Shown: piece by piece, positions 1-64,000 of the stretch | How the letters are laid out: each line of letters opens with the position of its first letter | Position numbering within the stretch: the stretch's first letter is position 1 | Source: Porphyromonas sp. | GTDB taxonomy: Bacteria; Bacteroidota; Bacteroidia; Bacteroidales; Porphyromonadaceae | Direction of reading: 5' to 3' | Assembly: GCF_030529325.1 (NCBI RefSeq) | Contig: NZ_JAUMXC010000001.1 | Span: 52,342-116,341 of the forward strand | Length of the DNA: 64,000 bases | Made by a program: the position numbers and the translations under genes | Notes under the pieces: model-generated | Told to the model about the DNA's origin: nothing | The model's database searches: none | The model's input: the letters and a program-made list of their open reading frames with translations, nothing else

Positions 1-631
1 CATGAGTCAAAGCAAGGTCCAACATAAAAGTCTGAGCAAGACTCTTGGTCGTCTTGGGGTTATCTGCAGGACCTGTGGTAATCTCAGCATTGAGATCAGA
101 GCGCAAATATCGCACAGTAGCACCAAGACTCCACATCGGATGGAACTTGATGGCATATCCCAAGTCAAATGCAAGCTCAAAAGGATTTATGGTCAATGGC
201 TTGGAATTGTCTTGTCTCGGAAACAACAAAGCCTCACCAATATCGAAGTACCTGAACGAAGCACTCAGGCCATGGCGGATATCGCTCCCCCAAGTATAGT
301 AACCGGTCAAATAAGTAATCCCCATATCCTTGGCAATCTCAGTGAGCCAAGGCGTATAGGATAAGGAAACACCCCAGGTCTTCTGACTGAATCCAAGTTT
401 GGAGATATTGTGATAGATAGAATAAGTGTCTGTCCCTGTAGCCACGCCGGTATCAGCCATACCTGCACTCCTTGCGTCAGGCACAATAACTGCTGAGACC
501 GCTCCAATCTGAGGAGGATTGAAGTACTCTCGGGTTGAGGAAGTCCCGGAAGTACCTTGCCCCGAAGCTATCGTGACTCCAAACAAGAGGGGTGTCAACA
601 AGCCTACTATTTTGGTGTATCTGAGTTTCAT
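1..631 (-). CDS. Outer-membrane beta-barrel protein, N-terminal part only (gene runs off window start); possible T9SS PorV/LptO-like
   Basis: Reverse-strand ATG at 631 and no stop before position 1, so it is missing from the ORF track. Translation MKLRYTKIVGLLTPLLFGVTIASGQ (signal peptide) then ...VPDARSAGMADTGVATG... which resembles the PorV/FadL-like barrel N-terminal motif as recalled from memory. Confidence 0.4.
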   Translation of the reverse strand, partial: MKLRYTKIVGLLTPLLFGVTIASGQGTSGTSSTREYFNPPQIGAVSAVIVPDARSAGMADTGVATGTDTYSIYHNISKLGFSQKTWGVSLSYTPWLTEIAKDMGITYLTGYYTWGSDIRHGLSASFRYFDIGEALLFPRQDNSKPLTINPFELAFDLGYAIKFHPMWSLGATVRYLRSDLNAEITTGPADNPKTTKSLAQTFMLDLALTH

Positions 632-679
632 GTGATGTGTATTTGTACTTTATCTGTTTTTTGCTTCAGCTTTGTTCAG

Positions 680-1279
680 TCATCGAATACCGACAAAGGC
701 CAACTCTTCCTCTCCCCATGCGATGTAGAGATCGTCACCCTCTGTGACAGGCTCATAAGCCGGCAACAAAGGAAAGGTAAGCAAGTCCCCAATCTTGAGC
801 ATGAAATAACGGCTCAACATAGAGAGATAGGTATCCACTGTCGAACGAGACAACAGCTCGATAAGCCTTCTCTCATCACCATAGATGAATGTCAATTGTC
901 GATCAGAGCATTTGTCATAAGTCATCATCGAACCTTGGACAAGTGAACCGTCAAAACCCGAATAGGGCACATGAGGAGCCATTGTTTTCAAAGCGTCTCG
1001 GACGTCGTCAAGACCACACAAAGAAAAACCCACACCGACCTGCTCCCAATATCGATGAGCGAACTCGTGTTCGACAAACTTACCCACGCGTGCGATACGA
1101 ACAATCATGTGCGGCTGTACATACAACCTGCGGATATGTTCGGGACAATAAACCACCTTGCCGGAGTTAAGCATGGCCGAGTCCGGCTTGGTATATATAC
1201 TCCTGATATCAGGCTTATCACTCAAATGCTCATGATCGTCCGGAAGCAAATGATCAAAATCTGTACAAAAAATCCTCAC
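680..1279 (-). CDS. Hypothetical protein (His/Asp-rich N-terminus DHLLPDDHEHL, possible metal-binding enzyme)
   Basis: 199 aa ORF co-directional between rex and the PorV-like gene. No confident family assignment from sequence alone. Confidence 0.35.
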   Translation of the reverse strand: MRIFCTDFDHLLPDDHEHLSDKPDIRSIYTKPDSAMLNSGKVVYCPEHIRRLYVQPHMIVRIARVGKFVEHEFAHRYWEQVGVGFSLCGLDDVRDALKTMAPHVPYSGFDGSLVQGSMMTYDKCSDRQLTFIYGDERRLIELLSRSTVDTYLSMLSRYFMLKIGDLLTFPLLPAYEPVTEGDDLYIAWGEEELAFVGIR

Positions 1280-1320
1280 TCTTAGCTTCTAAATATCTAT
1301 GTCTGATTTATGCCTCATTT

Positions 1321-1962
1321 TCACTGATGAGACTGTTCCTTCAGTCGGTTAAACATCACAGCAAGGTGAGCATACATCGAAGTATTCTGTACCACAACGC
1401 CATCGGGGACTGTGATACGTAGCGGCGTAAAGTTCCATATCGCCTTTATCCCATGCTCTACCATCATATTGGCAACCTCTTGCGCATTACCAATGGGGAC
1501 AGTCAATATCCCCACAGTGATATCAGGAGAGATGACCTCAGCCAATTTGTCCATGTGATAAATAGGCAGACCTCCGACAGTAGTTCCACAGAGTTCGTCA
1601 GATACATCAAAACCTGCCACGATCTCAAGACCATACTGATTGAGACCTCTATCTGTGATCAGAGAAGCACCGAGGTTACCCACACCAAACACACAAGCTT
1701 TGTGACAGTCATTGAAGCCTAAAAAGTCCTCCAAGACCTCGACCATATTATTCACATCGTATCCGACTCTTGTCTTGCCGGACAGAGAGACATAGGACAA
1801 ATCCTTTGCTACCAAAGCGGAGTCAACCCCAATGGACTTTGCGATATAAGTGGATGAAACCACCTTTTCACCTTGCTTACTTAGCAATTTCACATACGCC
1901 AAGTACCAAGGCAATCTACGGAGGGCGGGCTCTGGCACCTGACTATTTCTCTTCTTTGCCAT
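1321..1962 (-). CDS. rex: Redox-sensing transcriptional repressor Rex
   Basis: Winged-helix N-terminus (LRRLPWYLAYVKLL) plus Rossmann domain GVGNLGASL; start placed at internal MAKKRNSQVPEPA (1962), not the longer ORF-track start. Confidence 0.85.
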   Translation of the reverse strand: MAKKRNSQVPEPALRRLPWYLAYVKLLSKQGEKVVSSTYIAKSIGVDSALVAKDLSYVSLSGKTRVGYDVNNMVEVLEDFLGFNDCHKACVFGVGNLGASLITDRGLNQYGLEIVAGFDVSDELCGTTVGGLPIYHMDKLAEVISPDITVGILTVPIGNAQEVANMMVEHGIKAIWNFTPLRITVPDGVVVQNTSMYAHLAVMFNRLKEQSHQ

Positions 1963-2302
1963 TTTCAAAATACAATTCTCTTTACAATGGCTCTTACCTC
2001 TACCGACCAAATTATATGGCAAGCGGGTAACAGTCTGCGTTAATAATCAATATTCAAAAACCTTTCACATCACAAAAATAAAGATTTTGAATGGCTTTGC
2101 ACAATAAAGAGACAAATATTTAATGAAAAAAATGTCTAATATTGGCAGAAATACAGATTAATGACGATATTATCGAGAGACAGAGTCTTTTATCAATAAA
2201 AACGGGCACTAATCCTCCCCTATCTTCCTTACCCACGAGCGCATATAGACACCTTGACAACCCATCCAGAAGAACGTCATCTTATCCTCTAAAATATTTT
2301 GA

Positions 2303-2310
2303 TAAATTTG
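2303..2310 (+). promoter_or_regulatory. Bacteroidetes-type -7 promoter box TAAATTTG (TAnnTTTG) about 40 nt upstream of the Hint-protein ATG
   Basis: Matches the sigma-ABfr -7 consensus TAnnTTTG; no other ORF in the 330 bp intergenic region. Confidence 0.3.
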
Positions 2311-2349
2311 CCGTATCAGATAGTGCAAACTCAAAAAATCAATACAACT

Positions 2350-3567
2350 ATGAAACGGGTTTACATCATTTTAGCCATACTCTTATCCATCCAGACAGGA
2401 TATGCCCAGATTAAGGAAATGCATCCTACTCAGACCGAACGATTGGATCTGAGCGCTAAGGGAGAAAAAGCTTTTGAAGCAAAGGCCAAAGCCATACAAA
2501 AGATCTACGAAAAACTGGAGAAAAAGGGTGGTTCGGAAGCCCTAACCAAAAAGGAAAGAGAACTCCTTGACAGCTACGACGACACAATAGACAGTTACTG
2601 GTCCATCATCGGGAGCGGATGTAGCTGGTACTGTGGAGGAGGTACCAAGAGCGTCACGGCCTCAAGCCACCTCAAGGCTCAAGGCTCAATAAACTATCTA
2701 CCCGACAACGCTCATGACCTTAACTATAAGAACGCATGGGCAGAAGGAGTCCCGGGCTACGGGATCGGAGAATACCTGTTGTACACCTTCGATGCAACAG
2801 CTCCACGGATCAATCAGATAATTGTAGTCAATGGTTATGTCAAAAGTAAGACCGCTTGGGAAAACAACTCCAGAGTCAAAAAACTGAAAGTATACATCAA
2901 CAATAAACCCTATGCCATACTCAACCTCAAAGACATAAGAGGATCTCAGACATTCGATGTCGAGCCCATAGGCAACACTCCGAGAGAGAACGAGGAGGAG
3001 ATGCAAAAGAAGGGAGACTGGACAATGAAGTTTGAGATATTGGAAGTATATAAGGGCGCAAAGTATGATGACGTCATCATATCGGAGATCTATTTCGATG
3101 GGTTGGATGTACACTGCCTTGCCAAGGGGACTCCGGTCCTTATGGCGGATATGTCTGAGAAAAACATCGAAGACTTGGAGATCGGCGACCTTGTTGCGTA
3201 TATAGATGGCAAGGAGTTCAAAACCGCACGTATAGAAAAACTTGCAAAAGCAACACATCACGGACTCGTCACCTACAGATTTGAGAGTGGTAGAAGCATA
3301 ACAACAACACAGGATCATCCATTCAGAATAGAAACAAAAGGTTGGTCATCCCTAAGCCCCGAAAAATCGGCTAGGTATAGAGGATTTGAAAAAGTAAGAA
3401 AGGTCGAAATAGGAGACGAATTCGCGACAGCATCAGGCAGAGACCGATTGATTGCAATCGAGCACCTGAACGAGACTCAAGAGACCTACACTATTTCGAA
3501 AATGAACAATGGAGATCACTTCATCGCCAATGGGCTGATCGTAGGGATCGAAGAACTCAACGAATAA
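2350..3567 (+). CDS. Secreted protein: signal peptide + coiled-coil/Lys-rich region + F5/8 type C (discoidin) domain + C-terminal Hint (Hedgehog/intein-like, BIL-type) domain
   Basis: MKRVYIILAILLSIQTGYAQ signal; VTASSHL...AWAEG...ISEIYFDG discoidin-like motifs; Hint block A C-LAKGTPVLMADMS (Cys codon 3115-3117) and block B TTTQDHPF (His codon 3316-3318). The protein ends right after the Hint domain. Confidence 0.6.
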   Translation: MKRVYIILAILLSIQTGYAQIKEMHPTQTERLDLSAKGEKAFEAKAKAIQKIYEKLEKKGGSEALTKKERELLDSYDDTIDSYWSIIGSGCSWYCGGGTKSVTASSHLKAQGSINYLPDNAHDLNYKNAWAEGVPGYGIGEYLLYTFDATAPRINQIIVVNGYVKSKTAWENNSRVKKLKVYINNKPYAILNLKDIRGSQTFDVEPIGNTPRENEEEMQKKGDWTMKFEILEVYKGAKYDDVIISEIYFDGLDVHCLAKGTPVLMADMSEKNIEDLEIGDLVAYIDGKEFKTARIEKLAKATHHGLVTYRFESGRSITTTQDHPFRIETKGWSSLSPEKSARYRGFEKVRKVEIGDEFATASGRDRLIAIEHLNETQETYTISKMNNGDHFIANGLIVGIEELNE

Positions 3568-3589
3568 ATCACACCGACAAAAATAATCA

Positions 3590-3630
3590 AAGGGGTGTTG
3601 CTGATACGAACTCGGCAGCACCCCTTTTGC
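3590..3630 (+). terminator. Rho-independent terminator-like hairpin after the Hint-protein gene
   Basis: AGGGGTGTTGCTG...CAGCACCCCT stem followed by TTTT. Confidence 0.45.
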
Positions 3631-3741
3631 ATAAACAAGATAATATCAGACAATTAAAATCCAAATCTCCACCTCATCGCTCTCCACAATCCGAACCTTC
3701 CCACAAAGGGTCAAAGAAAAGATAAAGAACCTCCCAAATCA

Positions 3742-3803
3742 ATGTGTCTAACTTGATGAATGAAGTTGTCTAACTTGATGCATCAAGTTAGACAACCTTT
3801 TTT
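3742..3803 (+). repeat. Copy 1 of a ~60 bp structured repeat family (GTCTAACTTGA direct units + 14 bp perfect hairpin GTTGTCTAACTTGA-tgca-TCAAGTTAGACAAC + T6)
   Basis: Near-identical copies at 10582, 22312, 49024 (inverted) and 57736. The apparent 61 aa ORF 3760-3945 is an artefact of the repeat sequence. Confidence 0.8.
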
Positions 3804-4044
3804 CGACAGGCTGAAACCTTTTTTTACAACGATGAACAAGGGTGTGAAGGAGGCTTATCAGGAAAAGGGTTATGTTTTCTTGATTTATCAGCAGGAGATC
3901 CCCCAAAATGACAAGATTTTGCACAGTCTACACATCAAAATCTAGGAAAGACAATCGGAAAGTCAGAAGCCCCTGCAAAACATTCAAAAAAACATGCTAA
4001 ATAATTTGGAATAGCCAAAAGTAACATCGAACTTTGTACAGAAA

Positions 4045-5403
4045 ATGACCGCATTAGCACCCTTAGCAGAAAGAATGCGCCCACAGACTCTTGACTCCTA
4101 TGTAGGGCAGGAGCACTTGGTAGCGCCGGGAGCACCACTCTATGAGATGCTCTCCGGGAGTATTTTGCGCTCATTTATCCTATGGGGTCCTCCCGGAGTA
4201 GGCAAAACAACGCTGGCTCACATCATATCCAAAACCCTTGGTCTCCCCTTTTACACGCTTAGTGCCGTATCATCCGGAGTGAAAGATGTAAGAGATGTCA
4301 TCAGGGTTGCAGAGGATAGCAAAGGGGGCTTATTTTCGGGTGGTACACCGATCTTGTTTATAGATGAAATCCATCGATTCAACAAATCCCAACAAGACTC
4401 CCTTCTTCATGCTGTAGAGAGAGGGGTTGTGACACTCGTGGGAGCAACCACAGAAAATCCTTCGTTTGAGATCATCCGTCCGCTCTTGTCCAGGTGTCGC
4501 GTATTTGTCCTGAAATCTCTGGACGCCAAGGCAATGAGACAGTTGTTGGACAAAACTATCGAGACAGACACGCTGATGCAGGCGTTTGACTTTGAGATAG
4601 TAGAAACGGATGCGTTGTTTGCTGCAGCAGCAGGCGATGCCCGAAAGTTGCTCAACATCATAGAACTGCTCACCCTCACGCCTGAAGCTCAAAAAACGAA
4701 GAAGGTAGTCATCTCCAACGAAAATGTAGCAAAACATCTCCAACAAAATCCGGCTGTCTATGACAAAGGCGGTGAGATGCACTATGACATCATCTCGGCG
4801 TTTATAAAATCTGTGAGAGGGAGTCATCCCGACGCTGCGCTGTATTGGTTGGCTCGGATGATAGAGGGAGGAGAAGATCCGAAGTTTATTGCGAGACGTT
4901 TGGTGATCTTGGCAAGTGAAGATATAGGATTGGCTAATCCCAATGCTCTCCTCATAGCTCAGGCCGCATTTGATGCAATAGAAAAAATCGGCTGGCCTGA
5001 AGGTCGCATTTCTCTCTCTGAAGCAACAATATACCTGGCAACAAGCCCCAAAAGCAACAGTGCTTATGAAGCCATAGACAAGGCCTTGGCTTACGTACGT
5101 GCCAACCCGGCAGCACCTGTCCCCATGCATCTGCGAAATGCTCCGACAGAGCTGATGTCAGAATTGGGCTATGGAGCCGGATATATCTATCCCCATCTGT
5201 ACAAAGGTAACTATGCCCCTCAACAATATCTCCCCGAAGAAGTAAAGGGGATAACGTTTTGGGAGCCGGCAGATAATATACAAGAGACTCGTTTGATGGA
5301 GTTTGTGAATAGCAGGAGACAGATGTATGGAGAGAAAACCGACATTTTGTCCCCAAGATCTCAACAAATGCACAGGGAGTCTGACCCAAATATCGAGAAC
5401 TAA
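4045..5403 (+). CDS. rarA: Replication-associated recombination protein A (AAA+ ATPase RarA/MgsA)
   Basis: N-terminus [19 protein letters not shown] and Walker [10 protein letters not shown], like E. coli RarA. Confidence 0.9.
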
Positions 5404-5446
5404 TTACTATATTTATAAACTAAAATTATCCAAACTATTTTCAACA

Positions 5447-6526
5447 ATGAAAAAGCACAATTTCAATGCAGGACCATGTGTCCTACCTCGCGAAGCAGTG
5501 GAATCTGCAATCGAAGCTATCCGTGATTTCGACAACACCGGTATCGGTATCCTTGAAATCTCTCACCGTACTCCGGGCTGGGAACGCATCATGAAGGAAA
5601 CAGCAGATCTATGGCGCGAACTCCTCAATATCCCCGACAACTACAAGGTACTTTTCCTTGGCGGTGGTGCAAGCACTCAGTTCTTCCATGTCCCTGCAAA
5701 CATCCTCGGCAAGAAGGCTGCTTACCTACAGACAGGTGTTTGGGCGAAGAAGGCTGCTAAGGAAGCTAAGTTCTATGGTGATGTAGAAATCGTTGCTTCT
5801 TCAGAAGATAAGAACTATTCTTACATACCAAAAGGATACACCATCCCTACTGATGTTGACTACTTCCACATCACTACAAACAACACTATCTACGGTACTG
5901 AAATCCATGAAGACATCGACAGCCCCGTCACTCTCGTTGCCGACATGTCATCTGACATCCTCAGCCGTCCTGTAGACGTAAGCAAGTACGGTATCATCTA
6001 TGGTGGTGCTCAAAAGAACGTAGGTCCTGCAGGTGTTACTTTCGTCATCGTACGCGAAGACCTCCTTGGCAAGGTAGAGCGCAAGCTCCAGACAATGGTG
6101 GACTACCGCACACACATCGGTGATGCTGAGAAGGATCGCTCAATGTTCAACACACCTCCTGTATTCTCTATCTTCGTAATGCACGAAACTCTAAAGTGGG
6201 TGAAGAACCTCGGTGGTCTTGAAGCAATGTACAAGATCAACAAGGAAAAGGCTGAACTCCTTTACAACGAAATCGACCGCAACAAGATGTTCGTCGGTAC
6301 AGCAGCTAAGGAAGACCGTTCACTCATGAACGTTTGCTTCGTAATGGCTGAAGAACACAAGGACAAGGAAGCTGCATTCATGGAATTTGCGAAGGCTGCA
6401 GGTATGGTAGGTATCAAGGGTCACCGTTCAGTAGGTGGTTTCCGTGCTTCTATCTACAACGCTTGCCCACGTGAGTCTGTAGAAGCTCTTGTTAAGTGTA
6501 TGCAAGACTTCGAAAAGCAATTCTAA
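5447..6526 (+). CDS. serC: Phosphoserine aminotransferase
   Basis: [18 protein letters not shown]... typical SerC N-terminus; start moved to ATG 5447 (the ORF-track upstream extension overlaps rarA). Confidence 0.9.
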
Positions 6527-6556
6527 AATCATACTAATCCGTAAAAATATTCAGTC

Positions 6557-7480
6557 ATGGCAAAAGTATTGATCGCAACGGAAAAGCCTTTCGCTCCCGT
6601 AGCTGTCGCTCAGATCAGCGAGATCCTTGAGGCAAACGGTTTCGAGGTAGTGAAGCTCGAAAAGTACACAGAGAAAAGTCAACTTCTCGAGGCTGTCAAG
6701 GATGTGGAAGGTATCATCGTACGTAGTGACATCATCGATGCAGAAGTCATCGAAGCAGCTAAGAACCTCAAGATCGTCGTGCGTGCAGGTGCAGGTTATG
6801 ACAATGTCGACTGCGAAGCTGCAACAAAGCACAATGTCTGCGTGATGAACACCCCTGGCCAAAACTCTAATGCAGTTGCTGAGCTTGTGTTTGCAATGCT
6901 GCTCTTCCACGTAAGAACAGGATTCAATGGCAAGACAGGTAGCGAGCTTATGGGTAAAAAGCTTGGTGTAATGTCTTATGGTAACATCGGACAGAATGTT
7001 GCGCGTATCGGTCAAGGCTTCGGTATGGAGGTCTATGGTTTCCAGAGATTGACTCCTGCGAACTACTTCGTTAAGGACGGCTTCAAGTTCTTCAACGACA
7101 GAGAGCTTATGTTCGGTCTTTGCGACGTGATGGTATTAGCTATGCCTGCAGCGGCAAACACAAAGAAGATGATCGACTACAATTTGCTAAGCCGTATGCC
7201 TAAGGGTGCTATCCTTGTGAATATCGCTCGTAAGGACCTCATCAACGAAGCTGACCTTCTCCGCGTTCTTGGTGAAAGATCTGACCTTACTTACCTCACT
7301 GACGTGAAGCCTGATTGTGAAGCAGAACTTGTCGAAAAGTTCCCTAACCAATACTTTGCAACTGCAAAGAAGATGGGAGCTCAGACTGCTGAAGCTAACA
7401 CAAATGCAGGTATGGCTGCTGCTAAGCAAATCGCAGCGTTTATCCAAACAGGCGAAGCTAAGTTCAAAGTCAATAAGTGA
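6557..7480 (+). CDS. serA: D-3-phosphoglycerate dehydrogenase (short form, no ACT domain) / 2-hydroxyacid dehydrogenase
   Basis: D-isomer 2-hydroxyacid dehydrogenase fold, 307 aa, directly downstream of serC. Confidence 0.75.
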   Translation: MAKVLIATEKPFAPVAVAQISEILEANGFEVVKLEKYTEKSQLLEAVKDVEGIIVRSDIIDAEVIEAAKNLKIVVRAGAGYDNVDCEAATKHNVCVMNTPGQNSNAVAELVFAMLLFHVRTGFNGKTGSELMGKKLGVMSYGNIGQNVARIGQGFGMEVYGFQRLTPANYFVKDGFKFFNDRELMFGLCDVMVLAMPAAANTKKMIDYNLLSRMPKGAILVNIARKDLINEADLLRVLGERSDLTYLTDVKPDCEAELVEKFPNQYFATAKKMGAQTAEANTNAGMAAAKQIAAFIQTGEAKFKVNK

Positions 7481-7588
7481 TCAAACTTACATCCATAGAA
7501 AATATTTGAGAAAGGGACGACCGGCAGTAAAATACTACTGTCGGTCGCACCTGCCTCTATTCCCATACATCACAAACAACAAAATCCA

Positions 7589-8845
7589 ATGGCAAGAGTA
7601 AAACCTTTTAGAGGATTTCGTCCTCCCCAAGATCTTGTTACACAAGTAGCATCACGTCCATACGACGTCCTAAATAGCGATGAAGCTCGCGAAGAAGCAG
7701 CGGGCAACGAAAAGTCTCTCTATCACATCATCCGTCCTGAGATCGACTTCCCTGTAGGAAAGGACGAACACGATGAAGATGTGTACGCTAAGGCTGCAGA
7801 GAACTTCAAGATGTTCCAAGACAAAGGCTGGTTGGTTCAAGACTCTGAAGCATGCTACTACATCTATGCTCAGACAATGAATGGCAAGACCCAGTACGGT
7901 ATTGTCGTGGGTGCGAACGTGGATGACTACATGAACAATGTCATCAAGAAGCACGAGCTCACTCGTAAGGACAAGGAAGAAGACCGCATGAAGCACGTAC
8001 GTGTCAACAACGCCAACATCGAGCCTGTATTCCTTGCTTTCCCGGACAATGCTGAGTTGGAGCGCATCATCAACAAGTACAAAGCAACTGAGCCTATCTA
8101 CGACTTCGTAGCTCAACTCGATGGCTTTGGTCACCACTTCTGGGTTGTCAATGACAAGAACGACATCGAGACTATCACCAAGGCTTTCGCTGCGATGCCA
8201 TACCTATACATCGCTGACGGTCACCACAGATCTGCAGCTGCTGCTCTTGTAGGTGCTGAAAAGGCAAAGGCGAACCCCAACCACACAGGTGACGAAGAGT
8301 ACAACTACTTCATGGCAGTATGTTTCCCAGCAAGCCACCTTACCATCATCGACTACAACCGTGTTGTTAAGGACCTTAACGGTTTGTCAGAAGCAGACTT
8401 CCTCAAGGCTCTTGAAAAGGACTTCATCGTCGAAGAAAAAGGCGCAGCAGAATACAGGCCTGCAAAGCTCCACAACTTCGCTCTCTACTTGGGCGGTAAG
8501 TGGTACTCACTCACAGCTAAGGAAGGCACTTACAATGACAACGATCCTATCGGCGTCCTTGATGTGACTATCTCGTCTAACCTCATCCTCGATGAGATCC
8601 TCGGCATCAGAGACCTCCGCACCTCTAAGAGAATTGACTTCGTAGGTGGTATCCGTGGTCTTGGTGAACTCAAGAAGCGTGTAGACAGTGGTGAAATGGT
8701 TGCAGCACTTGCACTTTATCCTGTGTCAATGAAGCAACTCATGGACATTGCAGACTCAGGCAACATCATGCCTCCAAAGACTACATGGTTCGAGCCTAAA
8801 CTACGCTCAGGTCTTGTAGTTCACACTCTTGAAAACGACAAATAA
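7589..8845 (+). CDS. DUF1015 family protein
   Basis: 418 aa; the conserved Bacteroidetes partner that follows serC-serA; starts MARVKPFRGFRP. Confidence 0.7.
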   Translation: MARVKPFRGFRPPQDLVTQVASRPYDVLNSDEAREEAAGNEKSLYHIIRPEIDFPVGKDEHDEDVYAKAAENFKMFQDKGWLVQDSEACYYIYAQTMNGKTQYGIVVGANVDDYMNNVIKKHELTRKDKEEDRMKHVRVNNANIEPVFLAFPDNAELERIINKYKATEPIYDFVAQLDGFGHHFWVVNDKNDIETITKAFAAMPYLYIADGHHRSAAAALVGAEKAKANPNHTGDEEYNYFMAVCFPASHLTIIDYNRVVKDLNGLSEADFLKALEKDFIVEEKGAAEYRPAKLHNFALYLGGKWYSLTAKEGTYNDNDPIGVLDVTISSNLILDEILGIRDLRTSKRIDFVGGIRGLGELKKRVDSGEMVAALALYPVSMKQLMDIADSGNIMPPKTTWFEPKLRSGLVVHTLENDK

Positions 8846-8857
8846 TAGATAAAGTCC

Positions 8858-8896
8858 GGATCAGGCTTCCCATGCTCACTCATGGGAAGCCTGATC
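8858..8896 (+). terminator. Terminator-like hairpin after the DUF1015 gene
   Basis: GGATCAGGCTTCCCATG-ctcact-CATGGGAAGCCTGATC, a perfect 16 bp stem. Confidence 0.45.
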
Positions 8897-8978
8897 TAAC
8901 AAAAGTCTTTATAATTTTATGAAGGCGATCTAAAAATAATTAAGAGAACGCCTCCCAACTTTTTTCATTTCACACATA

Positions 8979-10421
8979 ATGGAAACCAATAAAGTAAGGG
9001 TCGAAAGCGACCTTCTTGGTTCAAGAGAGCTTCCCAACAGCGTACTCTATGGGGTACAGACTCTCAGAGCGATGGACAACTTCAACATCTCTCCATTCAA
9101 GCTCAACAACTATCCCCTATTCATTCACGGCTTGGCTTGGACCAAGATGGGTGCGGCAAGAGCAAACGGTAAGCTCGGTGTCATCACACACGAGTGTGCT
9201 CAAGCTATCGAAAAGGCATGCCAAGAACTTCTCGAAGGCAAGCACCACGAGCACTTCCCCATCGACATGATCCAAGGAGGTGCAGGTACATCTACAAACA
9301 TGAATGCCAACGAGGTCATTGCCAACAGAGCACTTGAGATCCTCGGACACGAACGTGGACACTACAAGCACTGCTCTCCTAACGACCACGTCAACGCATC
9401 TCAGTCTACCAACGATGCTTACCCAACAGCCATCCACTTGGGTCTCTACGCTACTCACCTCCGCGTGATCGAGCATATGGAGTCGTTTGTGGCGGCCTTG
9501 AGAGTGAAGGGTAAAGAGTTTGCACATGTCATCAAGATGGGTCGCACACAGCTACAAGATGCTGTGCCTATGACACTTGGTCAGACATTCAACGGTTTTG
9601 CTTCGATCATCGAAGAAGAGATCCCTAACCTCCGCCACGCCGCAGATCAACTCCTCACCATCAACATGGGTGCTACTGCTATCGGTACAGGTATCTGTGC
9701 CGTACCGGGCTACGCAGAAGAGTGCACAAAGGCTATCAAGGAGATCACCGGATGGGACATCAAGCTTGCCGAAGACCTCGTAGGTGCGACATCAGACACA
9801 TCACACCTCATAGGCTACTCACAAGCCCTCAAGCGTATTGCAGTAAAGATCAGCAAAATCAGCAATGACCTCCGTCTCCTCTCATCAGGCCCACGTTGTG
9901 GTCTCGGTGAGATCGAGCTTCCTGCACGCCAACCCGGATCATCTATCATGCCGGGTAAGGTCAACCCTGTGATCCCCGAAGTAGCATCTCAGATCGCATA
10001 CAAGATCATGGGTAACGACGTGTGTGTCACCATGGCCGGCGAATGTGCACAGATGGAGCTCAACGCGATGGAGCCGGTCATGGCGCAGTGCTGTTTCGAG
10101 TCATCTGACTACCTCACGGTCGGTCTTGACACCCTCCGTGATCTATGTATCGTAGGCATCAAGGCGAACGAAGAGCGTTGCCGCAGACACGTCAGCGAAA
10201 GTCTCGGTATCGTCACTGCTCTCAACCCATACATCGGGTACAAGAACTCGACAAAGATCGCGAAGGAAGCCGTTGCGACAGGTCGCCCTATCACAGAGAT
10301 CGTCATCGAAAAGGGCATCCTCACTCAGGCAGAACTGGATATGATCCTCGCTCCTGAAAACATGATCAAGCCTGTACACCTTGACATCAAGCAATTGGAT
10401 AACCTCGGATACGAGGAATAA
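8979..10421 (+). CDS. aspA: Aspartate ammonia-lyase
   Basis: N-terminus collinear with E. coli AspA (RVESDLLGSRELP...YGVQTLRAMDNF) and fumarate-lyase signature GSSIMPGKVNPV. Confidence 0.85.
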   Translation: METNKVRVESDLLGSRELPNSVLYGVQTLRAMDNFNISPFKLNNYPLFIHGLAWTKMGAARANGKLGVITHECAQAIEKACQELLEGKHHEHFPIDMIQGGAGTSTNMNANEVIANRALEILGHERGHYKHCSPNDHVNASQSTNDAYPTAIHLGLYATHLRVIEHMESFVAALRVKGKEFAHVIKMGRTQLQDAVPMTLGQTFNGFASIIEEEIPNLRHAADQLLTINMGATAIGTGICAVPGYAEECTKAIKEITGWDIKLAEDLVGATSDTSHLIGYSQALKRIAVKISKISNDLRLLSSGPRCGLGEIELPARQPGSSIMPGKVNPVIPEVASQIAYKIMGNDVCVTMAGECAQMELNAMEPVMAQCCFESSDYLTVGLDTLRDLCIVGIKANEERCRRHVSESLGIVTALNPYIGYKNSTKIAKEAVATGRPITEIVIEKGILTQAELDMILAPENMIKPVHLDIKQLDNLGYEE

Positions 10422-10581
10422 TCCTTACGACATAATAAAAATCGGAAACAGGGTGTGCCATTAAATTGGTCACCCTATTTTCTTTTTCCTCTCTACCGCA
10501 AGCTGCCTACCTGACAAATATATCATCCAGACAACTCATACGACAAAAGACAACAAAGAGGGATATAAACCTGTACAATCG

Positions 10582-10645
10582 ATGTGCCTACCTTGATGAA
10601 TTAAGTTGTCTAACTTGATTCACGAGGTTAGACAACCTTTTTAAT
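10582..10645 (+). repeat. Copy 2 of the structured repeat family (degenerate distal arm: ...GTTGTCTAACTTGA-ttcacgag-GTTAGACAAC + T5)
   Basis: Same architecture as copy 1 but with a C in the first unit (GTGCCTACCTTGA), shared with copy 3. Confidence 0.75.
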
Positions 10646-10836
10646 ACCCATCCGCAGGGAAGTTCATTAAAGGCAAATAGAAAGATATAAAGTCTTGGCT
10701 AAGTATAACATTCCCAAAGAGAAAAACTGCTCTGTCATATCTGCCTTGCTTCAAATCTCTACTCCATACGTAAAAAGTCAGGTTGCCTGAACATGCGACA
10801 ACCTGACTTTTACCATTCGTCTCAGAATAATTACAT

Positions 10837-11769
10837 CTATTCGGGTTTGATAAGTTTTGTGCCACAGATAGAACAGTAATTATCTTCCGGCTGATGACTT
10901 TCGTGTCCGCAAGAGTGGCAAAAGACACCCTCATGCGGCTCAAGAGTGGATAGCTGCTTATTTACCTTGGAGTAAGAGTTTTCCTTGGCGACTTCAGCGC
11001 TTATGATCCCCGTAGGTACGGCAATGATAGAGTAACCAAGGAGCATCACAATCGTAGAGACAAACTGACCCAAAGGTGTAATAGGTGTAATATCTCCATA
11101 ACCCACGGTAGTGAGCGTGATCATCGCCCAATAGATAGAGCGAGGGATGCTGCTATAGTTGGGATTGACTGGACCTTCGATGAGATACATTACTGTACCG
11201 AGGAGAGACACGAGCACCGCAATCCATAGCATAAATACACTGATCTTTTCGTAACTATGTTTTATGGCTCTGGAGAAAAACTTCCCTTGCTCCACAAATG
11301 TCCCCATCTGCAATATCTTGAAAACTCTCAATAGCCGCACGATACGCAAAATCAACATGTAGTGTGCCCCTACAAATGCTATGGAAAGATAACTTGGCAG
11401 TACGGAAAAAAGATCGATAAGCCCGAAGAATGAAAAGATGTATCTCTTCTTCTCAAAACTGGCATAAATACGGAAGATATATTCGACAGTAAAAAGGATC
11501 GTACAGACCCATTCAAAAATCAACAGTCCATAGTGGAGTGTAGAGCCTGTGTCTGTAATGGTATGGATGAAAACAGCTATAACACTGAGCAAAACCAACG
11601 AAAGGATGATGACATCAAATCTCCATCCCTCCTTGGTGTCGTTCAGAAAAATGATCCGGTAGAGCTTGCGTTGATCATACCATGACATCTCACCATAGTT
11701 ACCCAGATCATTGATCGATGGACGGTGACGTCTTTGTTTTTCTCTGTGTGAAGCTTTATGTCTGTCCAT
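10837..11769 (-). CDS. Voltage-gated potassium channel (6TM, S4 RIVRLLRVFKIL, filter TVGYGD) with C-terminal Cys4 zinc-ribbon
   Basis: TTVGYGD selectivity filter, Arg-every-third S4 segment, C-terminal CHSCGH...CSICG. Confidence 0.8.
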   Translation of the reverse strand: MDRHKASHREKQRRHRPSINDLGNYGEMSWYDQRKLYRIIFLNDTKEGWRFDVIILSLVLLSVIAVFIHTITDTGSTLHYGLLIFEWVCTILFTVEYIFRIYASFEKKRYIFSFFGLIDLFSVLPSYLSIAFVGAHYMLILRIVRLLRVFKILQMGTFVEQGKFFSRAIKHSYEKISVFMLWIAVLVSLLGTVMYLIEGPVNPNYSSIPRSIYWAMITLTTVGYGDITPITPLGQFVSTIVMLLGYSIIAVPTGIISAEVAKENSYSKVNKQLSTLEPHEGVFCHSCGHESHQPEDNYCSICGTKLIKPE

Positions 11770-11785
11770 AGCTCTGATGTTTTGG

Positions 11786-12751
11786 TTAGACCTTCTTGAC
11801 TTTGTACTTATACATGTGACGCCATATCTCTACCATGCAGATAATCCATACGGCAAACAGAGGCAGCGTGACTGCAATTTCTGCGATATTCATCGAGATA
11901 TATCCCAAGCCAATCAACCCCAAACAAAGGTACGAGATTATCACAACTGTCAATCCTATGGCTTTACTCCATCCCCTTTTCAATCGGGAATATTGAACCC
12001 ATCCTAAGACTCCCACCAATGAGATCAGAAGAGTATATGGTGTATTCATCGAACTAAAAAGTCCTATAAATAACAGGAGAGATGACACAAACAGTGGAAA
12101 TATCGGTGCAGGAGAACTCAAATGCCTCACCTTAAGACATGGAAGTAATTGGACATGAAAAAGATTGATGATAAATAACCTCATCACCCAAGCGGGAAGG
12201 ACTTCGTACACCCTCATGATATGGATGAATGAAAACTTTTGTGGTAGGCTCTGAGTGTCGGGAGGCACACCTCGGAAACCTGAGATCCACTCGTAATAGC
12301 TGCTTAGCAACTCTTTGGGGGAGAATATCACCAGTGGTAAGAGTGTAAAGAACAGAGTTGCCACAAGTGCAGTAACTCCAAATTCTCGCTTGCGATCGGT
12401 GAAAAATATCAGGAAGTAACCAAGGAGAGGATGGATCATGAGGACACTACCCAAACTAACAACGGCAGCACTGACCTTGGGATGCGTGTCCAAATACAGA
12501 GCTGCGATCAATATAAAGGGTAGTGATAATAAGATAGGAGAGAAATATCCGACACTGAGGAAAAAAGCCGGTAATAGCAGAAGGAGAAAATATCTGCAAT
12601 TGGGAATAGAAAGAAACATCTTGTAACTGCCCCATAAGACAGCTACAAAATACAGAACAGGGAGGATATAGGGAGTGATGCCTGATGTCGACATCGCCTG
12701 CACCACATCCCATAGTGGTCCTACCCCCTGTCTGTCATAGTAGTCTAACAC
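11786..12751 (-). CDS. Polytopic integral membrane protein (EpsG/Wzy- or glycosyltransferase-like; unassigned)
   Basis: 321 aa, about 9-10 hydrophobic segments; stop lies 16 nt upstream of the channel gene start. Confidence 0.4.
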   Translation of the reverse strand: MLDYYDRQGVGPLWDVVQAMSTSGITPYILPVLYFVAVLWGSYKMFLSIPNCRYFLLLLLPAFFLSVGYFSPILLSLPFILIAALYLDTHPKVSAAVVSLGSVLMIHPLLGYFLIFFTDRKREFGVTALVATLFFTLLPLVIFSPKELLSSYYEWISGFRGVPPDTQSLPQKFSFIHIMRVYEVLPAWVMRLFIINLFHVQLLPCLKVRHLSSPAPIFPLFVSSLLLFIGLFSSMNTPYTLLISLVGVLGWVQYSRLKRGWSKAIGLTVVIISYLCLGLIGLGYISMNIAEIAVTLPLFAVWIICMVEIWRHMYKYKVKKV

Positions 12752-12756
12752 GTCAC

Positions 12757-14334
12757 TTAGAACTCAGAAGTGAAGTGAAACTCAATTTCAGGGAAGTCCT
12801 GCCTTGCCATGTTGAGCAAATAAGCACTGTCAGCCATGTAGACATCTCGACCATGTATATCTACTGCCATGTACTGAGCTTTTCGACGTTTGAAATCTTC
12901 GAGAGCTTCCTTATTGTCCGATGCGATCCAACAAGCCTTGTAGAGACTCACGGGTTCCCATCTACACTGAGCCTGATACTCATGGAGTAGCCTGTACTCG
13001 ATCACTTCAAACTGGAGTTGTCCGACAGTACCTATGATCTTACGCCCATTGAATGTGCTGGTGAAGAGCTGAGCCACACCTTCATCCATGAGTTGATCAA
13101 TCCCTTTTTGCAACTGCTTTGACTTCATAGGATCAGCATTCTCAATGTACTTGAACATCTCGGGAGAGAAACTTGGCAAGCCTTTGAAGTGAAGGTTTTC
13201 ACCGGATGTCAGAGTATCTCCGATCTTGAAATTACCGGTGTCCGGAAGACCGATGATGTCACCGGCAAAGGCATTGTCCACAATCTCTTTTTTCTGAGCC
13301 ATAAAGGCTGTCGGGCTGCTGAACTTCAGGTTTTTATCTAGACGGACATGCCTATAGTTCGTATTACGCTCAAACTGCCCGGAGCATATCTTGACAAAGG
13401 CGATACAACTTCGATGGTTGGGATCCATGTTGGCATGTATTTTGAAGATAAATCCGGTGAATGGCTCTTCGTAAGGATTGACAGTTCGCTCCTCTGCTTG
13501 AGTCGAACGAGGAGAAGGTGCAATACGAACAAAACAGTCGAGCAACTCCTTAACCCCAAAAGTATTGAGAGCCGAACCGAAAAAGACCGGTGCCACTTCA
13601 GCATTGAGATAACTCTCTGTATTTAACTCCGGATAGACTTCACCGATAAGTTCAAGATCATCTTTCAGCTTGGCAGCTTGAGCTTCAGATATGTACTTTG
13701 TGAGTTCATCGCTATTCAAATCCAACTCTACACGCTCAGAGATCTTCTGCTTGTCGGGAGTATAAATATCAAGACCTTTTTCAAAGATGTTATAAACCCC
13801 TTTGAAGCGTTCTCCGGAATCTATCGGCCAAGAGAGCGGAGTGACTGCAATCTGAAGTTCTTCCTCAATCTCATCAAGCAGATCAAAGGGATCTTGACTC
13901 TCTCTATCCATCTTATTGACAAAGACGATCACAGGAGTCTTACGCATGCGACAAACCTCCATCAAACGCTTAGTCTGTTGCTCCACACCTCTCGCACCAT
14001 CAATGACGATAATGACACTATCCACCGCGGTCAGAGTCCTATATGTATCCTCAGCAAAATCTTGGTGACCCGGAGTATCAAGAATATTGATCTTGTAACC
14101 ATCATAGTTGAATCCCATTACAGACGTAGCTACAGAGATTCCCCTTTGCTTTTCGATCTCCATCCAGTCGGAAGTAGCAGTCTTCTTGATTTTATTGCTT
14201 TTTACAGCGCCTGCGACATGTATCGCACCCCCAAAAAGGAGCAACTTCTCGGTCAATGTAGTCTTACCGGCATCCGGGTGGGCAATAATCGCGAAAGTAC
14301 GACGTCTTGATATTTCAGCTTGATTATATTGCAT
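12757..14334 (-). CDS. prfC: Peptide chain release factor 3
   Basis: RTFAIIAHPDAGKTTLTEKLLL GTPase with RF3-type domains; start at MQYNQAEISRRR (ATG 14334). Confidence 0.9.
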   Translation of the reverse strand: MQYNQAEISRRRTFAIIAHPDAGKTTLTEKLLLFGGAIHVAGAVKSNKIKKTATSDWMEIEKQRGISVATSVMGFNYDGYKINILDTPGHQDFAEDTYRTLTAVDSVIIVIDGARGVEQQTKRLMEVCRMRKTPVIVFVNKMDRESQDPFDLLDEIEEELQIAVTPLSWPIDSGERFKGVYNIFEKGLDIYTPDKQKISERVELDLNSDELTKYISEAQAAKLKDDLELIGEVYPELNTESYLNAEVAPVFFGSALNTFGVKELLDCFVRIAPSPRSTQAEERTVNPYEEPFTGFIFKIHANMDPNHRSCIAFVKICSGQFERNTNYRHVRLDKNLKFSSPTAFMAQKKEIVDNAFAGDIIGLPDTGNFKIGDTLTSGENLHFKGLPSFSPEMFKYIENADPMKSKQLQKGIDQLMDEGVAQLFTSTFNGRKIIGTVGQLQFEVIEYRLLHEYQAQCRWEPVSLYKACWIASDNKEALEDFKRRKAQYMAVDIHGRDVYMADSAYLLNMARQDFPEIEFHFTSEF

Positions 14335-14354
14335 GATGATATTGATTAGAGTGC

Positions 14355-15263
14355 TTAAATCGTAATATTGTCTATCTTGTATACTTCCCGAAGAGCTTCC
14401 TCCCAAGGCTTGACAATCTCAGGAAGGAGATTTTGGATCTTCTCAGTGTTCAAAGGGGAATAACTTGGGCGTTTGGCAATTGTCTTGTAGTCCTTTTGAG
14501 TACAAGGAGAGATCTCGATGTTTTTGGTTTGTGGATCAAGATCCAAGATAGCCTTCGCAAAGTCATATCTTGTCACCTCTCCCATATCAGAATAATGATA
14601 CAGCCCGAAAGGAATACCCTCGTTCGCTTTCATCAATTGGATAACTCTCACAACTGCACGGGCAAGTTCTATAGCAGAGGTGGGACTTCCTGTCTCATCA
14701 TTGACGACAGTGAGAGGAGTTCCCTCAAGAGCTTTTTTGCGAATAACATTATAGAAGTTTTTGCCGTATGGGGAATAAAGCCATGCCGTGCGCCAGATAT
14801 AGGCTGTGGGACAATTGGCCAAGACACCTTCTTCTCCTTCCAGCTTTGATTTTGCGTAGAAATTGGCAGGATTAGGAGTATCACCTTCTTTGTAAGAATG
14901 GAGACGTTCCGGAGATCCTTCACCACCAAAAACATGATCTGTACTAAAGTGAAACAAAACCCTGTTTTGTTTTCGGCAAAGTTCAGCCAATTGTATTGGG
15001 AGCTCGGTATTGAGACGTATAGCTTCTTTGCAATTGATTTCAGCATCGTCTACACCTGTAAATGCAGCGGCATTGACGACCACGTCAGGCTTGTAAAAGT
15101 TAAAAAACCTCTCTACCTCTTGAGGTAAAGTGAGGTCAATGACATTACGGATAGTGGGCAACCATTTGATACCCTCTGCATCACCAAAGTTTCTTATTAT
15201 AGAGTTACCCAATTGCCCACCTGCACCCGTGAGCCATGCGGTTAGTTGCTTCTTTCTGCTCAT
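14355..15263 (-). CDS. rfbD: dTDP-4-dehydrorhamnose reductase
   Basis: LTGAGGQLG Rossmann motif and STDHVFGG motif; 302 aa RmlD-like. Confidence 0.8.
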   Translation of the reverse strand: MSRKKQLTAWLTGAGGQLGNSIIRNFGDAEGIKWLPTIRNVIDLTLPQEVERFFNFYKPDVVVNAAAFTGVDDAEINCKEAIRLNTELPIQLAELCRKQNRVLFHFSTDHVFGGEGSPERLHSYKEGDTPNPANFYAKSKLEGEEGVLANCPTAYIWRTAWLYSPYGKNFYNVIRKKALEGTPLTVVNDETGSPTSAIELARAVVRVIQLMKANEGIPFGLYHYSDMGEVTRYDFAKAILDLDPQTKNIEISPCTQKDYKTIAKRPSYSPLNTEKIQNLLPEIVKPWEEALREVYKIDNITI

Positions 15264-15835
15264 GCCTCGTTCAGTTTGATATTACCGGCCTCTATCTCAC
15301 AATATCGATCAGCAAGAAGGGCCAAAAATGTACTTATCTGCTTGATTGCAGAGAGAGTTTCTTCTGAGACGTCTTTCCCCTTCATCTTTAAAGTTAAATA
15401 ACCGTACACTCCGACAAAACAAGTTTCTATCTCATTCTGCTGAGTGTCGTTACTCAATGTCCTAAGCTGAATGATCGAAGGTAAAGTCTTGTAATACAGA
15501 GTTGAGTATATAGATTGCACCGGCATCTTGAGAAGCTGCTGATGGATAACATTGAGTTCGATAAGCAAAGATTGTATCATAGGCACATGACCTGACGATA
15601 TCGTATTGCTTCTGAGCATCTCATCTCTAAGCCGGAGGTACCACTCGATAACATCTTGCACCGGCTCTCCCTCTTTGTTGTAGTTTTGAGAAACATAGTC
15701 CTCAATAGCTTTATCATCTCCGCCCAAAGCTCTGATAATATCCTCTATCTGAAACATGTAGAGGATATATTCTGAGATATTCTCCTTTCTTTTTTTCTGT
15801 GCTACAAACATATATTCTTTCCGCTTATAAAACAA
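15260..15835 (-). CDS. Hypothetical protein (DUF4924-like, conserved upstream of mutS2 in Bacteroidetes)
   Basis: 191 aa with no catalytic motifs; assignment is by position and memory only. Confidence 0.35.
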   Translation of the reverse strand: MFYKRKEYMFVAQKKRKENISEYILYMFQIEDIIRALGGDDKAIEDYVSQNYNKEGEPVQDVIEWYLRLRDEMLRSNTISSGHVPMIQSLLIELNVIHQQLLKMPVQSIYSTLYYKTLPSIIQLRTLSNDTQQNEIETCFVGVYGYLTLKMKGKDVSEETLSAIKQISTFLALLADRYCEIEAGNIKLNEA

Positions 15836-15840
15836 TCGAT

Positions 15841-18303
15841 CTATATATCGAGTTCTACCACTGTGATACCGGCCCCGCCAAGATCCACATGCTCATCTTT
15901 GAACTTTTTGACCAAAGGCATTCCCCCCAATTGCTGTCTTATGGCTTCACGGAGAGCTCCTGTCCCCGTACCATGAAGGATTCGAACCGGCGAATAAGCA
16001 AATCTCACAGCATCATCAATGAAGTAAGTCACACTCTGCATCGCCTCATCCACTCGCATCCCCCTGCAATCCAACTGAGGTTTAAAGTTCAACCTTCGGT
16101 CATCGTCCAAACTTTCGATGACAGCAGGCTTACGCTTGATGATCCCTGTAGCTTCCTTTATGCTTGGTGATAGTTTCGACAAGGGTAATACCATCAACAA
16201 GCTTCCCAGCCGAATACGAGCCTTATTTTTCATCAATTCGACGACTTCCCCGACCTCATTAGAGCCCTCAACAGAGACATTACTACCGACTTCTATCTTT
16301 AATTTTTCTTTATCGACTTGAGGTGAAGCGTCTGTTTTCTTGCTCTTCTTTTCCGATTTCTCTTTCTGAGAAATATTCGTCAAAAGATTTTTCTTTTTCT
16401 CCTCAAGCTTCTGTCTAAGGATCTTCGTAGACTCTTTTTCCGCGTTCTTCTCCTTTATCTCACGAATGGTTTTTTCCACCGTTGCATTTGCGGATGCAAT
16501 GATCTGCATCGCCTCCTTTTCAGCTTTGGATATGAGGATCTTTCTGTCCGAACTTAACTTATCAAGACGTTCTTGGAGCTTTGTTTTGAGTTGCTCGAGC
16601 TCTTTCTCTTGTCTGTGAATCTTATTACGCTTTTCCTCCCAGTATTTTTTATCTCTCATGATGTCTTGGAGATACTTATCTTGCATGACATAATCTGTAC
16701 CTACAAGATTTTCAGCATAGTCCAAGATATCAGAAGAGAGTCCTATTTTACGAGCAATTTCTATCGCAAACGAACTACCGGGCTTACCTATAAAGAGCTG
16801 ATACAAAGGCCGGATCTGTTGTCTATCAAAAAGCATTGCTCCGTTTATCACGCCCTTGTGAGTTTCCGAATAGTCTTTGAGATTACCATAATGGGTCGTT
16901 ATCATCCCAAAACAGCCGACTTTGACGAACTGATCAAGAAGAGCCTCTGCAATGGCCCCCCCAATTATAGGTTCTGTCCCTGATCCGAACTCATCTATCA
17001 ATATGAGGGTATGTTTATCTGCATTTCTGCAGAAATACTTCATGTTCAAAAGATGAGAAGAGTAAGTACTCAAATCATTTTCAAGGGACTGTTCATCTCC
17101 AAGGTTCAGAAATATCTTCTTAAACAAACAACAAGTAGAGTGATCCGATACCGGTATGGGCAATCCGCATTGAAGCATGTACTGCAGAAGTCCCACAGTC
17201 TTCAAGGTCGCAGATTTCCCACCGGCATTGGGTCCGGATATTACGAGTATACGTTTTTCGTGTGAAAGAGTGATATCGAGCGGTACAATCTCCTTGTGTT
17301 GAGACTTTAGATGTTGTTCAAGTAGAGGATGTCTTGCCCCATACCATTCCATTCTCTTGTGAGGTGTTATTGTAGGCACGATGGCATTTAATCTACCTCC
17401 AAGTCGAGATTTGGCTTTTGCAAAGTCAAGTATACCTATCAAGGTACAATTTAACTGTACTGCCGGAAGATCAGGTCTCAACACTGAGGTAAACTCCTTT
17501 AAGAGACGAGTGATTTCTCTTTTCTCCTCGCTGAGTTTTTCCCGGATTTTATTATTCATCTCCACCAACTGCTCAGGTTCGACAAAAAGCGTTTTACCTG
17601 TTGCAGACTCATCGTGGACAATTCCTCTCATTTCCCTCTTAGCAGACGGGATGATAGGTAGCAAGAGACGGCCTTCACGCAAAGTCGGATGAGCATCTTT
17701 TTCCACCCAACCTTGAGCTTGAGCATGTTTGAGGAGACTCTGTATCGTTGAACCTATAGAACTGTTGAGAGCCCTCAAATCCTGACGGATATCTCGTAAA
17801 ATTCTTGAAGCAGAGTCCTTGACATTTCCCTCTTCATCGATGAGATTGTGTATGCGACGACGTATGTCCGGTAGAGTATTTATACCCGATACGACTTTAT
17901 GGAGGTTGGGGTAAGGATAATCCTCATCCCCGGAGTATTCAAAAGTCTTGATCACTTGAAGACATGCAGTAAGGAGTTCCCCGAGAGCCACGACACCTTC
18001 AATAGGCAAAAATGCTCCCTCAGGACGAATACCATAGATATAGGCTCTCAGATCTCCAAAACGCAGTAGAGGCACATCTTTACCTGAAGTCAACAAATGC
18101 ATCATCTCACGCACATGGGCAAGTCGCTCTCCGAGTTCCTTCGGATCATTCATAAATGCCATATTTTCTGCGAGATGCCTGCTGACTTCATTGTCACACA
18201 AGCGATAGACTTCAGCACGTATGATGCCGAAGTCCAACCTATCTTCAAATGTTGAGGGGAAGATATTACTTTTCAGTTTCGTCTTACTCTCGTTGCCTTT
18301 CAT
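15841..18303 (-). CDS. mutS2: Endonuclease MutS2
   Basis: 820 aa with MutS ATPase domain (GPNAGGKS) and C-terminal Smr domain. Confidence 0.9.
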   Translation of the reverse strand: MKGNESKTKLKSNIFPSTFEDRLDFGIIRAEVYRLCDNEVSRHLAENMAFMNDPKELGERLAHVREMMHLLTSGKDVPLLRFGDLRAYIYGIRPEGAFLPIEGVVALGELLTACLQVIKTFEYSGDEDYPYPNLHKVVSGINTLPDIRRRIHNLIDEEGNVKDSASRILRDIRQDLRALNSSIGSTIQSLLKHAQAQGWVEKDAHPTLREGRLLLPIIPSAKREMRGIVHDESATGKTLFVEPEQLVEMNNKIREKLSEEKREITRLLKEFTSVLRPDLPAVQLNCTLIGILDFAKAKSRLGGRLNAIVPTITPHKRMEWYGARHPLLEQHLKSQHKEIVPLDITLSHEKRILVISGPNAGGKSATLKTVGLLQYMLQCGLPIPVSDHSTCCLFKKIFLNLGDEQSLENDLSTYSSHLLNMKYFCRNADKHTLILIDEFGSGTEPIIGGAIAEALLDQFVKVGCFGMITTHYGNLKDYSETHKGVINGAMLFDRQQIRPLYQLFIGKPGSSFAIEIARKIGLSSDILDYAENLVGTDYVMQDKYLQDIMRDKKYWEEKRNKIHRQEKELEQLKTKLQERLDKLSSDRKILISKAEKEAMQIIASANATVEKTIREIKEKNAEKESTKILRQKLEEKKKNLLTNISQKEKSEKKSKKTDASPQVDKEKLKIEVGSNVSVEGSNEVGEVVELMKNKARIRLGSLLMVLPLSKLSPSIKEATGIIKRKPAVIESLDDDRRLNFKPQLDCRGMRVDEAMQSVTYFIDDAVRFAYSPVRILHGTGTGALREAIRQQLGGMPLVKKFKDEHVDLGGAGITVVELDI

Positions 18304-19622
18304 CAGAAAAAGAATCGTCGTATGTCATTGACATTGGCATAAAGCATCAAGAACAGTAGGAAAAATAAGCCTGCCATCTGTATGCGCTCTTGCACCTTGA
18401 TCGACAATTTTCTACGGGTGATGATTTCAAAAATCAAAAATATGATATGCCCGCCATCAAGGCCGGGGATGGGCAAGATATTCATTACAGCAAGCATAAC
18501 AGACAGAAAAGCCGTCATACTCCAAAAGTCTATCCATGAAAATCTCTCAGGGAAAAGGCTACCAATGGTACCCAATCCTCCAATCTTAGACGCACCCTCC
18601 TTCGTAGCAACATACTTGAGCGAAGAAACGTAAGCTCCGAGTCTCTTAAAAGTCTTGCCTATACCGACAGGTATTGATTCAAAAAAGCCATAACTGACCT
18701 CCTCGACTCCCAAAGCCTTGGCCGGAGGCATAAAACTGATCCCTATACCTTTCTCCGCATCGATGTAGCTCCTCAAAGCAATCTTCTCTCCACCTCTTAT
18801 CACAAGAAGAGTCGCAGAGTCCCCCTTAGCCGAAGATATAGCGTCTATAACTTCTCCAAGATGAGAAGTTTCTTTTTCTGCCACGGCAATAATTTTATCC
18901 CCGGACTCCAATCCGGCCTTATGGGCTTCTCCACCATCCAACACAGCGTCTATCACACATGGAGGTTGCAAACGGTAAAGAGTACTATCCGAACTGATAA
19001 TAGCCCTCATCAGATCTGTTGGGATCGATATATCCAAGAGTTTCCCTGCCCTCTCGACAGTCAGCACCTCACCCTTACTGATCATCTGGAGTATCGACTC
19101 ATCAAAATATTTGAATTCTACCTTATCTATAGCGACGGGGAGATCACCATCCTGAAGGCCCATACGATGTCCCACACTTGAGTAGACGAGATTATCTCCG
19201 ACATTCTTCATCGGGATCTTGACATCTCCCCAAGTATATGATATCCCCGAATAGATTGCAAATGCAAGGATTACATTGAATAGTACACCACCAAGCATGA
19301 CCAATAGGCGTTGCCATGCAGGTTTGGCTCTGAATTCCCATGCTTGAGCCTCGCTGGCCCACCCTTTCGTATCCATTGACTCATCGACCATACCTGAAAT
19401 TTTGCAGTACCCGCCGAGAGGCAACCATCCGATGCCGTACTCAGTATGACTACCTTTGGGTTTATACTTGATCAAGGAAAACCAAGGATCAAAAAACAGG
19501 TAGAACTTATCTACCCGAATCTTGAATAGTCGAGCAAAGAGGAAGTGTCCCAGCTCATGTATAAAGACCAATATCCCAAGAGAGAGTATCAGTTGAAATG
19601 CTTTGATTAGAAATATACTCAT
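18303..19622 (-). CDS. rseP: RIP zinc metalloprotease RseP (site-2 protease)
   Basis: HELGHFLFARLF HExxH motif in TM1, PDZ region, C-terminal LDGG motif. Confidence 0.9.
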   Translation of the reverse strand: MSIFLIKAFQLILSLGILVFIHELGHFLFARLFKIRVDKFYLFFDPWFSLIKYKPKGSHTEYGIGWLPLGGYCKISGMVDESMDTKGWASEAQAWEFRAKPAWQRLLVMLGGVLFNVILAFAIYSGISYTWGDVKIPMKNVGDNLVYSSVGHRMGLQDGDLPVAIDKVEFKYFDESILQMISKGEVLTVERAGKLLDISIPTDLMRAIISSDSTLYRLQPPCVIDAVLDGGEAHKAGLESGDKIIAVAEKETSHLGEVIDAISSAKGDSATLLVIRGGEKIALRSYIDAEKGIGISFMPPAKALGVEEVSYGFFESIPVGIGKTFKRLGAYVSSLKYVATKEGASKIGGLGTIGSLFPERFSWIDFWSMTAFLSVMLAVMNILPIPGLDGGHIIFLIFEIITRRKLSIKVQERIQMAGLFFLLFLMLYANVNDIRRFFF

Positions 19623-19644
19623 ATTTAAAATTGAAAAAATAATA

Positions 19645-20805
19645 CTAACGATTACGAGTCCAGGCTCTACTACGCTGCCTTGCTTCGGCGTCTATGTCTC
19701 TTAGTTGAACGACACCCGATATGTTGCGGCTTCCCATATTGTCCATAGTGTCTCTTATCAAGCGAGGAATATCCGTAAATCCAATACCTCCACTAAGGAA
19801 CCGTTCTACAGCAATCTCATTTGCAGCATTCATGACACAAGGTGCTGTTCCCCCCATCTCGATAGCTTCAAATGCTAAATCCAGACAAGGAAAAGCATCT
19901 CTGCGTGGGACTTCAAATGTAAGATTGCAAAGATCTGAAAGACTCGGAAGTGGCAAGTCGATATCCAAACGGTTGGGAAACAAGAGACCATAGGCGATAG
20001 GCAACCTCATATCAGGCATACTCAGTTGAGCTTTGACACTACCGTCCCTATAACCGACCATGGAATGAATGATACTCTGACGGTGTATAGCGATCTCAAT
20101 ATCCTTGGGAGAGACGTCGAACAACCACTTGGCTTCTATCATTTCCAAGCCTTTGTTCATCAATGTTGCCGAATCTATCGAGACCTTTTTACCCATATCC
20201 CACTTGGGGTGATTCAAAGCTTGTTGAGGTGTCACCCGCTGTAGTTCTTCTGTCGTAAAATCCACAAAGGGACCTCCTGATGCCGTCAGGTAGATACGAG
20301 ATACAGCATCACTCTTGTCCCCATACAGGCACTGAAATATGGCAGAGTGTTCCGAGTCTACCGGGATGATTGGAGACATCTTTTGGCGACTCAACTGCAT
20401 GATAAGCTCACCTGCTACAACAAGAGTTTCCTTGTTGGCAAGGGCTATCGTGCGCCCTGTCTCCATAGCATGGATTGTAGGAGCAAGTCCGGCAAAACCA
20501 ACCATCGCTGTAAGAACGGTATCGGCCTCATATGATCCTGCGATGTCACAGACCGCTTCTTCGCCCACAAGTATCTCTATACTTTCGCCGGCAAGTTCTT
20601 TCTTCAAGTATTTGTATTGCATTTCACTTGCAATTGCAACCATTTGAGGTTTAAACTCCTTAGCCTGTCGGATAAGCAGATCGACATTGCTGTGGCACAC
20701 GAGGGCATACACAGAGAGGATGTCTCTATGCTTTGAGATCACATCTAATGCTTGAGTACCTATGGAACCGGTACTCCCCAGTATGGTAACTTTTTTTGGG
20801 GTCAT
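19645..20805 (-). CDS. dxr: 1-deoxy-D-xylulose 5-phosphate reductoisomerase
   Basis: KVTILGSTGSIGTQALDVI N-terminus; 386 aa. Confidence 0.9.
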   Translation of the reverse strand: MTPKKVTILGSTGSIGTQALDVISKHRDILSVYALVCHSNVDLLIRQAKEFKPQMVAIASEMQYKYLKKELAGESIEILVGEEAVCDIAGSYEADTVLTAMVGFAGLAPTIHAMETGRTIALANKETLVVAGELIMQLSRQKMSPIIPVDSEHSAIFQCLYGDKSDAVSRIYLTASGGPFVDFTTEELQRVTPQQALNHPKWDMGKKVSIDSATLMNKGLEMIEAKWLFDVSPKDIEIAIHRQSIIHSMVGYRDGSVKAQLSMPDMRLPIAYGLLFPNRLDIDLPLPSLSDLCNLTFEVPRRDAFPCLDLAFEAIEMGGTAPCVMNAANEIAVERFLSGGIGFTDIPRLIRDTMDNMGSRNISGVVQLRDIDAEARQRSRAWTRNR

Positions 20806-21070
20806 TTTTCCTGAAACAATTTGGCAGAGTTACTCCAAGCCTTTAAAACTGCATCTGATTAATACACATCTGATTAAGCCTAAACCTATGGAAACCACAA
20901 GCTTCTTAGTCTGCTGTATATCTTGACAAAGTTAAGCTTTTTTGGCGATATTACAGAAGCATTTTTCGAGCACAGTCCTCCATATGTATTGCCCCCTCTC
21001 GATGCACACATGGGAATGCGGGATCAAGAGGGGGCAATTGTTTATTCCTTTAATATCTTGAGCTTATCGA

Positions 21071-21817
21071 TCAGTCAAGCCCTTTAAATTCTTGATCAAA
21101 CTTGATATCACGAACATTGTAAAACACATCAGACTCATCAGTAAGGAAGTATTGGTTATTTTTATCCATGTTATTCCTATCGTACTTGGTGAGTTTCACT
21201 CTTGCAGGCTTATCACCACCATTGTTGATAATATACAAGTTGAGGTAAGGAATACCATTGTTACTCTTGGTGTACTGACGTCCCTCATCAACTTTGACAC
21301 GGATGGTATAAGGCTTGGTAGGATTATATCCATTATCATAGCGGGCACCGTCGAGGTATGCTGCATACTGATATGGTTTCTTATGTCCACCCTTAAGCTT
21401 ATTCATAAGAGAGCCTTGTGGATGTATATAATCCTTGGTACCCATGATTTCGAGACACTGTTGACCGATCTGAGGATTACGGCGATACATTTCGAGTGCC
21501 ATGATATTGAGTGCTGCCGCCCCGTGAGGAGTCTTTGCGATCTGATTGCGCACATCTCTAAACTCTTCCACAGACGCAGGAAATCTGTTAAATGATACAG
21601 AACCGCTCTGTCCCGAAACAAAGTCTGTAGGATTGATCTCTCCACTGAGACTTAACGAAAGTGCAGGACGAGTATCGGTATTAGGCTGATCCGAATTATC
21701 CTTGCTTGATGTATCGGGCTTTTTAGCCTCAGGATTTCCGGAACCGCAAGCAACGATTGATAATGATACGACTGCCATAATAGCAAGAAGAGAAAAGTGC
21801 AGTCTGTTTTTCTTCAT
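21071..21817 (-). CDS. Hypothetical lipoprotein
   Basis: Signal peptide + lipobox LSIVAC; Ser/Asp/Thr-rich linker; no recognisable domain. Confidence 0.5.
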   Translation of the reverse strand: MKKNRLHFSLLAIMAVVSLSIVACGSGNPEAKKPDTSSKDNSDQPNTDTRPALSLSLSGEINPTDFVSGQSGSVSFNRFPASVEEFRDVRNQIAKTPHGAAALNIMALEMYRRNPQIGQQCLEIMGTKDYIHPQGSLMNKLKGGHKKPYQYAAYLDGARYDNGYNPTKPYTIRVKVDEGRQYTKSNNGIPYLNLYIINNGGDKPARVKLTKYDRNNMDKNNQYFLTDESDVFYNVRDIKFDQEFKGLD

Positions 21818-22088
21818 GTTAGTTTTTTAATGTATTAAACAGTTAATAAAATAGATAGTATACAGTTTTGATTGATCGATCATACTTGCCAATCAGCAAA
21901 CACAAATGCCCGACACAGTCAAGAGTATAAATCTCCGGACTGAAAGAAATCGCACAAAAAGCTCCGCTCTAAAACTCTAATAAGAATTGAAAACCTCCCA
22001 ATCCTCCCCCAAGTTTCATGTGGTTTTTATGTATCAACCGCAAAGGTATAAAAAACAAAATTAAACTTAACACACACCTCAAACATTA

Positions 22089-22232
22089 CAGGGCAACCGC
22101 ATCAAAAATCTCGATAAAATACAAGTTGCTGATTTTCAAATGATTGCATTTTAGGATTATATTCAAAGATAAAGAATGCACTCAAAACCATGATTGATAA
22201 TCAGGCACTTACATTTTGATGCGATTGCCCTG
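22089..22232. mobile_element. 144 bp MITE with 19 bp terminal inverted repeats (CAGGGCAACCGCATCAAAA / rc CAGGGCAATCGCATCAAAA) and perfect 9 bp target-site duplication CAAACATTA (22080-22088 and 22233-22241)
   Basis: IRs and TSD read directly from the sequence; the same terminus CAGGGCAACCGCATCAA flanks the transposase remnant at 40495. Confidence 0.75.
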
Positions 22233-22311
22233 CAAACATTACCCCACCTTGAGTCAGAGAGTTTTTTTCTGAATAGGGTATCAAGAATGAGATGTACATC
22301 TCTCGAAATCG

Positions 22312-22373
22312 ATATGCCTACCTTGAGAAATGAAGTTGTCTAACTTGACGCATCAAGTTAGACAACCTTTTTC
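22312..22373 (+). repeat. Copy 3 of the structured repeat family (hairpin GTTGTCTAACTTGA-cgca-TCAAGTTAGACAAC + T5)
   Basis: Near-identical to copies 1/2/4/5; sits 193 bp upstream of the aminotransferase ATG. Confidence 0.8.
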
Positions 22374-22507
22374 AAGGCCTCAAAAGACATTGAAGCTCAA
22401 GGGGGTCGAAACATTTTGCCATTGAGCTATTACCCCACCATTAGTGAAATTTTCGGGTCTATCCGCCCAATACTTATAACAATATATGCATGACTGTTAT
22501 TTTTACG

Positions 22508-22515
22508 TATCTTTG
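22508..22515 (+). promoter_or_regulatory. -7 promoter box TATCTTTG upstream of the aminotransferase gene
   Basis: Matches TAnnTTTG about 50 nt upstream of ATG 22566. Confidence 0.3.
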
Positions 22516-22565
22516 TAAGTCGAAGGGCAAATAAACCTCTACAATTACAATAAGGAATTTTTACG

Positions 22566-23594
22566 ATGCAAAAGAAAAAGGTGAGATCATCCGACACCTC
22601 GGACATGAAGCAGGTGGTGGATTTTAGTACTGTATTGTGGCATGGTGCAGATCTGAGCAAACTCAAAATGCACCTTATAGATAATATTGACCTGATAAGT
22701 ACCAGACCCGAACGCTCGGCTGATACGATCTCACGTCTCTTGTCTCGACGTATCGAAGTACGTGAGGATGAACTATTGGTAACCTCCGGAAGTACCGGGG
22801 CAATACATCTCCTCGCTAAAAGCTCTTCGGGAAGCAAATCCTTGATCATTGCCCCCACCCATCAGGAGTTTAGGACAGCCTTGAACAAGGCGGGACATAC
22901 AGTCACAGAGATAGAAGGTTGCGCAGATGTGAGCAAACTGCCTCTTGACGGTATCCAATATTGCTGGCTATGCACACCAAACATCACTGATGGAAGATTG
23001 TGGAGTCGTGCCTCCCTCATTTCTTTGATCAAAGAAAATCCGAATGTCACTTTCATAGTGGACATCTCCATGGCTTCATTCGTCGTTGAGGAAACTCTCC
23101 GCCCATCTGATGTCAAAACATACAAAAATTTGATCATTGTGTCCTCTTTCTCCAAGGCTTACAATATCCCCGGCATGAGAGTCGGTTACATTGTAGCTCG
23201 TAAAAACATCATTACAGATCTAAAAGAAAAGAGAACGCCTTGCACAATCGGAGCATTAGCAGTCGAAGCCATACGTTTTATCTTGATCCATCCGGCACAA
23301 TTTACACTGCCTGCACGTAAATGGCATCGTAGTGCGACAGAACTGAAAAACAGACTTACAGCAATTGATGGAATAGAAATATTACCCTCAGCCACTGCTT
23401 TTTTTGTAGTACGCCTTCTTGACCGAGACGCTGTCAAGCTCAACGAATACCTCATGGAGGAATACAACATGAAGGTCGGAGTCTGCACAGATGGCTTGGA
23501 TCTCAAACCTAACGAATTCAGGGTAAGTGCCCTTGACAACGAATCAAACAAGGCGTTGGCAGAAGCTATTTCAAACTGGATGAAAGACAGATAA
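22566..23594 (+). CDS. PLP-dependent class I/II aminotransferase (CobD threonine-phosphate decarboxylase / HisC-like)
   Basis: PLP-lysine motif SFSKAYNIPGMRVGY; about 340 aa. Confidence 0.7.
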   Translation: MQKKKVRSSDTSDMKQVVDFSTVLWHGADLSKLKMHLIDNIDLISTRPERSADTISRLLSRRIEVREDELLVTSGSTGAIHLLAKSSSGSKSLIIAPTHQEFRTALNKAGHTVTEIEGCADVSKLPLDGIQYCWLCTPNITDGRLWSRASLISLIKENPNVTFIVDISMASFVVEETLRPSDVKTYKNLIIVSSFSKAYNIPGMRVGYIVARKNIITDLKEKRTPCTIGALAVEAIRFILIHPAQFTLPARKWHRSATELKNRLTAIDGIEILPSATAFFVVRLLDRDAVKLNEYLMEEYNMKVGVCTDGLDLKPNEFRVSALDNESNKALAEAISNWMKDR

Positions 23595-23611
23595 GTCATA
23601 TCTAGACAGAG

Positions 23612-24289
23612 ATGTTGCTGGAGACCTTACTGAAAGGCATACTTATAGGGATTATTGTTTCTGCCCCTATGGGTCCCATAGGAATGCTGTGTGTCAGACG
23701 CACAATGGCGAGGGGGAAACGATATGGACTACTGACAGGGCTTGGAGCAACTGTCAGTGATCTTATTTATGCCTTTTTGACCCTGCTTGGGGTAGGTGCA
23801 TTCATCGACTTTATCATAAAATATACAGATCACCTCCAGTTGGCAGGCAGTATCTTCATGATACTCTTTGCCATATATGTCTTTTTTGGGAATCACTCCC
23901 TGGAGCCCCCTACAAGAAAGGGCAAGAATAAGGAAAAGAAAAATGGTGGTATATTTTATTCGGATGAAAAGAAATCAGACTTTCAAGTATTCCTCTCCGC
24001 ATTTCTCCTTACTTTTGGAAACATCCTGATAGTACTCCTTTATATAGGACTATTTGCCCAGTTCTCATTTGTCTCGGAAGGAGCCACTTATCAAAGCCTC
24101 TTATTGGGTCTGGTCGGGATCGGTATAGGCGCAATACTTTGGTGGTATATAGTGACAACAATCTTGATAAAAGTGAAGCAGTGGTTCAATGTCACCAGCC
24201 TGCTATACTTCAACAGGGGCATAGGGAGCATCATCTTCTTTTTGGGGATATATGGTATCATAGCAGCACTTTCAGGCCTGCTGCCATAA
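23612..24289 (+). CDS. LysE/RhtB family amino-acid efflux transporter
   Basis: 225 aa, 6 TM, LysE-type N-terminus. Confidence 0.75.
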   Translation: MLLETLLKGILIGIIVSAPMGPIGMLCVRRTMARGKRYGLLTGLGATVSDLIYAFLTLLGVGAFIDFIIKYTDHLQLAGSIFMILFAIYVFFGNHSLEPPTRKGKNKEKKNGGIFYSDEKKSDFQVFLSAFLLTFGNILIVLLYIGLFAQFSFVSEGATYQSLLLGLVGIGIGAILWWYIVTTILIKVKQWFNVTSLLYFNRGIGSIIFFLGIYGIIAALSGLLP

Positions 24290-24354
24290 CCAACCCTCTG
24301 AGAATAAATATTTTTTGATAACTTTGTCCAATAATAAAAGAATAAAGATAGAAC

Positions 24355-24942
24355 ATGGATAAAATCAGCTATGCATTAGGCTTAAGCATCGGTAATAACT
24401 TCAAGGCTTCAGGCGTAAACTCCATCGTAGTAGAGGATTTCGTTACAGGTCTCAGTGATGTGTTGGCAGACAAAGACCCTCAGATCACTTATGAAGATGC
24501 AAAAGTCGTCATCAACGAATACTTTATGAAGTTACAACAAGAAAGATTTGAAAATAACAAGGCTGCAGGGGCTGAGTTCTTAAAGATCAACGGATGTCGT
24601 GAAGATGTAACGACTCTCCCTTCAGGACTTCAGTACCAAGTACTCACGATGGGCGATGGACCAAAACCAACCTTGAGTGACAGCGTGAAGTGTCACTACC
24701 ATGGAACCCTCATCAATGGAGTGGTCTTTGACTCCTCAATCAATAGAGGCGAGCCTGCAGTTTTCACTCTCACCGGAGTCATCAAAGGATGGACAGAAAT
24801 ACTTCAACTCATGCCGGTAGGATCCAAGTGGCGTGTGATTATCCCTTATGATCTCGCTTACGGAGAAGGAGGAGCAGGACAAAGCATAGAACCTTACAGC
24901 ACGCTCATCTTTGACATTGAACTACTTGCCATAGAGAAATAA
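24355..24942 (+). CDS. FKBP-type peptidyl-prolyl cis-trans isomerase (FklB/FkpA-like)
   Basis: N-terminal dimerisation domain plus FKBP domain (GTLINGVVFDSS...PVGSKWRVIIPYDLAYG). Confidence 0.85.
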   Translation: MDKISYALGLSIGNNFKASGVNSIVVEDFVTGLSDVLADKDPQITYEDAKVVINEYFMKLQQERFENNKAAGAEFLKINGCREDVTTLPSGLQYQVLTMGDGPKPTLSDSVKCHYHGTLINGVVFDSSINRGEPAVFTLTGVIKGWTEILQLMPVGSKWRVIIPYDLAYGEGGAGQSIEPYSTLIFDIELLAIEK

Positions 24943-24994
24943 CAGAGACAAGGAAAGAACAAAAAATTAATAATAGAAAAACATCCATTAAACT

Positions 24995-25705
24995 ATGAAG
25001 AAGATTGTATTTTCATCGATCCTCGGACTCGTTGCGACTGCAATGGTTTCGTGTGGTGGTGGCGTTTCATCAAACGTCTCTATCAAAACTCCTATCGATA
25101 CAGCAGCTTATGCTGTAGGTTTTGCTAATGGCCAAGGTTTGGCAGCTTCATTGAAAGGTTTCCCCGGAGACTCTCTTGATGGCAAGCTCATCGCTGCCGG
25201 TCTTTACGATGCACTTGTAGGCAACCCCGGTAAGATGACAGTGGAAGATGCACAGAAGTTCATCCAAAAGTATGTTGAAGACATACAAGTTCAAATCAAG
25301 AACAGAAATATCGAGGAAGAGCAAACATTCCTTGAAAAGAACAAGTCTGCTGAAGGTGTCATAACAACAGAAAGCGGTCTACAATACAAGTATGAAGTAG
25401 AAGGAACAGGTGCAAAGGCAACATCACCAAAGGACACTGTAGTTGTTCACTACAAGGGTACGACTCTTGATGACAAGCAGTTCGACTCTTCTTATGATCG
25501 TGGTGAACCCTCAACATTCCCTCTTGATGAAGTTATCTCAGGTTGGACAGAAGCTTTCCAAATCTTCCCTGTAGGTAGCAAGATCACTATGTGGCTTCCT
25601 TCAGCTCTTGCATACGGAGAAAGAGATTTGGGCGAATTCGGTCCTAACCGCCTTCTTCGTTTCGAGTGCGAACTCCTAGAAGTACGTCCATACAAGGGTA
25701 AGTAA
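24995..25705 (+). CDS. FKBP-type peptidyl-prolyl cis-trans isomerase, lipoprotein
   Basis: Lipobox MVSCGGG; FKBP domain (HYKGTTLDDKQFDSS...WLPSALAYG). Confidence 0.85.
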   Translation: MKKIVFSSILGLVATAMVSCGGGVSSNVSIKTPIDTAAYAVGFANGQGLAASLKGFPGDSLDGKLIAAGLYDALVGNPGKMTVEDAQKFIQKYVEDIQVQIKNRNIEEEQTFLEKNKSAEGVITTESGLQYKYEVEGTGAKATSPKDTVVVHYKGTTLDDKQFDSSYDRGEPSTFPLDEVISGWTEAFQIFPVGSKITMWLPSALAYGERDLGEFGPNRLLRFECELLEVRPYKGK

Positions 25706-25725
25706 TACATCGCCTTATAAATCAC

Positions 25726-25775
25726 CACCGGGCGGGTCATTCTTAGAAAGGAAGACTCGCCCGGTGTCGTTATAT
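25726..25775 (+). terminator. Terminator-like hairpin after the FKBP genes
   Basis: CACCGGGCGGGTC...GACTCGCCCGGTG stem followed by T-rich tail. Confidence 0.4.
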
Positions 25776-25825
25776 TCACACGGGGATAAGGGGATAAGAA
25801 GTTTTCATAGGTCATCGAAATTGTC

Positions 25826-25833
25826 TACATTTG
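25826..25833 (+). promoter_or_regulatory. -7 promoter box TACATTTG upstream of pdxJ
   Basis: Matches TAnnTTTG. Confidence 0.3.
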
Positions 25834-25893
25834 TAGGGTTAGGGGTAATGATACAAGTATCCTCTGACGGTATATATATTAAGAAAACGCATT

Positions 25894-26619
25894 ATGACAA
25901 AACTTAGTGTAAATATAAATAAGGTAGCCACCATTAGAAACGCACGAGGAGGTAACAACCCCGATGTGATCCAGGTTGCACGAGATGTACAGGCATTCGG
26001 AGCACAAGGTGTGACTGTACACCCTCGTCCGGATGAACGACATATACGTTATGCCGATGTGTACGCACTTAGAGAAGTAGTGCATACCGAATTCAATATC
26101 GAGGGGTATCCATCAGATGACTTTATCCAACTCGTATCTGAGGTACGACCCGAGCAAGTGACTCTCGTACCGGACCCACCCGAAGTATTGACAAGTAATG
26201 CAGGATGGAGAGTCAGAGAACACTTTGATTTCCTGAAGAAAGTACTTGAACACTTCCACGGAAAAGGGATAAGGACATCCATATTCATAGATACAGACTT
26301 GGCCAACATCCGTGATGCAGCAGAAGTTGGTGCAGATAGAGTGGAACTATACACTGAGCCTTACGCTCAAATGTATCACACCGACAGAAACATCGCAGTG
26401 GCGCCATTCGCCAAGGCCGGTAAATATGCCAAAGAGTGTGGATTGGGACTTAATGCAGGACATGATTTGGATTTGGAAAATCTTGAGTTCTTACATAACA
26501 ACCTACCACAATTGGATGAGGTCTCTATCGGTCATGCACTTATCTGTGACGCCTTGTATATGGGACTTGAAAACACGATTAGAGAATACCGTAAAAGGCT
26601 TGGGCACACAGGTCTATAA
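25894..26619 (+). CDS. pdxJ: Pyridoxine 5'-phosphate synthase
   Basis: [25 protein letters not shown]-terminus; 241 aa. Confidence 0.9.
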
Positions 26620-26668
26620 TTTCATATAACAATAATATAATAGAAGATTAATATAACTAAGATAGATT

Positions 26669-27379
26669 ATGTCAGTACTACTTCAAGTCGCTACCGATAC
26701 CGTAGCATCTGCTATGCCAAATCTCTCAACAGCAGAAGTTGTGGCAGCTGAACCACTCACGCTGTTGAGCTTGGCTACTAAGGGAGGATGGGTTATGATT
26801 ATCCTTTTGCTCCTATCCATCATTGCCTGTTATATCTTCGTCGAAAGACTACTTTTGATCAAAAAATCAGCAAAGATTGACCCACACTTTACCAATCGCA
26901 TCAGAGATTACATCCAAGAGGGGAAGATATCTTCGGCAATAACACTTTGTGAGACCCAAAGTACTCCCGGTGCCCGCATGATACACAAGGGAATACAGAG
27001 ACTTGGACGCCCTATGCAGGATATTTCAGCAGCCATTGAAAACGTAGGCAATATCGAAATAGCAAAACTTGAGCGTCACTTACCATTTCTCGCAACCATA
27101 GCTGCAGGGGCTCCCATGATAGGCTTTTTGGGGACTGTGACAGGTATGATCCGCGCTTTTTATGACATGGCAAATGCCGGTGCAAACGTAGATGTAACTC
27201 TTTTGTCTGCCGGTATCTATGAAGCTCTTGTCACTACCGTAGGTGGACTCATAGTGGGTATTGTGGCTCTATTTGCGTACAACTATCTCGTTGGGTTGGT
27301 AGACCACGTCGTGACCAAGTCAGAAACGCAAGCCTTGGAATTCATGGATATGATAAACGAACCGGCAAAGAGAGCCTAA
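26669..27379 (+). CDS. exbB: MotA/TolQ/ExbB proton-channel protein
   Basis: 3 TM with conserved C-terminal TM2/TM3 (GFLGTVTGMIRAF). Confidence 0.85.
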   Translation: MSVLLQVATDTVASAMPNLSTAEVVAAEPLTLLSLATKGGWVMIILLLLSIIACYIFVERLLLIKKSAKIDPHFTNRIRDYIQEGKISSAITLCETQSTPGARMIHKGIQRLGRPMQDISAAIENVGNIEIAKLERHLPFLATIAAGAPMIGFLGTVTGMIRAFYDMANAGANVDVTLLSAGIYEALVTTVGGLIVGIVALFAYNYLVGLVDHVVTKSETQALEFMDMINEPAKRA

Positions 27380-27391
27380 CCTTTTAAGATT

Positions 27392-27802
27392 ATGAAGTTA
27401 AAAAGAAGAAGTAAGGCAGTAGATATCTTCAGCATGGCATCCATGACAGACGTGGTGTTTTTGCTGTTGATCTTCTTTATGGTCTCTTCTACCTTTGTCA
27501 TCCCAAGTGCACTCAAGGTGCTACTGCCACAGTCAAAGCAACAAACGGCAGCAAAGCCCCTCACTCGTGTGACCATAGATAAGAACTTGCACTACTATGT
27601 CGCAGTGGGAAAAGACAAGGACAGGGAGGTGACTTTCGAGGAGCTGGAGCCTTTTCTGCTGAGCGCATATAATGAAGATCCCGAGATGTTTGTAGCTCTT
27701 TATGCAGATGAAACAGTCCCTTATAAGGAAGTTGTAAAGGTTCTTAACATTGCCGTTGAGAATAAGTATAAGATGGTCCTTGCCACAAGGCCGTTAAAAT
27801 AG
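27392..27802 (+). CDS. exbD: Biopolymer transport protein ExbD/TolR
   Basis: Single N-terminal TM (MTDVVFLLLIFFMV), 136 aa. Confidence 0.85.
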   Translation: MKLKRRSKAVDIFSMASMTDVVFLLLIFFMVSSTFVIPSALKVLLPQSKQQTAAKPLTRVTIDKNLHYYVAVGKDKDREVTFEELEPFLLSAYNEDPEMFVALYADETVPYKEVVKVLNIAVENKYKMVLATRPLK

Positions 27803-27813
27803 GATCCTCTATC

Positions 27814-28695
27814 ATGATAGAGAATAACCGAAATAAAGATAAACTGCTATCTGCCATCATTACGGTGCTGCTACATGTAGGTATTGTGGCAGGTCTTTTC
27901 CTGATCATTCTTCCAAAGATTGAAATGGAAGAGCAAGGCGCTGTGCTGGTCAATATAGGAGATATAGATTTATCTGCAGGAACATTTACTCCTGCTCCCC
28001 TTGCACCTGCAACGCCACCTCCTACCCCATCTACACCTCAGCCGGAACCATCATCACAAGACACAGAAGAACTACTTTCTCAAGACAGTGAAGATGCTCC
28101 GGTCATAACACCTCCTAAAAAGAAAACAAAGGAAAAGCCTAAAACGAAACCTAAAGAGACAAAGACTCAGCCTGCAAAACCCGTCAAACCCATAGATACG
28201 GAGGCGAAGAAAAGAGAGGAGGAAGCACGTCGTACAGAGGAACAACGTCGCCAAAAAGAGCTTGAGGAACAGCAACGTCGTGATGCGATCAGCAAGTCTG
28301 TATCAGGGGCCTTTGGCTCTGCACAGAGCAAGGGCAGTGGTAGTGGCGAATCCGGAGATCGAAGAGAAGGCTCTCCTGATGGCAATGTGATACAAGGAGG
28401 GACCAATCAAGGTATTGGGGGCTTCGGATCCTTCAATCTCAACGGTCGGAGTCTTGCAGGGAGTGGTCTTCCACGTCCATCATACACCTCACAGATAGAG
28501 GGTACCATTGTTATCAAGATCGTTGTGAATCCCTCTGGGAAGGTCATCAACACCAGTATAGCTCCGGGCACCAACATCGCAGACACAAACATGCGAAACA
28601 GTGCGCTGAAGGCCGCAGGATCGGCGCAATTCAATGCGATAGACGGTATTAACAATCAAACAGGTACAATCACCTACAGATACAGACTCAGATAA
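27814..28695 (+). CDS. tonB: Energy transducer TonB
   Basis: N-terminal TM, Pro-rich spacer, Lys/Glu-rich region, C-terminal TonB domain. Confidence 0.8.
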   Translation: MIENNRNKDKLLSAIITVLLHVGIVAGLFLIILPKIEMEEQGAVLVNIGDIDLSAGTFTPAPLAPATPPPTPSTPQPEPSSQDTEELLSQDSEDAPVITPPKKKTKEKPKTKPKETKTQPAKPVKPIDTEAKKREEEARRTEEQRRQKELEEQQRRDAISKSVSGAFGSAQSKGSGSGESGDRREGSPDGNVIQGGTNQGIGGFGSFNLNGRSLAGSGLPRPSYTSQIEGTIVIKIVVNPSGKVINTSIAPGTNIADTNMRNSALKAAGSAQFNAIDGINNQTGTITYRYRLR

Positions 28696-28736
28696 TTACA
28701 AGAAATATCATACTAAATTATAATAAGGATATAATC

Positions 28737-29288
28737 ATGAAAGCATTGTTATTTTTTGCCAATGGTTTTGAAGAAACCGAAGCGATAGGAACTCTTGATG
28801 TTCTCCTCAGGGGGGGCGTTGATGTGCGTACAGTATCTATCACTGATGATCTTACTGTAGAAGGGGCTCATGGCCAAAAAGTCATTGTAAACACAACTAT
28901 CTCTGCGGTGAAAGATGAAACCGTAGATGCTCTCATATTGCCGGGCGGCATGCCGGGTGCGGCAAATCTTGCAGAATGTGAGACTCTCAGAGATATGCTG
29001 GTGAAGCATCATAAAGAAGGCAAAATTGTCTCTGCCATATGTGCTGCTCCTATGGCTCTTGCAAAAGCAGGATTGCTCAATGGTGTTGATGCCACTTGCT
29101 ATCCTGGCTTTGAAGGCGAACTATCGGGTGCAAACTGTAAGACTTCCGGTGTCGTCCATTCAGGGAACATCATAACCGGCAGAGGCCCGGGATACGTCTT
29201 TGACTTCGGGCTTACCTTAATTTCTGCACTAAAAGGCAAATCTGTAGCAGACGATGTCGCTGCAGGGTTACTCCTCGGAGGCCGTTAA
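28737..29288 (+). CDS. DJ-1/PfpI family protein
   Basis: 183 aa; nucleophile elbow AICAAP. Confidence 0.8.
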   Translation: MKALLFFANGFEETEAIGTLDVLLRGGVDVRTVSITDDLTVEGAHGQKVIVNTTISAVKDETVDALILPGGMPGAANLAECETLRDMLVKHHKEGKIVSAICAAPMALAKAGLLNGVDATCYPGFEGELSGANCKTSGVVHSGNIITGRGPGYVFDFGLTLISALKGKSVADDVAAGLLLGGR

Positions 29289-29310
29289 ATGTCATTATAG
29301 GTACGAGGAA

Positions 29311-29352
29311 GGGACTGTGTCAGTGCTAAGTCATGACACAGTCCCTTTTCTG
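29311..29352 (+). terminator. Rho-independent terminator after the DJ-1 gene
   Basis: GGGACTGTGTCA...TGACACAGTCCC 12 bp stem + TTTTCTGTT. Confidence 0.55.
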
Positions 29353-29581
29353 TTACCAAATTGGAGTTTAGAAGGTCTGCATAACAAAGTGATCTGCGAC
29401 ATGATCTCCATACTTGGTTCAAACAAAAAGCAAGAAGATGTTATTTTCCCCCAAGGAAAAAGGTATTTTTTTGTACCTTTGCCTTTAACCCCTTATTGTA
29501 CTCAAAGATTACCTTTGGAGCTAAGATTGAGGGAATATCAGAGTCAAAAACGTACACATAGAACATATACTGACAGCCCAA

Positions 29582-31369
29582 ATGAAGCATATTCGCAACT
29601 TCTGTATCATTGCCCATATTGACCACGGTAAGAGCACCTTGGCAGACAGATTGCTGGAGGAAACCAAGACCGTAGACCAAAAGGCACTGAAAGATCAGGT
29701 GCTTGACAACATGGATCTTGAGCGTGAGCGAGGTATCACAATTAAGAGTCATGCCATACAGATGAACTACACACTGGATGGTCAAGAATATACACTCAAC
29801 CTCATAGACACTCCGGGACACGTGGACTTCTCCTACGAAGTGTCGCGATCCATTGCTGCTTGCGAAGGTGCTCTACTCATCGTTGATGCGGCACAAGGTA
29901 TCCAGGCTCAAACAATTTCTAATCTGTACATGGCTCTTGATCACGATTTGAAGATCATTCCGATCGTCAATAAGGTAGATCTCCCGAGTGCAATGCCGGA
30001 AGAGGTAACAGATGAAATCGTCGAATTACTCGGATGTGACCATGACGAAGTCATCCGTGCCAGCGGTAAGACAGGAGAAGGTGTACAAGACATCCTTAGA
30101 GCCATTATCGAACGTATCGACCCTCCCCAAGGAGATCCTGAGGCACCGCTTCAATGTCTCATCTTTGACTCTGTATTTAACTCATTCAGAGGAATTATCG
30201 CCTATTTCAAGGTGGTCAATGGCGTAATACGCAAAGGGGATCATGTAAAATTTATAGCAACAGAAAAAGAATATGAGGCAGACGAGGTCGGTGTACTCCA
30301 ACTGGATATGATGCCTCGCAAAGAGATCCGAACAGGGGATGTCGGATATATCATCTCCGGTATCAAAACCTCGAAGGAGGTTAAAGTCGGTGATACCATC
30401 ACCCATGTCAAGGGGGGAGCAAAAGAGGCAATCTCGGGATTTGAGGAAGTCAAACCTATGGTATTTGCCGGAGTCTACCCCATAGAGAGTGAAGATTTTG
30501 AGAACCTCCGCAGTTCGCTTGAAAAACTCCAACTCAACGATGCTTCGCTGACGTTCCAACCTGAGAGTTCAGCAGCCCTCGGATTTGGTTTTCGCTGTGG
30601 GTTTTTAGGTCTTCTGCACATGGAAATCATCCAAGAGCGTCTCGATAGAGAATACAACATGAATGTCATCACGACAGTCCCCAACGTATCTTATCTCGTT
30701 TACGACAAGAAAGGTGGAGTAACAGAGGTACACAACCCTTCCGGACTACCTGACCCTGCAACGATCGACAAGATAGAAGAGCCATTTATCCGAGCATCGG
30801 TCATCACCGATACTACGTACATAGGACCAATCATGACGCTGTGTCTTGGCAAGCGCGGTGTGCTGGTACGACAAGACTATATCTGGGGTAATCGTATAGA
30901 GATCATCTACGACCTACCTTTGGGTGAGATCGTAATTGACTTTTATGACAAACTTAAGAGTGTATCCAAGGGGTATGCCTCATTTGATTACACTATCCAT
31001 GACTTTCGGGAATCTAAGCTTGTCAAACTCGACATTCTGCTGAACGGGGAGCCTGTCGATGCTCTATCCACACTGACACATATCGACAATAGCGTAACTT
31101 TCGGGCGTCGCATGTGTGAAAAGCTCAAGGAACTCATCCCCCGCCAACAATTTGACATAGCCATACAAGCAGCTATCGGAGCTAAGATCATTGCTCGCGA
31201 GACCATAAAAGCTGTACGTAAAGACGTAACAGCGAAGTGTTACGGTGGTGACATCTCTCGTAAACGCAAACTCCTCGAAAAGCAAAAAGAGGGGAAGAAG
31301 CGTATGAAACAGATCGGTACTGTAGAAGTACCTCAAAAGGCATTCTTGGCAGTCTTAAAGCTTGACTAA
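29582..31369 (+). CDS. lepA: Elongation factor 4
   Basis: [22 protein letters not shown]; 595 aa. Confidence 0.95.
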
Positions 31370-31372
31370 GTC

Positions 31373-32875
31373 ATGGCAGAAGCAGCAAGTAAAAAGTTTA
31401 CAAAAAAAAACAGCAACGAAGAGACCAACACCAGGCCTACTCGTGTTCCTCCTCACAGTGTGGAAACAGAGGAGATAGTCCTTGGTGCGCTGATGATAGA
31501 GAAGGATGCTTATCCTCTCGTGGGGGAGTTGCTGCGCCCCGAATGCTTTTATGAGCCTAAAAATCGCCACATATTTGAAGCTATACGTGACCTAGCCCTA
31601 CTTGAGCGTCCGGTGGATATCCAAACTGTCATCGAGCAGCTAAAGAAAAATAAGACTCTGCATGAGGTGGGTGGAGAATACTACCCTATCCTACTATCGA
31701 GTCAGATCAACAGTACCGCGCACCTTGAGACCCATGCCCGTATACTCTACGACAAGGCCCTCCAACGAGAACTGATCAGTTTTGGAAATCAGGTGATAAA
31801 AAATGCATTTGATGAAAGTCTGGACGTGGTGGACACGATGCAGGAAGCAGAAAGCAAGCTCTTCGAGATCACTCAGCGCACAGATAAAGATGAGGTAGAG
31901 CATGTCAAACTACTCATTGGAGATGCTCTGAAACAGATAGAGCAGGCGAGCAGTCGTAAAGAGGGTATCAGTGGACTCAACACCGGGTTCCGAGAGATTG
32001 ATGATATGACTTCAGGCTGGCAAAGTCCTGACCTTGTGATCATCGCAGCCCGACCTGCGATGGGAAAAACGGCATTCGTCCTCTCTATGGCAAAGTCCAT
32101 GGCGATGGACTATGACATCCCCGTAGCGATATTCAGTCTGGAAATGAGTAAAACTCAGATCATGACTCGTCTCATCGTCAACCATACAGAGATATCCAAC
32201 GACAAGATAAAGCGAGGCAACCTAAATCAAGAAGAACTAAGGCAGTTGACAGAAGGGCTGGATCCACTTTATAATGCCCCTCTATTTATAGATGACAATG
32301 CCGGTCTATCTATCTTTGATCTACGCTCCAAAGCCCGTAGGCTCGTCCGAGAACAAGGCGTGAAGATGATTATCATTGACTACCTCCAGCTCATGACTGC
32401 AAGCGGTATGCGAGCAAACACAAATCGCGAACAAGAGGTAAGTATGATATCTCGCTCCCTAAAACAACTTGCGAAAGAGCTGAACATCCCAATCATTGCC
32501 CTATCCCAGCTGAATCGTAGTGTAGAAAATCGTGGGGATGGTAAGATACCTCAACTTTCGGACCTTCGCGAGTCTGGAGCTATTGAACAGGACGCCGATA
32601 TGGTATGCTTCATCCACAGACCGGAATATTATGGAATTACTGAAGATAAAGAAGACGGACGAGACTTGAGAGGCTTAGGGCAGTTTATCATTGCCAAGCA
32701 CCGTAATGGTCCGACGGGAGCAGTCTACCTAAGATTCAGACAAGAATTCATCAAGTTTGCCAGTGCCCTTGATCATCCGATACATGACAAGAAAGAACAT
32801 GTCACGATGACATCATCTCTCAACTCAAACAGATATGCTACCGAAACAACAATAGTAGATGACTTGGAAGCATAG
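31373..32875 (+). CDS. dnaB: Replicative DNA helicase DnaB
   Basis: DnaB N-domain plus RecA-like domain (Walker A GKT, Walker B IIDYLQLM); 500 aa, no intein. Confidence 0.9.
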   Translation: MAEAASKKFTKKNSNEETNTRPTRVPPHSVETEEIVLGALMIEKDAYPLVGELLRPECFYEPKNRHIFEAIRDLALLERPVDIQTVIEQLKKNKTLHEVGGEYYPILLSSQINSTAHLETHARILYDKALQRELISFGNQVIKNAFDESLDVVDTMQEAESKLFEITQRTDKDEVEHVKLLIGDALKQIEQASSRKEGISGLNTGFREIDDMTSGWQSPDLVIIAARPAMGKTAFVLSMAKSMAMDYDIPVAIFSLEMSKTQIMTRLIVNHTEISNDKIKRGNLNQEELRQLTEGLDPLYNAPLFIDDNAGLSIFDLRSKARRLVREQGVKMIIIDYLQLMTASGMRANTNREQEVSMISRSLKQLAKELNIPIIALSQLNRSVENRGDGKIPQLSDLRESGAIEQDADMVCFIHRPEYYGITEDKEDGRDLRGLGQFIIAKHRNGPTGAVYLRFRQEFIKFASALDHPIHDKKEHVTMTSSLNSNRYATETTIVDDLEA

Positions 32876-32955
32876 ATAAGTTTGATCAAATGACTCACTT
32901 GAATTTATTTGTATATTTGTAAGGATCGTGATCCTTAGAATAATCTAATCAAAAC

Positions 32956-33837
32956 ATGGGACAGAAAGTAACGAGACATAGCCCAGGATTTTGGCATTCG
33001 AGACTTACCGGGATTGTAAGTGTCTCGATGGTACTATTCCTAATTGGGTTGATCGTAATGATGGGGTTAGTGGGAAGAGAACTAAAAAACTACGTACAAG
33101 AAAGTATGACAGTATCTGTCCTCATGTCCCCAAATGCATCAGACAAGGATATCAAAGTCCTCTCAACCTTTTTGAAAACGACAGAGGGAATAAAAGGCAT
33201 TGAGTATATATCAAAAGAGGAAGCTCTTGAAGAGATTTCAAAAGAATTAGGTGAAGATCCCCAAGATTTTTTGGGTTGGAATCCTTTAGCTCCGGCTTTT
33301 GAACTAACGCTGAAAGCAGAGATCTCTGCTGACAAAGTTGAAGCAGATAAAATTGTTGCAAACATAGAAAAACATGATCTTGTTCAGAAAATAATCTATA
33401 AGAGAGATCTTTTGGAAAAGATCAATGATAATATCCGTGTTTTAAGTTTGGCAATGACAGCTATTGCCGGGCTATTACTTTTAGTATCTTTCGCCCTGAT
33501 CAGCAATACAATAAAACTGATGATATATGCTCGTAGATTCTCAATCTACACCATGCGTCTCGTAGGAGCCACACCTGGATTTATATGTAGACCTTTTATT
33601 GCACAAAATCTAATCAATGGAGCTATCGCGGCCGTCATTGCATTGGGCCTTTTAGCTTGGGGCGCCTACTATTTAGCATCTTTATATCCTATCATGGGCT
33701 CCCTACTGACATGGCAGAATGCCATAGTACTATGCGGAGCAGTGATTCTTTTTGGAGTCCTGATTTCTGTTTGGTCAGCAGCAGTAACAGTAAATAAGTA
33801 CATGCGAATGGACATGAACAAGTTGTATCGTATCTAA
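32956..33837 (+). CDS. ftsX: Cell division permease FtsX-like
   Basis: 4 TM with a large periplasmic loop; 293 aa. Confidence 0.75.
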   Translation: MGQKVTRHSPGFWHSRLTGIVSVSMVLFLIGLIVMMGLVGRELKNYVQESMTVSVLMSPNASDKDIKVLSTFLKTTEGIKGIEYISKEEALEEISKELGEDPQDFLGWNPLAPAFELTLKAEISADKVEADKIVANIEKHDLVQKIIYKRDLLEKINDNIRVLSLAMTAIAGLLLLVSFALISNTIKLMIYARRFSIYTMRLVGATPGFICRPFIAQNLINGAIAAVIALGLLAWGAYYLASLYPIMGSLLTWQNAIVLCGAVILFGVLISVWSAAVTVNKYMRMDMNKLYRI

Positions 33838-33848
33838 ACATCCAACAA

Positions 33849-34112
33849 ATGAAAGAGAAACCATATAAATTATACACGTTCACCAAGATCAACTTATATA
33901 TCTTTTCAGCATCAATAATACTCATTATTTTGGGTTATGCCCTGATGGCGGGTGGAACATCACCGGATGGCGTAAGTTTCAATCCGGAAGTTTTTTCAAA
34001 CACAAGAATCAAAATTGCTCCGGTATTGTGCACCCTTGGCTATATTGGGATCCTTGTTGCCATACTTTGGCGCTCTAAAAAAGTAACTACAAACGATAAC
34101 CATAACGAGTAA
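33849..34112 (+). CDS. DUF3098 small membrane protein
   Basis: 87 aa, 2 TM; conserved ftsX-DUF3098-uppP arrangement in Bacteroidetes. Confidence 0.6.
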   Translation: MKEKPYKLYTFTKINLYIFSASIILIILGYALMAGGTSPDGVSFNPEVFSNTRIKIAPVLCTLGYIGILVAILWRSKKVTTNDNHNE

Positions 34113-34117
34113 AGCCC

Positions 34118-34969
34118 ATGTCTATACTCGAAGCCATTATACTTGCTATTGTAGAAGGACTTACAGAATTTCTTCCGATTTCCAGCACAGGGCATATGAT
34201 CATCACACAAGCCCTAATGGGTATGGAGAGTACAGAGTATGTCAAGTCATTCACAGTGATGATACAGCTTGGAGCAATCCTTTCTGTTGTTGTTTTATAT
34301 TTCAAGAGATTTATAAACTTTAGCCTGCCATCAGATATGTGGCATGGAAATATTCCTGAATGGAGACGTTTTTTAGCTCGCTTCCGATTTTACTTCAAAT
34401 TGATCGTGGGGCTGATCCCTGCAGTGATATTTGGACTAATTTTCAACAATTGGATAGATGAAGTTTTGGGATCCGTATGGGTAATTGCAGTGAACCTTAT
34501 CATCGGTGGTATTGTTATGCTCTTTGTAGACAGTATTATCCGAAATAATGAACGCTCCGAGGTTACGTATCCCAATGCCATCATAATAGGGTTCTTTCAG
34601 TGTCTCGCAATCCTCTTACCCGGCATGTCAAGATCAATGTGCACCATTGTTGGAGGAATGACACAAGGACTGACTCGTAAAACTGCGGCGGAATTCAGCT
34701 TCTTTTTAGCTGTCCCAACGATGTTTGGAGCAGCCCTTCTCAAAGCCTATAAAATGTGGGAAAGTGGGGGAAAACAAATATTTGTTGACAACCTAAACAC
34801 TCTCATCATAGGAAATGTGGTATCATTCATTGTCGGTCTTTTGGCGATAAAATTTTTCATCTCCTACTTGGGCAAGCATGGATTTAGGGCGTTTGGGATA
34901 TACCGTATATTGGTTGGAGGTACAATCATAACGATGATACTCCTTGGAGTAGATCTTGCAGTGATTTAA
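34118..34969 (+). CDS. uppP: Undecaprenyl-diphosphate phosphatase
   Basis: MSILEAIILAIVEGLTEFLPISSTGH BacA N-terminus. Confidence 0.9.
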   Translation: MSILEAIILAIVEGLTEFLPISSTGHMIITQALMGMESTEYVKSFTVMIQLGAILSVVVLYFKRFINFSLPSDMWHGNIPEWRRFLARFRFYFKLIVGLIPAVIFGLIFNNWIDEVLGSVWVIAVNLIIGGIVMLFVDSIIRNNERSEVTYPNAIIIGFFQCLAILLPGMSRSMCTIVGGMTQGLTRKTAAEFSFFLAVPTMFGAALLKAYKMWESGGKQIFVDNLNTLIIGNVVSFIVGLLAIKFFISYLGKHGFRAFGIYRILVGGTIITMILLGVDLAVI

Positions 34970-34971
34970 TT

Positions 34972-35757
34972 GTGATTTTAACATCATTGATGACAAATAT
35001 AGATAACAAAACTGCCCAACAAGAACATGAAAAGAAGTTGGAAAATCCATTTTCAAAGGGGCTTATCATAGGGATAGAGAAACCTTATGGTTGGACATCT
35101 TTTGATGTGGTCAATAAGGTACGCTATCTATTGACTAAAAGACTAAAACTAAAAAAGCTGAAAGTCGGACATGCCGGCACCCTTGATCCTCTTGCGACAG
35201 GCGTGGTAGTACTTTGCACAGGAAAGTCTACCAAAATGATAGAAGGACTCCAGACTCATGCAAAGACATACCGTACAACGATTAGGTTGGGGGCAACAAC
35301 GCCATCGTATGATATGGAGACAGAAGTAGACGCTCTCTACCCTACACAACACATAACTCAAGAGTTGGTAGAGAAGGTTTTAAATAGTTTTGTAGGAGAG
35401 ATCCAACAAGTTCCCCCGACATTTTCAGCTTGCAAAGTCGAAGGGCAACGAGCGTATGAGATGGCACGAAAGGGTAAAAGTGTAGAACTTAAAGCAAAGA
35501 CTATCTATATAAATAATATCCGCTTGATCCGATATACACAAAACGAGATCGAGATTGAAGTTGATTGTGGGAAAGGCACCTATATACGGGCATTGGCTCG
35601 AGACATAGGAAAAGCTCTAGATAGCGGAGGATACCTGACGTCTCTGCGACGTACTCGATCAGGAAATATAGATGAATCAAACCTCATTACGATGGAAGAG
35701 GTACCAAGTTGGATAGAAAGAACTTTGGCTTCATATATACCTACCCAACAACAATAA
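34972..35757 (+). CDS. truB: tRNA pseudouridine(55) synthase
   Basis: Catalytic-Asp motif GHAGTLDPLATGVV. Confidence 0.9.
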   Translation: MILTSLMTNIDNKTAQQEHEKKLENPFSKGLIIGIEKPYGWTSFDVVNKVRYLLTKRLKLKKLKVGHAGTLDPLATGVVVLCTGKSTKMIEGLQTHAKTYRTTIRLGATTPSYDMETEVDALYPTQHITQELVEKVLNSFVGEIQQVPPTFSACKVEGQRAYEMARKGKSVELKAKTIYINNIRLIRYTQNEIEIEVDCGKGTYIRALARDIGKALDSGGYLTSLRRTRSGNIDESNLITMEEVPSWIERTLASYIPTQQQ

Positions 35758-35787
35758 GTAAGACAACGAATATACGGAAGATATAGT

Positions 35788-36837
35788 ATGAAACTTTCTC
35801 AATTTAATTTCAAGTTGCCAGAGCAATTAATAGCTCAATATCCGGCTAAATTTAGAGACGAATCTCGCCTCCTCGTATTACACTCTAAAACGGGAGAGAT
35901 AGAACACAAAGTATTTAAGGACATCACCCAATACTTTGGAAAAGATGATGTGTTTGTCTTTAACAACACAAAAGTGTTTCCAGCTCGTCTCTATGGCAAT
36001 AAGGAAAAAACAAATGCAAAGATTGAAGTTTTTCTGCTCCGTGAATTGAAAGCAGAGCAACTGCTTTGGGATGTCCTTGTGGATCCTGCTCGAAAAATAA
36101 GAATCGGCAACAAACTATTCTTTGGAGAAGATGACTCTCTCGTTGCTGAAGTAATTGATAACACTACATCCCGTGGGCGTACACTGAGATTCCTATACGA
36201 TGGGACTCACGAAGAGTTTAAGGCAGCATTATTTGCTTTGGGACATACTCCGCTGCCTAAATATATCCAAAGAGAACCCGAACCCGAAGATGAAGATCGA
36301 TACCAAACAATCTTTGCTGAAGTAGAAGGAGCTGTCGTAGCTCCAGCTGCCGGATTACATTTCAGCCGAGAGTTGATGAAACGATTAGAAATACAGGACT
36401 GTCGGTTTGGATATTTGACCCTGCATACAGGTCTGACGGCATATCGAGACATTGATGTGGATGATCTGACAAAATATAAGATGGGCTCTGAACTCATGAG
36501 TGTCAATGGTGCATGCTGCAAGGCTGTAAATGACGCCATATCAAAAGGAGGCCGTATGTGTGCAGTGGGTACTTCTGTCCTAAAAGCTCTTGAGACATGT
36601 ATTAGTACGGACGGATTTATCAAGGAATTTGAAGGATGGACAAGCCGATTTATATTCCCTCCCTATGAATTTCGTGCGAAGGCTGCCATGGTAACCAACT
36701 TCCATATGCCCTACTCTTCTCTATTGATGATGACTGCTGCCCTTGGAGGGTATGACCATGTTATGAATGCATATGATGTTGCAGTCAAAGAGGAGTATCG
36801 CTTTGGCGCTTATGGAGATGCAATGCTAATTCTCTAA
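35788..36837 (+). CDS. queA: S-adenosylmethionine:tRNA ribosyltransferase-isomerase
   Basis: [19 protein letters not shown]... QueA N-terminus; 349 aa. Confidence 0.9.
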
Positions 36838-36852
36838 ATATATTCTTTATTT

Positions 36853-37335
36853 ATGGTAAGATCAAGTAGAACATATTATCTCGGTCTTGGGTCGAATATA
36901 GGTGATACTCAGCATTACCTATCCTTTGCAAGAGAAGCTATCTCAAGACATGTTGGGGAAATAATAAAAGAATCCACCGTCATCTACTCAGAACCGGAAG
37001 GGTTTGAGTCCGCAAACACATTCAGCAATCAAGTGATCGCAGTCCGTAGTAGCCTTAGACCCAAAGAACTATTGGCAGAAACGCAGAGGATAGAGCGAGA
37101 ACTTGGACGCACTCACAAATCCCACGATGGGACTCACTATGATCGTACAATAGATATTGATATTATCTTGTGTGGAGATCTGGTGTACAGCGATCATGAG
37201 CTAACTATCCCCCATAAAGAGTTTAGGACTCGCTCTTTTGTTATCAATCTACTGAAGGAGGTTGCACCCGAGATGGTAGATCCGGTAACTCAAAAAACAA
37301 TGAAAGATCTCGCTCAGATAGCAAAAAGAAAATAA
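36853..37335 (+). CDS. folK: 2-amino-4-hydroxy-6-hydroxymethyldihydropteridine diphosphokinase
   Basis: YYLGLGSNIGD HPPK motif; 160 aa. Confidence 0.85.
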   Translation: MVRSSRTYYLGLGSNIGDTQHYLSFAREAISRHVGEIIKESTVIYSEPEGFESANTFSNQVIAVRSSLRPKELLAETQRIERELGRTHKSHDGTHYDRTIDIDIILCGDLVYSDHELTIPHKEFRTRSFVINLLKEVAPEMVDPVTQKTMKDLAQIAKRK

Positions 37336-37767
37336 ATGGGACGACTTGTCGCTATAGACATAGGACGTAAAAGGACTGGCATAGCCGCAACAGACATCAT
37401 GCAAATAGTCCCGGGAGGATTGGGGTATCTCCCAACTCACCAAGTACCTGCTTGGCTGGAGGAATATTGCAAGAAAGAACCTGTAGATAAACTTATAATC
37501 GGAGAGCCTAAACAAGCAAATTACAGCGACTCTGAGAGCGTCAAATATATCAATCCTGTTATCAATCGGATAAGAAAGGTTTTGCCAAACTTGGAGATTG
37601 TACGCTACGACGAAAGATACACTTCAGTCTTGGCACACCAGACGATGATCGAAGCCGGACTGAAGCAACATAAAAGAAGAGAAAAAGGACTAGTCGATGA
37701 AATAAGTGCAGTAATAATATTACGAGACTATATGGAGCATGTCGACTGTATGTCCGGAAAAAAATAA
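37336..37767 (+). CDS. ruvX: Holliday junction resolvase-like RuvX/YqgF
   Basis: MGRLVAIDIGRKRTGIA; 143 aa. Confidence 0.85.
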   Translation: MGRLVAIDIGRKRTGIAATDIMQIVPGGLGYLPTHQVPAWLEEYCKKEPVDKLIIGEPKQANYSDSESVKYINPVINRIRKVLPNLEIVRYDERYTSVLAHQTMIEAGLKQHKRREKGLVDEISAVIILRDYMEHVDCMSGKK

Positions 37768-37791
37768 AAATAAGGGTATATATAATCAAAT

Positions 37792-38346
37792 ATGAAACTT
37801 CCAATTTACCTGTACGGTCATCCTATACTTAGAGAAGAGACAATAGAAATAGATGCCAAATATCCGGATCTAAAGAAACTGATAGAAGACATGTATGAGA
37901 CGATGTATGACGCTGAAGGCATTGGTTTAGCCGCTCCACAAATAGGTAAAGCCATACGTCTCATGGTCATCGACGCGGATGTTTTAGCAGAGGATTTTCC
38001 GGAATGTAAAGATTTCAAGAAGGTGTTCATCAACCCCAAGATAACAAAACATAATGATGAAGAAGTCTCTCTGAATGAGGGATGTCTGAGTATACCTGGT
38101 ATTCAGGAAAAAGTATCAAGACCCACCGAAATCACTGTCGAATATCTTGATGAAGAACTCCAACCACAGACCATAGACCTTACGGGATTTGCAGCCAGAG
38201 TCTTTCAGCATGAATTTGATCATATAGAGCAAACCCTCTTCACAGATAGGATTTCACCGATGAGAAAGCAAATGATCAAATCTAAGCTATCTAAAATCTC
38301 TCAAGGTCAAGTCAATTGCCACTATCGTACGGTCTGCAAGCGCTAA
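37792..38346 (+). CDS. def: Peptide deformylase
   Basis: Motifs GIGLAAPQIG, EGCLSIPG and HEFDH. Confidence 0.9.
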   Translation: MKLPIYLYGHPILREETIEIDAKYPDLKKLIEDMYETMYDAEGIGLAAPQIGKAIRLMVIDADVLAEDFPECKDFKKVFINPKITKHNDEEVSLNEGCLSIPGIQEKVSRPTEITVEYLDEELQPQTIDLTGFAARVFQHEFDHIEQTLFTDRISPMRKQMIKSKLSKISQGQVNCHYRTVCKR

Positions 38347-38388
38347 GGCATAAGTTAAAGCATCATGTAGAAACAAAAACTCAAACTC

Positions 38389-40467
38389 ATGAAAACGCGT
38401 ATCTGGCAACTGTTTATCATTATCATAGGGCTACAAGGACTCTCAAAAGAAGTAGTAGCACAGATAGACACAGATCGCGTCATAACTATTGGTCGAAACG
38501 CCATTTCTTTCAAGGACTATGTTTTGGCCATTCAGTATTTCAATACTGCCATACGTTACTCTCCTGAGATTGCAGAACCTTACTTCTATCGGGGAGTCGC
38601 AAAATACAGTCTCGATGACTTACATGGCACCGAGGAAGACTGCAACTTGTGCTTGGAGCGCAACCCCTATATTTATCAAGCGTATTTTCTTAGAGCTATC
38701 GCCCGCCACACTTTAGGGAAAGACACCTTGGCATTATCAGACTATGAGAAGGTGCTAAAAAACAACCCTGATGACCAAGGTTCTTTACACAACATATCTC
38801 TGTTATATATTTCTCAAAAAGACACTATCAGTGCGCGCAAAACTCTTGAGCGACTCAAGAGATTCTATCCTACATATTCCCCTACATATCTAATAGAGGG
38901 TGGGATTGCCCTCTCTCAAAAAGACACTGTAGCAGCGAAAGCCTTATTTAAAAAGGGAGCTGAACTAAACCCCACTGCCACATCTCCCTATGTTTCATTG
39001 GCAGGAATAGCTTATGCTCAAAAGGATTATCATCAAGCATTAGACTACCTGAATAGGGCTCTATTTCTTGATCCTGAAGCCGCCGATCTGTACACAAATC
39101 GTGGACTCATTCATTTCCAACTTAACAATCTCAGAGGTGCAATGGCAGATTATACCACAGCCATTGACTTGAAATCCAATAATCTCCTCGCACTGTATAA
39201 TAGAGCACTCCTAAGGAGCCGAGTGGGAGAACTCCATGGTGCGGTAGAAGACTTCAATATCATCTTGCAGTACGAACCGGGTAATTCTTTTGCACACTTC
39301 AACAGAGGACTTCTCTTGACAAATTTAGGTTTCTACAGCCAAGCAAGAACAGATTTTGATTACATCATAGATCGCCATCCAACTTTCATACCGGCCTATC
39401 TTCAGAGAGCATCTGTCCTCCGTAATATTGGAGATGTTAGAGGTGCAGAAATAGATATGTACAGGGCCTCTCAGATCATGAATGATCTCAAAGTACGTGC
39501 ATCCCTAAAAAAACGTGGAGGAAACTCTCGTAGCTCTATCGACTCCAATGATGATCCAAATACAAAAGACACGAGAGACGAAAGAGATGACAATATCCGG
39601 AAGTTTAGGATGTTGGTATATGATGGTCGCAAGAAAGGATATAATGATCTGTATCAAAGCGAAGAAAATCTCCGAGGGCGTATCCAAGATCGTAAAGGTA
39701 GCATTGAACCTGAGCCTATGTACATCCTCTCATATTATGAGAAAGAAAGCAAAGGGCACATTGAATCAAACACTTACAACAACTATCTTGGTCATCCCAA
39801 TACCCCCTATTCATTGAAGATGGTTCGCCAACTACCGCTGTTGAACGAAAGAGTCATCTCGGAACATCAGAAGAATCTTGAATCTCCAATAGATCCGGCA
39901 AATATGGACGAAAACTTTGCTCGAGTAATGGATCTACTCACCCTCAAGGATTATTCCGGAGCTAAGGTTCTGATAGAAAAAATGCTCAAAGATGAAAAAT
40001 CTACTCTCACATCCCTATTGAGATTTCAATATGCAACAACACTCATGTATCTGAGGTCACTTGAGGAAAAAAATATTTCCATAGAGGAAGTTCAAGCTAA
40101 AAAACGCCAACGATCTTGGGAGACAACCCTCCAAAGTAGCCTACTATCATCTTCAACGATTATAGGCAAAAAACTTTGTGAAGAGGCTCTACACGAATTA
40201 GAAATACTTAAGGCTTCATACCCTGAGGACAGATTTATCCTCTACAATATCGGGTGTGTTTATCAGACTTTAGGAGCACACGAAGAAGCAATAAAACATT
40301 TTGCTTTGGCGATAGCAAAAGACAACCAATCCGCTGCATCATATTTCAACAAGGCTTTATCTCATTATGCACTTGGAGAAAAAGCCAAGGGCGACAATGA
40401 CATGAGCCTCGCAGGCTCTTTAGGTCTGTATAAAGCATACAGTATTATCAAACGTATGCAACAATAA
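38389..40467 (+). CDS. Secreted tetratricopeptide-repeat protein
   Basis: Signal peptide; many TPR units (AxxYFNxA, YxxRGxxxxxLxxxxxA pattern); 692 aa. Confidence 0.75.
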   Translation: MKTRIWQLFIIIIGLQGLSKEVVAQIDTDRVITIGRNAISFKDYVLAIQYFNTAIRYSPEIAEPYFYRGVAKYSLDDLHGTEEDCNLCLERNPYIYQAYFLRAIARHTLGKDTLALSDYEKVLKNNPDDQGSLHNISLLYISQKDTISARKTLERLKRFYPTYSPTYLIEGGIALSQKDTVAAKALFKKGAELNPTATSPYVSLAGIAYAQKDYHQALDYLNRALFLDPEAADLYTNRGLIHFQLNNLRGAMADYTTAIDLKSNNLLALYNRALLRSRVGELHGAVEDFNIILQYEPGNSFAHFNRGLLLTNLGFYSQARTDFDYIIDRHPTFIPAYLQRASVLRNIGDVRGAEIDMYRASQIMNDLKVRASLKKRGGNSRSSIDSNDDPNTKDTRDERDDNIRKFRMLVYDGRKKGYNDLYQSEENLRGRIQDRKGSIEPEPMYILSYYEKESKGHIESNTYNNYLGHPNTPYSLKMVRQLPLLNERVISEHQKNLESPIDPANMDENFARVMDLLTLKDYSGAKVLIEKMLKDEKSTLTSLLRFQYATTLMYLRSLEEKNISIEEVQAKKRQRSWETTLQSSLLSSSTIIGKKLCEEALHELEILKASYPEDRFILYNIGCVYQTLGAHEEAIKHFALAIAKDNQSAASYFNKALSHYALGEKAKGDNDMSLAGSLGLYKAYSIIKRMQQ

Positions 40468-40494
40468 AAGGTGTAAAGGCAACCCACATCCACC

Positions 40495-40721
40495 AGGGCA
40501 ACCGCATCAAATCTTTAGTATCTTTTTGAGATAGTCCATATTCAGAGCGGCTTTGAACAGCCTCTTCCGTAAGGATAGCTTGTCTTTATGTTGCGAGACA
40601 ATGGCTAAGGCGAACTTTCTTAGCGTGTTTAGATTAGTCGCTGAATAATCCTTACGAGCACGGCAAGCATTTTCTCTAAAGGTTACATCCAAATGCCAGT
40701 GCAGGGCAGCCGCATCAAGCA
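40495..40721 (-). pseudogene. DDE_Tnp_1 (IS4/IS5-superfamily) transposase C-terminal remnant with the terminal IR
   Basis: Minus-strand reading ...AALHWHLDVTFRENACRARKDYSATNLNTLRKFALAI... is the classic transposase C-terminal HWxLDVxFxED...R...A.NLA.LR..AL motif. It is followed by the stop and the terminal repeat CAGGGCAACCGCATCAA (40495-40511), and a second near-copy CAGGGCAGCCGCATCAAG (40704-40721) lies at the upstream boundary where an in-frame TAG ends the homology. Confidence 0.65.
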
Positions 40722-40782
40722 GACGCTACGCCTTACACCTCATCCATTAGTAGAAAGTATTATCTTCTCAACTTGAAAAAAG

Positions 40783-41634
40783 CTACTCAGAGTAGATAGA
40801 CAATGTTTCCAAAGATATATTACCTATAAGAGCCGCTACCTGAGAGAATGACCCGCCTTTGGTAGACAATATGTGCTTGGTCTGAGAGAGGGCCAGTAGT
40901 TCACCGAAAGCATTGATACAACCTTTTGGAGTATTGAGCAGAGATACAGTGTGTGGCATAAAAATACGTCCGGCAAATACCGTAGACAGGCGCTCCCGCT
41001 CCTCAGGCATATCTGAAGCTATAAAGAAAGAGACGGAAGGGTCATCTTCTATCATACCCTGCATACGCTTAATAAATAACTCGATGGGGTTATGATGGCA
41101 CACATCATTTTTGCGGCAGCTATCCAAGTGTACACCAACGACGTTATCACTCCAATCTGAAATATTAGATTGAAAAGCGTTTTTGACCTCAACGGATGCC
41201 TTCATAAGATCAAACATATTACGATGATCACCCAAAGAGGTCTCTGAAGAAATCAGGATATGCTCACGCCCACGGAATAACGAAAGCAACTGCTCCTGCC
41301 CATTCTCACATATACTGCGAATATCCTTCGGAGAAAAACACCGGTCATATCGAAAGAATAAAAAAGGATAAGACAAAAAACCATTTCCCGTCTGAGGCAG
41401 ATCATTGAAGAACCAATCTTTGGCAGTAGCCTCTCGAATAAAAATACCGGCCTCCTCAAGCATTGGATCAAGAGTAAAAAGCCTATACGACGGACAATAT
41501 AGGCGTTCATCCGAAAACCAAATTATGTCCATCCGCGTCTCAGCCTCCAAAGCAAGAGAAATCGCAGAAGCAATGACTTTAAGCCTGTCTGTAAGGCCTC
41601 CTTTCGGTACAAGTGTGAGTTTATCCTTTCTCAT
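40783..41634 (-). CDS. Cytoplasmic protein, possible GT11 (alpha-1,2-fucosyltransferase)-like glycosyltransferase
   Basis: N-terminal PKGGLTDRLKVIASAISLA resembles the GT11 motif I G-LGNQMFQYA; C-terminal STKGGSFSQVAALIGN resembles motif SNSTFSWWAA. Start taken at ATG 41634 because the ORF-track start at 41664 is a TTG. Confidence 0.3.
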   Translation of the reverse strand: MRKDKLTLVPKGGLTDRLKVIASAISLALEAETRMDIIWFSDERLYCPSYRLFTLDPMLEEAGIFIREATAKDWFFNDLPQTGNGFLSYPFLFFRYDRCFSPKDIRSICENGQEQLLSLFRGREHILISSETSLGDHRNMFDLMKASVEVKNAFQSNISDWSDNVVGVHLDSCRKNDVCHHNPIELFIKRMQGMIEDDPSVSFFIASDMPEERERLSTVFAGRIFMPHTVSLLNTPKGCINAFGELLALSQTKHILSTKGGSFSQVAALIGNISLETLSIYSE

Positions 41635-41648
41635 TGGAAAGCAAGAGC

Positions 41649-42824
41649 CTAAATTCCAGGCCAATCTTTTACAGTGAATGAACTCTCAACTTCTCGTTCA
41701 ATTTCATCCGGAAGAAGGTGGAAAAAATCCACACCCACTTCATCCTGAAGTTCTTTAATTGTTCGTCTGTATTCAGGCAAAACAACTGTAGTATCATATT
41801 CCTTGTGTTCAAAAAGGAACCCTACAGCCGAGTACTTTCCATCCTTGATTTTCAAAAGTGCCATATACCATTTTTTTGCAACAGGGACGCTGGTATTTGT
41901 CTCACTTGAAGTGACATATCCAAGGATGTCAGACTCCCGGTCAATCGTGATCCCCTTAACAACATACAAAGTATCTGCAGTCGTCCTATTACGTCCCCAT
42001 CCTTGTACCTTACCTTCCAAGGTACTCCATACACCTTGATTAAATTTCTTTCCCATCTGAGGAGCGATATTGGAGTAATAAAACGTCTGTTCGTTCGCCT
42101 CTTTACTAAAAAGTCGATCGCTACTTGCCACGATATGTCCACGATCCAACTTTACCCCTTTGAAATACGGATAAGTTCCCATCGCAGTAAGGCCAAGGAG
42201 TTTAGGGTCATCAGACCAAGTATCCTGCCGCTTTACGTTTTTGGGAGAAGTTCGAGAATCAAAGCGAAAAGCAACCCAACGACTTTGGTGCTTAGAGAGA
42301 ACAAACTCCAGACAAAAGTTCATCACCTCTTCTCCCTTATTGGTACGTGTATAATGTGCAACAAACCGTGAGTCAGGGCTATCTGAAAGTCTGGGAATCT
42401 CCATCCGTGAAGCCACAGAAGGATCAGGCAATGGCTCATCCGCCTTTGTTTGGATAAGGATTAGTTCCTTCACAGACTTATCAGAGAACACAACTCTGAT
42501 TTTTGCTTTCCTCTCCCTGCTCAAATTTCTCTTTACGAAGAGGACAATATCCTTATTCCCTTCCCCTGAAAATATATCTGCCGTGACAAAATCATCCTCT
42601 GCTGTTATGCTCATCTCCCAAGACATCGAACTTTCGATTTTCAAAAAAATCTGAGACTCCTTATAATCTACTTTATTGTCATGTACGAAACGTGGATCAA
42701 AGTGGACGGAGTTTTTTCCATCGTTATTATTTCCATTATTATCATGTTTGCAAGCAAATGCTTGAAGGCAGAAAACTAAAAATAGTATCGGCAAAAATAT
42801 ATTGACTTCTCTTTTCATATCCAT
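41649..42824 (-). CDS. DNA/RNA non-specific endonuclease (Serratia NucA family beta-beta-alpha-Me), lipoprotein with N-terminal Ig/BACON-like domain
   Basis: Lipobox LQAFAC; catalytic DRGHIVASSD (DRGH) and NIAPQ...N.GVW motifs. Confidence 0.75.
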   Translation of the reverse strand: MDMKREVNIFLPILFLVFCLQAFACKHDNNGNNNDGKNSVHFDPRFVHDNKVDYKESQIFLKIESSMSWEMSITAEDDFVTADIFSGEGNKDIVLFVKRNLSRERKAKIRVVFSDKSVKELILIQTKADEPLPDPSVASRMEIPRLSDSPDSRFVAHYTRTNKGEEVMNFCLEFVLSKHQSRWVAFRFDSRTSPKNVKRQDTWSDDPKLLGLTAMGTYPYFKGVKLDRGHIVASSDRLFSKEANEQTFYYSNIAPQMGKKFNQGVWSTLEGKVQGWGRNRTTADTLYVVKGITIDRESDILGYVTSSETNTSVPVAKKWYMALLKIKDGKYSAVGFLFEHKEYDTTVVLPEYRRTIKELQDEVGVDFFHLLPDEIEREVESSFTVKDWPGI

Positions 42825-42874
42825 GCGACAAACAAAAGGCATAAAACGTTTTACAAATGAGTACTATCCTATCA

Positions 42875-44179
42875 CTACTTCTTGCTCAACAGATACTTTG
42901 CCACAGCATGGTAAGCAGGTATGGAGTATGGATCATTAGCACCGTTACTCGCCGTGTGGTGAGAAGAGAGACGCACAATAACCATTTCGGCAGCGGGATC
43001 CACATATATCGCCTGACCGTGCACTCCACGAGCCATATAAGCACCATGCTCATTGTGAGTAACCCACCACATATTTCGATAACTCCATCCTTTAAGATTT
43101 GGATATCCCCCCTTCTCGAACAATCGAGGATCTCCCCCTCTCTGTGTATCTTGAACGACAATGTTCGGCAATATCTGTTTGCCATTAAAATACCCGCCGC
43201 AACGCATCATCTCACCAAACATCCCCAAGTCTCTGAGATTTGCATTAAAGCCACCTCCTGCAAAAGGAATCCCATAGCTATCTACCTGATAGTACCCATC
43301 AATGTTTGTACCCAAGGGGGCCCATAATTTTTCAGAAAGGATCTCTGTGAATTTTCGTCCTGTAGCCCTACTTATGATCCAGCCTATGACATCCGTATTG
43401 ACAGTCTTATAACCAAATGCTTTGCCGTGTTCTCCGGACTTTTGGACAGTCATCAAATACTCATAGCTATTACGTGGTCCATTATATCCTTGAGGCTTGG
43501 GAAAAGGGTTATTGGCAAGTCCGAAAATCCACACATCTGCATTTGGATCGGCATAATTCTCACTATAATTGAGAGCTGTAGTCATATCCAAGACCTGCCT
43601 TACCGTAGCATCTCCAAAGGCAGATTGAGCTAGCTCAGGCACATACTCTCTGACATACTTTGTATCATCTATGACCCCTTCAGCAATAAGCATTGCCGCA
43701 AGAGTCCCTGCAAATGTTTTACTTACAGACATGACGGCATGTTGTCCGTCGGGTGAGAGTTCTCCGAAATACCTCTCATAGACTATCACCCCCTTATGTA
43801 TCACGAGGATGCCATCCACATAATTTTTCTGCATTGACTCGTCCCAAGTCATAGCTTTCTTTTCACCCCAAGGAACAAAAGAAACCTTACCTACGTTGGG
43901 ATCAATCTCCTGCTTCCATGAATACCTGTGATTTCCTGCACACTTCACCTCAAGTGTAGGCATGAACTGACGCATGTGACAAACACTGTATCTCAATCCG
44001 GGGAACTGAAAGAATGTCCCATCATGCATCGACAACTTATGCTCATCCTCAGGAGGAAAACCTCGCATCCATCCCATCACTTTGGGATCGGACTCCTGTG
44101 CAGATATTTGTGTCTGAGCTGTTGTCACTTCAACAACAAACAATGACAGTGCTATAAGACCTATTACTCTTTTCATCAT
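42875..44179 (-). CDS. Secreted serine hydrolase, beta-lactamase/PBP-like family
   Basis: Signal peptide MMKRVIGLIALSLFVV; S-x-x-K motif AMSVSKTF; start at ATG 44179. Confidence 0.75.
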   Translation of the reverse strand: MMKRVIGLIALSLFVVEVTTAQTQISAQESDPKVMGWMRGFPPEDEHKLSMHDGTFFQFPGLRYSVCHMRQFMPTLEVKCAGNHRYSWKQEIDPNVGKVSFVPWGEKKAMTWDESMQKNYVDGILVIHKGVIVYERYFGELSPDGQHAVMSVSKTFAGTLAAMLIAEGVIDDTKYVREYVPELAQSAFGDATVRQVLDMTTALNYSENYADPNADVWIFGLANNPFPKPQGYNGPRNSYEYLMTVQKSGEHGKAFGYKTVNTDVIGWIISRATGRKFTEILSEKLWAPLGTNIDGYYQVDSYGIPFAGGGFNANLRDLGMFGEMMRCGGYFNGKQILPNIVVQDTQRGGDPRLFEKGGYPNLKGWSYRNMWWVTHNEHGAYMARGVHGQAIYVDPAAEMVIVRLSSHHTASNGANDPYSIPAYHAVAKYLLSKK

Positions 44180-44389
44180 AGTGCTCTTTAATTTTGAAAT
44201 TAGACGTCGCTCCCAATCAAAAGTGAGCAAAACGTCTCTGTTAGGCAAATATAGACATAATCTCCAAAATCCGCTCATACGGTATTTATTAGCCAATGAT
44301 AAGAGAACAGCGGTCAGAGATTGTTTTCTGACCGCTGTTCTCTTATCTTAAATAGTTGAGTTTACTTCGGTTGTAACCTCTGTAAGCGA

Positions 44390-44857
44390 TTACTCAACTC
44401 CTTGTTGTGCTGCATAGATGATCTTCAAAGCATCTGCATCTCTGAGCTTTTGCTTAACTTCATTTATGATACCCATCTTAGAGTATCTGTCAATCTTAAG
44501 CACTGTAGTCATCAACGCTGCTTCCGCTTCACGCTTTGAAGCCTTCTCCTGAGCGATGAAATCAAAGATGTCATTAGGGCTCGCAAACTTATCATTGAGC
44601 TGGATCTGAGTTTCAGATCCATACTTGGACTGATACATTTGTTGGGGTTTACCCATATAGATGTAAGTCGCAAGAGACTTCTTTTCAAGCGTGGTGAGCT
44701 CCGTAGCCACAGGCAACGTCAAATCTACCATCTTGGTCACTTCCCTCATAGATGTCACCATCATGATAAAGAATAGGAACGCAAATACCAAGTCAGGTAG
44801 AGACGACGTATTCAGCTCGGGCATCTCTCGTGTATTGCCTTTTGTAAACTTGCTCAT
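44390..44857 (-). CDS. exbD: Biopolymer transport protein ExbD/TolR
   Basis: DLVFAFLFFIMMVTS TM; 155 aa. Confidence 0.8.
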   Translation of the reverse strand: MSKFTKGNTREMPELNTSSLPDLVFAFLFFIMMVTSMREVTKMVDLTLPVATELTTLEKKSLATYIYMGKPQQMYQSKYGSETQIQLNDKFASPNDIFDFIAQEKASKREAEAALMTTVLKIDRYSKMGIINEVKQKLRDADALKIIYAAQQGVE

Positions 44858-45435
44858 TTTTTCTTTCCGTATTCTTTAGGGTTAGCTTCTGAAATCTTCT
44901 GAGGATAGAGTTTGATGAGAGCCTCTTGTTGTTCTTGAGAGAGTTCAGACATCTTCTTGCCCCACTTTGTCATACCATATTCATCACGCAATTCCCTATA
45001 TGCCTTCGCTATTTCGTTCTGAACTGCGATATAGTCATTGTATCTGGTATCTACCACACTCGTCAAAGAGATAAGGTGATACTTAGAGACCTTGACATTT
45101 CCGATGAGAGGGATTTCCATCTCCTCCATTTCGGGCATATTAGGGTCATCCTGTTCATTGAGGACAAACTCCTTAACTTTGTTCTTTAACTGAACCAATG
45201 TAACCTCTTCACCATTACAGATGATGTCACCTGCCGTATTCACGAGGACACGAAGCATATTACGCTTCTTGAGGTCCATGGTAGCATCTTGATCGGGTGG
45301 CACAGCAGGAGGCAACTGACGAGCAAGCCCCTTGTCTGAGCCCATCGAAGAAGTCACAAGGAAGAAGATGAGCAACATGAAAGCGATGTCGGCAGAAGAC
45401 GAGCCATTTATACTTGGAACTTTCCTTTTAGCCAT
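44854..45435 (-). CDS. exbD: Biopolymer transport protein ExbD/TolR (second paralogue)
   Basis: ADIAFMLLIFFLVTSSM TM; 193 aa; 4 bp overlap with the downstream exbD. Confidence 0.8.
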   Translation of the reverse strand: MAKRKVPSINGSSSADIAFMLLIFFLVTSSMGSDKGLARQLPPAVPPDQDATMDLKKRNMLRVLVNTAGDIICNGEEVTLVQLKNKVKEFVLNEQDDPNMPEMEEMEIPLIGNVKVSKYHLISLTSVVDTRYNDYIAVQNEIAKAYRELRDEYGMTKWGKKMSELSQEQQEALIKLYPQKISEANPKEYGKKK

Positions 45436-45463
45436 ACTTTTTAGCTTTTTAATGTTACGAATC

Positions 45464-45937
45464 TTACCTCTTACTTACGAAAGACTTTACAGCACCCCAA
45501 ATTACAGCGATGAATGAAAATCCAAGTAGAGCATAGATTGAGTAGAGCCACATATCTGCGGTCTTCAACCATGATGCCTCATTATACTTTTGGAAGTCTT
45601 GACCGAGATGAAGTGGGTCAGGACTACCGACGTTATAAGTAACCACAAGCAGCAAGATAAATGCAACTATGATACCCAACGACAAGAGTGCCTTCTTAGG
45701 ATTAGCCTTGAATTGGCTTCCAAAAGAGAGCAATGAAAAGAGCACAAGCGCCAACACTGCGAGACCACACACGATATACCCCCAATATAGGAGTGCACCG
45801 GTGTACACAGGCTCTGGCTTTGCTGCAGCCGGATTGACTACACCTCCTAAGAAGAATAGTGCGAATACGATCACTGAAATAATTGCAACGATCAGTAGTG
45901 TCCAGCTTGAAGCTTTACGGATATTACTTACTGCCAT
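45464..45937 (-). CDS. Small 4-TM membrane protein of the ExbB-X-ExbD-ExbD cluster
   Basis: 157 aa with four hydrophobic segments. Confidence 0.5.
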   Translation of the reverse strand: MAVSNIRKASSWTLLIVAIISVIVFALFFLGGVVNPAAAKPEPVYTGALLYWGYIVCGLAVLALVLFSLLSFGSQFKANPKKALLSLGIIVAFILLLVVTYNVGSPDPLHLGQDFQKYNEASWLKTADMWLYSIYALLGFSFIAVIWGAVKSFVSKR

Positions 45938-45942
45938 TGCTA

Positions 45943-46764
45943 TTAGATTTTTTTGTATTTCACATTGTATTTAACGATGAAGTCTACAAGAGAAATAGAT
46001 GCATCTTCCATACGATTGAGGATACCTTCATACTTGCTGAGGAGGTAGTTGTAGAATACCTGAAGGATAAGAGCTACGACAAGACCACCGATAGTAGTGA
46101 TAAGCGCAACCTTCATACCACCCGCAACGACTGTTGGGCTGATATCACCGGCCTTTTCGATAGCGTCGAATGCCTGAACCATACCCACCACAGTACCCAA
46201 GAACCCGAGAGATGGAGCCATCGCGATAAAGAGAGTGATCCAAGAAAGGTTCTTTTCAAGAAGACCTGCTTGTACACCACCATAAGAAACGATAGAACGC
46301 TCTACAACATCGAGACCTTGATCGATACGAAGAAGAGCTTGGTAAGCGATAGAAGCCACAGGACCACGAGTATCGCGAGCAATATTCTTAGCTGTTTCGA
46401 CATCACCTCTATCAAGAGCTGCTTCGATTTCCTTCAAGAACTTTTCGTTGTTAGTGTCTGCGAGGTTTAGATAGATGATTCTTTCAAGAGCGAAAGCCAA
46501 ACCAAGGATAAGAGCGATAGCAACCGCAGCCATAAAGTCAGGTCCACCTTCGATGAACTTTGTCTTAAGAGCTTGGTGGAAACCACCTTCAGTCACTGCA
46601 ACCTCTGTAGCCATTTCTTCCTGTGAAGCAGCGATTTCCTCTACAGGAGCAGGAGCTTCTGTTTGCACAGCTTCTTGAGCAGCTTCTTCTTGAGCGATAA
46701 CGGCATTAGTAAATCCAACTGAAAGGAGACCTACCAACGCAAGACTTGCAAAAAATCTTTTCAT
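45943..46764 (-). CDS. exbB: MotA/TolQ/ExbB proton-channel protein with N-terminal signal peptide and acidic periplasmic extension
   Basis: Signal MKRFFASLALVGLLSVGFTNAVIAQ; conserved PSLGFLGTVVGMVQAF. Confidence 0.85.
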   Translation of the reverse strand: MKRFFASLALVGLLSVGFTNAVIAQEEAAQEAVQTEAPAPVEEIAASQEEMATEVAVTEGGFHQALKTKFIEGGPDFMAAVAIALILGLAFALERIIYLNLADTNNEKFLKEIEAALDRGDVETAKNIARDTRGPVASIAYQALLRIDQGLDVVERSIVSYGGVQAGLLEKNLSWITLFIAMAPSLGFLGTVVGMVQAFDAIEKAGDISPTVVAGGMKVALITTIGGLVVALILQVFYNYLLSKYEGILNRMEDASISLVDFIVKYNVKYKKI

Positions 46765-46842
46765 TGTACGTTTTTTTTAAGATTAATGATTAATACATTG
46801 TTTATTCTCTATGGGCTACTTATTTCTTCCGAAATAAATCTG

Positions 46843-46930
46843 CGGAGAGAGCGGGATTCGAACCCGCGATACGCTTTTGGCGTATACACGCTTTCCAGGC
46901 GTGCCTCTTCAGCCACTCGAGCATCTCTCC
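46843..46930 (-). tRNA. tRNA-Ser (anticodon GGA), long variable arm; CCA not encoded
   Basis: Minus-strand GGAGAGATGCTCGAGTGG...CACGC-CTGGAAA-GCGTG...GCGGGTTCGAATCCCGCTCTCTCCG: 7 bp acceptor stem, T-loop GGTTCGAATCC, anticodon loop CT-GGA-AA. Confidence 0.85.
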
Positions 46931-47032
46931 TTAAAAACAAGACGTCACTCTTTCACTCGGACTGTATCCTGATCTTGGATTACCCCTCCACTCTACACAG
47001 CTCTCCCTGCGGACATGAAGCGTGAAAATAGA

Positions 47033-47821
47033 CTATCTGACCGTAAAGTTATATAAATTACAAGAATTGGCAAAGAGTTTCTCTCTCATAGTTGTGGGAG
47101 AGACTCCATATAACGCCGTCAAGTACTCATAAATATAGACAAGATAGGCAGGTTCGTTACGCTTTCCACGCTTAGGCATCGGAGCCAAATATGGAGCATC
47201 CGTTTCTATTATGAGCCGATCGAGGGGCAGCCTGTCGGGAATAAAGGTCTTCAAGTCATTGTTCTTGAATGTCACCACCCCATTTATACCGACATAGAAG
47301 TGAGGCAGCTCCAGCACAGCCTCCAACTCTTCTATGTTTCCGGTGAAACTATGAAAGACACCACGTAGTCTATCTGCCCCTACATCCCTTATAGCTTTTA
47401 CAGTATCCGGGATCGCGTCTCGTGCGTGGAGAGACACAGGTAAATCATACTCCAATGCCCACTCGAGCTGGGTGCGTAGGGCATCGTTCATCTCCTCTTT
47501 ATACTCCAATGACCAATAGTAGTCGAGACCGATCTCCCCGATACCGACACACCGTCCATGATGGATATCCAATGCGGCTTTTACCTCTGACAATCTCTCC
47601 TTATAGTCAGCCTTGATATAAGACGGATGCATCCCAAGCATAGGGAAACAAGCGTCAGGATACGCATCTGCAAGACTCAACACTGCGTCTATGGAACGAT
47701 CATCAAGGTTGGGCAATAGTATCTTGCCGACACCGGCCTCTACACTCCGAGCGATGACAGTATCCCTGTCATCATCAAACTCTTCAACAAAGACGTGAGA
47801 ATGTGTATCGACAAGCTGCAT
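47033..47821 (-). CDS. tatD: TatD family metal-dependent hydrolase/DNase
   Basis: MQLVDTHSHVF N-terminus (ATG 47821 avoids overlap with ispB); 4 conserved His/Glu/Asp clusters. Confidence 0.85.
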   Translation of the reverse strand: MQLVDTHSHVFVEEFDDDRDTVIARSVEAGVGKILLPNLDDRSIDAVLSLADAYPDACFPMLGMHPSYIKADYKERLSEVKAALDIHHGRCVGIGEIGLDYYWSLEYKEEMNDALRTQLEWALEYDLPVSLHARDAIPDTVKAIRDVGADRLRGVFHSFTGNIEELEAVLELPHFYVGINGVVTFKNNDLKTFIPDRLPLDRLIIETDAPYLAPMPKRGKRNEPAYLVYIYEYLTALYGVSPTTMREKLFANSCNLYNFTVR

Positions 47822-47832
47822 TTGATGACCCA

Positions 47833-48810
47833 TCATAGTTGTCGTGTTGTCAGATCAGCAACAAGTCGAGCGAGATCACTCTTGAGCTCCACATCAGCCT
47901 CCAAATTATCGATGATATCAATCGCCTTTTCAGAGAATGATGAAACCAGAGACAAAATCTCTTTGTCCAACCCTTTTGCCTCATAATATGCCGTGACTGC
48001 AGCTATCTTGGCATCATCGTCCTTCAGTGCCAAGGCCTCAGACAATCGGGCATCACCATCAAACCTTGCAGCCTCGAGAGCCTTGATGAGGAGCCATGTT
48101 TTCTTCTCCTCAAGGATATCTCCACCTTTCCTCTTGCCAAAAGACTCCGATCCCCAAATATCCAAGTAGTCATCCATGAGCTGAAAAGCCAAGCCCAAAG
48201 CATCTCCGGCACGATAAACTTGTTCACAGACCTCAGAAGGAGCTCCGGCGATCATGGCTCCGATTTTCATTGATGAAGCGATGAGACACGAAGTCTTCCC
48301 ATGGATCATTGCCATGTATTCATCTACCGTCACATCACTGCGGTGCTCAAACTCCATATCATACTGTTGTCCTTCGCACACGCCGAGAGCCATTGCATTG
48401 AACTCCTCAAAGACCGGTTTGAGGAGTTCCGAGGGCAAGGCCGCCAACTCCCGATAAGCAACAATCATCATCGCATCTCCGGAGAGGATAGCGGTATTGG
48501 TATCCCACTTGCGATACACAGTGGGTTGTCCACGACGCACGGGAGCATCATCCATGAGATCGTCGTGCAAGAGTGTAAAGTTGTGAAAGATCTCCAAGGC
48601 TACCCCCGCTCTAAGAGGCATGCCAAGATCTCCATGTGGCAGAAAAAGGCGATAGGCCAAGAGCGTCAACAATGGGCGCAGCCTCTTCCCGCCCATAGAC
48701 AATCCATACTTTATAGGAGCATAGAGACCATCAGGTCTGCAATCTTCAGAGACGACGCTTTGAAGGGCCTGCTCTACCTGCTTGAATAAATATTCTTGAT
48801 GTTGGGTCAT
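47833..48810 (-). CDS. ispB: Polyprenyl diphosphate synthase (IspB/heptaprenyl-type)
   Basis: First and second DDxxD motifs (LLHDDLMDDAPVRRG, FQLMDDYLD); start at MTQHQEY (48810). Confidence 0.85.
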   Translation of the reverse strand: MTQHQEYLFKQVEQALQSVVSEDCRPDGLYAPIKYGLSMGGKRLRPLLTLLAYRLFLPHGDLGMPLRAGVALEIFHNFTLLHDDLMDDAPVRRGQPTVYRKWDTNTAILSGDAMMIVAYRELAALPSELLKPVFEEFNAMALGVCEGQQYDMEFEHRSDVTVDEYMAMIHGKTSCLIASSMKIGAMIAGAPSEVCEQVYRAGDALGLAFQLMDDYLDIWGSESFGKRKGGDILEEKKTWLLIKALEAARFDGDARLSEALALKDDDAKIAAVTAYYEAKGLDKEILSLVSSFSEKAIDIIDNLEADVELKSDLARLVADLTTRQL

Positions 48811-49023
48811 TACAATTTTACTTAATGAGCGGTAAAGATAATAATCTTTGCAGGTACCGAACATCATTTGACAGGCAAAAAAAACTCTCCCCGGTGATGA
48901 GAGGCCCTATATTTTCAGGGACACATATGCTATAATATTTAGTCGGAGCATTGTAACTCCCCAAAATGCCCCACATTGAAGCTTACCGTAAACCACGTAT
49001 CCTCAAAGACTTGAAAGGGTATA

Positions 49024-49090
49024 AAAAAGGTTGTCTAACTTGACGTATCAAGTTAGACAACTTCATTCATCAAGTTAGACACCTGAATTT
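49024..49090 (-). repeat. Copy 4 of the structured repeat family, inverted orientation (rc: ...GTGTCTAACTTGATGAATGAAGTTGTCTAACTTGA-tacg-TCAAGTTAGACAAC + T6)
   Basis: Reverse-complement alignment to copies 1/3/5 is near-perfect; oriented toward ispB, about 212 bp upstream of its ATG. Confidence 0.8.
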
Positions 49091-49250
49091 CGACAGATGT
49101 ACGTCTTTTTTCTCAATATTTAATTTAGGATAGCCTCATAAGGAAGGACTACAAGTCAAATCGAGCCGATATCAAACAGCCCCATACTCCCATCACCTTG
49201 GACACCCGAGTATTTGCACTCTGCAGTTAAGATATATCAGTCAATTATAC

Positions 49251-49258
49251 TATCTTTG
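49251..49258 (+). promoter_or_regulatory. -7 promoter box TATCTTTG upstream of the metalloprotease gene
   Basis: Matches TAnnTTTG 43 nt upstream of ATG 49301. Confidence 0.3.
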
Positions 49259-49300
49259 TGCTCCATACAATAAAAAAATTAAATTCAATCTTACTTATCA

Positions 49301-51919
49301 ATGAAACATCGTTATCTACTACCCGCATTGCTCATCGCAGCAATGGGTAGCATGGAGATGTCTGCACAGAGCGTGACTGTAGACCAGCAGTCCTGCTCCA
49401 AGATCAAGAACATCTTCAAGAGCAAGCGTCGTAAGGCAAAAGAAGACGCACAGAAAAATCAAGGTAAAGCTCCATCTCCGGAAGCCAAGAAGTACTCCGA
49501 ACTCACTTCCGGTGCGGAAATCACGGATGGACTTGTACGTACGATCCTCAAAGATGACAAGCTATACTTTGAACTCAAAGACTCTATTTACGGCAGAGAT
49601 CTACTCCTATCCAATCGTATCTCAAGGACCTCGGACAACAATGATTTTGTTGCCGGACAGATGGTTTCCGATCCTATACTATTCAGACTTGAGAAACAGG
49701 GCAAAAAAGTATTTATGTACTATGTCCCTACACACAACTCGATAGACAGGACAGATCCCATAGCCCCTTCCTTTGATAAAAACTACAGCAAGCCTATCCT
49801 CAGGGTATTTGATGCCGTTGCTACCAACGAACAAAACACTGTCATCGACATGACGGCTTTCTTCATGGGTGCCGAGATGAGCATCTCGCCTTTGGCAAAA
49901 AATGGAAAAAACAATGGTGCTCCCATCCCCGGTGCTTCATACTTCAGCAGTGTAAAGAGCTTCCCAAAGAACGTGGAAGTGAAAAATGTCCTTGCTTATC
50001 GCAATGCAGATCAACCATATACGATCGAGACACACAGATCTGTGGTACTCCTCCCGGAGCAACCTATGCAGATGAGACTTCAAGACAATAGAGTCGGTTA
50101 TTTCTCTTCCGGTCGTCTTCAGTTTACAACAAACAAAGACAAACTCGAACGCTATCAGGTGATCCATCGTTGGAGACTCGAGCCAAAAGACTCGGCAGCC
50201 TACTTCCGTGGTGAACTCGTAGAGCCTGTCAAGCCTATTGTATTCTACGTTGATACGGTATTCCCTGAGAAATGGAAAGGCGCTGTGAAGGCGGGTATAG
50301 CAGACTGGAATATCGCATTTGAAGAAGCCGGGTTCAAAAATGCCGTCATCGTCAAAGATTATCCTTCAGCAAAGGAAAATCCGGAGTTTGATCCGGATGA
50401 CCTACGCTACTCTTGCGTAAAATATGCTACGACAACCATCGCCAATGCAATGGGTCCAAGCTATGTAGACCCTCGTAGCGGTGAAATCCTCAACGCAGAT
50501 GTAATCTGGTATCACAACATCACCGAACTCCTCCACAACTGGAGATTTACCCAGACTGCAGCCGTAGACAAGCGTGTCCGTACAACTGTCTTCCCCGATG
50601 AAGTAATGGCAGAGTCTATGAGATACGTGGCAGCACACGAAATAGGTCACACACTCGGACTCATGCACAACATGGGAGCTTCTTACGCATTCACAGTCGA
50701 GCAGTTGAGAGACCCTGCATTTACCCAAAAATATGGTACGACACCAAGTATCATGGACTATGCTCGTAACAACTTTGTTGCTCAGCCCGGAGACTTTGAA
50801 AAGGGTGTCAAGTTGACCCCACCTCTCGTCGGTGTATACGACATCCATGCGATCAACTGGGGATATCGTCTCATCCCTGATATCACCAACTTCAAAGATG
50901 AGTACACAACCCTCTCATCTTGGATTGAGGCAAAGAAACATGACCCCAAATATGTATTTGGAGCTCAGCAAATGACAATACTCGACCCGACAGATCAGAC
51001 AGAAGACTTGAGTAACGATCACATCAAGGCGGGAGACAACAGCATCTCCAATCTCAAGATCATCATGAAGCACTACAAAGAGTGGAAGAGTGAACCGGGT
51101 AGAAGAGCAGACAACCTCCAACAGACGCACAAGGAAATCGCAACACAGTTTGTCCGTCACCTTCAACACGTAGCTCCTTACATAGGTGGTCGCGAGTACT
51201 ATGAGAACAGACAAGGCGATGGCAACTATCCTGTAACACACATCGACAAGGCACGTCAGAAAAAGGCAATCAAGTGGCTTGTAGGTCAATTGAGAGATAT
51301 GGACAAGTGGCTATTTGACGCAGAAACCCTACAGAGCTACGACATGTCGGCGTCAGCGTTTGATGCTGTGCTATATTACAGCATTATCCCTTCGGTAATA
51401 GGCAACATGTTGGCTCCACACCGCCTTCTCGGTGTCGTAGAGGGTAATCGAGCAAAGAAGAGCACCAAGTATCCGATAGAGGAAATGCTCAACGATGCAA
51501 CTCGTGAGATATTCGCTGCATCTTACTCAGGACGCAAGCTATCTGATGCTGATATAGCTATCGAAAATACAGGTATCAGCACGCTTATCGCATATGGATC
51601 ACCCAAACCTGCTGCAAGCACACAAGCTCGTAAACGCTTGGAAGAAGCTGCAGAATCTGTAGACAAACTCTTCAGCACAATGCCTTGCCACAGCTGTCAC
51701 TCTTGCGCGTTGGGCAAGTCTGAAGACAACACATCTTTCTTCAGAATGACATTGATACCTGCTACACCTGCAGAGTACGAAACAAAGCCTGCCCTACTCT
51801 CTCGCCTCCACGAGGTACGCCGCCTGTACCGTCAGCGCGCTGCCTCGGCAAAGGACACAAAAACTCGCAACTACTATAAGTTGTGGGAAGAAAGATTCAA
51901 GGAACTTTTTGACAAGTAA
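49301..51919 (+). CDS. Secreted zinc-dependent metalloprotease (Met-zincin, DUF4953/DUF5117-type)
   Basis: Signal peptide; zinc motif VAAHEIGHTLGLMHNMGAS; 872 aa. Confidence 0.75.
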   Translation: MKHRYLLPALLIAAMGSMEMSAQSVTVDQQSCSKIKNIFKSKRRKAKEDAQKNQGKAPSPEAKKYSELTSGAEITDGLVRTILKDDKLYFELKDSIYGRDLLLSNRISRTSDNNDFVAGQMVSDPILFRLEKQGKKVFMYYVPTHNSIDRTDPIAPSFDKNYSKPILRVFDAVATNEQNTVIDMTAFFMGAEMSISPLAKNGKNNGAPIPGASYFSSVKSFPKNVEVKNVLAYRNADQPYTIETHRSVVLLPEQPMQMRLQDNRVGYFSSGRLQFTTNKDKLERYQVIHRWRLEPKDSAAYFRGELVEPVKPIVFYVDTVFPEKWKGAVKAGIADWNIAFEEAGFKNAVIVKDYPSAKENPEFDPDDLRYSCVKYATTTIANAMGPSYVDPRSGEILNADVIWYHNITELLHNWRFTQTAAVDKRVRTTVFPDEVMAESMRYVAAHEIGHTLGLMHNMGASYAFTVEQLRDPAFTQKYGTTPSIMDYARNNFVAQPGDFEKGVKLTPPLVGVYDIHAINWGYRLIPDITNFKDEYTTLSSWIEAKKHDPKYVFGAQQMTILDPTDQTEDLSNDHIKAGDNSISNLKIIMKHYKEWKSEPGRRADNLQQTHKEIATQFVRHLQHVAPYIGGREYYENRQGDGNYPVTHIDKARQKKAIKWLVGQLRDMDKWLFDAETLQSYDMSASAFDAVLYYSIIPSVIGNMLAPHRLLGVVEGNRAKKSTKYPIEEMLNDATREIFAASYSGRKLSDADIAIENTGISTLIAYGSPKPAASTQARKRLEEAAESVDKLFSTMPCHSCHSCALGKSEDNTSFFRMTLIPATPAEYETKPALLSRLHEVRRLYRQRAASAKDTKTRNYYKLWEERFKELFDK

Positions 51920-51949
51920 TTAAAGGCAAATATTCCTTAAACATACGTA

Positions 51950-51990
51950 AAGGGCATGCCAAATATGTTGGCATGCCCTTTCTTAATTTT
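51950..51990 (+). terminator. Rho-independent terminator after the metalloprotease gene
   Basis: AAGGGCATGCCAA-atatg-TTGGCATGCCCTT + TCTTAATTTT. Confidence 0.6.
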
Positions 51991-52324
51991 GTAAACATCC
52001 CTCCTCAATACAGGAAATTTTACTCTCCTACAAAAGCAAAAGATTGAATAAACCGGCAAGGAGGGGAAGCAAAATAAATTTCCGCAATACGCCGACATAG
52101 AGAAGTGTTAAACATCTAATTATCTAACTACACATGCTCTGAATAAGGAATTATAACCATGAAACTAAGCCCATAAAAAAACATTTATTAGCAACAATCA
52201 GGTTATCCTCACTACTCACCCCCCGAGTAGACTTACGAGCATTTTACAATAAGTGACATAAAAATATTTAACACACATCTTAAATTTAAAACAAAAGAGT
52301 AGCCGAAAAGTGGAAAACTTTTAC

Positions 52325-52332
52325 TACTTTTG
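52325..52332 (+). promoter_or_regulatory. -7 promoter box TACTTTTG upstream of nrdA
   Basis: Matches TAnnTTTG about 76 nt upstream of ATG 52408. Confidence 0.3.
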
Positions 52333-52407
52333 AGCTCCAAATGCCTATATGGTCAACCGTATATTGATAAATTTAATAACACACAACGTGCTGAAAAACC
52401 CCGAACA

Positions 52408-54915
52408 ATGAAGATAATTAAGCGAGATCAAAGACTCGAAGACTTTACCTTTGACAAGATAAAAAGAGCGATAAACAGAGCGTTTACAGCCTGCGGAGAA
52501 AAGATATCCAAAAGTGCACTCAATCTCATATGTGACGAACTTTCAGCTCAGATAGGAGACAAGGAATCCATCTCTGTGGAGACCATACAAGACATGGTCG
52601 AAACGGAGCTCATGAAAAGAGGCTACTACAAGGTAGCTAAAGCCTATATCCTCTATCGAGACAAGCGCAGTGAGTTCAGAGCGGTCATCGAAAGCTTCAG
52701 ACAAGTCATTGACGACGAAGAAATCATCCGTCTACTAAAGGATGTTCAGGCTTCTTATAGCGCACGTCAATACAGCCTTGATCTTCTGCTTGTGAAATTT
52801 CAATCCTTCTATAAGGAAGATGTCAACATTCTCGATACTCTCATCAAGGCCTCTGTCGAACTTATCACTCCGGAAGCACCAAACTGGGAATTCGTATCTT
52901 CTCGCCTACTGCTCCTAAAGTCTGAGAGAAGCATACGTCAGCACGAACAGCACCTTGGCTTTTCTTCTTTTTACGACAAATTACGCTACCTCACAGATGA
53001 GCGTCTTTATGGTGCTTATATGCTTGATGCTTATACCTTTGAAGAAGTCAAGGAACTTGAAGAGTACCTTGATCACTCACGCAATAACTTATTGACATAT
53101 AGTTCGCTCCACCTTATCTGCAAGCGTTACCTCATCACCAATCACAACCATCAGTTGCTTGAGAGACCTCAAGAGATGTTTATGGGTATCGCCATGCACT
53201 TGGCTATCCCCGAAGGTGATAACAAAGTTGAATGGGCAAAGAAGATATATGACATCATCAGCACCCTCAAGGTTACGATGGCAACTCCAACAATGAGTAA
53301 TGCCCGTAAACCGTTGAGCCAGTTATCAAGTTGCTTTGAGGATGTCATGCCTGATAGCCTTATAGGGATATACAGGACCATCAATAACTTTGCACAAGTG
53401 TCTAAGTTTGGGGGCGGTATGGGGATCTATATGGGTAAGGTCAGAGCCGTTGGTAGTGACATCCGCGGCTTCAAGGGTGTTGCCGGTGGTGTCCTTAAAT
53501 GGATCAAGTTGTGTAACGATACGGCAATAGCGGTCGATCAACTCGGGGTACGTCAAGGCTCGGTAGCTATCTATCTCGATATTTGGCATAAGGACATGCC
53601 AGAATTCCTACAGATACGTACCAACAACGGAGACGACCGCATGAAGGCCCATGATGTATTCCCGGGCGTTTGTTTCCCGGATCTATTCTGGCGTATGGTA
53701 CAGGAAGACATTGATGGTAACTGGTACATGATGTGTCCACATGAAGTTCAGACGGCTAAAGGATATAGCTTGGAAGACTTCTATGGTGAGGAATGGGAGC
53801 GTCGCTATCAAGAATGTCTGCAAGACAACCGTATAGCAAAGCGTGCAATCAAGGTAAAAGACCTTGTGCGCCTCTTGATCAAGTCTGCTGTCGAAACAGG
53901 CACACCGTTTATCTTCAATAGGGATACGGTCAACAGACTCAATCCAAATAAACACCAAGGTATCATCTACTGCTCAAACCTCTGTACGGAGATTGCTCAA
54001 AATCAAAAGGCAATCAAAACAAAACAAAGATATGTCAAACTCGAAGATGGGCAAGATATCGTCGTCGAGGAAACCATACCGGGAGATTTTGTCGTGTGCA
54101 ACCTTGCATCATTGGTACTTGGTAATATCAACGTCAAGAATGAACAGGAGATGCAACAAGTCATCAGTACTGTTGTCAGAGCTCTTGACAACGTCATCGA
54201 CCTCAACTTCTATCCTATCCCTTATGCAGAGATAACCAACCAACGTATGCGTCCGATAGGGCTTGGTACAAGTGGTTATCATCACTTATTGGCTAAGCAC
54301 AACATCCGTTGGGAGAGTGACGAGCACTTGACATTTATGGATAAGGTATTTGAAAAGATCAACTACTACGCGATCCAAGCGTCATGCCAACTTGCAGAAG
54401 AAAAGGGCGCTTACTCACACTTCAAAGGTAGTGACTGGGACAACGGTAACTATTTCACTGATCGCAACTATACGAGCGACCGTTGGAAAGCACTCTCTGC
54501 CGATGTTCACGCAAAGGGCTTACGCAACGGCTATCTCATGGCTATTGCTCCCACAAGTTCGACTTCAATCATTGCCGGAACTACGGCAGGAACAGACCCG
54601 GTAATGGATCGCTACTTCCTTGAGGAAAAGAAGGGAAGCATCGTTCCTCGTGTTGCGCCACAACTCTCAGACGCTACATTCTGGCTCTACAAGACAGCTC
54701 ACCAGATGGATCAAAACTGGATCATCGATGCAGCTGCTGTCCGTCAACGCCACTTGGATCAATCTCAATCGGTCAATCTCTTTATCGATCAGACCGTCAC
54801 TTTCAGAGGTGTCATGGATCTCTATCTGAGAGCATGGAGCAAAGGTGTCAAAACACTATACTATGTACGAAGCAAATCCCTCGAGGTGGAAGAGTGTGAG
54901 ACTTGTTCAGCTTAA
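52408..54915 (+). CDS. nrdA: Ribonucleoside-diphosphate reductase class Ia alpha subunit (with ATP-cone)
   Basis: ATP-cone MKIIKRDQRLEDFTFDKIKRAI; catalytic-site region CSNLCTEI; start at 52408 rather than the ORF-track 52330. Confidence 0.9.
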   Translation: MKIIKRDQRLEDFTFDKIKRAINRAFTACGEKISKSALNLICDELSAQIGDKESISVETIQDMVETELMKRGYYKVAKAYILYRDKRSEFRAVIESFRQVIDDEEIIRLLKDVQASYSARQYSLDLLLVKFQSFYKEDVNILDTLIKASVELITPEAPNWEFVSSRLLLLKSERSIRQHEQHLGFSSFYDKLRYLTDERLYGAYMLDAYTFEEVKELEEYLDHSRNNLLTYSSLHLICKRYLITNHNHQLLERPQEMFMGIAMHLAIPEGDNKVEWAKKIYDIISTLKVTMATPTMSNARKPLSQLSSCFEDVMPDSLIGIYRTINNFAQVSKFGGGMGIYMGKVRAVGSDIRGFKGVAGGVLKWIKLCNDTAIAVDQLGVRQGSVAIYLDIWHKDMPEFLQIRTNNGDDRMKAHDVFPGVCFPDLFWRMVQEDIDGNWYMMCPHEVQTAKGYSLEDFYGEEWERRYQECLQDNRIAKRAIKVKDLVRLLIKSAVETGTPFIFNRDTVNRLNPNKHQGIIYCSNLCTEIAQNQKAIKTKQRYVKLEDGQDIVVEETIPGDFVVCNLASLVLGNINVKNEQEMQQVISTVVRALDNVIDLNFYPIPYAEITNQRMRPIGLGTSGYHHLLAKHNIRWESDEHLTFMDKVFEKINYYAIQASCQLAEEKGAYSHFKGSDWDNGNYFTDRNYTSDRWKALSADVHAKGLRNGYLMAIAPTSSTSIIAGTTAGTDPVMDRYFLEEKKGSIVPRVAPQLSDATFWLYKTAHQMDQNWIIDAAAVRQRHLDQSQSVNLFIDQTVTFRGVMDLYLRAWSKGVKTLYYVRSKSLEVEECETCSA

Positions 54916-54962
54916 TTTCCCCGGGGGCTACTAAATATTCACCGATATAATATATACACGAT

Positions 54963-56006
54963 ATGGAAGAACTAAAGCGCAAAGCTCTCTTCAACGAACA
55001 TGGAGATGTCGAAGTCAACAAGCGTCAGCTTATCAATGGGAACACCACCAATCTCAATGACTTTAACAACATGAAATATAGCTGGGCATCCACATGGTAC
55101 CGTCAAGCCATGAACAACTTCTGGATACCGGAAGAGATCAATATGAGCCAGGACGTCAAGGACTATCGTCTGCTTTCCTCACAAGAAAAGACGGCCTATG
55201 ACAAGATACTTTCGTTCCTCATCTTCCTTGACAGTATCCAGACAGCCAACCTCCCATACGTGGGTGAGTACATCACTGCAAACGAAGTCAATCTGTGTCT
55301 CACGATCCAAGCCTTCCAAGAGGCCGTACACTCACAGTCTTACAGCTATATGCTGGACACTATATGTTCGCCCGAAGAGCGCACAAGCATCCTCTACCAA
55401 TGGAAGGACGATGAACACTTGCTCGCACGCAACAAGTTTATCGGAGACATCTACAACGAGTTTCAGGAAAACAAAAGCCCGGAACAGCTCCTCAAAACCA
55501 TGGTAGCAAACTATATCCTCGAAGGGGTCTACTTCTACTCCGGATTTATGTTCTTCTACAATCTCGGCAGAAACGGCAAGATGCCAGGATCGGTACAAGA
55601 AATCCGCTACATCAACCGTGATGAGAACACCCACCTATGGCTCTTCAGATCTATGATCCTTGAGCTTCAAAAAGAAATGCCCGAACTCTTTACAGAAGAG
55701 AGCAAAGCTACTTACAGAGCAATGATCAAAGAAGGAGCAGAGCAGGAAATGAAGTGGGGAGATTATGTCATCGGTGACGACATTGAAGGTCTCAACAAAC
55801 AGATGGTCAAGGATTACATCATGTATCTTGCCAACCAAAGATCACGCAGCATCGGACTTGGCACTATCTACGAAGGATATGACGAAGAGCCCGAAAGCAT
55901 GAAGTGGGTGTCTCAGTACAGCAATGCCAACCTCATCAAGACAGACTTCTTCGAAGCAAAGCCCAGCGCATACGCGAAGTCTACAGCTATCGAAGACGAC
56001 TTATAA
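54963..56006 (+). CDS. nrdB: Ribonucleoside-diphosphate reductase beta subunit
   Basis: Ferritin-like di-iron/tyrosyl-radical protein; 347 aa. Confidence 0.9.
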   Translation: MEELKRKALFNEHGDVEVNKRQLINGNTTNLNDFNNMKYSWASTWYRQAMNNFWIPEEINMSQDVKDYRLLSSQEKTAYDKILSFLIFLDSIQTANLPYVGEYITANEVNLCLTIQAFQEAVHSQSYSYMLDTICSPEERTSILYQWKDDEHLLARNKFIGDIYNEFQENKSPEQLLKTMVANYILEGVYFYSGFMFFYNLGRNGKMPGSVQEIRYINRDENTHLWLFRSMILELQKEMPELFTEESKATYRAMIKEGAEQEMKWGDYVIGDDIEGLNKQMVKDYIMYLANQRSRSIGLGTIYEGYDEEPESMKWVSQYSNANLIKTDFFEAKPSAYAKSTAIEDDL

Positions 56007-56042
56007 TCAACTCTGATTGACCTTATAAAAGGGTCACGAACA

Positions 56043-56090
56043 AACAAGAAACCCCACTCAGATATGTTCTGAGTGGGGTTTCTTGTTTTA
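56043..56090 (+). terminator. Strong rho-independent terminator after nrdB
   Basis: Perfect 19 bp stem ACAAGAAACCCCACTCAGA-tatgt-TCTGAGTGGGGTTTCTTGT followed by TTTA. Confidence 0.75.
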
Positions 56091-56188
56091 TAGCCATAGT
56101 GCGGCAAAACACATGAGACAGGGGCAATGCTGCCAAGATTGCATCCCCATTTTCAGTTCACTAATAGAGAGGACAGTCTAACTTACAA

Positions 56189-56611
56189 TTGTGGCAGTGT
56201 GGTGTACTGAAAAAAGTTGACAGTAGCGGAGGAGAAAAAATCAAGAACCCACTAACCAAACATTTCAGTATTCCGGAGCGCCTTCACATTCTCGAAGAAT
56301 ATCTCGGCTCGGACCTCAGCAAGTATGCCATCGAGAAGAAATATGGCTTGAATCGGGGGAGTATTTACTTTTGGCTTCGTAAATTCGGGTTATCAGACAA
56401 GCTTAAAACAGAAGTCATGAAAACTCCGACAGATGATAATGCGCTCAGCATGAGCGAACAAAAGGAATTAGCACGTCTTCGCAAGGAGATCCGTCAGCTC
56501 AGAGCAAAACTCAAACACGAGGAGCCGGGACACAAAGCCTACAAGTTGCTCGTTGAATTGGCAGAAGAAACCCACGGCATCGAGATAAGAAAAAACTCCG
56601 AAGCCAAGTAG
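56189..56611 (+). CDS. IS3 OrfA (HTH transposase N-terminal part); true start uncertain
   Basis: HTH region LHILEEYLGSDLSKYAIEKKYGLNRGSIYFWLRKFG and leucine-zipper-like C-terminus; the ORF-track start is a TTG lying partly outside IR-L. Confidence 0.65.
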   Translation: MWQCGVLKKVDSSGGEKIKNPLTKHFSIPERLHILEEYLGSDLSKYAIEKKYGLNRGSIYFWLRKFGLSDKLKTEVMKTPTDDNALSMSEQKELARLRKEIRQLRAKLKHEEPGHKAYKLLVELAEETHGIEIRKNSEAK

Positions 56612-57713
56612 TTCAGCGTTTGTCAGAGGACAATCGGCCTCATCATCCTGTCACTCTTCTCTGCGAACTGCCCGGCTTCAGCCGTCAGGCTTACTATAAA
56701 CGCAACCTCAGGACTCCAAGTCCCTACGAATCAGAGATCTTGGAGACAAGCATCATCCTCTACTTCAGGCATTTGCGAAGGAGAGAACACCTTCCCAAAG
56801 CCGGCTTCAGGGAGTTGTTCCTGCTGTGCAAAGAATACTTCGGGGAAAAGTTCCTCATCGGCAGAGATCGCTTCTGTGCCCTGATGAGAGCCAATGAGTT
56901 AATACTTCGTAAGCGACGTTATCGCCCCCATACAACCAACTCCGACCATCACTTCCACAAATACGAAGATCTGCTCAATACCGAATCGAAATATGAGTCC
57001 AAGAAGCCGGGAGATCTCCTTGTGGCTGACATCACTTACATCTCCTATCGTGGCGGTTTCGCCTGTTTATCCCTCCTTACAGATGTATACAGCCGTTGTA
57101 TCGTGGGGCACTGTCTGCACCCGACACTTGAAGTGGAGGGCTGTATCTCGGCCCTCGAACAAGCATTTGACTTCTATAAAAGACATAAGACAGACATCAA
57201 AGAAATGATCCGTCACAGCGACCGGGGAGTACAGTACGCTTCTACCCGGTACACGAAACTTCTCACCGATCGGGGGGGGCCGCATCAGCATGACCCGTAC
57301 GGGAGACCCGCTTCATAACGCCCCGGCCGAAAGGATAAACAACACCCTGAAAAACTCGTGGTATATCTCCTCCGAGGACCAAACACTCGAGGAAGCAAAG
57401 CAAGCAGTGGCACGAGCCGTCCGGATGTACAACGAAGCTCGCCCACATCAGTCTATCGGAGGACGGACACCCATGCAACTATTGCAGAAAGAAGTTCAAA
57501 ATCTCCTTGTCCCCACCAAAGGACAAGATTGGACAATCTCTCCTAAGCTCTATGCAATGATGAATCCCGAACAAAGAGCCAAATTTGCATCGTGTCAACG
57601 TTTATGGCCCTAACCAAAGGACGCCGTAAACCCAAGACTATTATAAAGATCTATTGTGTAAACTAAGTATGAAACTTGCCTCCACTACTGTCAACTTTTT
57701 TCAGTACACCACA
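56198..57713 (+). mobile_element. IS3-family insertion sequence (1.5 kb) with 35 bp terminal inverted repeats TGTGGTGTACTGAAAAAAGTTGACAGTAG(C/T)GGAGG
   Basis: IR-L 56198-56232 and IR-R 57679-57713 (1 mismatch); orfA/orfB organisation with -1 slippery heptamer A_AAA_AAC at 56590-56596. Confidence 0.8.
56620..57613 (+). pseudogene. IS3 OrfB (DDE integrase core) disrupted by a +1 frameshift in a G8 homopolymer at 57272-57279
   Basis: Two ORF-track pieces, 56620-57318 and 57290-57613; an intact reading ...KLLTDRG-RISMTRTGDPLHNAPAERINNTLK is restored if the G tract is 7 instead of 8. Confidence 0.75.
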
Positions 57714-57735
57714 GGGTAAGGGACTTTCTAAATCA

Positions 57736-57793
57736 AGGTGTCTAACTTGATGAATTAAGTTGTCTAACTTGAGAGATCAAGTTAGACAACTTG
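57736..57793 (+). repeat. Copy 5 of the structured repeat family (hairpin GTTGTCTAACTTGA-gaga-TCAAGTTAGACAAC, no T-run)
   Basis: Lies 22 bp after IS3 IR-R; 224 bp upstream of the rocD ATG. Confidence 0.8.
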
Positions 57794-58016
57794 TTCTACC
57801 CCCTCCGACAACATCCTCTACACCGACAGAATAAGGACAAAACACATAAAAACTCCCCATACCCCGAAAACACGGATCTACGATTGACAATTAGACTTTA
57901 GAACGGCAATAAAACAGCCCGGATTATTGTTTTATTAGATGATTTTATATACCTTGTAAAGGTTTATTCAAAACCACGAAGATATTTAACATCACATTAA
58001 AACAAAATACTAAACT

Positions 58017-59252
58017 ATGCTCAACATTTCACCTAAAGCACAACAATTCATTGATCAAGAACACCAGTTCGGAGCACATAATTATCACCCCCTTGGCGTA
58101 GTACTTTCGAGAGGCAAAGGGGCTTTTGTATGGGACGTAGACGATAAAAAGTACTTTGACTTCCTTTCGGCATACTCAGCTGTCAATCAAGGTCACTGCC
58201 ACCCCAAGATCATCGCTGCACTTACTCAGCAGGCAGAGACACTTTGTCTCACTTCGAGAGCATTTTACAACGACGCATTGGGGCCATTTGAGGAGTTTAT
58301 ACACAACTACTTCGGCTACGACAAAATGTTGCCGATGAACAGTGGTGCCGAAGCTGTGGAGACAGGTCTCAAGCTCGCACGCCGCTGGGGATACCGTGTC
58401 AAGGGGATACCTGCGGACAAAGCGATCATCGTCGTGTGCGAAGGCAACTTCCACGGACGTACGATCAGTATCGTATCCATGTCTACAGACCCGGACTCAT
58501 TCTCAGATTACGGGCCTCACACTCCGGGCTTTATAAAAGTACCTTACAATGACTTGAAAGCTCTCGAAAAGGTAATGAATGAGTATGGAGACAAGATCGC
58601 CGGAGTGCTTGCGGAGCCTATCCAAGGCGAAGCCGGAGTCGTTGTCCCACACGACGGCTATCTCAAGGGCTTGGTCGAACTTTGTCGCAAGCACAATGCC
58701 CTCTTCATCGCCGATGAGATCCAGACGGGTATCGCCCGCACAGGGAAGATGCTGGCTTGCGATCACGAGGGAGTGCGTCCTGATATCGTACTACTCGGCA
58801 AGGCCATATCCGGAGGTGTACTTCCGGTGTCTCTCGTATTGGCAGACAACCCTGTGATGTTGACCATCAAGCCGGGTGAGCACGGCTCGACATACGGAGG
58901 CTTCCCTCTGGCTTGTAAGGTAGCAAGAGCAGCCCTTACTGTCGTAAAAGAAGAAAACCTGATAGAAAATGCAGAACGCCTCGGAGAGGTATTCCGTCGC
59001 GAACTCGAAGCCATCGACAGTCCGTTCATCTCTCTCGTCCGAGGCAAAGGTCTACTCAATGCAGTAGTGATCAAGCCTCACAACGGATATGAAGCGTGGA
59101 ACGTATGTGAGGTGATGGCCAATAAGGGGCTTCTCGCAAAGCCTACACACCGACATATCATCAGATTTGCACCACCACTATGTATCACCGAAGAGCAACT
59201 CTTGGAAGCTATTGGCATCATCAGATCCGCACTCGAAGAGCTATCTCAGTAA
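58017..59252 (+). CDS. rocD: Ornithine--oxo-acid aminotransferase
   Basis: Class III aminotransferase; N-terminus FGAHNYHPL...[15 protein letters not shown] typical of OAT. Confidence 0.85.
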
Positions 59253-59278
59253 ACATTGCATAAATCTCCCATTGGCCT

Positions 59279-60214
59279 ATGGCAACTCAATCAAGACAGA
59301 CGACGGATACCGTCTTTATGGTGAGACCTTACAACTTCACCTTCAACATCCATACCGCCGAAGACAATCACTTTCAGACTCCCGACCCTGCGCTCATAGA
59401 GAAGTCTCATGAGTTGGCTCTCGCAGAGTTTGATGCCTTTGTGACCCTACTTAGGGACAATGGTGTCAAGGTCGTTGTCGCGGAGGACACAGCGTCTCCC
59501 GCCACACCGGACTCATTGTTCCCCAACAACTGGTTTTCGACCCACGAAGACGGGACAATGATGCTCTATCCGATGTACACGGACAATCGCAACAAGGAGA
59601 GTTACAAAAATGCACTTTTTCAGACCCTTAAAACGGCCTTTGATCCGGTCAAGGTGACAGACCTCAGACCTTATCGGGAAAAAGGGCTGATGCTGGAGGG
59701 GACAGGTTGTCTCATCTTGGATAGAGTGAACAAGATCGTCTATGCATGCCGATCGGAGCGCATCTCGGAGCCATTACTTGATATCTTCTGTCAAGAGATG
59801 GGGTACAAGTCCGTCGTGTTTGATGCTCTCGACCGTCAGGGGCTACCGATCTACCACACCAACGTCATGATGGCTCTTGCTGAGAAGTTTGCAGTGATAT
59901 GCTTGGAGTGCATCCGAGACGAGAAAGAGCGTGAAAAAGTCGTGGAAAGCCTAAAAAGCACAGGGCATGAGATAGTGGACATCACACTCGATCAAGTGTA
60001 CAAATATGCCGGCAATATGCTCTCGGTACGCACTCACGATACAGGTTATCCTCTCATGGTGATGTCTCGTCAGGCGTACGACAGCCTCACACAGGATCAG
60101 ATACGACAGATAGAGTCTCACGCCCGCATCCTGGCACCCTCTCTTCTGACCATAGAGACGCTCGGAGGAGGCTCAGCAAGGTGTATGATGGGAGAGATTT
60201 ATGAGCATAAATAA
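59279..60214 (+). CDS. Amidinotransferase/arginine-deiminase-fold protein (CtlX-like citrulline utilisation hydrolase)
   Basis: 311 aa with C-terminal catalytic-Cys region GGGSARCM; located between rocD and pruA. Confidence 0.55.
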   Translation: MATQSRQTTDTVFMVRPYNFTFNIHTAEDNHFQTPDPALIEKSHELALAEFDAFVTLLRDNGVKVVVAEDTASPATPDSLFPNNWFSTHEDGTMMLYPMYTDNRNKESYKNALFQTLKTAFDPVKVTDLRPYREKGLMLEGTGCLILDRVNKIVYACRSERISEPLLDIFCQEMGYKSVVFDALDRQGLPIYHTNVMMALAEKFAVICLECIRDEKEREKVVESLKSTGHEIVDITLDQVYKYAGNMLSVRTHDTGYPLMVMSRQAYDSLTQDQIRQIESHARILAPSLLTIETLGGGSARCMMGEIYEHK

Positions 60215-60280
60215 ACAATAAGCTCATGAGATTAGTTATTAAAGCAGTTGAACTATAAAATCAGATAAAATTTATTACCT

Positions 60281-61912
60281 ATGGACAATATTTTATATGC
60301 GTTTGAAAGACCTGTAAACGAACCGGTCAAGACATATGCTCCCGGGACTAAAGATCGAGAACTTCTCAAGGCTGCAGTGCAGAAGTGGGAAACTCAGGAG
60401 ATCGAAATCCCCCTCATCATCGACGGAAAGGAAGTCCGCACAGGAGATGTAGGAAAGGTGGTGATGCCTCACAATCACAAGAAAGTCATCGCAACCTACC
60501 ACAAAGCGGGCGAAAAGGAAGTCAAAGCTGCTATCAAAGCTGCCAATAAAGCTCACAAAGAGTGGTCAAAGATGCCATGGCTCGAGCGTGCCTCTATCAT
60601 GATGAGACTTGCTGAACTTTGCTCCGGTAAGTACCGCTACGACCTCAATGCTTCGGTCATGGTCGGTCAATCTAAAAACCCCATGCAGGCAGAGATCGAT
60701 GCTCCATGTGAGATGATCGACTTCTTGAGATTCAGCGCATATTATGCAGGAAAGATATACTCAGAGCAGCCTCTTTCAGAACAAGGTGTTTTCAATCGTT
60801 TGGAATATCGTCCTCTCGAAGGGTTCGTGTTTACCCTCACTCCATTCAACTTCACATCCATAGCAGCCAATCTCAACCTCGCACCTGCGATGATGGGTAA
60901 TACCTGCGTATGGAAGCCATCTACAACATCTCTTCACTCCAACTACTTCCTCATGAAGTTGTTCGAAGAAGCAGGCTTACCTGCAGGTGTCGTGAACTTC
61001 ATCCCCGGTCAGGGTAGCATGATCGGTAAGGAAGTACTTGCAGATCCATCGTTTGCAGGATTCCACTTCACAGGCTCGACAGCGACATTCAACGCTCTTT
61101 GGAAGGGTATTGGTAACAATATCTCCAACTATCGCTCATATCCTAAGATCGTCGGGGAGACAGGAGGTAAAAACTTCGTCCTTGCGCACCCTTCATCAGA
61201 TCCGAGAGAAGTTGCAGTGGCATTGGCTCGTGGAGCATTTGAATACCAAGGTCAGAAGTGTTCAGCTGCATCTCGTGCGTACATCCCAAAATCTTTGTGG
61301 AAAGAAATCAAAGGTCTCCTCGAAGAAATGGTATCAAGCATGAAGATCGGAGATGTCAACGACTTCACCAACTTCATCAACGCAGTTATCGACGAGGCTT
61401 CGTTTGACAACATCAAGAGCTATATCGATCATGCTAAGAAAGCGAGCGATGCGAAAGTTGTCATAGGTGGCAAGTGTGACAAGAGCGTAGGATACTTCGT
61501 CCAACCAACAGTCATCGAAACAACAAATCCCACATACAAGAGCATGGTGGAAGAGATCTTTGGTCCGGTGCTCACAGTGTACGTATACGAGGATGAAGAC
61601 TTCACAAAGGTACTCAAGCTCGTGGATGGTTCGACAGCTTACGGTCTCACAGGCTCGATCTTCTCTCGTGACAGATATGCTGTCAGAGACGTATTGGATG
61701 CATTGAGATTCTCAGCGGGTAACTTCTACATCAATGACAAACCTACCGGTGCAGTAGTGGGACAACAACCATTCGGTGGTTCTCGTGCTTCGGGAACAAA
61801 CGACAAGGCCGGAGGACCACTCAACCTCCTCCGTTGGGTCAACCCACGCAACATCAAAGAGACATTCCAGTCTCCTACAGAATACACTTATCCATTCCTC
61901 ATGCAGGATTGA
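60281..61912 (+). CDS. pruA: L-glutamate gamma-semialdehyde (1-pyrroline-5-carboxylate) dehydrogenase
   Basis: Aldehyde dehydrogenase superfamily, 543 aa; catalytic EGGQKCSAASR and ETGGKN motifs. Confidence 0.85.
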   Translation: MDNILYAFERPVNEPVKTYAPGTKDRELLKAAVQKWETQEIEIPLIIDGKEVRTGDVGKVVMPHNHKKVIATYHKAGEKEVKAAIKAANKAHKEWSKMPWLERASIMMRLAELCSGKYRYDLNASVMVGQSKNPMQAEIDAPCEMIDFLRFSAYYAGKIYSEQPLSEQGVFNRLEYRPLEGFVFTLTPFNFTSIAANLNLAPAMMGNTCVWKPSTTSLHSNYFLMKLFEEAGLPAGVVNFIPGQGSMIGKEVLADPSFAGFHFTGSTATFNALWKGIGNNISNYRSYPKIVGETGGKNFVLAHPSSDPREVAVALARGAFEYQGQKCSAASRAYIPKSLWKEIKGLLEEMVSSMKIGDVNDFTNFINAVIDEASFDNIKSYIDHAKKASDAKVVIGGKCDKSVGYFVQPTVIETTNPTYKSMVEEIFGPVLTVYVYEDEDFTKVLKLVDGSTAYGLTGSIFSRDRYAVRDVLDALRFSAGNFYINDKPTGAVVGQQPFGGSRASGTNDKAGGPLNLLRWVNPRNIKETFQSPTEYTYPFLMQD

Positions 61913-62101
61913 TAGTGGAAAACATAATTCCTATAGACATATTTAGCGAGCTATTCATATCCTTATAAAAGGAGTGGGAGTAAGTCAAAACAGATACTTA
62001 CTCTCACTCTTTGTATTTTGATAAACATAAAATCCACAGTGACTCGAGACAAACCGAGCCTCACAATGTAGAGCATTAAACTAACTAAATACTATCAAGC
62101 C

Positions 62102-64000
62102 ATGTCAAAAAAAACAATCTTTACACTTCTCGCAAGTGTAGCTGTTGCCGGAGGGCTTTCGGCCCAAGAAGCTCCCAAATGGGTGCGTCATACAGCGCTT
62201 TCACCCGATGGTAAGATCATCGCATTTACCTACAAAGGTGACATCTTCACAGTGCCAACACAAGGAGGACGCGCGACACAGATCACTTCCCACTCAAAGT
62301 TTGACACCAATCCGGTATGGAGCCCTGATGGATCCAAACTCGCCTTTGCGTCAGACAGAGAGGGGTCGTTTGATGTCTACCTCACATCGAGAGATGGTGG
62401 AGCGGCTCACCGCCTGACATTCAACAGCGCCTCCGAAAGGCCGGTAGCATTCAAGGACAATAACAATGTGATCTTTGATGCAAATATCCGCCCTGCGGTA
62501 GAGATGGGGATTTTCCCGTTTAGAGGCTTTAGCCAGCTTTATACAGTATCTGCTGAAGGCGGACGTCCTGAGATGTTCAGCGCAGTTTCCATGATCGAAC
62601 CATCAATCAGAGGAGAAAAGATTCTCTACACGGATATAAAAGGATACGAAGATCCTTTCCGTAAGCACCACACGTCCTCTATCACGAGAGATATCTGGTT
62701 GTACGACCAAAAAGCCGGATACAAGAAATTGACAACATTCAAGGGAGAGGATCGCAATGCTCTTTGGGTAGCGGGCGAAGATGCCTTCTACTACACATCC
62801 GAAGAGGATGGCACACTCAATATCTATAAAAGAGCTCTTGACGGTAGCAAGTCTACCCAACTGACAACGTACAAAAATCACCCTGTCAGATATGTTTCGA
62901 CTGATGATGCGGGCAACCTTGCTTACTCTTGGAACGGAGAACTTTACTATCTCCCCAAAGGTGGTAAGCCCACAAAGGTGGACGTGAGAGTCTACTCTGA
63001 CAATGCGCCTCTCGATGCTCACCAGTTGAAGATGACAAACGGTGCTACAGAGATGAGTCTTTCACCGGACAATAAGGAAATAGCTCTCGTCGTGAGGGGC
63101 GAAATCTTTGTAACTTCTGTAGAATACAACACCACCAAGCGCATCACCAATACCGCTCAGCAAGAACGCGATGTGGTATTCAGCCCTGATGGCCGCAAGC
63201 TCGTATATGCTGCTGAAAGAAACGGCAAGTGGGATCTCTTCATGACCGAACTTGTCCGTAAGGAAGACAGCGGGTTTACTTATGCTCGAGAACTGAAAGA
63301 AACGAGACTTACAGACGATGCCAAGCCTTCATTTGATCCCAAGTTCAGCCCTGACGGCAAAGAGATAGCATTCCTCCGCGATCGTACAAGCATCGTTGTG
63401 CTCAACCTAAAGACGCGCAAAGAGAGAGTCGTAATGGATGTCAAGTATAACTACTCTTATGCTGACGGAGACCAATGGTTTGAGTGGAGTCCTGATGGCA
63501 AGTGGATAGTAACGGACTACATCGGCATCGGAGGATGGAACAACAAAGATGTCGCCATCATCAAAGCAGATGGTTCGGGCGAGACTCACAACCTTACTCA
63601 GAGTGGGTATAGCGATGGCCGTGCAAAGTTTGTCCTCGGAGGTAAAGCGGTGGCATTCTTCTCTGACAGAGCGGGCTACCGCAGCCATGGTAGCTGGGGT
63701 GCAGAGACTGACATCTACATGACATTCTTGGATCAAGAAGCTTACGACAGATACCTGCTCAACAAGGAAGAAAGAGAGATCTTGACAAAGGACAAAAAGG
63801 ATGTAAAAGAAGAAGCAGACAGCAAAAACGACAGCAAAGACAAAAACAAGAAAAAACAAAAAGGCAAGAAGGACAAAACAGAGGAAGTAAAGGAAACTCC
63901 TGCCCTCAAGTTCAATCTTAATGGTCTTGACTATCGCACAGTGCGTATGACCAGATCCTCCGGCCGTCAGTCAAACTTCGTGATGGACTCCAAGGGTGAA
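62102..64000 (+). CDS. Tricorn-protease-like S41 peptidase with TolB-like beta-propellers, N-terminal 633 aa only (runs off window end)
   Basis: ATG 62102 and open frame to 64000 with no stop, so it is absent from the ORF track. Signal peptide MSKKTIFTLLASVAVAGGLSAQ; repeated SPDG(K/S)xIAF motifs. Confidence 0.7.
   Translation, partial: MSKKTIFTLLASVAVAGGLSAQEAPKWVRHTALSPDGKIIAFTYKGDIFTVPTQGGRATQITSHSKFDTNPVWSPDGSKLAFASDREGSFDVYLTSRDGGAAHRLTFNSASERPVAFKDNNNVIFDANIRPAVEMGIFPFRGFSQLYTVSAEGGRPEMFSAVSMIEPSIRGEKILYTDIKGYEDPFRKHHTSSITRDIWLYDQKAGYKKLTTFKGEDRNALWVAGEDAFYYTSEEDGTLNIYKRALDGSKSTQLTTYKNHPVRYVSTDDAGNLAYSWNGELYYLPKGGKPTKVDVRVYSDNAPLDAHQLKMTNGATEMSLSPDNKEIALVVRGEIFVTSVEYNTTKRITNTAQQERDVVFSPDGRKLVYAAERNGKWDLFMTELVRKEDSGFTYARELKETRLTDDAKPSFDPKFSPDGKEIAFLRDRTSIVVLNLKTRKERVVMDVKYNYSYADGDQWFEWSPDGKWIVTDYIGIGGWNNKDVAIIKADGSGETHNLTQSGYSDGRAKFVLGGKAVAFFSDRAGYRSHGSWGAETDIYMTFLDQEAYDRYLLNKEEREILTKDKKDVKEEADSKNDSKDKNKKKQKGKKDKTEEVKETPALKFNLNGLDYRTVRMTRSSGRQSNFVMDSKGE

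Follow-up and report, generated by a model that had tools for sequence, protein, structure and literature searches.

To our knowledge, no protein module other than the Hint domain converts a backbone peptide bond to a thioester without the help of cofactors, and the roles of Hint domains in bacteria beyond inteins and toxin release are, as far as we know, essentially unexplored. In inteins and Hedgehog proteins, Cys1 together with the Thr and His of block B catalyses an N-to-S acyl shift. The later splicing steps need Asn cyclisation and a +1 nucleophile, and in inteins the +1 residue adjoins the thioester. A class of proteins with a C-terminal Hint domain has been on record in proteobacteria and myxobacteria since 2005/2008. 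In its account of this group, Burglin 2008 (PMC2362128), citing Dassa & Pietrokovski, describes bacterial proteins with a signal peptide, two conserved upstream Cys residues and a terminal Hint-like domain with motifs A and B, and gives as hosts Myxococcus (MXAN_6253), Stigmatella, Photorhabdus (plu1731), Serratia, Yersinia and Reinekea. Among the bacterial intein-like (BIL) domains, the A-type has a conserved C-terminal His-Asn and the B-type all intein motifs but the C-terminal one; BILs are described from hypervariable stretches of proteins that are not themselves conserved (PMC7765530).

Here we describe a Porphyromonas protein encoded in a 64,000-nucleotide stretch of DNA (the window, to which all coordinates refer). 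It begins with a Sec/SPI signal peptide and a helical N-terminal region, which are followed by a PF25302/NF047619 domain and a C-terminal Hint domain (Table 1). We infer that the protein probably cleaves itself or joins its front half to something else.

The ORF listing of the window gives a single long, TTG-initiated ORF at 2299..3567 (+). The translation start is best assigned to the ATG at 2350, which yields a 405-aa product (2350-3567, +), because M1 (in MKR or MKQ) is kept in at least 90% of the homologues. The TTG at 2299 was ruled out as a start by the starts of the homologues, at the Met of MK..., and by a candidate -7 promoter box whose position argues against initiation there. TAnnTTTG is the consensus of Bacteroidetes sigma-A promoters at this box. 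The terminator-like hairpin behind the stop codon has a z-score of -6.6 against shuffled sequences, and it was not picked up by a consensus scan. The gene at 2350-3567 is real and expressed as a unit. Further downstream, at 3744-3805 in the 480-nt gap upstream of rarA, lies a perfect hairpin with a 14-bp stem (3765-3796, GTTGTCTAACTTGATGCATCAAGTTAGACAAC). A T-run follows it, and a direct copy of TGTCTAACTTGATG stands ahead of it at about 3745-3758. The hairpin may be another terminator or else a small repeat element. An Rfam search of window positions 1-9000 returned no RNA family.

Table 1 Features of the gene and its product, in window coordinates
Feature	Position	Strand	Remarks
Candidate Bacteroidetes-type -7 promoter box, TAAATTTG (TAnnTTTG)	2304..2311	+	Read from the sequence; ~40 nt 5' of the ATG
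Sec/SPI signal peptide, aa 1-19, MKRVYIILAILLSIQTGYA followed by Q	2350..2406	+	Predicted cleavage between A19 and Q20
N-terminal region, aa 20-87	2407..2610	+	Strands 22-31 (invariant P26), helical hairpin 36-59, 67-75
NADase-type F5/8 type C domain, probable CBM32 fold, aa 88-252	2611..3105	+	Includes the Cys91/Cys95 pair (GCSWYCGG)
Predicted scissile junction, D253-V254-H255 / C256	3106..3117	+	D253 231, V254 241, H255 227 (Leu 14) of 253
BIL-type Hint domain, aa 256-401 (146 residues)	3115..3552	+	Profile and fold evidence
His303, family-specific, near-invariant	3256..3258	+	250/253; without canonical role
Block B TxxH, T320-Q-D-H323	3307..3318	+	T320 253/253, D322 247/253, H323 253/253, P324 253/253
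Degenerate block G and +1 site, G399-I400-E401, replacing His-Asn-(Cys/Ser/Thr)	3544..3552	+	Family alignment
Terminator-like hairpin	3589..3627	+	22 nt past the stop codon (3565-3567); 16-bp stem, -27 kcal/mol

The signal peptide proposed in the original prediction is well supported. Gln20 is present in 178 of 203 aligned family sequences, and this conservation makes the predicted cleavage site fit the Bacteroidetes Q-rule, by which a Gln follows the signal peptidase I site (PMC5837995, PMC10653852). The signal peptide has no Cys and no lipobox; the protein is therefore not a lipoprotein. The C-terminus is occupied by the Hint domain, and no T9SS-related Pfam match indicative of a T9SS C-terminal domain was found. 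Lacking both a lipobox and a recognisable T9SS C-terminal domain, the exported protein most likely resides in the periplasm. The word secreted in the original prediction is best read in this sense. Behind the signal peptide, residues 20-87 are the least conserved part of the protein (34% mean pairwise identity) and match no Pfam family above threshold. What had been read as a coiled-coil-like linker is, by AF2 prediction, a helical hairpin (36-59 and 67-75, pLDDT about 85-90).

The middle domain, first proposed to be of the F5/8 type C (discoidin) kind, belongs to the NADase type. It matches PF25302 (NADase_transloc) with 191 bits against a cut-off of 27 and NF047619 (NADase_discoid) with 140 bits against 38, in both cases over the full model (1-146/146 and 1-130/130) and above the curated cut-off. 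The motif GCSWYCGG(G/P) at 2620-2634 (aa 91-95) opens the domain. Its two Cys residues strictly co-vary, the alternative state being Asp...Asn in 8 sequences, which fits a disulfide formed outside the cytoplasm. Cys91 and Cys95 probably form a local CxxxC disulfide.

Single-sequence HMM searches of the C-terminal region gave marginal results. AXH scored 32.5 bits against a gathering threshold (GA) of 33, Hom_end_hint 28.6 against 32.1 and the Hedgehog Hint model PF01079 13 against 29.7; TIGR01445 (intein_Nterm) passed its cut-off with 26.8 against 24.5, and a single-sequence Pfam search gave no match to PF07591 at E<=1. Profile and structure comparisons were decisive. Searched against PDB sequences, the family profile matched BIL2 of Tetrahymena BUBL1 with E-values of 2.4e-9 to 6e-9 and the AXH domain of ataxin-1 at similar E, followed by inteins, a Clostridium BIL domain and Hedgehog. 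By Foldseek, BIL2 from the Tetrahymena BUBL locus is likewise the solved structure closest to the C-terminal domain (E 3e-11, TM 0.84). Based on these profiles and the structural model, we assign the domain to the Hint fold (horseshoe beta) and to the BIL type. Its nearest relatives are BIL-type domains rather than Hedgehog Hog domains or PT-HINT. The Hint assignment of the original prediction thus withstands the search for significant Hint/BIL matches, and the details it named are also correct: the codon at 3115-3117 encodes Cys256, and block B, TTTQDHPF, spans aa 318-325. The last conserved Hint residue is E401, with 4 residues left to the stop codon. Across the phylum, the Hint domain shows 53% mean pairwise identity, and it must therefore be under strong selection.

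To examine the catalytic residues, we aligned 253 non-redundant family sequences drawn from 120 close homologues, 64 representatives at 50% identity and 84 genomic loci. Cys256 is invariant (250/250) and, like the Thr and His of block B, shows the conservation on which the Hint reading depended. At the other end of the domain, the canonical residues have been replaced. Gly occupies position 399 in 230 of 253 sequences; at position 400, 237 of 253 have Val, Thr or Ile, Ala (5), Leu (4) and gaps (3) also occur, and Asn is absent from the residues listed; the +1 position is Glu401 in 245 of 247. The equivalents of the block F Asp/His, aligned to the intein consensus and to tandem BILs, are T381 and D/N389.

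The nearest relatives outside the family, retrieved with the Hint profile, contain 2-7 head-to-tail BIL-type Hints (P0121, P0123, P0124, P0125, P0126, P0129, P0135, P0158 and others). Their units start with CF.(A/P)GT, end with LVHN and are separated from the next Cys by 0-3 residues (often K, KC or KGG). Many of these arrays form the far C-terminal end of giant proteins (P0157, 3569 aa; P0221, 4235 aa), and among the named sources are a Nanoarchaeota MAG and Mucilaginibacter. Since these relatives keep Cys1, Thr and His and end in LVHN, the alignment indicates that the family has kept the N-terminal chemistry and specifically lost the C-terminal chemistry. Because the +1 residue of inteins adjoins the thioester, the invariant Glu401 is a plausible general base; Glu401 and His303 are both candidates for this role. 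At the position of His303, the tandem BIL relatives have Arg or His, and BIL2 has a residue other than His. We also considered His303 as the counterpart of Hedgehog Asp46 and dropped the idea, as the two are 4 residues apart in a profile alignment whose Hedgehog sequence scored the same as 1at0.

The family comprises 1913 homologues at E<=1e-3, including one 100% identical protein from Porphyromonas sp. Among the best 120 of these 1913, almost all are about 400-420 aa long, with 54-66% identity to the window protein. At least 299 relatives turned up when one genome of each GTDB species was scanned, which contradicts the original suggestion that such proteins are rare in Bacteroidetes. All named members among those seen belong to Bacteroidota. 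The GTDB relatives include Porphyromonas canoris, Proteiniphilum, Dysgonomonadaceae, Marinilabiliaceae, Marinifilum, Cyclobacteriaceae and Flammeovirga, as well as Marivirga, Saprospiraceae, Chryseolinea, Aquimarina, Tenacibaculum, Paludibacteraceae and Salinivirgaceae. A few further relatives occur on short contigs in MAG bins labelled as other phyla and probably reflect faulty binning. Overall, the distribution of the family is wide but patchy. The best matches are proteins of Dysgonomonadaceae and Flavobacteriales (65-67%), above that of Porphyromonas canoris (62%), and the 2001-4000 bin of the window has a GC content of 0.418, compared with 0.46-0.47 in its flanks. From these sequence features, lateral acquisition is possible.

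The Hint domain closes almost all family proteins: in 62 of the 64 representatives at 50% identity it is followed by 0-18 aa, and no toxin domain was seen among the 64 that carry this Hint subtype. The proposed absence of a downstream toxin therefore extends to the homologues. The two exceptions are P0210, in which TonB_C follows, and P0138, in which 140 uncharacterised residues follow. Some variants carry an unrelated N-terminal part ahead of the Hint domain. The architectures include SH3_3+NADase_transloc+Hint (P0267, 513 aa), MORN_2+NADase_transloc+Hint (P0150, 603 aa), YARHG+unknown+Hint (P0259, 433 aa) and NADase_transloc+Hint+TonB_C (P0210, 546 aa), the last with an internal Hint domain that nevertheless has no His-Asn. 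The accessory SH3_3, MORN_2, YARHG and TonB_C modules are consistent with a location in the periplasm or envelope, and the fusion of this Hint subtype to such modules fits a modular processing role there.

No conserved neighbour was found in three complete genomes or by ORF clustering over 84 loci. The only recurrent ‘neighbour’, in 23 loci, is a spurious antisense ORF within the gene itself; in the window it encodes 206 aa at 2698-3318 (-). It recurs in 12-23 homologous loci, which reflects nothing more than conservation of the sense strand, and it was treated as spurious. An ABC ATPase lies downstream in only 14 loci. The genes that flank the window gene, Rex (1321-2022, -) and RarA (4045-5403), do not recur as flanks even at other Porphyromonas loci, and tblastn detected no paralogue in the window.

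We then propose a model for the action of this protein. After Sec export, the signal peptide would be removed before Gln20, and the probable Cys91-Cys95 disulfide would form. The Hint domain, apparently specialised for the first splicing step only, would then turn the His255-Cys256 bond into a thioester by an N-to-S acyl shift, aided by Thr320 and His323. Since there is no C-terminal Asn, +1 nucleophile or C-extein, such a thioester could be resolved only by an outside nucleophile, either water or an acceptor molecule. Attack by water, the default outcome, would split the protein into a lectin-like fragment (Gln20-His255, ~26 kDa) and a ~17-kDa Hint fragment; attack by an acceptor would link that molecule covalently to the C-terminal end of the lectin part. 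The missing His-Asn and +1 nucleophile agree with the earlier reading of a presumed N-S acyl shift with subsequent cleavage or ligation. Computation establishes the domain identities, the fold, the conserved residues and the lack of sequence behind the Hint domain; the export compartment, the disulfide, catalysis and the fate of the thioester are deductions. We consider it reasonably probable that the protein is catalytically active in N-terminal autoprocessing, whatever the outcome. Counting against autoprocessing, the single-sequence Hint HMM scores lie below the Pfam cut-offs, the best single Pfam match on the region is a non-catalytic domain, AXH, and no conserved neighbour gene indicates an acceptor or a pathway. 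In addition, an oxidising periplasm might interfere with the free catalytic thiol in aerobic members.

A more specific form of autoprocessing is a Hedgehog- or BUBL-like ligation, in which a defined envelope nucleophile (a lipid head-group amine or hydroxyl, a peptidoglycan stem-peptide amine, a glycan or a protein lysine) attacks the thioester, so that the CBM32-like domain becomes covalently anchored via His255. BIL2, the closest solved structure, reportedly mediates a ubiquitin-like conjugation according to its depositors. Hedgehog proteins share the layout of an exported cargo followed by a terminal Hint domain. The high conservation of the Hint domain also speaks for ligation, as do the invariant, non-canonical His303 and Glu401 at or near the active site, which exceed the needs of simple self-cleavage, and the co-occurring TonB_C and SH3_3, often modules linked to the cell wall or envelope. 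However, the 4-aa tail leaves no adduct-recognition region past the Hint domain, unlike the SRR of Hedgehog, and the loci have no conserved neighbour that relates to an acceptor. In the profile alignment, His303 and Hedgehog Asp46 do not coincide, and the conserved W-x-S-x-x-P insert is common to the tandem BILs and BIL2 and so is a feature of the clade, not a family-specific acceptor site. We regard ligation to a defined acceptor as unlikely. It is tempting to speculate that Bacteroidota use a Hint domain in the Hedgehog manner to move a periplasmic lectin via the His255 thioester onto an envelope acceptor, and that AXH is a decayed descendant of the BIL clade; this combined proposal is doubtful at present.

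The same searches allow the opposite reading, a non-catalytic, AXH-like module for protein or ligand binding in which Cys256 is structural. AXH is the best Pfam match on the region, the family profile matches the ataxin-1 AXH domain with an E-value of 3.6e-9 and shares its GW(A/S)S..PE motif, and several members are named ‘AXH domain-containing protein’ in UniProt. We judge this reading to be quite improbable. A selfish or conflict element, that is, a decayed intein, a remnant of a homing endonuclease or a PT-HINT stem without toxin, could account for the NCBI name of one member (P0014, ‘Hint domain-containing homing endonuclease’), for a weak PADLOC match to a HEase model over block A only, for the patchy distribution without synteny even within Porphyromonas, and for the slightly lower GC of the 2-4 kb bin (about 0.46 elsewhere). 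But the domain is a 146-aa mini-Hint without an endonuclease insert, it does not interrupt a host protein, and it lacks His-Asn. PF07591 gave no match at E<=1, 62 of the 64 tails measure 0-18 aa, no immunity or cassette genes lie nearby, and the uniform architecture at 45-67% identity across orders suggests a conserved cellular function. Such an origin is thus very improbable. A defence or phage origin was also rejected, as PADLOC and PHROGs gave only weak block-A matches to intein-bearing models. Autoprocessing of unspecified outcome remains the reading that we favour.

The family offers a clean test case for Hint chemistry in bacteria: one small soluble protein of uniform architecture, with the N-terminal catalytic set invariant and the C-terminal set uniformly removed. 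Cultivable hosts include Porphyromonas canoris, Marinifilum, Flammeovirga, Aquimarina and Marivirga. Cleavage, and above all an adduct on His255, would show whether bacteria own a Hedgehog-like envelope protein ligation. If transfer to the envelope takes place, it would amount to protein anchoring in a diderm envelope independent of sortases and L,D-transpeptidases; if the protein only cleaves itself, this would be routine maturation of a lectin that is as yet uncharacterised. Specialists will not be surprised that such proteins exist, and their value lies in a good experimental handle on Hint-mediated ligation in bacteria.

A literature search found no paper on a Bacteroidota lectin-Hint family and none linking ‘AXH domain’ with ‘intein’. 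Database names for the family are domain-only (‘NADase-type glycan-binding domain-containing’, ‘Hint domain-containing’, ‘AXH domain-containing’). The arrangement, at first called rare and poorly characterised, is less novel than that suggests, as a comparable bacterial class with a C-terminal Hint domain had already been noted (PMC2362128). The protein thus belongs to a kind that is already recognised bioinformatically and functionally uncharacterised.

For the Hint domain, the closest comparison systems are BIL2 of Tetrahymena thermophila BUBL1 (PDB 6tmm/6y75) and the Clostridium thermocellum BIL (2lwy). His-Asn is the ending of A-type BILs and of BIL2, which was crystallised as the mutant C1A-N143A, whereas the present family ends in Gly-Val/Ile/Thr-Glu; with no His-Asn in the family alignment, it falls outside the A-type. 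The B-type is a loose fit: the family retains motifs A and B without the C-terminal one, but the block F Asp/His are lost as well and the host protein is conserved. In contrast to BILs in general, the Hint domain here closes a uniform, conserved single-copy protein. Canonical inteins differ in being inserted, in having a C-extein and in their block G His-Asn, and the +1 residue here is Glu. PT-HINT proteins are set apart by PF07591, by the variable toxin that follows the Hint domain (0-18 aa in 62/64 here) and by an adjacent immunity gene; the present loci have no conserved neighbour. The domain also differs from Hedgehog/Hog in its 4-aa tail without a sterol- or adduct-recognition region, in its PF01079 score (13 versus 29.7) and in the unaligned Asp46, and cholesterol biology is not expected. 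Eukaryotic AXH domains (ataxin-1, HBP1; PF08517) match the N-terminal ~105 residues of the Hint domain with E-values of 3.6e-9 to 6e-9 and share GW(S/A)S..PE.

For the middle domain, the translocation domain of the Streptococcus pyogenes NADase (SPN; PDB 7ji1; PF25302) belongs to the same Pfam/NCBIfam family. It is mentioned in PMC9887584, with reference to Velarde 2022, as carbohydrate-recognising and cell-surface-binding. Unlike SPN, the Porphyromonas protein has neither the NADase catalytic domain nor an SLO partner, its host is a diderm, and the domain is the cargo of a Hint domain. For the protein as a whole, the closest match in features is the group described by Burglin. In a comparison by features, the window protein shares with it the signal peptide, two conserved upstream Cys residues (C91/C95), the terminal Hint domain and an LVG-type end. 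That group comes from other phyla and has a Gly-Cys or Ser-Cys junction, whereas the present family has DVH-C. Its proteins end in (F/Y)A(G/N)G(I/F)LVGD (PMC2362128 supplement), which contains the same penultimate His-to-Gly change as the ANGLIVG[VIT]E of the Bacteroidota family.

Follow-up and report, generated by a model that had tools for sequence, protein, structure and literature searches.

REP elements are recognised by a conserved unpaired tetranucleotide tag (GTAG or CGTC/TGTC) beside a stem, together with a short unpaired tail, and among these only repeats of the CGTC type have been reported from Bacteroidota (PMC3733652). REP elements and BIMEs occur in Proteobacteria and other phyla, and the REPINs among them are mobilised by RAYT transposases, for which a single-copy gene flanked by the repeats is characteristic. 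In P. gingivalis, the BrickBuilt and PgRS (MITE464) elements are built from 23- or 41-nt units, up to ~23 of them, in elements of 84-991 nt that have a leader and a tail, occur in tens of copies, and are bounded by IS5-type terminal inverted repeats (GAGACC...GGTCTC) (PMC4596501). Correia elements (Neisseria), RUP, BOX, ERIC and bcr1 are intergenic elements of ~100 nt with long hairpins that may terminate transcription or affect mRNA stability; Correia elements carry 26-bp terminal inverted repeats, a TA duplication and an IHF site.

The repeat described here occurs five times in the window (the whole 64,000-nt stretch of Porphyromonas sp. DNA that was analysed), and twice more in the contigs that flank it. 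It resembles REP elements and BIMEs in that short, dense, strictly extragenic palindromes combine a conserved stem with a variable loop in a lineage-specific sequence, in that direct and inverted units are mixed as variant mosaics, and in its potential side effects as a terminator or mRNA stabiliser. There is also a formal likeness to the CGTC/TGTC-tagged REP class (PMC3733652), namely a TGTC tag, an 8-bp stem starting with A/T (TAACTTGA) and a 4-nt loop. However, the repeat has no unpaired GTAG/CGTC tag: the TGTC is paired with GACA, the 14-bp palindrome runs through it, and there is no CCA tail. The longer arms (14 bp), the 22-nt tandem period and the T-run also differ from REP elements. With BrickBuilt and PgRS (PMC4596501) the repeat shares its genus, an intergenic position, restriction to a species, and tandem units that fold into stem-loops, although it has 2.4-2.8 units of 22 nt, no leader or tail, and no such ends; its sequence is unrelated to the published terminal repeats of these elements. 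The likeness to Correia elements, RUP, BOX, ERIC and bcr1 is limited to the general features given above, as none of the three Correia hallmarks is present. A first-pass annotation of the window had suggested a "REP/Correia-like" element; the REP-like half of that suggestion fits best, whereas the repeat is neither a Correia element nor a classical MITE, as it has no terminal inverted repeats, no target-site duplication, and ends unlike those of the IS in the window. Rho-independent terminators share the order of stem-loop then T-run, but the repeat differs from them in its ~50 nt of conserved 5' sequence, in an identical stem at unlinked loci, and in having several copies away from the 3' ends of transcription units.

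Anatomy and conservation of the repeat

All five copies that the first-pass annotation had placed in the window were recovered at the same positions and with the same loops, including the 8-nt loop TTCACGAG of copy 2. Their extents and parts are:

3721-3803, + strand: copy 1, with a degenerate 5' unit (3721-3743), unit 1 GTGTCTAACTTGA (3744-3756) and a spacer (3757-3764), then a hairpin with 14-bp arms and loop TGCA (3765-3796) and T6 (3798-3803)
10561-10645, + strand: copy 2, with the variant GTGCCTACCTTGA as unit 1 (10584-10596), a hairpin (10605-10636) and T5 next to it
22291-22373, + strand: copy 3, with the variant ATGCCTACCTTGA as unit 1 (22314-22326), a hairpin with loop CGCA (22335-22366) and T5
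49023-49106, - strand: copy 4, inverted, with unit 1 (49070-49082), a hairpin (49030-49061) with loop TACG on its own strand, and T6 (49023-49028)
57714-57793, + strand: copy 5, with unit 1 (57738-57750) and a hairpin with loop GAGA (57759-57790), for which 16 bp are possible (57757-57792)

Copy 6 lies ~4.4 kb beyond the end of the window (contig L005, 10687-10748) and copy 7 ~4.6 kb ahead of its start (contig L020, 8333-8415), giving a density of 7 copies in ~73 kb. An nhmmer profile of the five window copies recovers them at E ~1e-27 and found no sixth or degenerate copy in the 64-kb window; in a general repeat search of the same 64 kb the family was the sole dispersed repeat, the other notable repeat being the terminal repeats of one IS. 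The 11-mer GTCTAACTTGA occurs 13 times in the window at ≤1 mismatch (1.2 expected), with 12 of the 13 inside the five copies. For the full hairpin, GTTGTCTAACTTGA-N4-8-TCAAGTTAGACAAC, there are four matches (0 expected); the top of the copy 2 hairpin has decayed, leaving 10 perfect pairs followed by G.U and U-A below its loop. A chance origin of the family was rejected.

The copies are longer than the ~60 bp given previously. In alignments that include the flanks, similarity begins ~23 nt further 5', at 53% identity, and stops at the T-run, so that a copy measures ~83-85 nt. By eye, 12-13 of the 22 positions in this 5' extension agree with the repeat unit, and the extension may be a decayed third unit. 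Tandem direct units, also part of the earlier description, are present, and their organisation is that of a 22-nt period (consensus AATCAAGTTGTCTAACTTGATG; 2.4-2.8 copies in Tandem Repeats Finder) followed by an inverted unit. Each 22-nt unit is palindromic in itself (ATCAAGTT-GTCT-AACTTGAT), and the 7-mers AACTTGA and TCAAGTT alternate along the copies in an 11-nt phase with 4-nt spacers between them. Direct units thus lead into an inverted unit that closes a hairpin of 13-16 bp, usually with a 4-nt loop. In the hairpin, the inverted unit pairs with the direct unit that comes last, and unit 1 is able to pair with the same right arm instead. Folding, which had been proposed as a check, gave strong predicted structures (MFE -22.6 to -31.7 kcal/mol, z = -4.7 to -6.8) in which both alternative pairings are represented. 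The terminal T-run of the first description is found in four of the window copies and is missing from copy 5, which has CTTGTTC in its place; across all seven copies, T5-7 follows the hairpin in six.

Conservation is distributed unevenly over the element, with the following mean pairwise identities:

Left arm: 100% (6/6 copies, copy 7 excepted)
Right arm: 88%
Unit 1: 87%
Inter-unit spacer: 82%
T-run: 72%
5' unit: 53%
Loop: 38%
Flanks: 34-45%

The contrast between stem and loop had been taken as "compensatory conservation of structure". This does not hold for the window copies and copy 6, among which there is no two-sided base-pair change in either fold: in sequence terms, the arms inside the window are identical beside a free loop, and in copy 6 the stem contains a single U.G pair and a single C.C mismatch. 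Compensatory support is confined to the single divergent copy 7, outside the window, in which the hairpin is formed from the variant unit GTGCCTACCTTGA and the right arm TCAAGATAGGCAC. Relative to the other copies, two of its pairs are fully compensated, U-A having become G-C in one and C-G in the other, and a third pair is altered on both sides and is C.A on its own strand and G.U on the opposite strand; this level was matched by only 7 of 500 shuffles. The restored complementarity could reflect selection on pairing, or an inverted arm made from the direct one. The variant unit of copy 7, together with the ATCGAT that precedes it, is also unit 1 of copies 2 and 3, and copies 3 and 4 have a 5' unit in common (by resemblance); the copies are thus mosaics assembled from a few unit types.

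Constraint within the window falls on sequence and not on pairing, with the left arm invariant in the six type-A copies despite changes in the right arm, and this is one of the points in favour of a cis-acting cassette in which a dimeric or oligomeric host protein (a regulator, a nucleoid-associated protein or an insulator protein) would bind the palindromes in duplex DNA. In each of copies 1, 3, 4 and 5, the 7-4-7 palindrome (AACTTGA-N4-TCAAGTT) is present twice, 22 bp apart, and it has no solitary occurrence outside the copies in the window; the central 4 nt are free and the half-sites fixed, as in operators. However, a perfect palindrome with 14-bp arms exceeds the length of a typical operator, and the concordant change of both arms in copy 7 points to pairing or templated symmetry and not to one fixed recognition sequence. 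The positions of the copies, considered below, also bear on this explanation, which on all of the evidence we regard as improbable. An FNR-type box was considered separately and rejected on spacing, which is TTGA-N4-TCAA in the repeat and N6 in the FNR consensus.

Occurrence within the host lineage and beyond

The window comes from a Bacteroidota genome and encodes PorV, a DUF4953/5117/5118 Met-zincin and DUF6935, at a GC content of 41-48%; the RarA protein it encodes is catalogued at NCBI under Porphyromonas sp. The MAG GCA_030528425.1 is 99.89% identical to the window over 20.4 kb, and the Logan contigs of SRR24915849 and SRR24915846 match it without a difference; the same copies are present in the window, the MAG and the Logan contigs, with zero SNPs within them. 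Among the short-read (Logan) contigs of the species, 10 of 13 contig ends lie inside a copy (L004 and L005 at both ends), which is the behaviour expected of a repeat at several genomic places. The earlier figure of "hundreds genome-wide" is an extrapolation; the measured quantities are the 7 copies in ~73 kb and these contigs that end in repeats.

Searches outside the species returned no relative of the family. The type-A hairpin pattern had only two matches in GTDB species genomes, both attributable to chance (a Planctomycetia MAG and Mycobacterium), and none in JGI metagenomes or IMG/VR (exact-pattern scan); the type-B hairpin had nine matches in JGI metagenomes, all of them unrelated hairpins of 37-66% GC without similarity in the flanks. 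In ~45 kb from three other Porphyromonas lineages (RarA 84, 80 and 76% identical) there is neither a copy nor an analogous repeat family. These relatives are too distant to be compared for empty sites, synteny around rarA is not conserved where gene context was recovered, and the one upstream rarA spacer of the closest relative is unrelated in appearance (by eye, not aligned). A tripled alignment profile of the peptide shared by spurious ORFs that start in the repeat (MKLSNL..QVRQPF) retrieved nothing at E ≤ 10. A literature search found no relevant report of the motif, the 15 papers with one of its 11-mers being unrelated work (human, yeast and other), and no mention of the sequence accession numbers was found there. 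The repeat family is previously undescribed and, as far as sampling goes, looks restricted to this species-level lineage.

Genomic setting of the copies

All seven copies are intergenic. The window is ~88% coding, and its five copies all fall within the non-coding 11.6%, for which the probability by chance is 0.116^5 (~2e-5). The spacers that contain them measure ~400-750 nt and rank among the twelve longest of the window, where the median spacer has 50 nt; beyond the element itself, no further module common to these five spacers was found. The individual settings are:

Copy 1: 153 nt past the stop of a NADase_transloc/Hint gene and 242 nt ahead of rarA, all on the + strand
Copy 2: between convergent genes, aspartate ammonia-lyase-like (+ strand) and ion channel (- strand), 139 nt past the stop of the co-oriented gene
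Copy 3: between divergent genes, with their Bacteroidota-type promoter boxes (TAnnTTTG) on either side at 22164 (- strand) and 22508 (+ strand)
Copy 4: between divergent genes, polyprenyl synthetase (- strand) and Met-zincin (+ strand), with a promoter box found for the + strand gene only (49251)
Copy 5: after an IS3-family element and 224 nt ahead of a class-III aminotransferase gene
Copy 6: 157-160 nt ahead of a co-oriented gene start
Copy 7: between convergent genes, a tRNA gene and a nitroreductase gene, each with its own terminator hairpin

Five of the seven copies are 157-242 nt upstream of a co-oriented gene start. This would suit a protein-binding cassette and would also fit the shielding of a gene from upstream transcription. 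Only copies 1 and 5 are informative on tandem-gene orientation, and no orientation rule can therefore be claimed. Against a protein-binding cassette, the downstream genes form no functional group (rarA, two aminotransferases, polyprenyl synthetase and a DUF5686 protein), copy 3 is ~135 nt upstream of the nearest promoter box, and two copies are between convergent genes. For the same lack of relation among neighbouring genes we rejected the operator of a regulon, which makes the "regulator-binding cassette" of the first-pass annotation unlikely in that form; a protein may nevertheless recognise the element, on duplex DNA or on the hairpin, as favoured by the phased palindromes, the free central 4 nt and the invariant left arm, and such a candidate protein could be an enzyme that spreads or homogenises the units.

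The same settings bear on whether the hairpin and U-tract constitute a family of host terminators or insulators, retained for stopping transcription or read-through. The T5-7 behind a stem-loop of 13-16 bp in six of the seven copies is what such a function would use, and a consensus scan of the first 20 kb gave its highest terminator-like scores to copies 1 and 2 and listed no other such site between either copy and the co-oriented stop that precedes it. The genome also uses long-stem terminators elsewhere, e.g., the 21-bp stem at 56042-56088 that belongs to nrdB, upstream of copy 5. However, copies 3 and 4 are upstream of both of their divergent neighbours, where no transcript arrives from upstream that could be stopped; the T-run is missing from copy 5, and nrdB upstream of it already has a terminator; and both neighbours of copy 7 are likewise already provided with one. 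These positions, which also speak against the "terminator-bearing insulator" proposed earlier, make termination an improbable reason for the existence of the family. Moreover, the ~50 nt conserved 5' of the hairpin would be superfluous for termination, and the stem is AT-rich (5 of 14 pairs are G-C) and fixed in sequence, unlike independent terminators, which vary freely. We therefore consider a terminator or insulator family a distinctly unlikely explanation and termination at most a side effect, although copies 1 and 2 may plausibly serve as terminators or 3'-end stabilisers of the genes that precede them.

A stable predicted structure with a terminator-like 3' end, and a length of ~85 nt that is plausible for an sRNA, could also suggest a multicopy sRNA gene, or an sRNA derived from a 3'-UTR, that ends at the hairpin and U-tract; multicopy sRNA families have been reported in Bacteroides. 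We consider this very improbable. In none of the five spacers is there a TAnnTTTG box on the element strand upstream of the element, the 5' part of the element is the least conserved, and there is no compensatory variation inside the window. A search of Rfam, one of the checks proposed at the outset, found no family at the gathering threshold on the copies, tRNA-Ser being the only family that passes in the window; the best sub-threshold match on a copy reached 27.1 bits against a gathering score of 45, and a search at E ≤ 1 likewise gave nothing meaningful.

The position of copy 5 next to an IS element raises the possibility that the repeats are fragments of a longer known mobile element, either IS ends or the attachment site of a phage or ICE. 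The features concerned are:

56176..56184, + strand: solitary 9-mer GTCTAACTT, 13 nt left of the left end of the IS3-family element
56198-57713: IS3-family element, ISPg5-like, with an HTH orfA and an rve orfB that is split by a frameshift near 57300

The right end of the IS3 element abuts the 5' edge of copy 5, and the solitary 9-mer near its other end is the one GTCTAACTT of the window that does not belong to a copy (0.49 expected per 64 kb). It is possibly a remnant unit cut off from copy 5 by the IS insertion, and the IS3 element may have landed inside or beside a composite copy. The IS3 element is 71% similar to P. gingivalis ISPg5; in the database search its best match was 81%, and an identical second copy of its transposase was not found. 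It has its own terminal inverted repeats of 35 nt (TGTGGTGTACTG..., 97% complementary), which bear no relation to the repeat; the latter is therefore no fragment of the IS3 element. The other copies have no IS nearby, the element has no match among plasmids and phages (blastn), and homology between copies ends within about 85-105 nt. An origin as pieces of an IS or a phage attachment site, against which the first-pass annotation had asked that its interpretation be judged, is accordingly extremely unlikely. Recombination sites of the attC/dif/lox type were a further candidate, rejected because the spacer has 4 nt, housekeeping genes separate the copies, and there is no integrase.

Origin and maintenance of the repeat family

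On balance, the repeat probably belongs with the dispersed palindromic repeats of the REP/BIME/MITE kind, as a non-coding family specific to the lineage of an uncultured Porphyromonas sp. It fits this description because it is extragenic, dense, lineage-restricted, mosaic and independent of gene function, and because it breaks short-read assemblies; of the options raised in the first-pass annotation, the REP-like reading is the best supported, although the structural argument for it is weak inside the window. From the sequence we infer mobility, a cognate enzyme and terminator activity. A trans-acting enzyme or recombination would recognise the conserved unit or hairpin, spread copies to permissive intergenic sites, and also reshuffle units between copies, which would then persist where long spacers tolerate them. 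At copies 1 and 2, where the side with the T-run faces the end of a co-oriented gene, termination or protection of the mRNA 3' end would probably arise as a by-product.

Several hallmarks of transposition were looked for in connection with this reading. Alignments of the copies with their flanks contain no flanking direct repeat that would represent a target-site duplication, the 5' flanks being merely A/G-rich. There are no terminal inverted repeats: the 5' end is a degenerate direct unit, the 3' end is the T-run, and inverted repeats are internal only. The window holds no candidate transposase for the repeat, its sole IS has unrelated ends, and the gene annotations for the window and the flanking contigs include no RAYT (Y1/HUH) transposase. 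The copies are the same in three assemblies of the species, with no empty site among them. The occurrence of variable loops and 5' units beside identical arms counts against the REP-like reading, in that it appears unlike a simple, recent copy-and-paste of whole elements; to account for it, the arms would have to be under selection or be homogenised, or else the loops would have to be hypermutable. The REP-like reading rests on seven copies from one region of one genome.

Alternatively, the copies could be the substrate population of an uncharacterised Bacteroidota maintenance system, in which the hairpin, or the phased 7-4-7 palindromes, would be the target of a dedicated protein that disperses or homogenises the units. 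The protein could be a domesticated transposase (HUH/RAYT-like or other) or a structure-specific DNA-binding protein; it would keep the arms identical while the loops drift, and new hairpins could be built from variant units, as in copy 7. The outcome would be a REPIN-like "sequence population", but one with a different architecture, in which the tandem units have a 22-nt period, the tag is base-paired and the tail is that of a terminator. To our knowledge, no such system has been studied in Bacteroidota, and we consider this explanation unlikely on the whole, if somewhat less so than the host functions and mobile element fragments discussed above.

The feature is real, well defined and, as matters stand, ordinary in kind, with little bearing on open questions. 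For this Porphyromonas lineage, the repeat explains the fragmentation of short-read assemblies and MAGs and provides a compact, species-specific typing marker. It is also a candidate case in which a repeat family has distributed terminator-like hairpins over the genome of a member of the Bacteroidota. Should there be a cognate enzyme, biology of the REP/RAYT type would reach into Porphyromonas and would offer a hairpin-specific DNA-recognition module.

The IS3-family element beside copy 5

Copy 5 of the palindromic intergenic repeat (57714–57793, +) immediately abuts an insertion sequence, for which the following features were identified in the window:

56176–56184, solitary GTCTAACTT 9-mer, 13 nt outside the left end of the insertion sequence
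56198–57713, IS3-family insertion sequence, ISPg5-like
56189–56611, orfA of the element
56620–57318, orfB part 1 (rve)
57290–57613, orfB part 2 (rve_3)

The orfB fragment shares 71% identity with P. gingivalis ISPg5 (top database match, 81%), and the element is bounded by terminal inverted repeats of 35 nt that are 97% complementary; no 3-bp target duplication is visible at 56198–57713. Because orfB is split in two (rve/rve_3), it has probably been inactivated. The 9-mer at 56176–56184 is the sole occurrence of GTCTAACTT in the window outside the five repeat copies, and it suggests that the IS3 element landed in or next to a bigger composite repeat.

Neighbouring protein-coding genes

2299–3567, +, gene for a 422-aa protein
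58017–61912, +, three-gene run encoding a class-III aminotransferase, a eukaryote-type dimethylarginine dimethylaminohydrolase and an aldehyde dehydrogenase

In the 422-aa protein, PF25302 (NAD glycohydrolase translocation F5/8 type C domain) is matched at E = 1.5e-56, and Hint and AXH are matched weakly, below threshold; this is an unusual mix of domains, and the protein might be a toxin or a self-processing protein. The three-gene run, whose dimethylaminohydrolase matches PF19420 (E = 5.6e-98), lies downstream of copy 5 and may represent an arginine/ornithine catabolic cluster.

Variation between strains

Divergence between the window and MAG GCA_030528425.1 is uneven: 20 of the 23 SNPs are concentrated at 12032–18353, while the first 1–9 kb is SNP-free except for position 614, and none of the 23 falls in a repeat copy. 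Recombination could account for this pattern.

RNA genes and terminators

46842–46930, −, tRNA-Ser(GGA)
56042–56088, perfect 21-bp inverted repeat with 5-nt loop, directly 3′ of nrdB (stop, 56006)
L020 8430–8519, tRNA gene 3′ end, then that gene's own terminator (16-bp hairpin, T6)

Apart from tRNA-Ser(GGA), no structured RNA gene was detected in the window. The tRNA 3′ end and terminator on L020, a same-species Logan contig that reaches upstream of the window and stops within this tRNA gene, adjoin copy 7 some 4.7 kb before the window begins. The inverted repeat at 56042–56088 leads into a T-rich tail and is probably the native nrdB terminator, which would show that very long terminator stems are in use in this Porphyromonas sp. 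genome.

Follow-up and report, generated by a model that had tools for sequence, protein, structure and literature searches.

The MITEs published for Porphyromonas gingivalis are MITE239, MITE464/MITEPgRS, MITE700 and BrickBuilt (PMC2575886, PMC4596501), and all four carry IS5-family terminal inverted repeats (TIRs; GAGACC... or ACGTCA...) matching ISPg1/3/4/9 (PMC4596501, Table 2). They are mobilised in trans by resident IS elements, the same general design that we ascribe to the family described here. An "ISAs1 family transposase" has been annotated in P. gingivalis W50 (PMC10470040), and in the papers searched no description of an ISAs1-derived MITE in Porphyromonas was found.

The window analysed here, a stretch of 64,000 nucleotides of Porphyromonas sp. 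DNA, contains a 144-bp AT-rich segment without an ORF at 22089-22232. This segment is very probably an ISAs1-derived MITE that was inserted via a transposase acting in trans and that belongs to a Porphyromonas-wide family of 144/145-bp elements. The family shares with the published P. gingivalis MITEs the genus, the short, TIR-bounded, non-coding design and the low copy number, while it differs from them in its CAGGGCAAC termini (TIR CAGGGCAACCGC...), its length of 144-145 bp and its 9- or 10-bp duplications; none of the published P. gingivalis MITEs has CAGGGCAAC ends.

Anatomy of the element and its insertion site

The element and its immediate flanks consist of the following features.

22080-22088: left copy of the 9-bp target-site duplication CAAACATTA, adjoining the element
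22089-22232, minus strand: 144-bp non-autonomous MITE, in all likelihood ISAs1-derived
22089-22107, plus strand: left terminal inverted repeat CAGGGCAACCGCATCAAAA, abutting the direct repeat
22214-22232, minus strand: right terminal inverted repeat, CAGGGCAATCGCATCAAAA on the minus strand, with one mismatch to the left arm
22233-22241: right copy of the 9-bp target-site duplication CAAACATTA, adjoining the element

Analysis of the flanks revealed that CAAACATTA has two occurrences in the 64 kb, both at the element edges; the chance of a 9/9 flanking match at two fixed positions is ~4^-9 = 4e-6. The 19-bp TIRs match at 18/19 positions, the mismatch in the right arm being an A at 22224 where the family consensus has G, and the 19-bp arms of that consensus are perfect. 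With up to three mismatches allowed, the terminus pattern had an expectation of 0.01 in shuffled sequence, against four occurrences in the window. The direct repeat of the window appears to be 10 bp long, as the left inverted repeat also starts with C; alleles with and without the element in P. gingivalis (see below) set the boundaries at CAGGG...CCCTG, and therefore the window duplication is 9 bp. Relative to the family consensus the window copy has one substitution in the right repeat and its duplication is perfect, and it appears to have arrived by transposition and not by vertical inheritance of an older insertion.

The GC content of the MITE is 34.7% and that of its interior 29%, against 44% for the window, and stop codons occur in 6/6 frames. 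A tblastn search of the MITE detected no transposase similarity, and the interior holds no remnant of a transposase gene. As single-stranded DNA the element folds as one long hairpin (-25.3 kcal/mol, z -4.2); RNAalifold on the family indicated that the TIR stem is the sole conserved structure and found no covariation in the interior. At TIR position 9 of the window MITE, the C variant is that of the right end (IRR) and the T variant that of the left end (IRL) of a full-length IS of Porphyromonas sp. COT-239 (L050); judged by these ends the window MITE is inverted relative to the parent IS, with an IRR-type end on the left and an IRL-type end on the right.

The left neighbour of the MITE is a DUF6935 lipoprotein gene (21071-21817, minus strand) and the right neighbour a CobD-like class I/II aminotransferase gene (22566-23594, plus strand). 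A first-pass annotation of this DNA had proposed a 144-bp element with 19-bp TIRs carrying one mismatch, a perfect 9-bp duplication and an AT-rich, non-coding interior, placed between divergent lipoprotein and aminotransferase genes, and it was correct on all of these points and in all coordinates.

The proteins encoded by the two neighbours are identical to the Porphyromonas sp. entries WP_303169083.1 and WP_303169084.1. The species is otherwise represented by one MAG contig and two Logan contigs, which show 100% identity to the window throughout their overlap with it. The MAG contig (L120, JAUMYX010000044.1) is the only other assembly spanning the whole MITE; Logan contig L122 (SRR24915849) ends at 22129, 41 nt into the element, and L121 begins at 22345. 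The end of L122 inside the MITE fits an assembly-graph branch and hints at further copies in the sample.

The empty-site comparison that had been proposed as a check gave no empty allele for the window's own locus, either in metagenome contigs or in relatives. The predicted empty-site 25-mer (junction ACACACCTCAAACATTACCCCACCTTG) had 0 matches in the metagenome contigs, and exact-protein look-ups for an empty allele of this site returned identical same-species assemblies only. The closest named relative is P. cangingivalis, with 80% aminotransferase identity. In P. cangingivalis and three other relatives (L144-L148) the aminotransferase gene is preceded by gpsA and a gene for a class II aminoacyl-tRNA synthetase. 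At the nucleotide level these loci resemble the window only from 22498 onward, ~70 bp ahead of the aminotransferase start codon, and therefore no empty site can be read from them. The aminotransferase-LysE-FKBP-FKBP-pdxJ block is kept in these relatives and DUF6935-dxr-rseP is replaced upstream.

Several further observations were made on the surrounding DNA. A hairpin at 22335-22366 (-21.6 kcal/mol, z -5.6), with a perfect stem of 14 bp and a loop of 4 nt, precedes CTTTTTC on the plus strand; it is terminator-like, yet it lies between divergent genes and no annotated gene ends there. This stem may be a leftover of an earlier gene order or part of a small transcript. The sequence ATTACCCCACC occurs twice, at 22238-22248 and 22429-22439, 191 bp apart, and its first copy overlaps the right target duplication. 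A candidate second, degenerate MITE end at 22416-22445 was rejected, since its local alignment score of 24 was not significant against a shuffle maximum of 28. An Rfam search of 21700-22700 gave nothing above threshold, including no cobalamin riboswitch before the CobD-like gene. A tRNA-Ser(GGA) gene at 46842-46930 on the minus strand of the window explains its only other match to the fetched loci (L026, 90% over 90 bp).

ISAs1 termini and full-length elements

A decayed IS with the same kind of terminus is found elsewhere in the window, between a TPR-protein gene and a 293-aa ORF.

40494-40512, plus strand: terminus (IRR) of a truncated ISAs1-family IS, with one mismatch to the MITE terminus
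40507-40704, minus strand: relic of an ISAs1 transposase gene, consisting of the last 65 codons and the TGA stop
40702-40720, plus strand: second, degenerate ISAs1-type terminus CAGGGCAGCCGCATCAAGC, in direct orientation and abutting the truncation point of the relic

The MITE terminus CAGGGCAACCGCATCAAA also ends the relic at 40494-40704, and the first 18 nt of CAGGGCAACCGCATCAAAA are identical both to the relic terminus at 40494 and to the IRR of a full-length IS (L050:3173-3190). The TGA stop of the relic transposase gene falls within the inverted repeat. The translated relic matches profile positions 279-314 of 314 in NF033564 (ISAs1 family transposase) with E 7e-10, and is 94% identical over 36 residues to the transposase of the full-length IS. 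At the nucleotide level it is 89% identical over 211 bp to an IS end in P. gulae DSM 15663 (L067, a partial copy), in which the transposase gene continues beyond the matching region. No partner end was found downstream of the terminus at 40702-40720, and the arrangement at 40494-40720 probably reflects a nested insertion followed by a deletion. The window contains one copy of the MITE and no intact transposase. The search for other termini and for a full-length IS, which the first-pass annotation had suggested, thus turned up two more termini and the ISAs1 relic in the window but no intact IS there.

The full-length IS of Porphyromonas sp. COT-239 has the same ends, measures 1189 bp (L050:2002-3190) and encodes a 346-aa protein that matches NF033564 with E 7e-102. 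Species-representative genomes were scanned for CAGGGCAAYCGCATCAAA, and at least 119 loci matched, in Bacteroidota, Chloroflexota, Proteobacteria and others. The terminus pairs in genome contigs (n=61) comprised full-length elements (1172-1343 bp) and numerous shorter ones (135-443 bp), and perfect 9- or 10-bp duplications were common in both size classes. Four other full-length elements, from other phyla, gave NF033564 matches with E 1e-84 to 1e-126. NF033564 was the best and the sole above-threshold family model for the transposases of the full-length elements, whose Pfam domains are DDE_Tnp_1_assoc and DDE_Tnp_1 (PF01609).

The ISAs1 family is characterised by CAGGG ends and by duplications of up to ~10 bp, and both the CAGGG termini and the 9- or 10-bp duplications were measured directly on the paired elements. 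IS4-family elements such as IS10 and IS50 also make a 9-bp duplication, and PF01609 is also a domain of IS4-type enzymes. The termini of the MITE, however, are the ends of elements that encode ISAs1-model transposases, and the parent family is therefore ISAs1 and not IS4. The IS4-family origin put forward in the first-pass annotation consequently holds at the superfamily level only, through the PF01609 DDE domain, but not at the level of the family, where both the termini and the associated transposase are those of ISAs1.

Compared with the ISAs1 elements of COT-239 and P. gulae, the window MITE has the same 18-19-bp terminus CAGGGCAAYCGCATCAAA and a duplication in the same 9-10-bp range, but it lacks a transposase gene and is about one-eighth as long. 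The match between the MITE and the sequenced full-length IS is limited to the TIR and ~25 subterminal bases; judged from this alignment, its interior is not an obvious deletion derivative of that IS. The short elements with ISAs1 termini from other Bacteroidales, Chloroflexota, Proteobacteria and Verrucomicrobiota have the same termini, 9-10-bp duplications and non-autonomous design as the window MITE, while their interiors are unrelated to it. These short elements look like independent births of MITEs from one IS family. Recurrent short size classes with the 18-nt terminus, for example of 193 bp and 266 bp, were seen in Anaerolineae and Phototrophicaceae MAGs, often with several such elements per genome.

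A probable course of events can be set out on this basis. Two 19-bp ISAs1 ends would have been kept around an AT-rich, ORF-free interior, and the ISAs1 DDE transposase of a full-length IS located elsewhere would recognise both ends in trans. This transposase would excise or copy the MITE and insert it at a staggered 9-bp cut, here into the spacer that separates the DUF6935 lipoprotein gene from the CobD-like aminotransferase gene, and repair of the staggered cut would have generated the CAAACATTA duplication.

Copies of the family at other sites

A scan of metagenome contigs with the subterminal stretch of the right end yielded 21 loci. At ten of the 21 the element measures 144/145 bp and has 87-94% identity to the window copy across its whole length, two (L125 and L142) carry 126-bp deletion variants of this form, and seven belong to a second subfamily with ~72% identity. 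The flanks of the metagenome copies are unrelated to those of the window. Site-specific duplications were identified for family copies (GACCTTTGCA, TTGTTTATT, GAAAACACT and ACAGAAAAT), one further copy has a 9-mer duplication with a single mismatch, and the duplication is missing at some copies. No empty sites for the first metagenome copies were found among the fetched loci. Exact-protein look-ups identified the hosts as P. gingivalis, P. endodontalis and uncultured Porphyromonas. P. gingivalis is represented by three contigs whose proteins are identical to ATCC 33277 entries, and its copies are 92-94% identical to the window copy.

The copies of the second subfamily (L124, L130, L133, L136, L138, L140 and L143) have mutually inverted flanks, in the order GGCTCCCC, element, GGGGRGCC; this subfamily either has longer TIRs or nests inside another palindromic repeat. 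Among copies that lack a duplication, P. endodontalis-like contigs (L141, L123, L125 and L142) show three pairings of flanks, namely A-MITE-B, C-MITE-D and A-MITE(126 bp)-D; L132 and L134 have a common left flank and different right flanks. These flank combinations suggest recombination between MITE copies in different strains. The single 11-kb metagenome contig L127 carries a decayed ISAs1 IS at 938-2039, a TraG/VirD4-type coupling protein with a YWFCY domain at ~2100-4090 and a MITE copy at 9969-10113, an arrangement that suggests that a conjugative element carries the MITE from one species to another.

In P. gingivalis, a copy downstream of sufS is present in 6/6 fetched loci, all in one orientation. 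This copy (L126:2290-2460, L137:1048-1216) sits right at the end of a GAGACCTTTGCA sequence, which is an IS5/BrickBuilt-type TIR (PMC4596501). The 10-bp duplication GACCTTTGCA at the sufS site belongs to that TIR, so that the sufS-site copy is a MITE nested in the end of another element.

Polymorphism was seen at a second P. gingivalis site, which is located upstream of an Asp-Al_Ex transporter gene. The filled allele was found at two loci (L158 and L161), in which the MITE is flanked on both sides by GAATATGCA and the sequence reads ...TGGAATATGCA-(145-bp MITE)-GAATATGCATCCTGC.... The empty allele was found at 14 loci, including strain AJW4 (CP011996.1, complete genome), which have one GAATATGCA and no element and read ...TGGAATATGCATCCTGC... 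(for example L160). The difference between the filled and the empty sequence is exactly 145+9 bp, which is direct proof that members of the family transpose as whole units and generate a 9-bp duplication. In L158 and L161 only 2 bp separate the insertion (~2050-2235) from an older, solo terminus of ISAs1-like type, GAAATGCGATTGCCCTG, which is present in all P. gingivalis strains compared. This placement, like that of the window relic, hints that ISAs1-type elements tend to land beside earlier copies.

These results bear on whether the short form is itself mobile. A full-length ISAs1 element could have inserted at the window site and lost its interior in place, the 144-bp form never having moved; the duplication and the ends would then look alike, and a decayed ISAs1 IS is present in the same window. 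Such an in-situ remnant is nevertheless very improbable, as the 144/145-bp form, at 87-94% identity, stands at several sites with its own duplications, is either there in full or missing altogether at a P. gingivalis site, and in the window has no transposase-gene remnant in its interior. Since the same 144/145-bp form occurs at several sites and is present or absent as a unit, the short form itself transposes. The call of a MITE made in the first-pass annotation is thus borne out by the copies at other sites, the cognate IS and the filled/empty polymorphism of the family.

Promoter boxes and possible regulatory effects

A sigma-70 promoter scan is uninformative for Bacteroidota. Against the Bacteroidetes -7 consensus TAnnTTTG, four matches were obtained.

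22041 and 22056, minus strand: -7 box matches, 26-48 bp left of the insertion, directed toward the lipoprotein gene
22164-22171, minus strand: TATCTTTG, candidate -7 box inside the MITE, directed toward the lipoprotein gene
22508, plus strand: TATCTTTG, -7 box match, 50 nt ahead of the aminotransferase start, past the MITE by 276 bp

The TATCTTTG box at 22508 is likely the core promoter of the aminotransferase gene and, by its position, is intact. The boxes at 22041 and 22056 are the best candidate promoters of the lipoprotein gene, and the insertion lies just upstream of them. The MITE may influence the expression of either neighbour, a possibility raised in the first-pass annotation. The TATCTTTG box within the MITE is kept across the subfamily-1 copies; no properly spaced -33 TTTG was seen, and the orientation of the MITE relative to neighbouring genes at other sites is inconsistent.

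The 144-bp size, the inverted repeats, the site upstream of a lipoprotein gene and the internal TAnnTTTG box are also features of an invertible promoter segment, that is, a Bacteroidales DNA inversion switch in which the repeats would be recombinase sites and the lipoprotein gene would be turned on and off. We consider this highly improbable. ISAs1 termini make up the inverted repeats, such a switch would not be expected to have a direct repeat at its flanks, and no recombinase gene is found nearby, the neighbours being dxr, rseP, LysE and FKBP. In addition, no inverted segment was seen in the assemblies, L120 spanning the element in the same orientation and L122 having the same left junction, and the P. 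gingivalis sufS-site copies are in one orientation in 6/6 cases. A chance palindrome or bidirectional terminator hairpin with a fortuitous flanking repeat, to which the long hairpin fold and the place between two genes could be ascribed, can be dismissed for practical purposes, as the chance expectation is negligible, homologous copies exist elsewhere and, the flanking genes being divergent, no terminator is needed.

The ISAs1-derived MITE identified here is an element of a known kind, and the value added is a modest one, namely a MITE family of P. gingivalis and related species that varies between strains and had so far gone unremarked. For the window locus the consequence is small, since this is one small intergenic insertion that spares the proximal promoter of the downstream gene. 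Different phyla share the conserved 18-bp ISAs1 terminus, from which MITEs have originated repeatedly, and therefore a simple pattern can annotate such MITEs. Repeats of this kind break short-read assemblies, as illustrated by the Logan contig that ends in the MITE.

It is a speculative and rather unlikely idea that the 144/145-bp family may move between Porphyromonas species on conjugative elements and act as a portable promoter; movement between species comes into consideration because of the 92-94% identity between the P. gingivalis copies and the window copy and because of the coupling protein on a MITE-bearing contig. If this were true, the TATCTTTG box would rewire adjacent genes in a strain-specific manner, the targets being the DUF6935 lipoprotein gene here and the Asp-Al_Ex transporter gene in P. 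gingivalis. For P. gingivalis, a heavily studied pathogen, the polymorphic site provides a natural filled/empty pair for regulatory tests and a possible typing marker.

Follow-up and report, generated by a model that had tools for sequence, protein, structure and literature searches.

The short repeat that recurs in a 64,000-nt stretch of a Porphyromonas sp. contig (NZ_JAUMXC010000001.1; the window) probably represents a clade-specific, rapidly evolving, non-coding family of REP/MITE-like intergenic hairpin repeats, with an apparently regular spacing to gene starts that arises from placement constraint and a small sample. It is most likely an ordinary intergenic repeat of a known kind and not a promoter control element. 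An earlier note on this DNA had read the spacing as the sign of a cis element tied to promoters, for example an operator array or an upstream terminator or insulator.

Structure and copies of the repeat

Alignment of the copies shows a unit of ~90 nt that consists, in this order, of an A-rich leader (AGAAAAGATAAAGAAC...AAATCA), box A, box B, an inverted box C and a T-run. Boxes A and B are direct 12-mers (TGTCTAACTTGA) in the same orientation with a 22-nt spacing, and box C is the inverted 12-mer, which lies past a 4-nt loop after box B and is followed by CC and five to seven T. When the copies were folded, box B and box C formed a perfect or near-perfect 32-nt hairpin of 14 bp, with an AT-rich stem in which 5 of the 14 pairs are G-C. 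The hairpin energies of the copies range from -12.8 to -22.6 kcal/mol, compared to -14.7 to -28.9 kcal/mol for the real terminators in the same gaps. The GC content of the copies is 34-42%, and stop codons were seen by eye in every frame.

The copies in the window were defined by a repeat search, by alignment and by a covariance model run with all filters off. These approaches confirmed that the repeat family described earlier is real: the window has exactly five copies (c1 to c5, Table 1) that score 101-115 bits, with nothing further above noise, and every exact TGTCTAACTTGA 12-mer of the window falls inside them. With two copies outside the window, c0 and c6, there are seven in the ~77 kb examined, all of them intergenic and in long gaps between transcription units, with flanks that are mutually unrelated. 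The stem-loop and the adjoining T-run are present in six of the seven, the T-run of c5 being degenerate (CTTGTTCT). Among terminator-like sites of the first 20 kb, a mechanical terminator scan put c1 and c2 at the top. Contigs assembled from short reads of this species start or stop inside copies, and two Logan contigs break within c5; thus, the repeat is frequent enough to fragment assemblies. Such contigs were also the source of c0 and c6. One copy per 11 kb would amount to about 200 in the whole genome, with ~2.3 Mb assumed as its size from other Porphyromonas.

Table 1. Repeat copies and neighbouring features in the window.
Feature	Position	Strand	Remarks
Intrinsic terminator of the gene upstream of c1	3589..3629	+	AAAGGGGTGTTGCTG..CGGCAGCACCCCTTTTG; -27 kcal/mol
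c1	3715..3803	+	112.9 bits; hairpin -19.3 kcal/mol
c1 parts	box A 3745-3756, box B 3767-3778, box C 3783-3794, T-run 3798-3803	+	
aspA intrinsic terminator, before c2	10450..10487	+	-14.7 kcal/mol
c2	10555..10642	+	101 bits; hairpin -16 kcal/mol
c3	22285..22372 (core 22312-22373)	+	106.7 bits
-7 box of the aminotransferase gene	22508..22515	+	TATCTTTG; 58 nt before ATG; 135 nt past the c3 end
c4	49023..49111	-	114.7 bits
-7 box of the Met-zincin gene	49251..49258	+	TATCTTTG; kept in four related lineages, unlike the element
nrdB intrinsic terminator, before the insertion sequence and c5	56050..56089	+	-28.9 kcal/mol
IS3-family insertion sequence	56198..57713	+	35-bp terminal inverted repeats, 97% complementary
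c5	57714..57798	+	105.6 bits; hairpin -22.6 kcal/mol

With all seven copies considered, 94.9% of the box B:box C helix is paired. c0 carries two double compensatory changes in this stem (T-A to C-G, T-A to G-C), the only ones found, and 7 of 500 shuffles reached the covariation value of this helix. The stems are near-invariant across copies, unlike the 4-nt loop, which varies among most of them (CGCA is common to c3 and c0 only). Stems that hold while loops vary indicate that pairing is constrained, be it to allow a copying mechanism or to serve a host function. In addition, c0 has a first small hairpin (ATCAAG-GTAGACTC-CTTGAT; L098:8328-8427) with a loop that is, at 6 of 8 positions, the reverse complement of the loop in the c5 counterpart (ATCAAG-GTGTCTAA-CTTGAT, within window 57730-57756). 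Judged from these sequences, the loop reversal between c0 and c5, together with a flipped box A-box B module in the related locus L099, suggests stem-mediated inversions.

The minimum-free-energy folds of c1 and c4 use a pairing of box A with box C. This pairing, together with the conserved terminator-like 3′ end, would be expected of small RNA genes or cis leader/attenuator RNAs that end at the hairpin and in which boxes A and B compete for box C; paralogous sRNA families have been described in Bacteroides, and RNA genes of this kind would fit them. However, covariation is absent from the box A:box C helix and its pairing does not exceed that of shuffles, so an attenuator-like switch was rejected, and the apparent box A:box C compensation in c2 is missing in c3 despite an identical box A variant. 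Further points against RNA genes or leaders are that the regions upstream of the copies have no conserved TAnnTTTG promoter, that the element has no Rfam match, that the downstream genes are unrelated, and that the real promoters are downstream of the element. We consider an origin as RNA genes or attenuators very unlikely. Only a tRNA-Ser passed the Rfam gathering threshold in the window; this tRNA-Ser (GGA), at 46842-46930 on the minus strand, is the sole RNA gene that Rfam or ARAGORN gave there, and permissive Rfam scans of two gaps returned chance-level hairpins only.

Genomic sites of the copies

The neighbouring genes named in the earlier note (rarA, aspA, a CobD-like aminotransferase gene, the polyprenyl synthase gene ispB and rocD) proved to be correctly identified, and its distances from T-run to ATG were reproduced. 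c1 lies 147 nt past the stop codon of its upstream gene and 241 nt ahead of the rarA ATG (4045). c2, which has the box A variant TGCCTACCTTGA and an 8-nt hairpin loop, is in a convergent gap after aspA (stop 10421), where it is flanked by the aspA terminator and by the terminator of a convergent K-channel gene; as had been noted, it has no downstream gene. c3, 193 nt ahead of the ATG at 22566, occupies the 749 nt that separate the divergent DUF6935 (-) and aminotransferase (+) genes. c4 is also in a divergent gap, between the polyprenyl synthase gene (-) and a Met-zincin gene (+). The end of c4 is 212 nt from the ATG at 48810 and 155 nt from the longest-ORF ATG at 48867, and a start at 48810, an internal ATG, is consistent with NCBIfam profile alignments. 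c5 is downstream of nrdB, with an IS3-family insertion between them, and ~221 nt ahead of the rocD ATG (58017). Outside the window, c6 lies ~4.4 kb past the right end, with its T-run 155 nt ahead of the ATG of a 936-residue gene. c0 is a diverged copy ~4.6 kb past the left end, also in a convergent gap, with the terminator of a nitroreductase gene on one side and a terminator after a tRNA-like 3′ end on the other; ARAGORN called no tRNA on the truncated tRNA-like contig end beside c0. The long gaps of the window that have no element measure 190-690 nt (mostly 270-410 nt), and the element-bearing gaps are similar in size after ~90 nt is subtracted.

Two further observations concern the surroundings of c1 and c3. 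The protein of the gene upstream of c1 (2299-3567) has a NADase-type glycan-binding domain as well as weak matches to an intein-containing radical SAM family (residues 271-360) and to Hom_end_hint (Logan annotation), and may carry a Hint/intein-like segment. Around c3, an imperfect direct repeat of ~35-40 nt (22212-22248 and 22411-22440, ~192 nt apart; ACATT..TTGCC..ATTACCCCACC, including one exact 11-mer) could stem from a duplication local to this site.

The IS3-family element has inserted precisely at the 5′ edge of c5. Its transposase is broken up into three ORFs (HTH, 56189-56611; rve, 56620-57318; rve_3, 57290-57613), so the insertion sequence is probably decaying, and no target-site duplication of this insertion is visible. 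In E. coli, IS3-family elements target REP sequences, and the insertion at c5 is reminiscent of this. In the left flank of the insertion sequence, a box-like sequence (ACAGTCTAACTTACAA, 56174-56189) has the 9-mer GTCTAACTT in common with the boxes. With the insertion sequence removed, it would sit 46 nt, or two 22-23-nt periods, ahead of box A of c5, and it may be a decayed extra box or the remnant of a second copy.

Terminators and promoters near the copies

Like an intrinsic terminator, the repeat has a stable stem-loop that is directly followed by five to seven T and is oriented with local transcription, and as modelled its hairpin would terminate read-through if it were transcribed. In contrast to intrinsic terminators, its stem is AT-rich, one sequence is reused at many loci, and most copies lie past a gene's real terminator or in divergent gaps. 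GC-rich canonical terminators precede c1, c2 and c5 at gene ends and c0 after the tRNA-like gene, and these separate terminators led us to reject the repeat as the primary terminator of its upstream gene. Since all four of these upstream genes in the window species are already terminated, insulation is probably a side effect. Hence, of the terminator or insulator proposed earlier, the structural side stands (a hairpin with a T-run, a stability like that of nearby terminators and two compensatory changes), but a need for it at genes that already have terminators does not.

A domesticated boundary terminator or insulator would have been selected to stop read-through or to stabilise upstream mRNA 3′ ends, like REP/BIME of E. 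coli. The conserved hairpin and T-run, the compensatory changes, the variable loops and the terminator-like stability are in line with such a role, as is the clustering of next-ATG distances in the window species. Moreover, all copies with a visible same-strand upstream gene (c0, c1, c2, c5, the copy after aspA in a sister lineage, and copies in L102, L103 and L095) are co-oriented with that gene, so the element would stop read-through if transcribed, and in three relatives the element after Golvesin_C starts at the stop codon with no intervening terminator. However, four copies come after genes that are already strongly terminated, and for c3, c4 and the L102 copy at 7318, which occupy divergent gaps, there is no upstream transcript to stop. 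In c5 the T-run is degenerate and some copies of relatives have none, relatives run the same promoters without the element, and about 9 of the 14 long gaps in the window do not have it. Selection as a boundary element is thus possible but, in our view, unlikely.

Recognisable -7 boxes of the Bacteroidota type (TAnnTTTG, with at most one mismatch) sit 30-75 nt ahead of the ATGs, which leaves 100-185 nt from the end of the element to the core promoter downstream. No motif common to the element-to-ATG spacers was found beyond chance; there is only a promoter-linked T-rich stretch near -70 to -90. Between c4 and the start of the polyprenyl synthase gene, a second terminator-like hairpin (48877-48904, minus strand; CCTCTCATCACCGGGGAGAG followed by eight T) lies just upstream of the likely -7 box of that gene. 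A permissive Rfam scan gave no match for this hairpin, and it may end a small unannotated transcript.

Distance and orientation of the copies

In the window, the distances to gene starts cluster nominally beyond chance. A spread of 48 nt or less in four gaps gives p ~0.004-0.012 under uniform random placement, for a statistic that was chosen after inspection of the data, and the five gene-facing distances (155-241 nt) give p ~0.005-0.03, a value that varies with the exclusion zones assumed. Some positional preference within the window species may therefore be real. With more copies counted, the uniformity weakens or is lost: c6 and c0 depart from it as described above, the copy before rarA in the sister lineage ends 161 nt from the ATG and not 241 nt as in the window, and over all copies, relatives included, the distance to the next ATG ranges from ~104 to 435 nt.

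The claim that the copies point at gene starts fared in a similar way. It holds for four of the five copies in the window, but with seven copies the count is five of seven (p = 0.23). Since c3 and c4 would have a gene start ahead of them in whichever orientation they lay, their gaps being divergent, orientation is little informative, and only c1 and c5, in tandem gaps, bear on the question.

Orthologous promoters in related lineages

RocD and the Met-zincin protein of the window match NCBI proteins of a Porphyromonas sp. at 100% identity. The closest named species is Porphyromonas cangingivalis, with identities to RocD of 91% (amino acids) and ~79% (nucleotides). At rocD, four lineages share just the last ~110 nt before the ATG, with the promoter included, and no element was found in the rocD upstream region of P. 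cangingivalis and two other relatives. The sister lineage has 98% amino-acid identity in AspA and 87-90% nucleotide identity, and its contig spans rarA to aspA with both ends within element copies. Upstream of rarA, homology with this lineage stops ~75 nt before the ATG. Its copy after aspA starts 258 nt past the stop codon, compared to ~134 nt here, and differs in gap sequence, terminator and box A type. Ahead of the Met-zincin gene, ~110 nt before the ATG are common to five lineages, including the -7 box TATCTTTG. In this gap, c4 is on the minus strand in the window, the diverged copy of L102 and L103 is on the plus strand ~320 nt from the ATG, and no element was found in P. cangingivalis or L099.

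L102 and L103 have three further copies, at the start of the L102 contig, after Golvesin_C and after nrdB. The Golvesin_C copy is directly past the stop codon and ~110 nt before the next ATG. The nrdB copy is 256 nt past nrdB, on the side where c5 lies, and ~435 nt before a different downstream gene; an nrdB-following copy is thus found in two lineages with differing downstream genes. In the copy at Golvesin_C, P. cangingivalis combines the exact leader GAAAAGATAAAGAA...AAATCA with the arms GTCTTACGAC and GTCGTAAGA, and L099 has boxes that are flipped relative to the leader. The diverged copies of L102, L103 and P. cangingivalis have the leader GAAAAGATAAAGA..AAATCA in common with boxes that are different or flipped, and L102 has three direct boxes compared to two in the window copies. 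Several copies of relatives match the model weakly (E 0.001-0.5) and were accepted on leader and box words together with an orthologous position. As these loci show, position, box sequence and even box orientation vary between related lineages.

This variation bears on the reading of the spacing as a promoter-associated cis element, which we do not retain: the spacing varies by lineage, the spacers are free of shared motifs, and the genes are functionally unrelated. The operator array that had been suggested would consist of three 12-mer boxes as sites of a transcription factor or nucleoid protein that acts on the downstream promoters. Half-sites that are conserved around four variable central nucleotides, a 22-nt period that equals two helical turns, and the five of seven copies that face a gene start would all agree with it. 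However, the element ends well upstream of the -7 boxes, orthologous promoters are conserved without it or with it placed differently, and c0 and c2 are in convergent gaps. In addition, ~90 nt are near-identical, including the parts outside the boxes, as in copy-and-paste and not in convergence of sites, and the stem changes in c0 keep the pairing and not the box sequence. We found no overlap with or adjacency to the core promoter, no orthologous conservation and no regulon-like set of genes, and an operator function is most improbable.

Element copies bound both sides of the blocks rarA..aspA (3715-10642) and Met-zincin-nrdA-nrdB (49023-57798), and a block of rocD, DDAH, aldehyde dehydrogenase and tricorn genes (57714 to L001:10748) is also bounded by copies on both sides. 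The gene orders Met-zincin-nrdAB and rocD-tricorn are kept in P. cangingivalis (L083, L095), where the outside neighbours differ. For rarA..aspA, the same genes are upstream of aspA in the contigs of relatives that are long enough (L086, L087 and L090); in P. cangingivalis the K-channel gene has other neighbours, and the homologue search returned no close aspA match from this species. In the sequences compared here, element copies coincide with apparent breaks in gene order.

Distribution of the family

The exact hairpin pattern had no match in 185,579 GTDB species genomes (one per species) or in JGI metagenomes, and a looser box A-box B pattern matched, in the metagenomes, only unrelated 21-30-nt tandem repeats that resemble coding repeats. 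The covariance model found no matches in 760 kb of other Bacteroidales loci, a BLAST search with c1 gave no match in plasmid and phage collections, and a literature search with the box sequence returned unrelated primer-like strings only. The diverged copies in related lineages exclude a species-specific distribution and show that the family is clade-wide and fast-changing. By these sequence searches, its range appears confined to one Porphyromonas clade that comprises the window species, the sister lineage, and P. cangingivalis and its relatives.

Comparison with known repeat families

REP, BIME and REPIN sequences are short high-copy palindromes outside genes, mostly downstream of them in unidirectional or convergent gaps; the REP units occur as direct or inverted pairs that fold into larger hairpins, form species-specific families, have proposed side roles in termination and mRNA stabilisation, and are targets of IS insertion (Di Nocera et al. 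2013, PMC3733652). The Porphyromonas repeat resembles them in having a palindromic unit of the required 20-40 bp and many copies outside genes, and in the IS3-family element that abuts c5. Among its seven copies, a small sample, four follow a co-oriented gene, and two, unlike most REP units, are in divergent gaps. It differs from REP in that there is no unpaired GTAG or CGTC tag on either strand (the stem GTTGTC...GACAAC is preceded by ..GAATGAA and followed by CTTTTT), and in that a conserved leader of ~30 nt and a T-run belong to the unit. A tagged REP was therefore rejected. Besides the IS3-family domains, no transposase was found among ten ORFs by Pfam or ten element-flanking genes by NCBIfam, and no RAYT gene was seen among the scanned ORFs of the window.

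The BrickBuilt MITE of P. gingivalis and P. gulae is strictly intergenic, 49-591 nt from its neighbours, and modular, with a leader, 23-nt direct repeats and a tail; it has a restricted host range and sits after the natural terminator of the upstream gene, which is left undisrupted (Klein et al. 2015, PMC4596501). Its leaders and tails reach ~300 nt, it has up to 22.8 tandem repeats, and it shows bidirectional promoter activity (PMC4596501). Compared by description, the present repeat is likewise from this genus, intergenic, modular and of limited range, lies past the terminator of the upstream gene where there is one, and has a period of 22 nt and not 23 nt. However, the IS5-type terminal inverted repeats of BrickBuilt (GAGACCTTTGCA and TGCAAAGGTCTC; PMC4596501, Table 2) are in no aligned copy, and the repeat consists of two direct boxes, one inverted box and a terminator-like tail. 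BrickBuilt was rejected since the IS5-like GAGACCTTTGCA terminal repeats are missing.

Like MITEs in general, the repeat is small, AT-rich, non-coding and multicopy, with differences in presence and absence among relatives. In contrast to MITEs, its inverted repeats (boxes A and C) sit inside a longer conserved unit, and the sole insertion sequence of the window has unrelated ends (TGTGGTGTACTG...). Inspection of the boundaries of six copies gave no consistent direct repeat, and a classical MITE was rejected for want of a target duplication or a matching insertion sequence. The Correia repeats of Neisseria and the BOX and RUP repeats of Streptococcus pneumoniae are intergenic repeats of ~100-150 nt that are internally complementary and often near gene starts; they are co-transcribed with their neighbours and can alter the expression or termination of these. 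Correia elements end in inverted repeats of 26 bp and duplicate a TA target, and BOX elements have boxA, boxB and boxC modules of 45-59 nt. These features were not seen in the Porphyromonas repeat, which has no sequence similarity to either.

Proposed origin and meaning

We infer from the sequences that the repeat family is mobile. A copying process directed at the hairpin would have spread or homogenised it, with a transposase or recombinase encoded elsewhere and acting in trans, or gene conversion, as candidates; no mobilising enzyme was found in the ORFs scanned, and a search of the copies gave neither defined ends with terminal inverted repeats nor a duplicated target site. Copies would persist only where the upstream terminator and the downstream ~100 nt of promoter and leader stay intact. 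This survival constraint alone would leave copies ~100-300 nt from the next ATG and so produce the apparently regular spacing. Where read-through transcription reaches a copy, its hairpin and T-run would provide a further intrinsic terminator as back-up, a side effect of their shape, although the contrast between stem and loop could reflect selection for a host function.

A more specific version, which we regard as rather unlikely, is that the repeat is a Bacteroidota analogue of REP/REPIN that has no GTAG/CGTC tag, is moved or homogenised by a hairpin-recognising enzyme and has been co-opted as a boundary element of transcription units. The flips of boxes and loops at orthologous sites would then be the result of cruciform- or hairpin-driven recombination in vivo. 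Since copies are at the edges of the conserved blocks (rarA-aspA, Met-zincin-nrdAB and rocD-tricorn), they might mediate genome rearrangement.

If the reading as a clade-specific intergenic hairpin repeat is right, the repeat fragments short-read assemblies of these Porphyromonas species, and annotators could take it for a regulatory site or a terminator. It would add a hairpin repeat with a leader and no tag to the few intergenic repeat families of Bacteroidota, and it would provide a handy case of fast turnover, with boxes replaced or flipped at orthologous sites. It would not imply a new regulatory mechanism, and back-up termination at operon borders would be possible.

Follow-up and report, generated by a model that had tools for sequence, protein, structure and literature searches.

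An inert ISAs1-family remnant with a second terminal repeat at its break point in Porphyromonas

The 226-bp insert at positions 40494-40719 of the window (the whole 64-kb stretch of DNA from an uncultured Porphyromonas analyzed here) is located between the 3' ends of the convergent genes of a TPR protein (plus strand) and a GT-like protein (minus strand). It contains the last 208 of the 1,139 bp of an ISAs1-family insertion sequence (IS), namely its 3' end at 40494-40701, followed at the break point by a second, complete terminal repeat. The remnant is ordinary, inert IS debris; its only peculiarities are the second copy of the end at the break point and the clustering of such break points. 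We consider it likely that an ISAs1 element came to lie in a hairpin, acquired a junction of the transposition type, and then suffered loss of sequence. For biology at large, this carries little weight; it corrects the family of the remnant to ISAs1, and positions 40507-40692 should be annotated as a transposase pseudogene fragment and not as a gene. The insert and its flanks comprise the following features:

40469-40480, plus strand: left arm AGGTGTAAAGGC of an inverted repeat spanning the insert, pairing with 40730-40740 at 11 of 12 positions
40485-40493, no strand assigned: CACATCCAC, the 9 bp adjoining the repeat of the remnant and the expected target-duplication site, as duplications of the family are 9 bp long
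40494-40511, plus strand: right-end terminal inverted repeat (IRR) of the IS remnant, CAGGGCAACCGCATCAAA, 18 bp, found without change at the ends of the intact relatives (1,139 bp)
40507-40701, minus strand: transposase codons 299-362 and TGA stop codon, detected by tblastn, profile, and DNA homology
40702-40719, plus strand: second terminal repeat CAGGGCAGCCGCATCAAG, solitary and oriented as a direct repeat of the first, its tip abutting codon 299
40730-40740, plus strand: right arm GCCTTACACCT of the flanking inverted repeat, pairing with 40469-40480

Identity and extent of the remnant

The minus-strand translation of 40507-40761 reads NTFY-stop-WMRCKA-stop-RLLDAAALHWHLDVTFRENACRARKDYSATNLNTLRKFALAIVSQHKDKLSLRKRLFKAALNMDYLKKILKI-stop. 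In agreement with the original prediction, which had regarded this region as the C-terminal remnant of a DDE_Tnp_1-type transposase, the peptide was found exactly as given, and the relatives carry DDE_Tnp_1. Residues 299-362 of the transposase P0156 matched 40701-40510 with 94% identity in tblastn, and the segment LHW...KI was 95% identical to residues 298-362 of the 362-residue P0155, so the homology is real but extends over these 65 residues and not over the 75 residues that had been assigned to the fragment. At the DNA level, homology to IS copies ends at 40698-40701, and the in-frame TAG that had been noted beyond this end is located at 40726-40728. The terminal repeat had been correctly recognized next to the stop codon, but the TGA (40507-40509) lies within the repeat and not just before it, and the boundaries of these real features had been placed one or two bases off (40495 instead of 40494, 40704 instead of 40702).

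The fragment matched the NCBIfam model NF033564 (ISAs1-family transposase) with E=4e-10 at model positions 278-314 of 314, and its 39 bits are below the whole-protein cut-off of 70 bits only because the sequence is fragmentary. This was the sole NCBIfam match of the fragment; a Pfam search with its 72 aa gave zero matches. The relatives that are 92-95% identical over the residues of the remnant are full-length ISAs1 transposases. Full-length relatives (362-367 aa) scored 326-341 bits on NF033564, showed a sub-threshold IS1380 match in NCBIfam in addition to the ISAs1 match, and contained the Pfam domains DDE_Tnp_1_assoc and DDE_Tnp_1. The name 'ISAs1 family transposase' is also given to database homologues of P. 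gulae and P. gingivalis. Judged by these profile matches, the remnant belongs to the ISAs1 family. The label 'IS4/IS5-type' of the original prediction therefore has to be replaced, as ISAs1 is the only NCBIfam family of the fragment. Its label at the Pfam level was correct, and the full-length relatives share the broad DDE_Tnp_1 domain with the IS4 and IS5 families.

The ends of ISAs1 elements, whose type element is from Aeromonas salmonicida, begin with 5'-CAGGG according to the ISfinder description, and the target-site duplications of the family are about 8-10 bp long; we know of no biochemical study of the transposition mechanism of these elements. The repeat CAGGGCAACCGCATCAAA fits the CAGGG-type start and matches both ends of intact relatives, and the remnant shares with the family a transposase C-terminus with the LHWHLDVTFRED motif. 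Its ISAs1 relatives have a single ORF and 9-bp target duplications, with the closest sampled copies found in Porphyromonas gulae, P. circumdentaria, and Porphyromonas spp. COT-239/COT-290. Unlike these relatives, the remnant retains only the right-end repeat and codons 299-362 of the 362-aa transposase, which corresponds to 18% of the element, and the best DNA identity to any sampled IS copy is 89%.

The remnant cannot encode a transposase. Codons 1-298, which a functional ISAs1 element would possess, are missing, and mobilization is impossible, as the two repeats are direct rather than inverted. In DDE_Tnp_1 transposases, the catalytic glutamate is part of a W-x-I-E motif; by analogy, it is presumably the one in GIEN here, four codons upstream of the break, and on this reading all three catalytic residues would be absent. 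In addition, the conserved D of FRED is changed to N, and the only mechanical ORF comprises 61 aa with a TTG start (40507-40692). In comparison to the copies L089 and L004, 18 and 15 codon differences, respectively, were synonymous and four in each case were non-synonymous. As the differences are mostly synonymous, the divergence would mostly stem from functional lineages, with little decay after the truncation. No other homology to the transposase beyond noise was detected by tblastn in the 64-kb window, and no intact IS copy from the host species was found among the sampled loci.

The NCBI contig L001 of a metagenome-assembled genome (MAG; GCA_030528425.1, annotated as Porphyromonas sp.) was identical over 40480-40800, and the Logan contig L088 (run SRR24915846) was identical over 40507-40782 and thereby crossed the junction, indicating that the structure is no assembly artefact. 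Two short Logan contigs with the TPR gene (L002 and L003) both break inside the IS end, at 40522. Such breaks imply that the IS end is multi-copy in those samples and suggest that further IS copies are present there.

Intact relatives and terminal repeats

An intact copy (L089, 2464-3602) comprises 1,139 bp with perfect 18-bp repeats CAGGGCAACCGCATCAAA, a 9-bp duplication CGGAAATAA, and a 362-aa ORF, and the L091 element is likewise 1,139 bp long. The same repeat of 17-18 bp bounds elements across a broad Bacteroidota clade, some with transposases of only about 50% identity, and perfect 9-bp duplications were present in 8 of 16 repeat-bounded elements of this clade. The variant CAGGGCAACCGCATCAAA was the commonest (104 of about 118 copies sampled). 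The 17-mer CAGGGCAACCGCATCAA had four matches in the window as opposed to 0.15 expected, a number reached by none of 100 shuffles:

22089-22105, plus strand: exact copy
22216-22232, minus strand: copy with one mismatch
40494-40510, plus strand: exact copy
40702-40718, plus strand: copy with one mismatch

While the relatives, and also the miniature inverted-repeat element (MITE) described below, have 9-bp duplications, the putative duplication of the remnant is found on one flank only, and a second copy of this 9-mer is absent throughout the window.

The internal-deletion derivatives L080 (440 bp), L072 (913 bp), and L016 are also non-autonomous ISAs1-type leftovers that keep the 3' end. L080 and L072 still have their two ends as inverted repeats, and their mobilization would remain possible, in contrast to the remnant with its direct repeats, and L016, unlike the remnant, is cut by the start of its own contig. 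The near-intact IS L011 of Porphyromonas sp. COT-239 has tandem duplications of 27 bp and 23 bp in the transposase gene (3340-3395 and 4236-4285), of which the second shifts the frame.

The second repeat and its junction

The original prediction had also pointed to a second near-copy of the terminus where the transposase homology ends. This copy is real, and it is a complete element end (40702-40719). The two repeats are direct, identical at 16 of 17 positions, and 208 bp apart. In our alignment A2, in which a slash marks the break, the junction reads ...GCCCTG/CACTGGCATTTGG in the window and ...CGACTC/CATTGGCATTTGG in intact copies; the longer rows are ...GTAGCGTCTG-CTTGATGCGGCTGCCCTG/CACTGGCATTTGGATG... 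for the window and ...GGGGAATTGAGAATCGACTC/CATTGGCATTTGGATG... for intact copies, and intact genes have ...GAGAATCGACTC/CATTGGCAT... at this position. The IS homology starts directly after the tip of the complete repeat, and what looks like a leucine codon at the junction is a CTG that belongs to the repeat. In A2, three relatives that are intact or nearly so all read GGGGAATTGAGAATCGACTC at the break, where none of them has anything similar to a terminus, and the proposed truncation by recombination between terminus-like sequences is therefore not in agreement with the intact genes.

A complete end that is joined tip-first to interior DNA is the junction type of transposase strand transfer. 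Among the 158 repeat occurrences, this was the only locus with IS interior outside the repeat tip, leaving aside the case of L006 (775-891). We rejected L006 as a second example, because an IS end, a single 'n', and an identical 97-nt copy indicate a scaffolding artefact, probably two overlapping contigs that were joined. The solo repeat differs from the remnant's own repeat at two positions, and its G8/G18 variant occurred solely at this locus among the about 118 copies sampled. No partner repeat was found in the window at up to five mismatches, no IS or MITE similarity was detected for 40720-40782 among the sampled loci, and when 40715-40790 of the right flank was compared with the window and all loci by BLAST, only the same locus was returned. 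A metagenome scan with the junction GCCCTGCAYTGGCAYYTGGATGT gave zero matches, so the connection of the repeat to codon 299 is no repeated unit in that collection.

Clustering of break points

Four 5' break points of ISAs1 elements were found within about 10 bp, at IS position about 932-941:

Window, about 40699-40701: tip of a same-family repeat
L016, about 55-62: microhomology deletion ending 3-4 bp from the break of the window
P. gingivalis L086 (CP024591), about 2998-3001 and about 4670-4680: one junction with an IS5-family element end and one with a different sequence

The causes of the breaks thus differ from case to case. In L086, the IS5-family end GAGACCTTTGCACGG, which is the same end as that of the IS at L086 5056, lies directly beside an ISAs1 remnant whose break is within 10 bp of that in the window, and a second ISAs1 remnant is cut at the same place beside a different sequence, GGAACTCTGCAC. 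These IS-in-IS fragments resemble the window in the position of the ISAs1 break, but in the window the interrupted element and the abutting end are of one family, and the latter is represented by its 18-bp repeat alone. As L080 and L072 break elsewhere in the gene, the cluster is not general to the wider clade. It is unlikely that the window holds the fossil of a self-destructive integration of the element's own end, or that position about 932-941 is a true insertion hot spot; if either were true, end fragments of 200 bp would recur in Porphyromonas as the outcome of a specific process and not of random decay. In L086, two truncated ISAs1 ends (2998-3200 and 4560-4680) flank a 1.36-kb segment in inverted orientation, with the repeat tips facing the segment, which contains a DUF3078 gene and an apparent tRNA gene.

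Flanks of the insert and neighboring genes

The complementarity score of the two flanks was reached by 9 of 5000 shuffles, and the GT-like protein is full length in comparison to about 150 homologues. Together, these two aspects suggest that both flanks are native and that the IS may have landed in the loop of a pre-existing intergenic hairpin, in which case the remnant need not mark the border of an island. The predicted empty site is AAGGTGTAAAGGCAACC-CACATCCAC-(G)CAGACGCTACGCCTTACACC. A native right flank implies that CAGACGCTAC is present in the empty site, and its absence would mean a larger deletion or rearrangement. A scan of the intergenic region for promoters and terminators combined with folding revealed only the pairing of the flanks.

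The original prediction had placed the border of an accessory island here. In support of this, synteny with L084, a relative with 55% identity, is kept from BacA to the TPR gene and then diverges, but the complementary flanks and the full-length GT-like gene suggest insertion into an existing hairpin, and we regard the border as doubtful. Given the large distance of the L084 species, the next three genes cannot be called an island, and with 42.6% in comparison to 44.4% in the window, they are inconspicuous in G+C content. Identity to the closest TPR homologues, which belong to different species, is 61% and 55%. An empty site was not found at these two loci, of which one has other downstream genes and the other is on a contig that ends 59 nt past the gene.

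Possible origins of the truncation

In the explanation that we regard as likely overall, a first element would have inserted into the hairpin loop that separates the convergent genes of the TPR and GT-like proteins. Later, a complete terminal repeat would have been joined tip first to about position 932 in the transposase gene, and a deletion or end resection would then have eliminated all sequence on the far side of the 17-18 bp repeat and, from the first copy, the 931 bp at its 5' end. As the site takes foreign insertions elsewhere, we tentatively favor a second family member (IS or MITE) that inserted into the first copy as the source of the repeat. We know of no single event that would leave behind precisely one 18-bp repeat, and the assumed second step left no independent trace. 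Intramolecular transposition is established for IS10/IS50, and an integration of this sort of the element into itself would be an alternative source, in which its left end would be cleaved and, with inverted polarity, attack the transposase gene of the same copy, before the free end is resected as far as the repeat occupied by the transposase and joined to the flank. Such a course requires one event and no second element, and it would explain the orientation of the repeat, the exact junction of tip and interior, the retention of 17-18 bp, the lost duplication copy on that side, and the conservation of native flanks. Nevertheless, we consider it rather unlikely, since the solo repeat differs at two positions not only from the element's own repeat but also from 104 of the about 118 copies, since end joining after resection is rare in bacteria, and since other elements have inserted at the same site in P. 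gingivalis, which makes an incoming element equally plausible. Both nested insertion and self-integration fit the facts of the junction, and the evidence does not separate them. As neither an empty site nor an intact copy from the host species was found and the nearest TPR homologue is only 61% identical, we can only infer the order of events and the source of the repeat.

The recombination of the original prediction would require that the intact gene holds a terminus-like sequence and that exchange between it and the true terminus removed the 5' part. The two repeats are indeed direct, with 16 of 17 identical positions and a distance of 208 bp, and repeats of this kind can in general give rise to deletions or to the integration of circles. 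However, the GGGGAATTGAGAATCGACTC of the three relatives is in no way terminus-like, the six codons of the second repeat (LDAAAL) do not align with GIENRL, and homologous recombination would have very little sequence to act on in a mismatched 18-bp repeat, which makes this course very improbable. It is even harder to believe that the 3' fragment was retained for a function, either as the 61-aa C-terminal peptide encoded by the TTG-start ORF at 40507-40692 or as a repeat that titrates transposase. The 5' break points within 10 bp in the window, L016, and the two P. gingivalis remnants could be taken as a sign of such retention, but the sequences adjoining the break differ in each case, the 61-aa product has no gene on record in an exact look-up, the scan found no promoter-like site facing the ORF and no terminator-like site, and the conserved D of FRED is replaced by N. 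The least probable of these explanations is a chimeric join at the repeat during assembly, for which one could argue that the genome is a MAG and that the break of L002 and L003 at 40522 indicates a multi-copy end. Against this, the junction is identical in the window, L001, and L088, with L088 running uninterrupted from the GT-like gene through 40702-40719 to 40507, and the shared 17-bp repeat with its mismatch is shorter than assembly k-mers.

A MITE with ends of the ISAs1 type

The repeat of the remnant also bounds a short element in a distant part of the window:

22089-22232, no strand assigned: MITE of 144 bp with 18/19-bp terminal repeats of the IS family, flanked by the duplication CAAACATTA at 22080-22088 and 22233-22241

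One end agrees with the IS repeat at all 18 positions and the other at 17 of 18. The element shares only these terminal 18-20 bp with the IS, its interior is unrelated, and the window contains one copy. In metagenome contigs, we found 21 elements with two such repeats 95-125 bp apart, six of which are 145 bp long and identical to the MITE of the window at 134-136 of about 145 positions (92-94%). These six copies mostly have 9-bp duplications, and the flanks in their contigs are unrelated to the window. From its sequence features, 22089-22232 qualifies as a genuine MITE of a family with ends and a duplication length of the ISAs1 type. The link between the MITE and its parent family that had been drawn in the original prediction holds, with the terminal repeat common to both and the 9-bp duplication matching in length. 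Conservation of the repeat throughout the clade means that the parent family can be identified from it, but not the remnant itself as the source of the MITE. In view of the same repeat and the same 9-bp duplication, the transposases of the ISAs1 clade presumably move the MITE in trans.

In P. gingivalis, MITE239 and MITE700 have ISPg3 ends and MITEPgRS has ISPg1 ends (Naito et al., 2008, PMC2575886). These MITEs follow the same principle, in that a short non-coding element with the repeats of a resident IS is moved in trans. The MITE of 144/145 bp in the window differs in having ISAs1-type ends and is not among the P. gingivalis MITEs listed in that study, and ISAs1 is absent from a review on prokaryotic MITEs published in 2024. 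The results thus tie a 145-bp MITE family of several oral or animal-associated Bacteroidota to ISAs1-type transposases, a pairing that is missing from both sources.

Copies of the MITE at L093, L094, L095, L098, L105, and L108 show that more than one species carries the family; two of them, those of L093 and L108, are positioned within an IS5-family terminus (GAGACCTTTGCA). There are also more diverged subfamilies, among them a second one of 145 bp with an identity of about 76%, which occurs at L092, L096, L100, L101, L107, L109, L110, and L112. Members of this 145-bp subfamily lack a target duplication and are flanked by the complementary GC-rich sequences GGCTCCCC and GGGGAGCC, as if they were located in the center of a hairpin or had longer terminal repeats.

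Further elements in the window

An IS3-family IS of about 1.5 kb is located at 56198-57713, with 35-bp inverted repeats that are 97% complementary, a 140-aa orfA, and an orfB that is split into pieces of 232 aa and 107 aa. Five copies of another repeat, about 70-110 nt long, are found at 3723-3832, 10563-10672, 22293-22402, 49010-49119, and 57717-57826, one of them 60 nt from the MITE and one abutting the IS3 element. The core of this repeat, GTCTAACTTGA..AAGTTGTCTAACTTGATGCATCAAGTTAGACAACCTTTTT, forms a hairpin followed by a T run and has no Rfam match; an Rfam search of the window found only a tRNA. At 44298-44347, between the gene of a serine-hydrolase-like protein and exbD, a perfect 21-nt inverted repeat with an 8-nt loop is probably a terminator.
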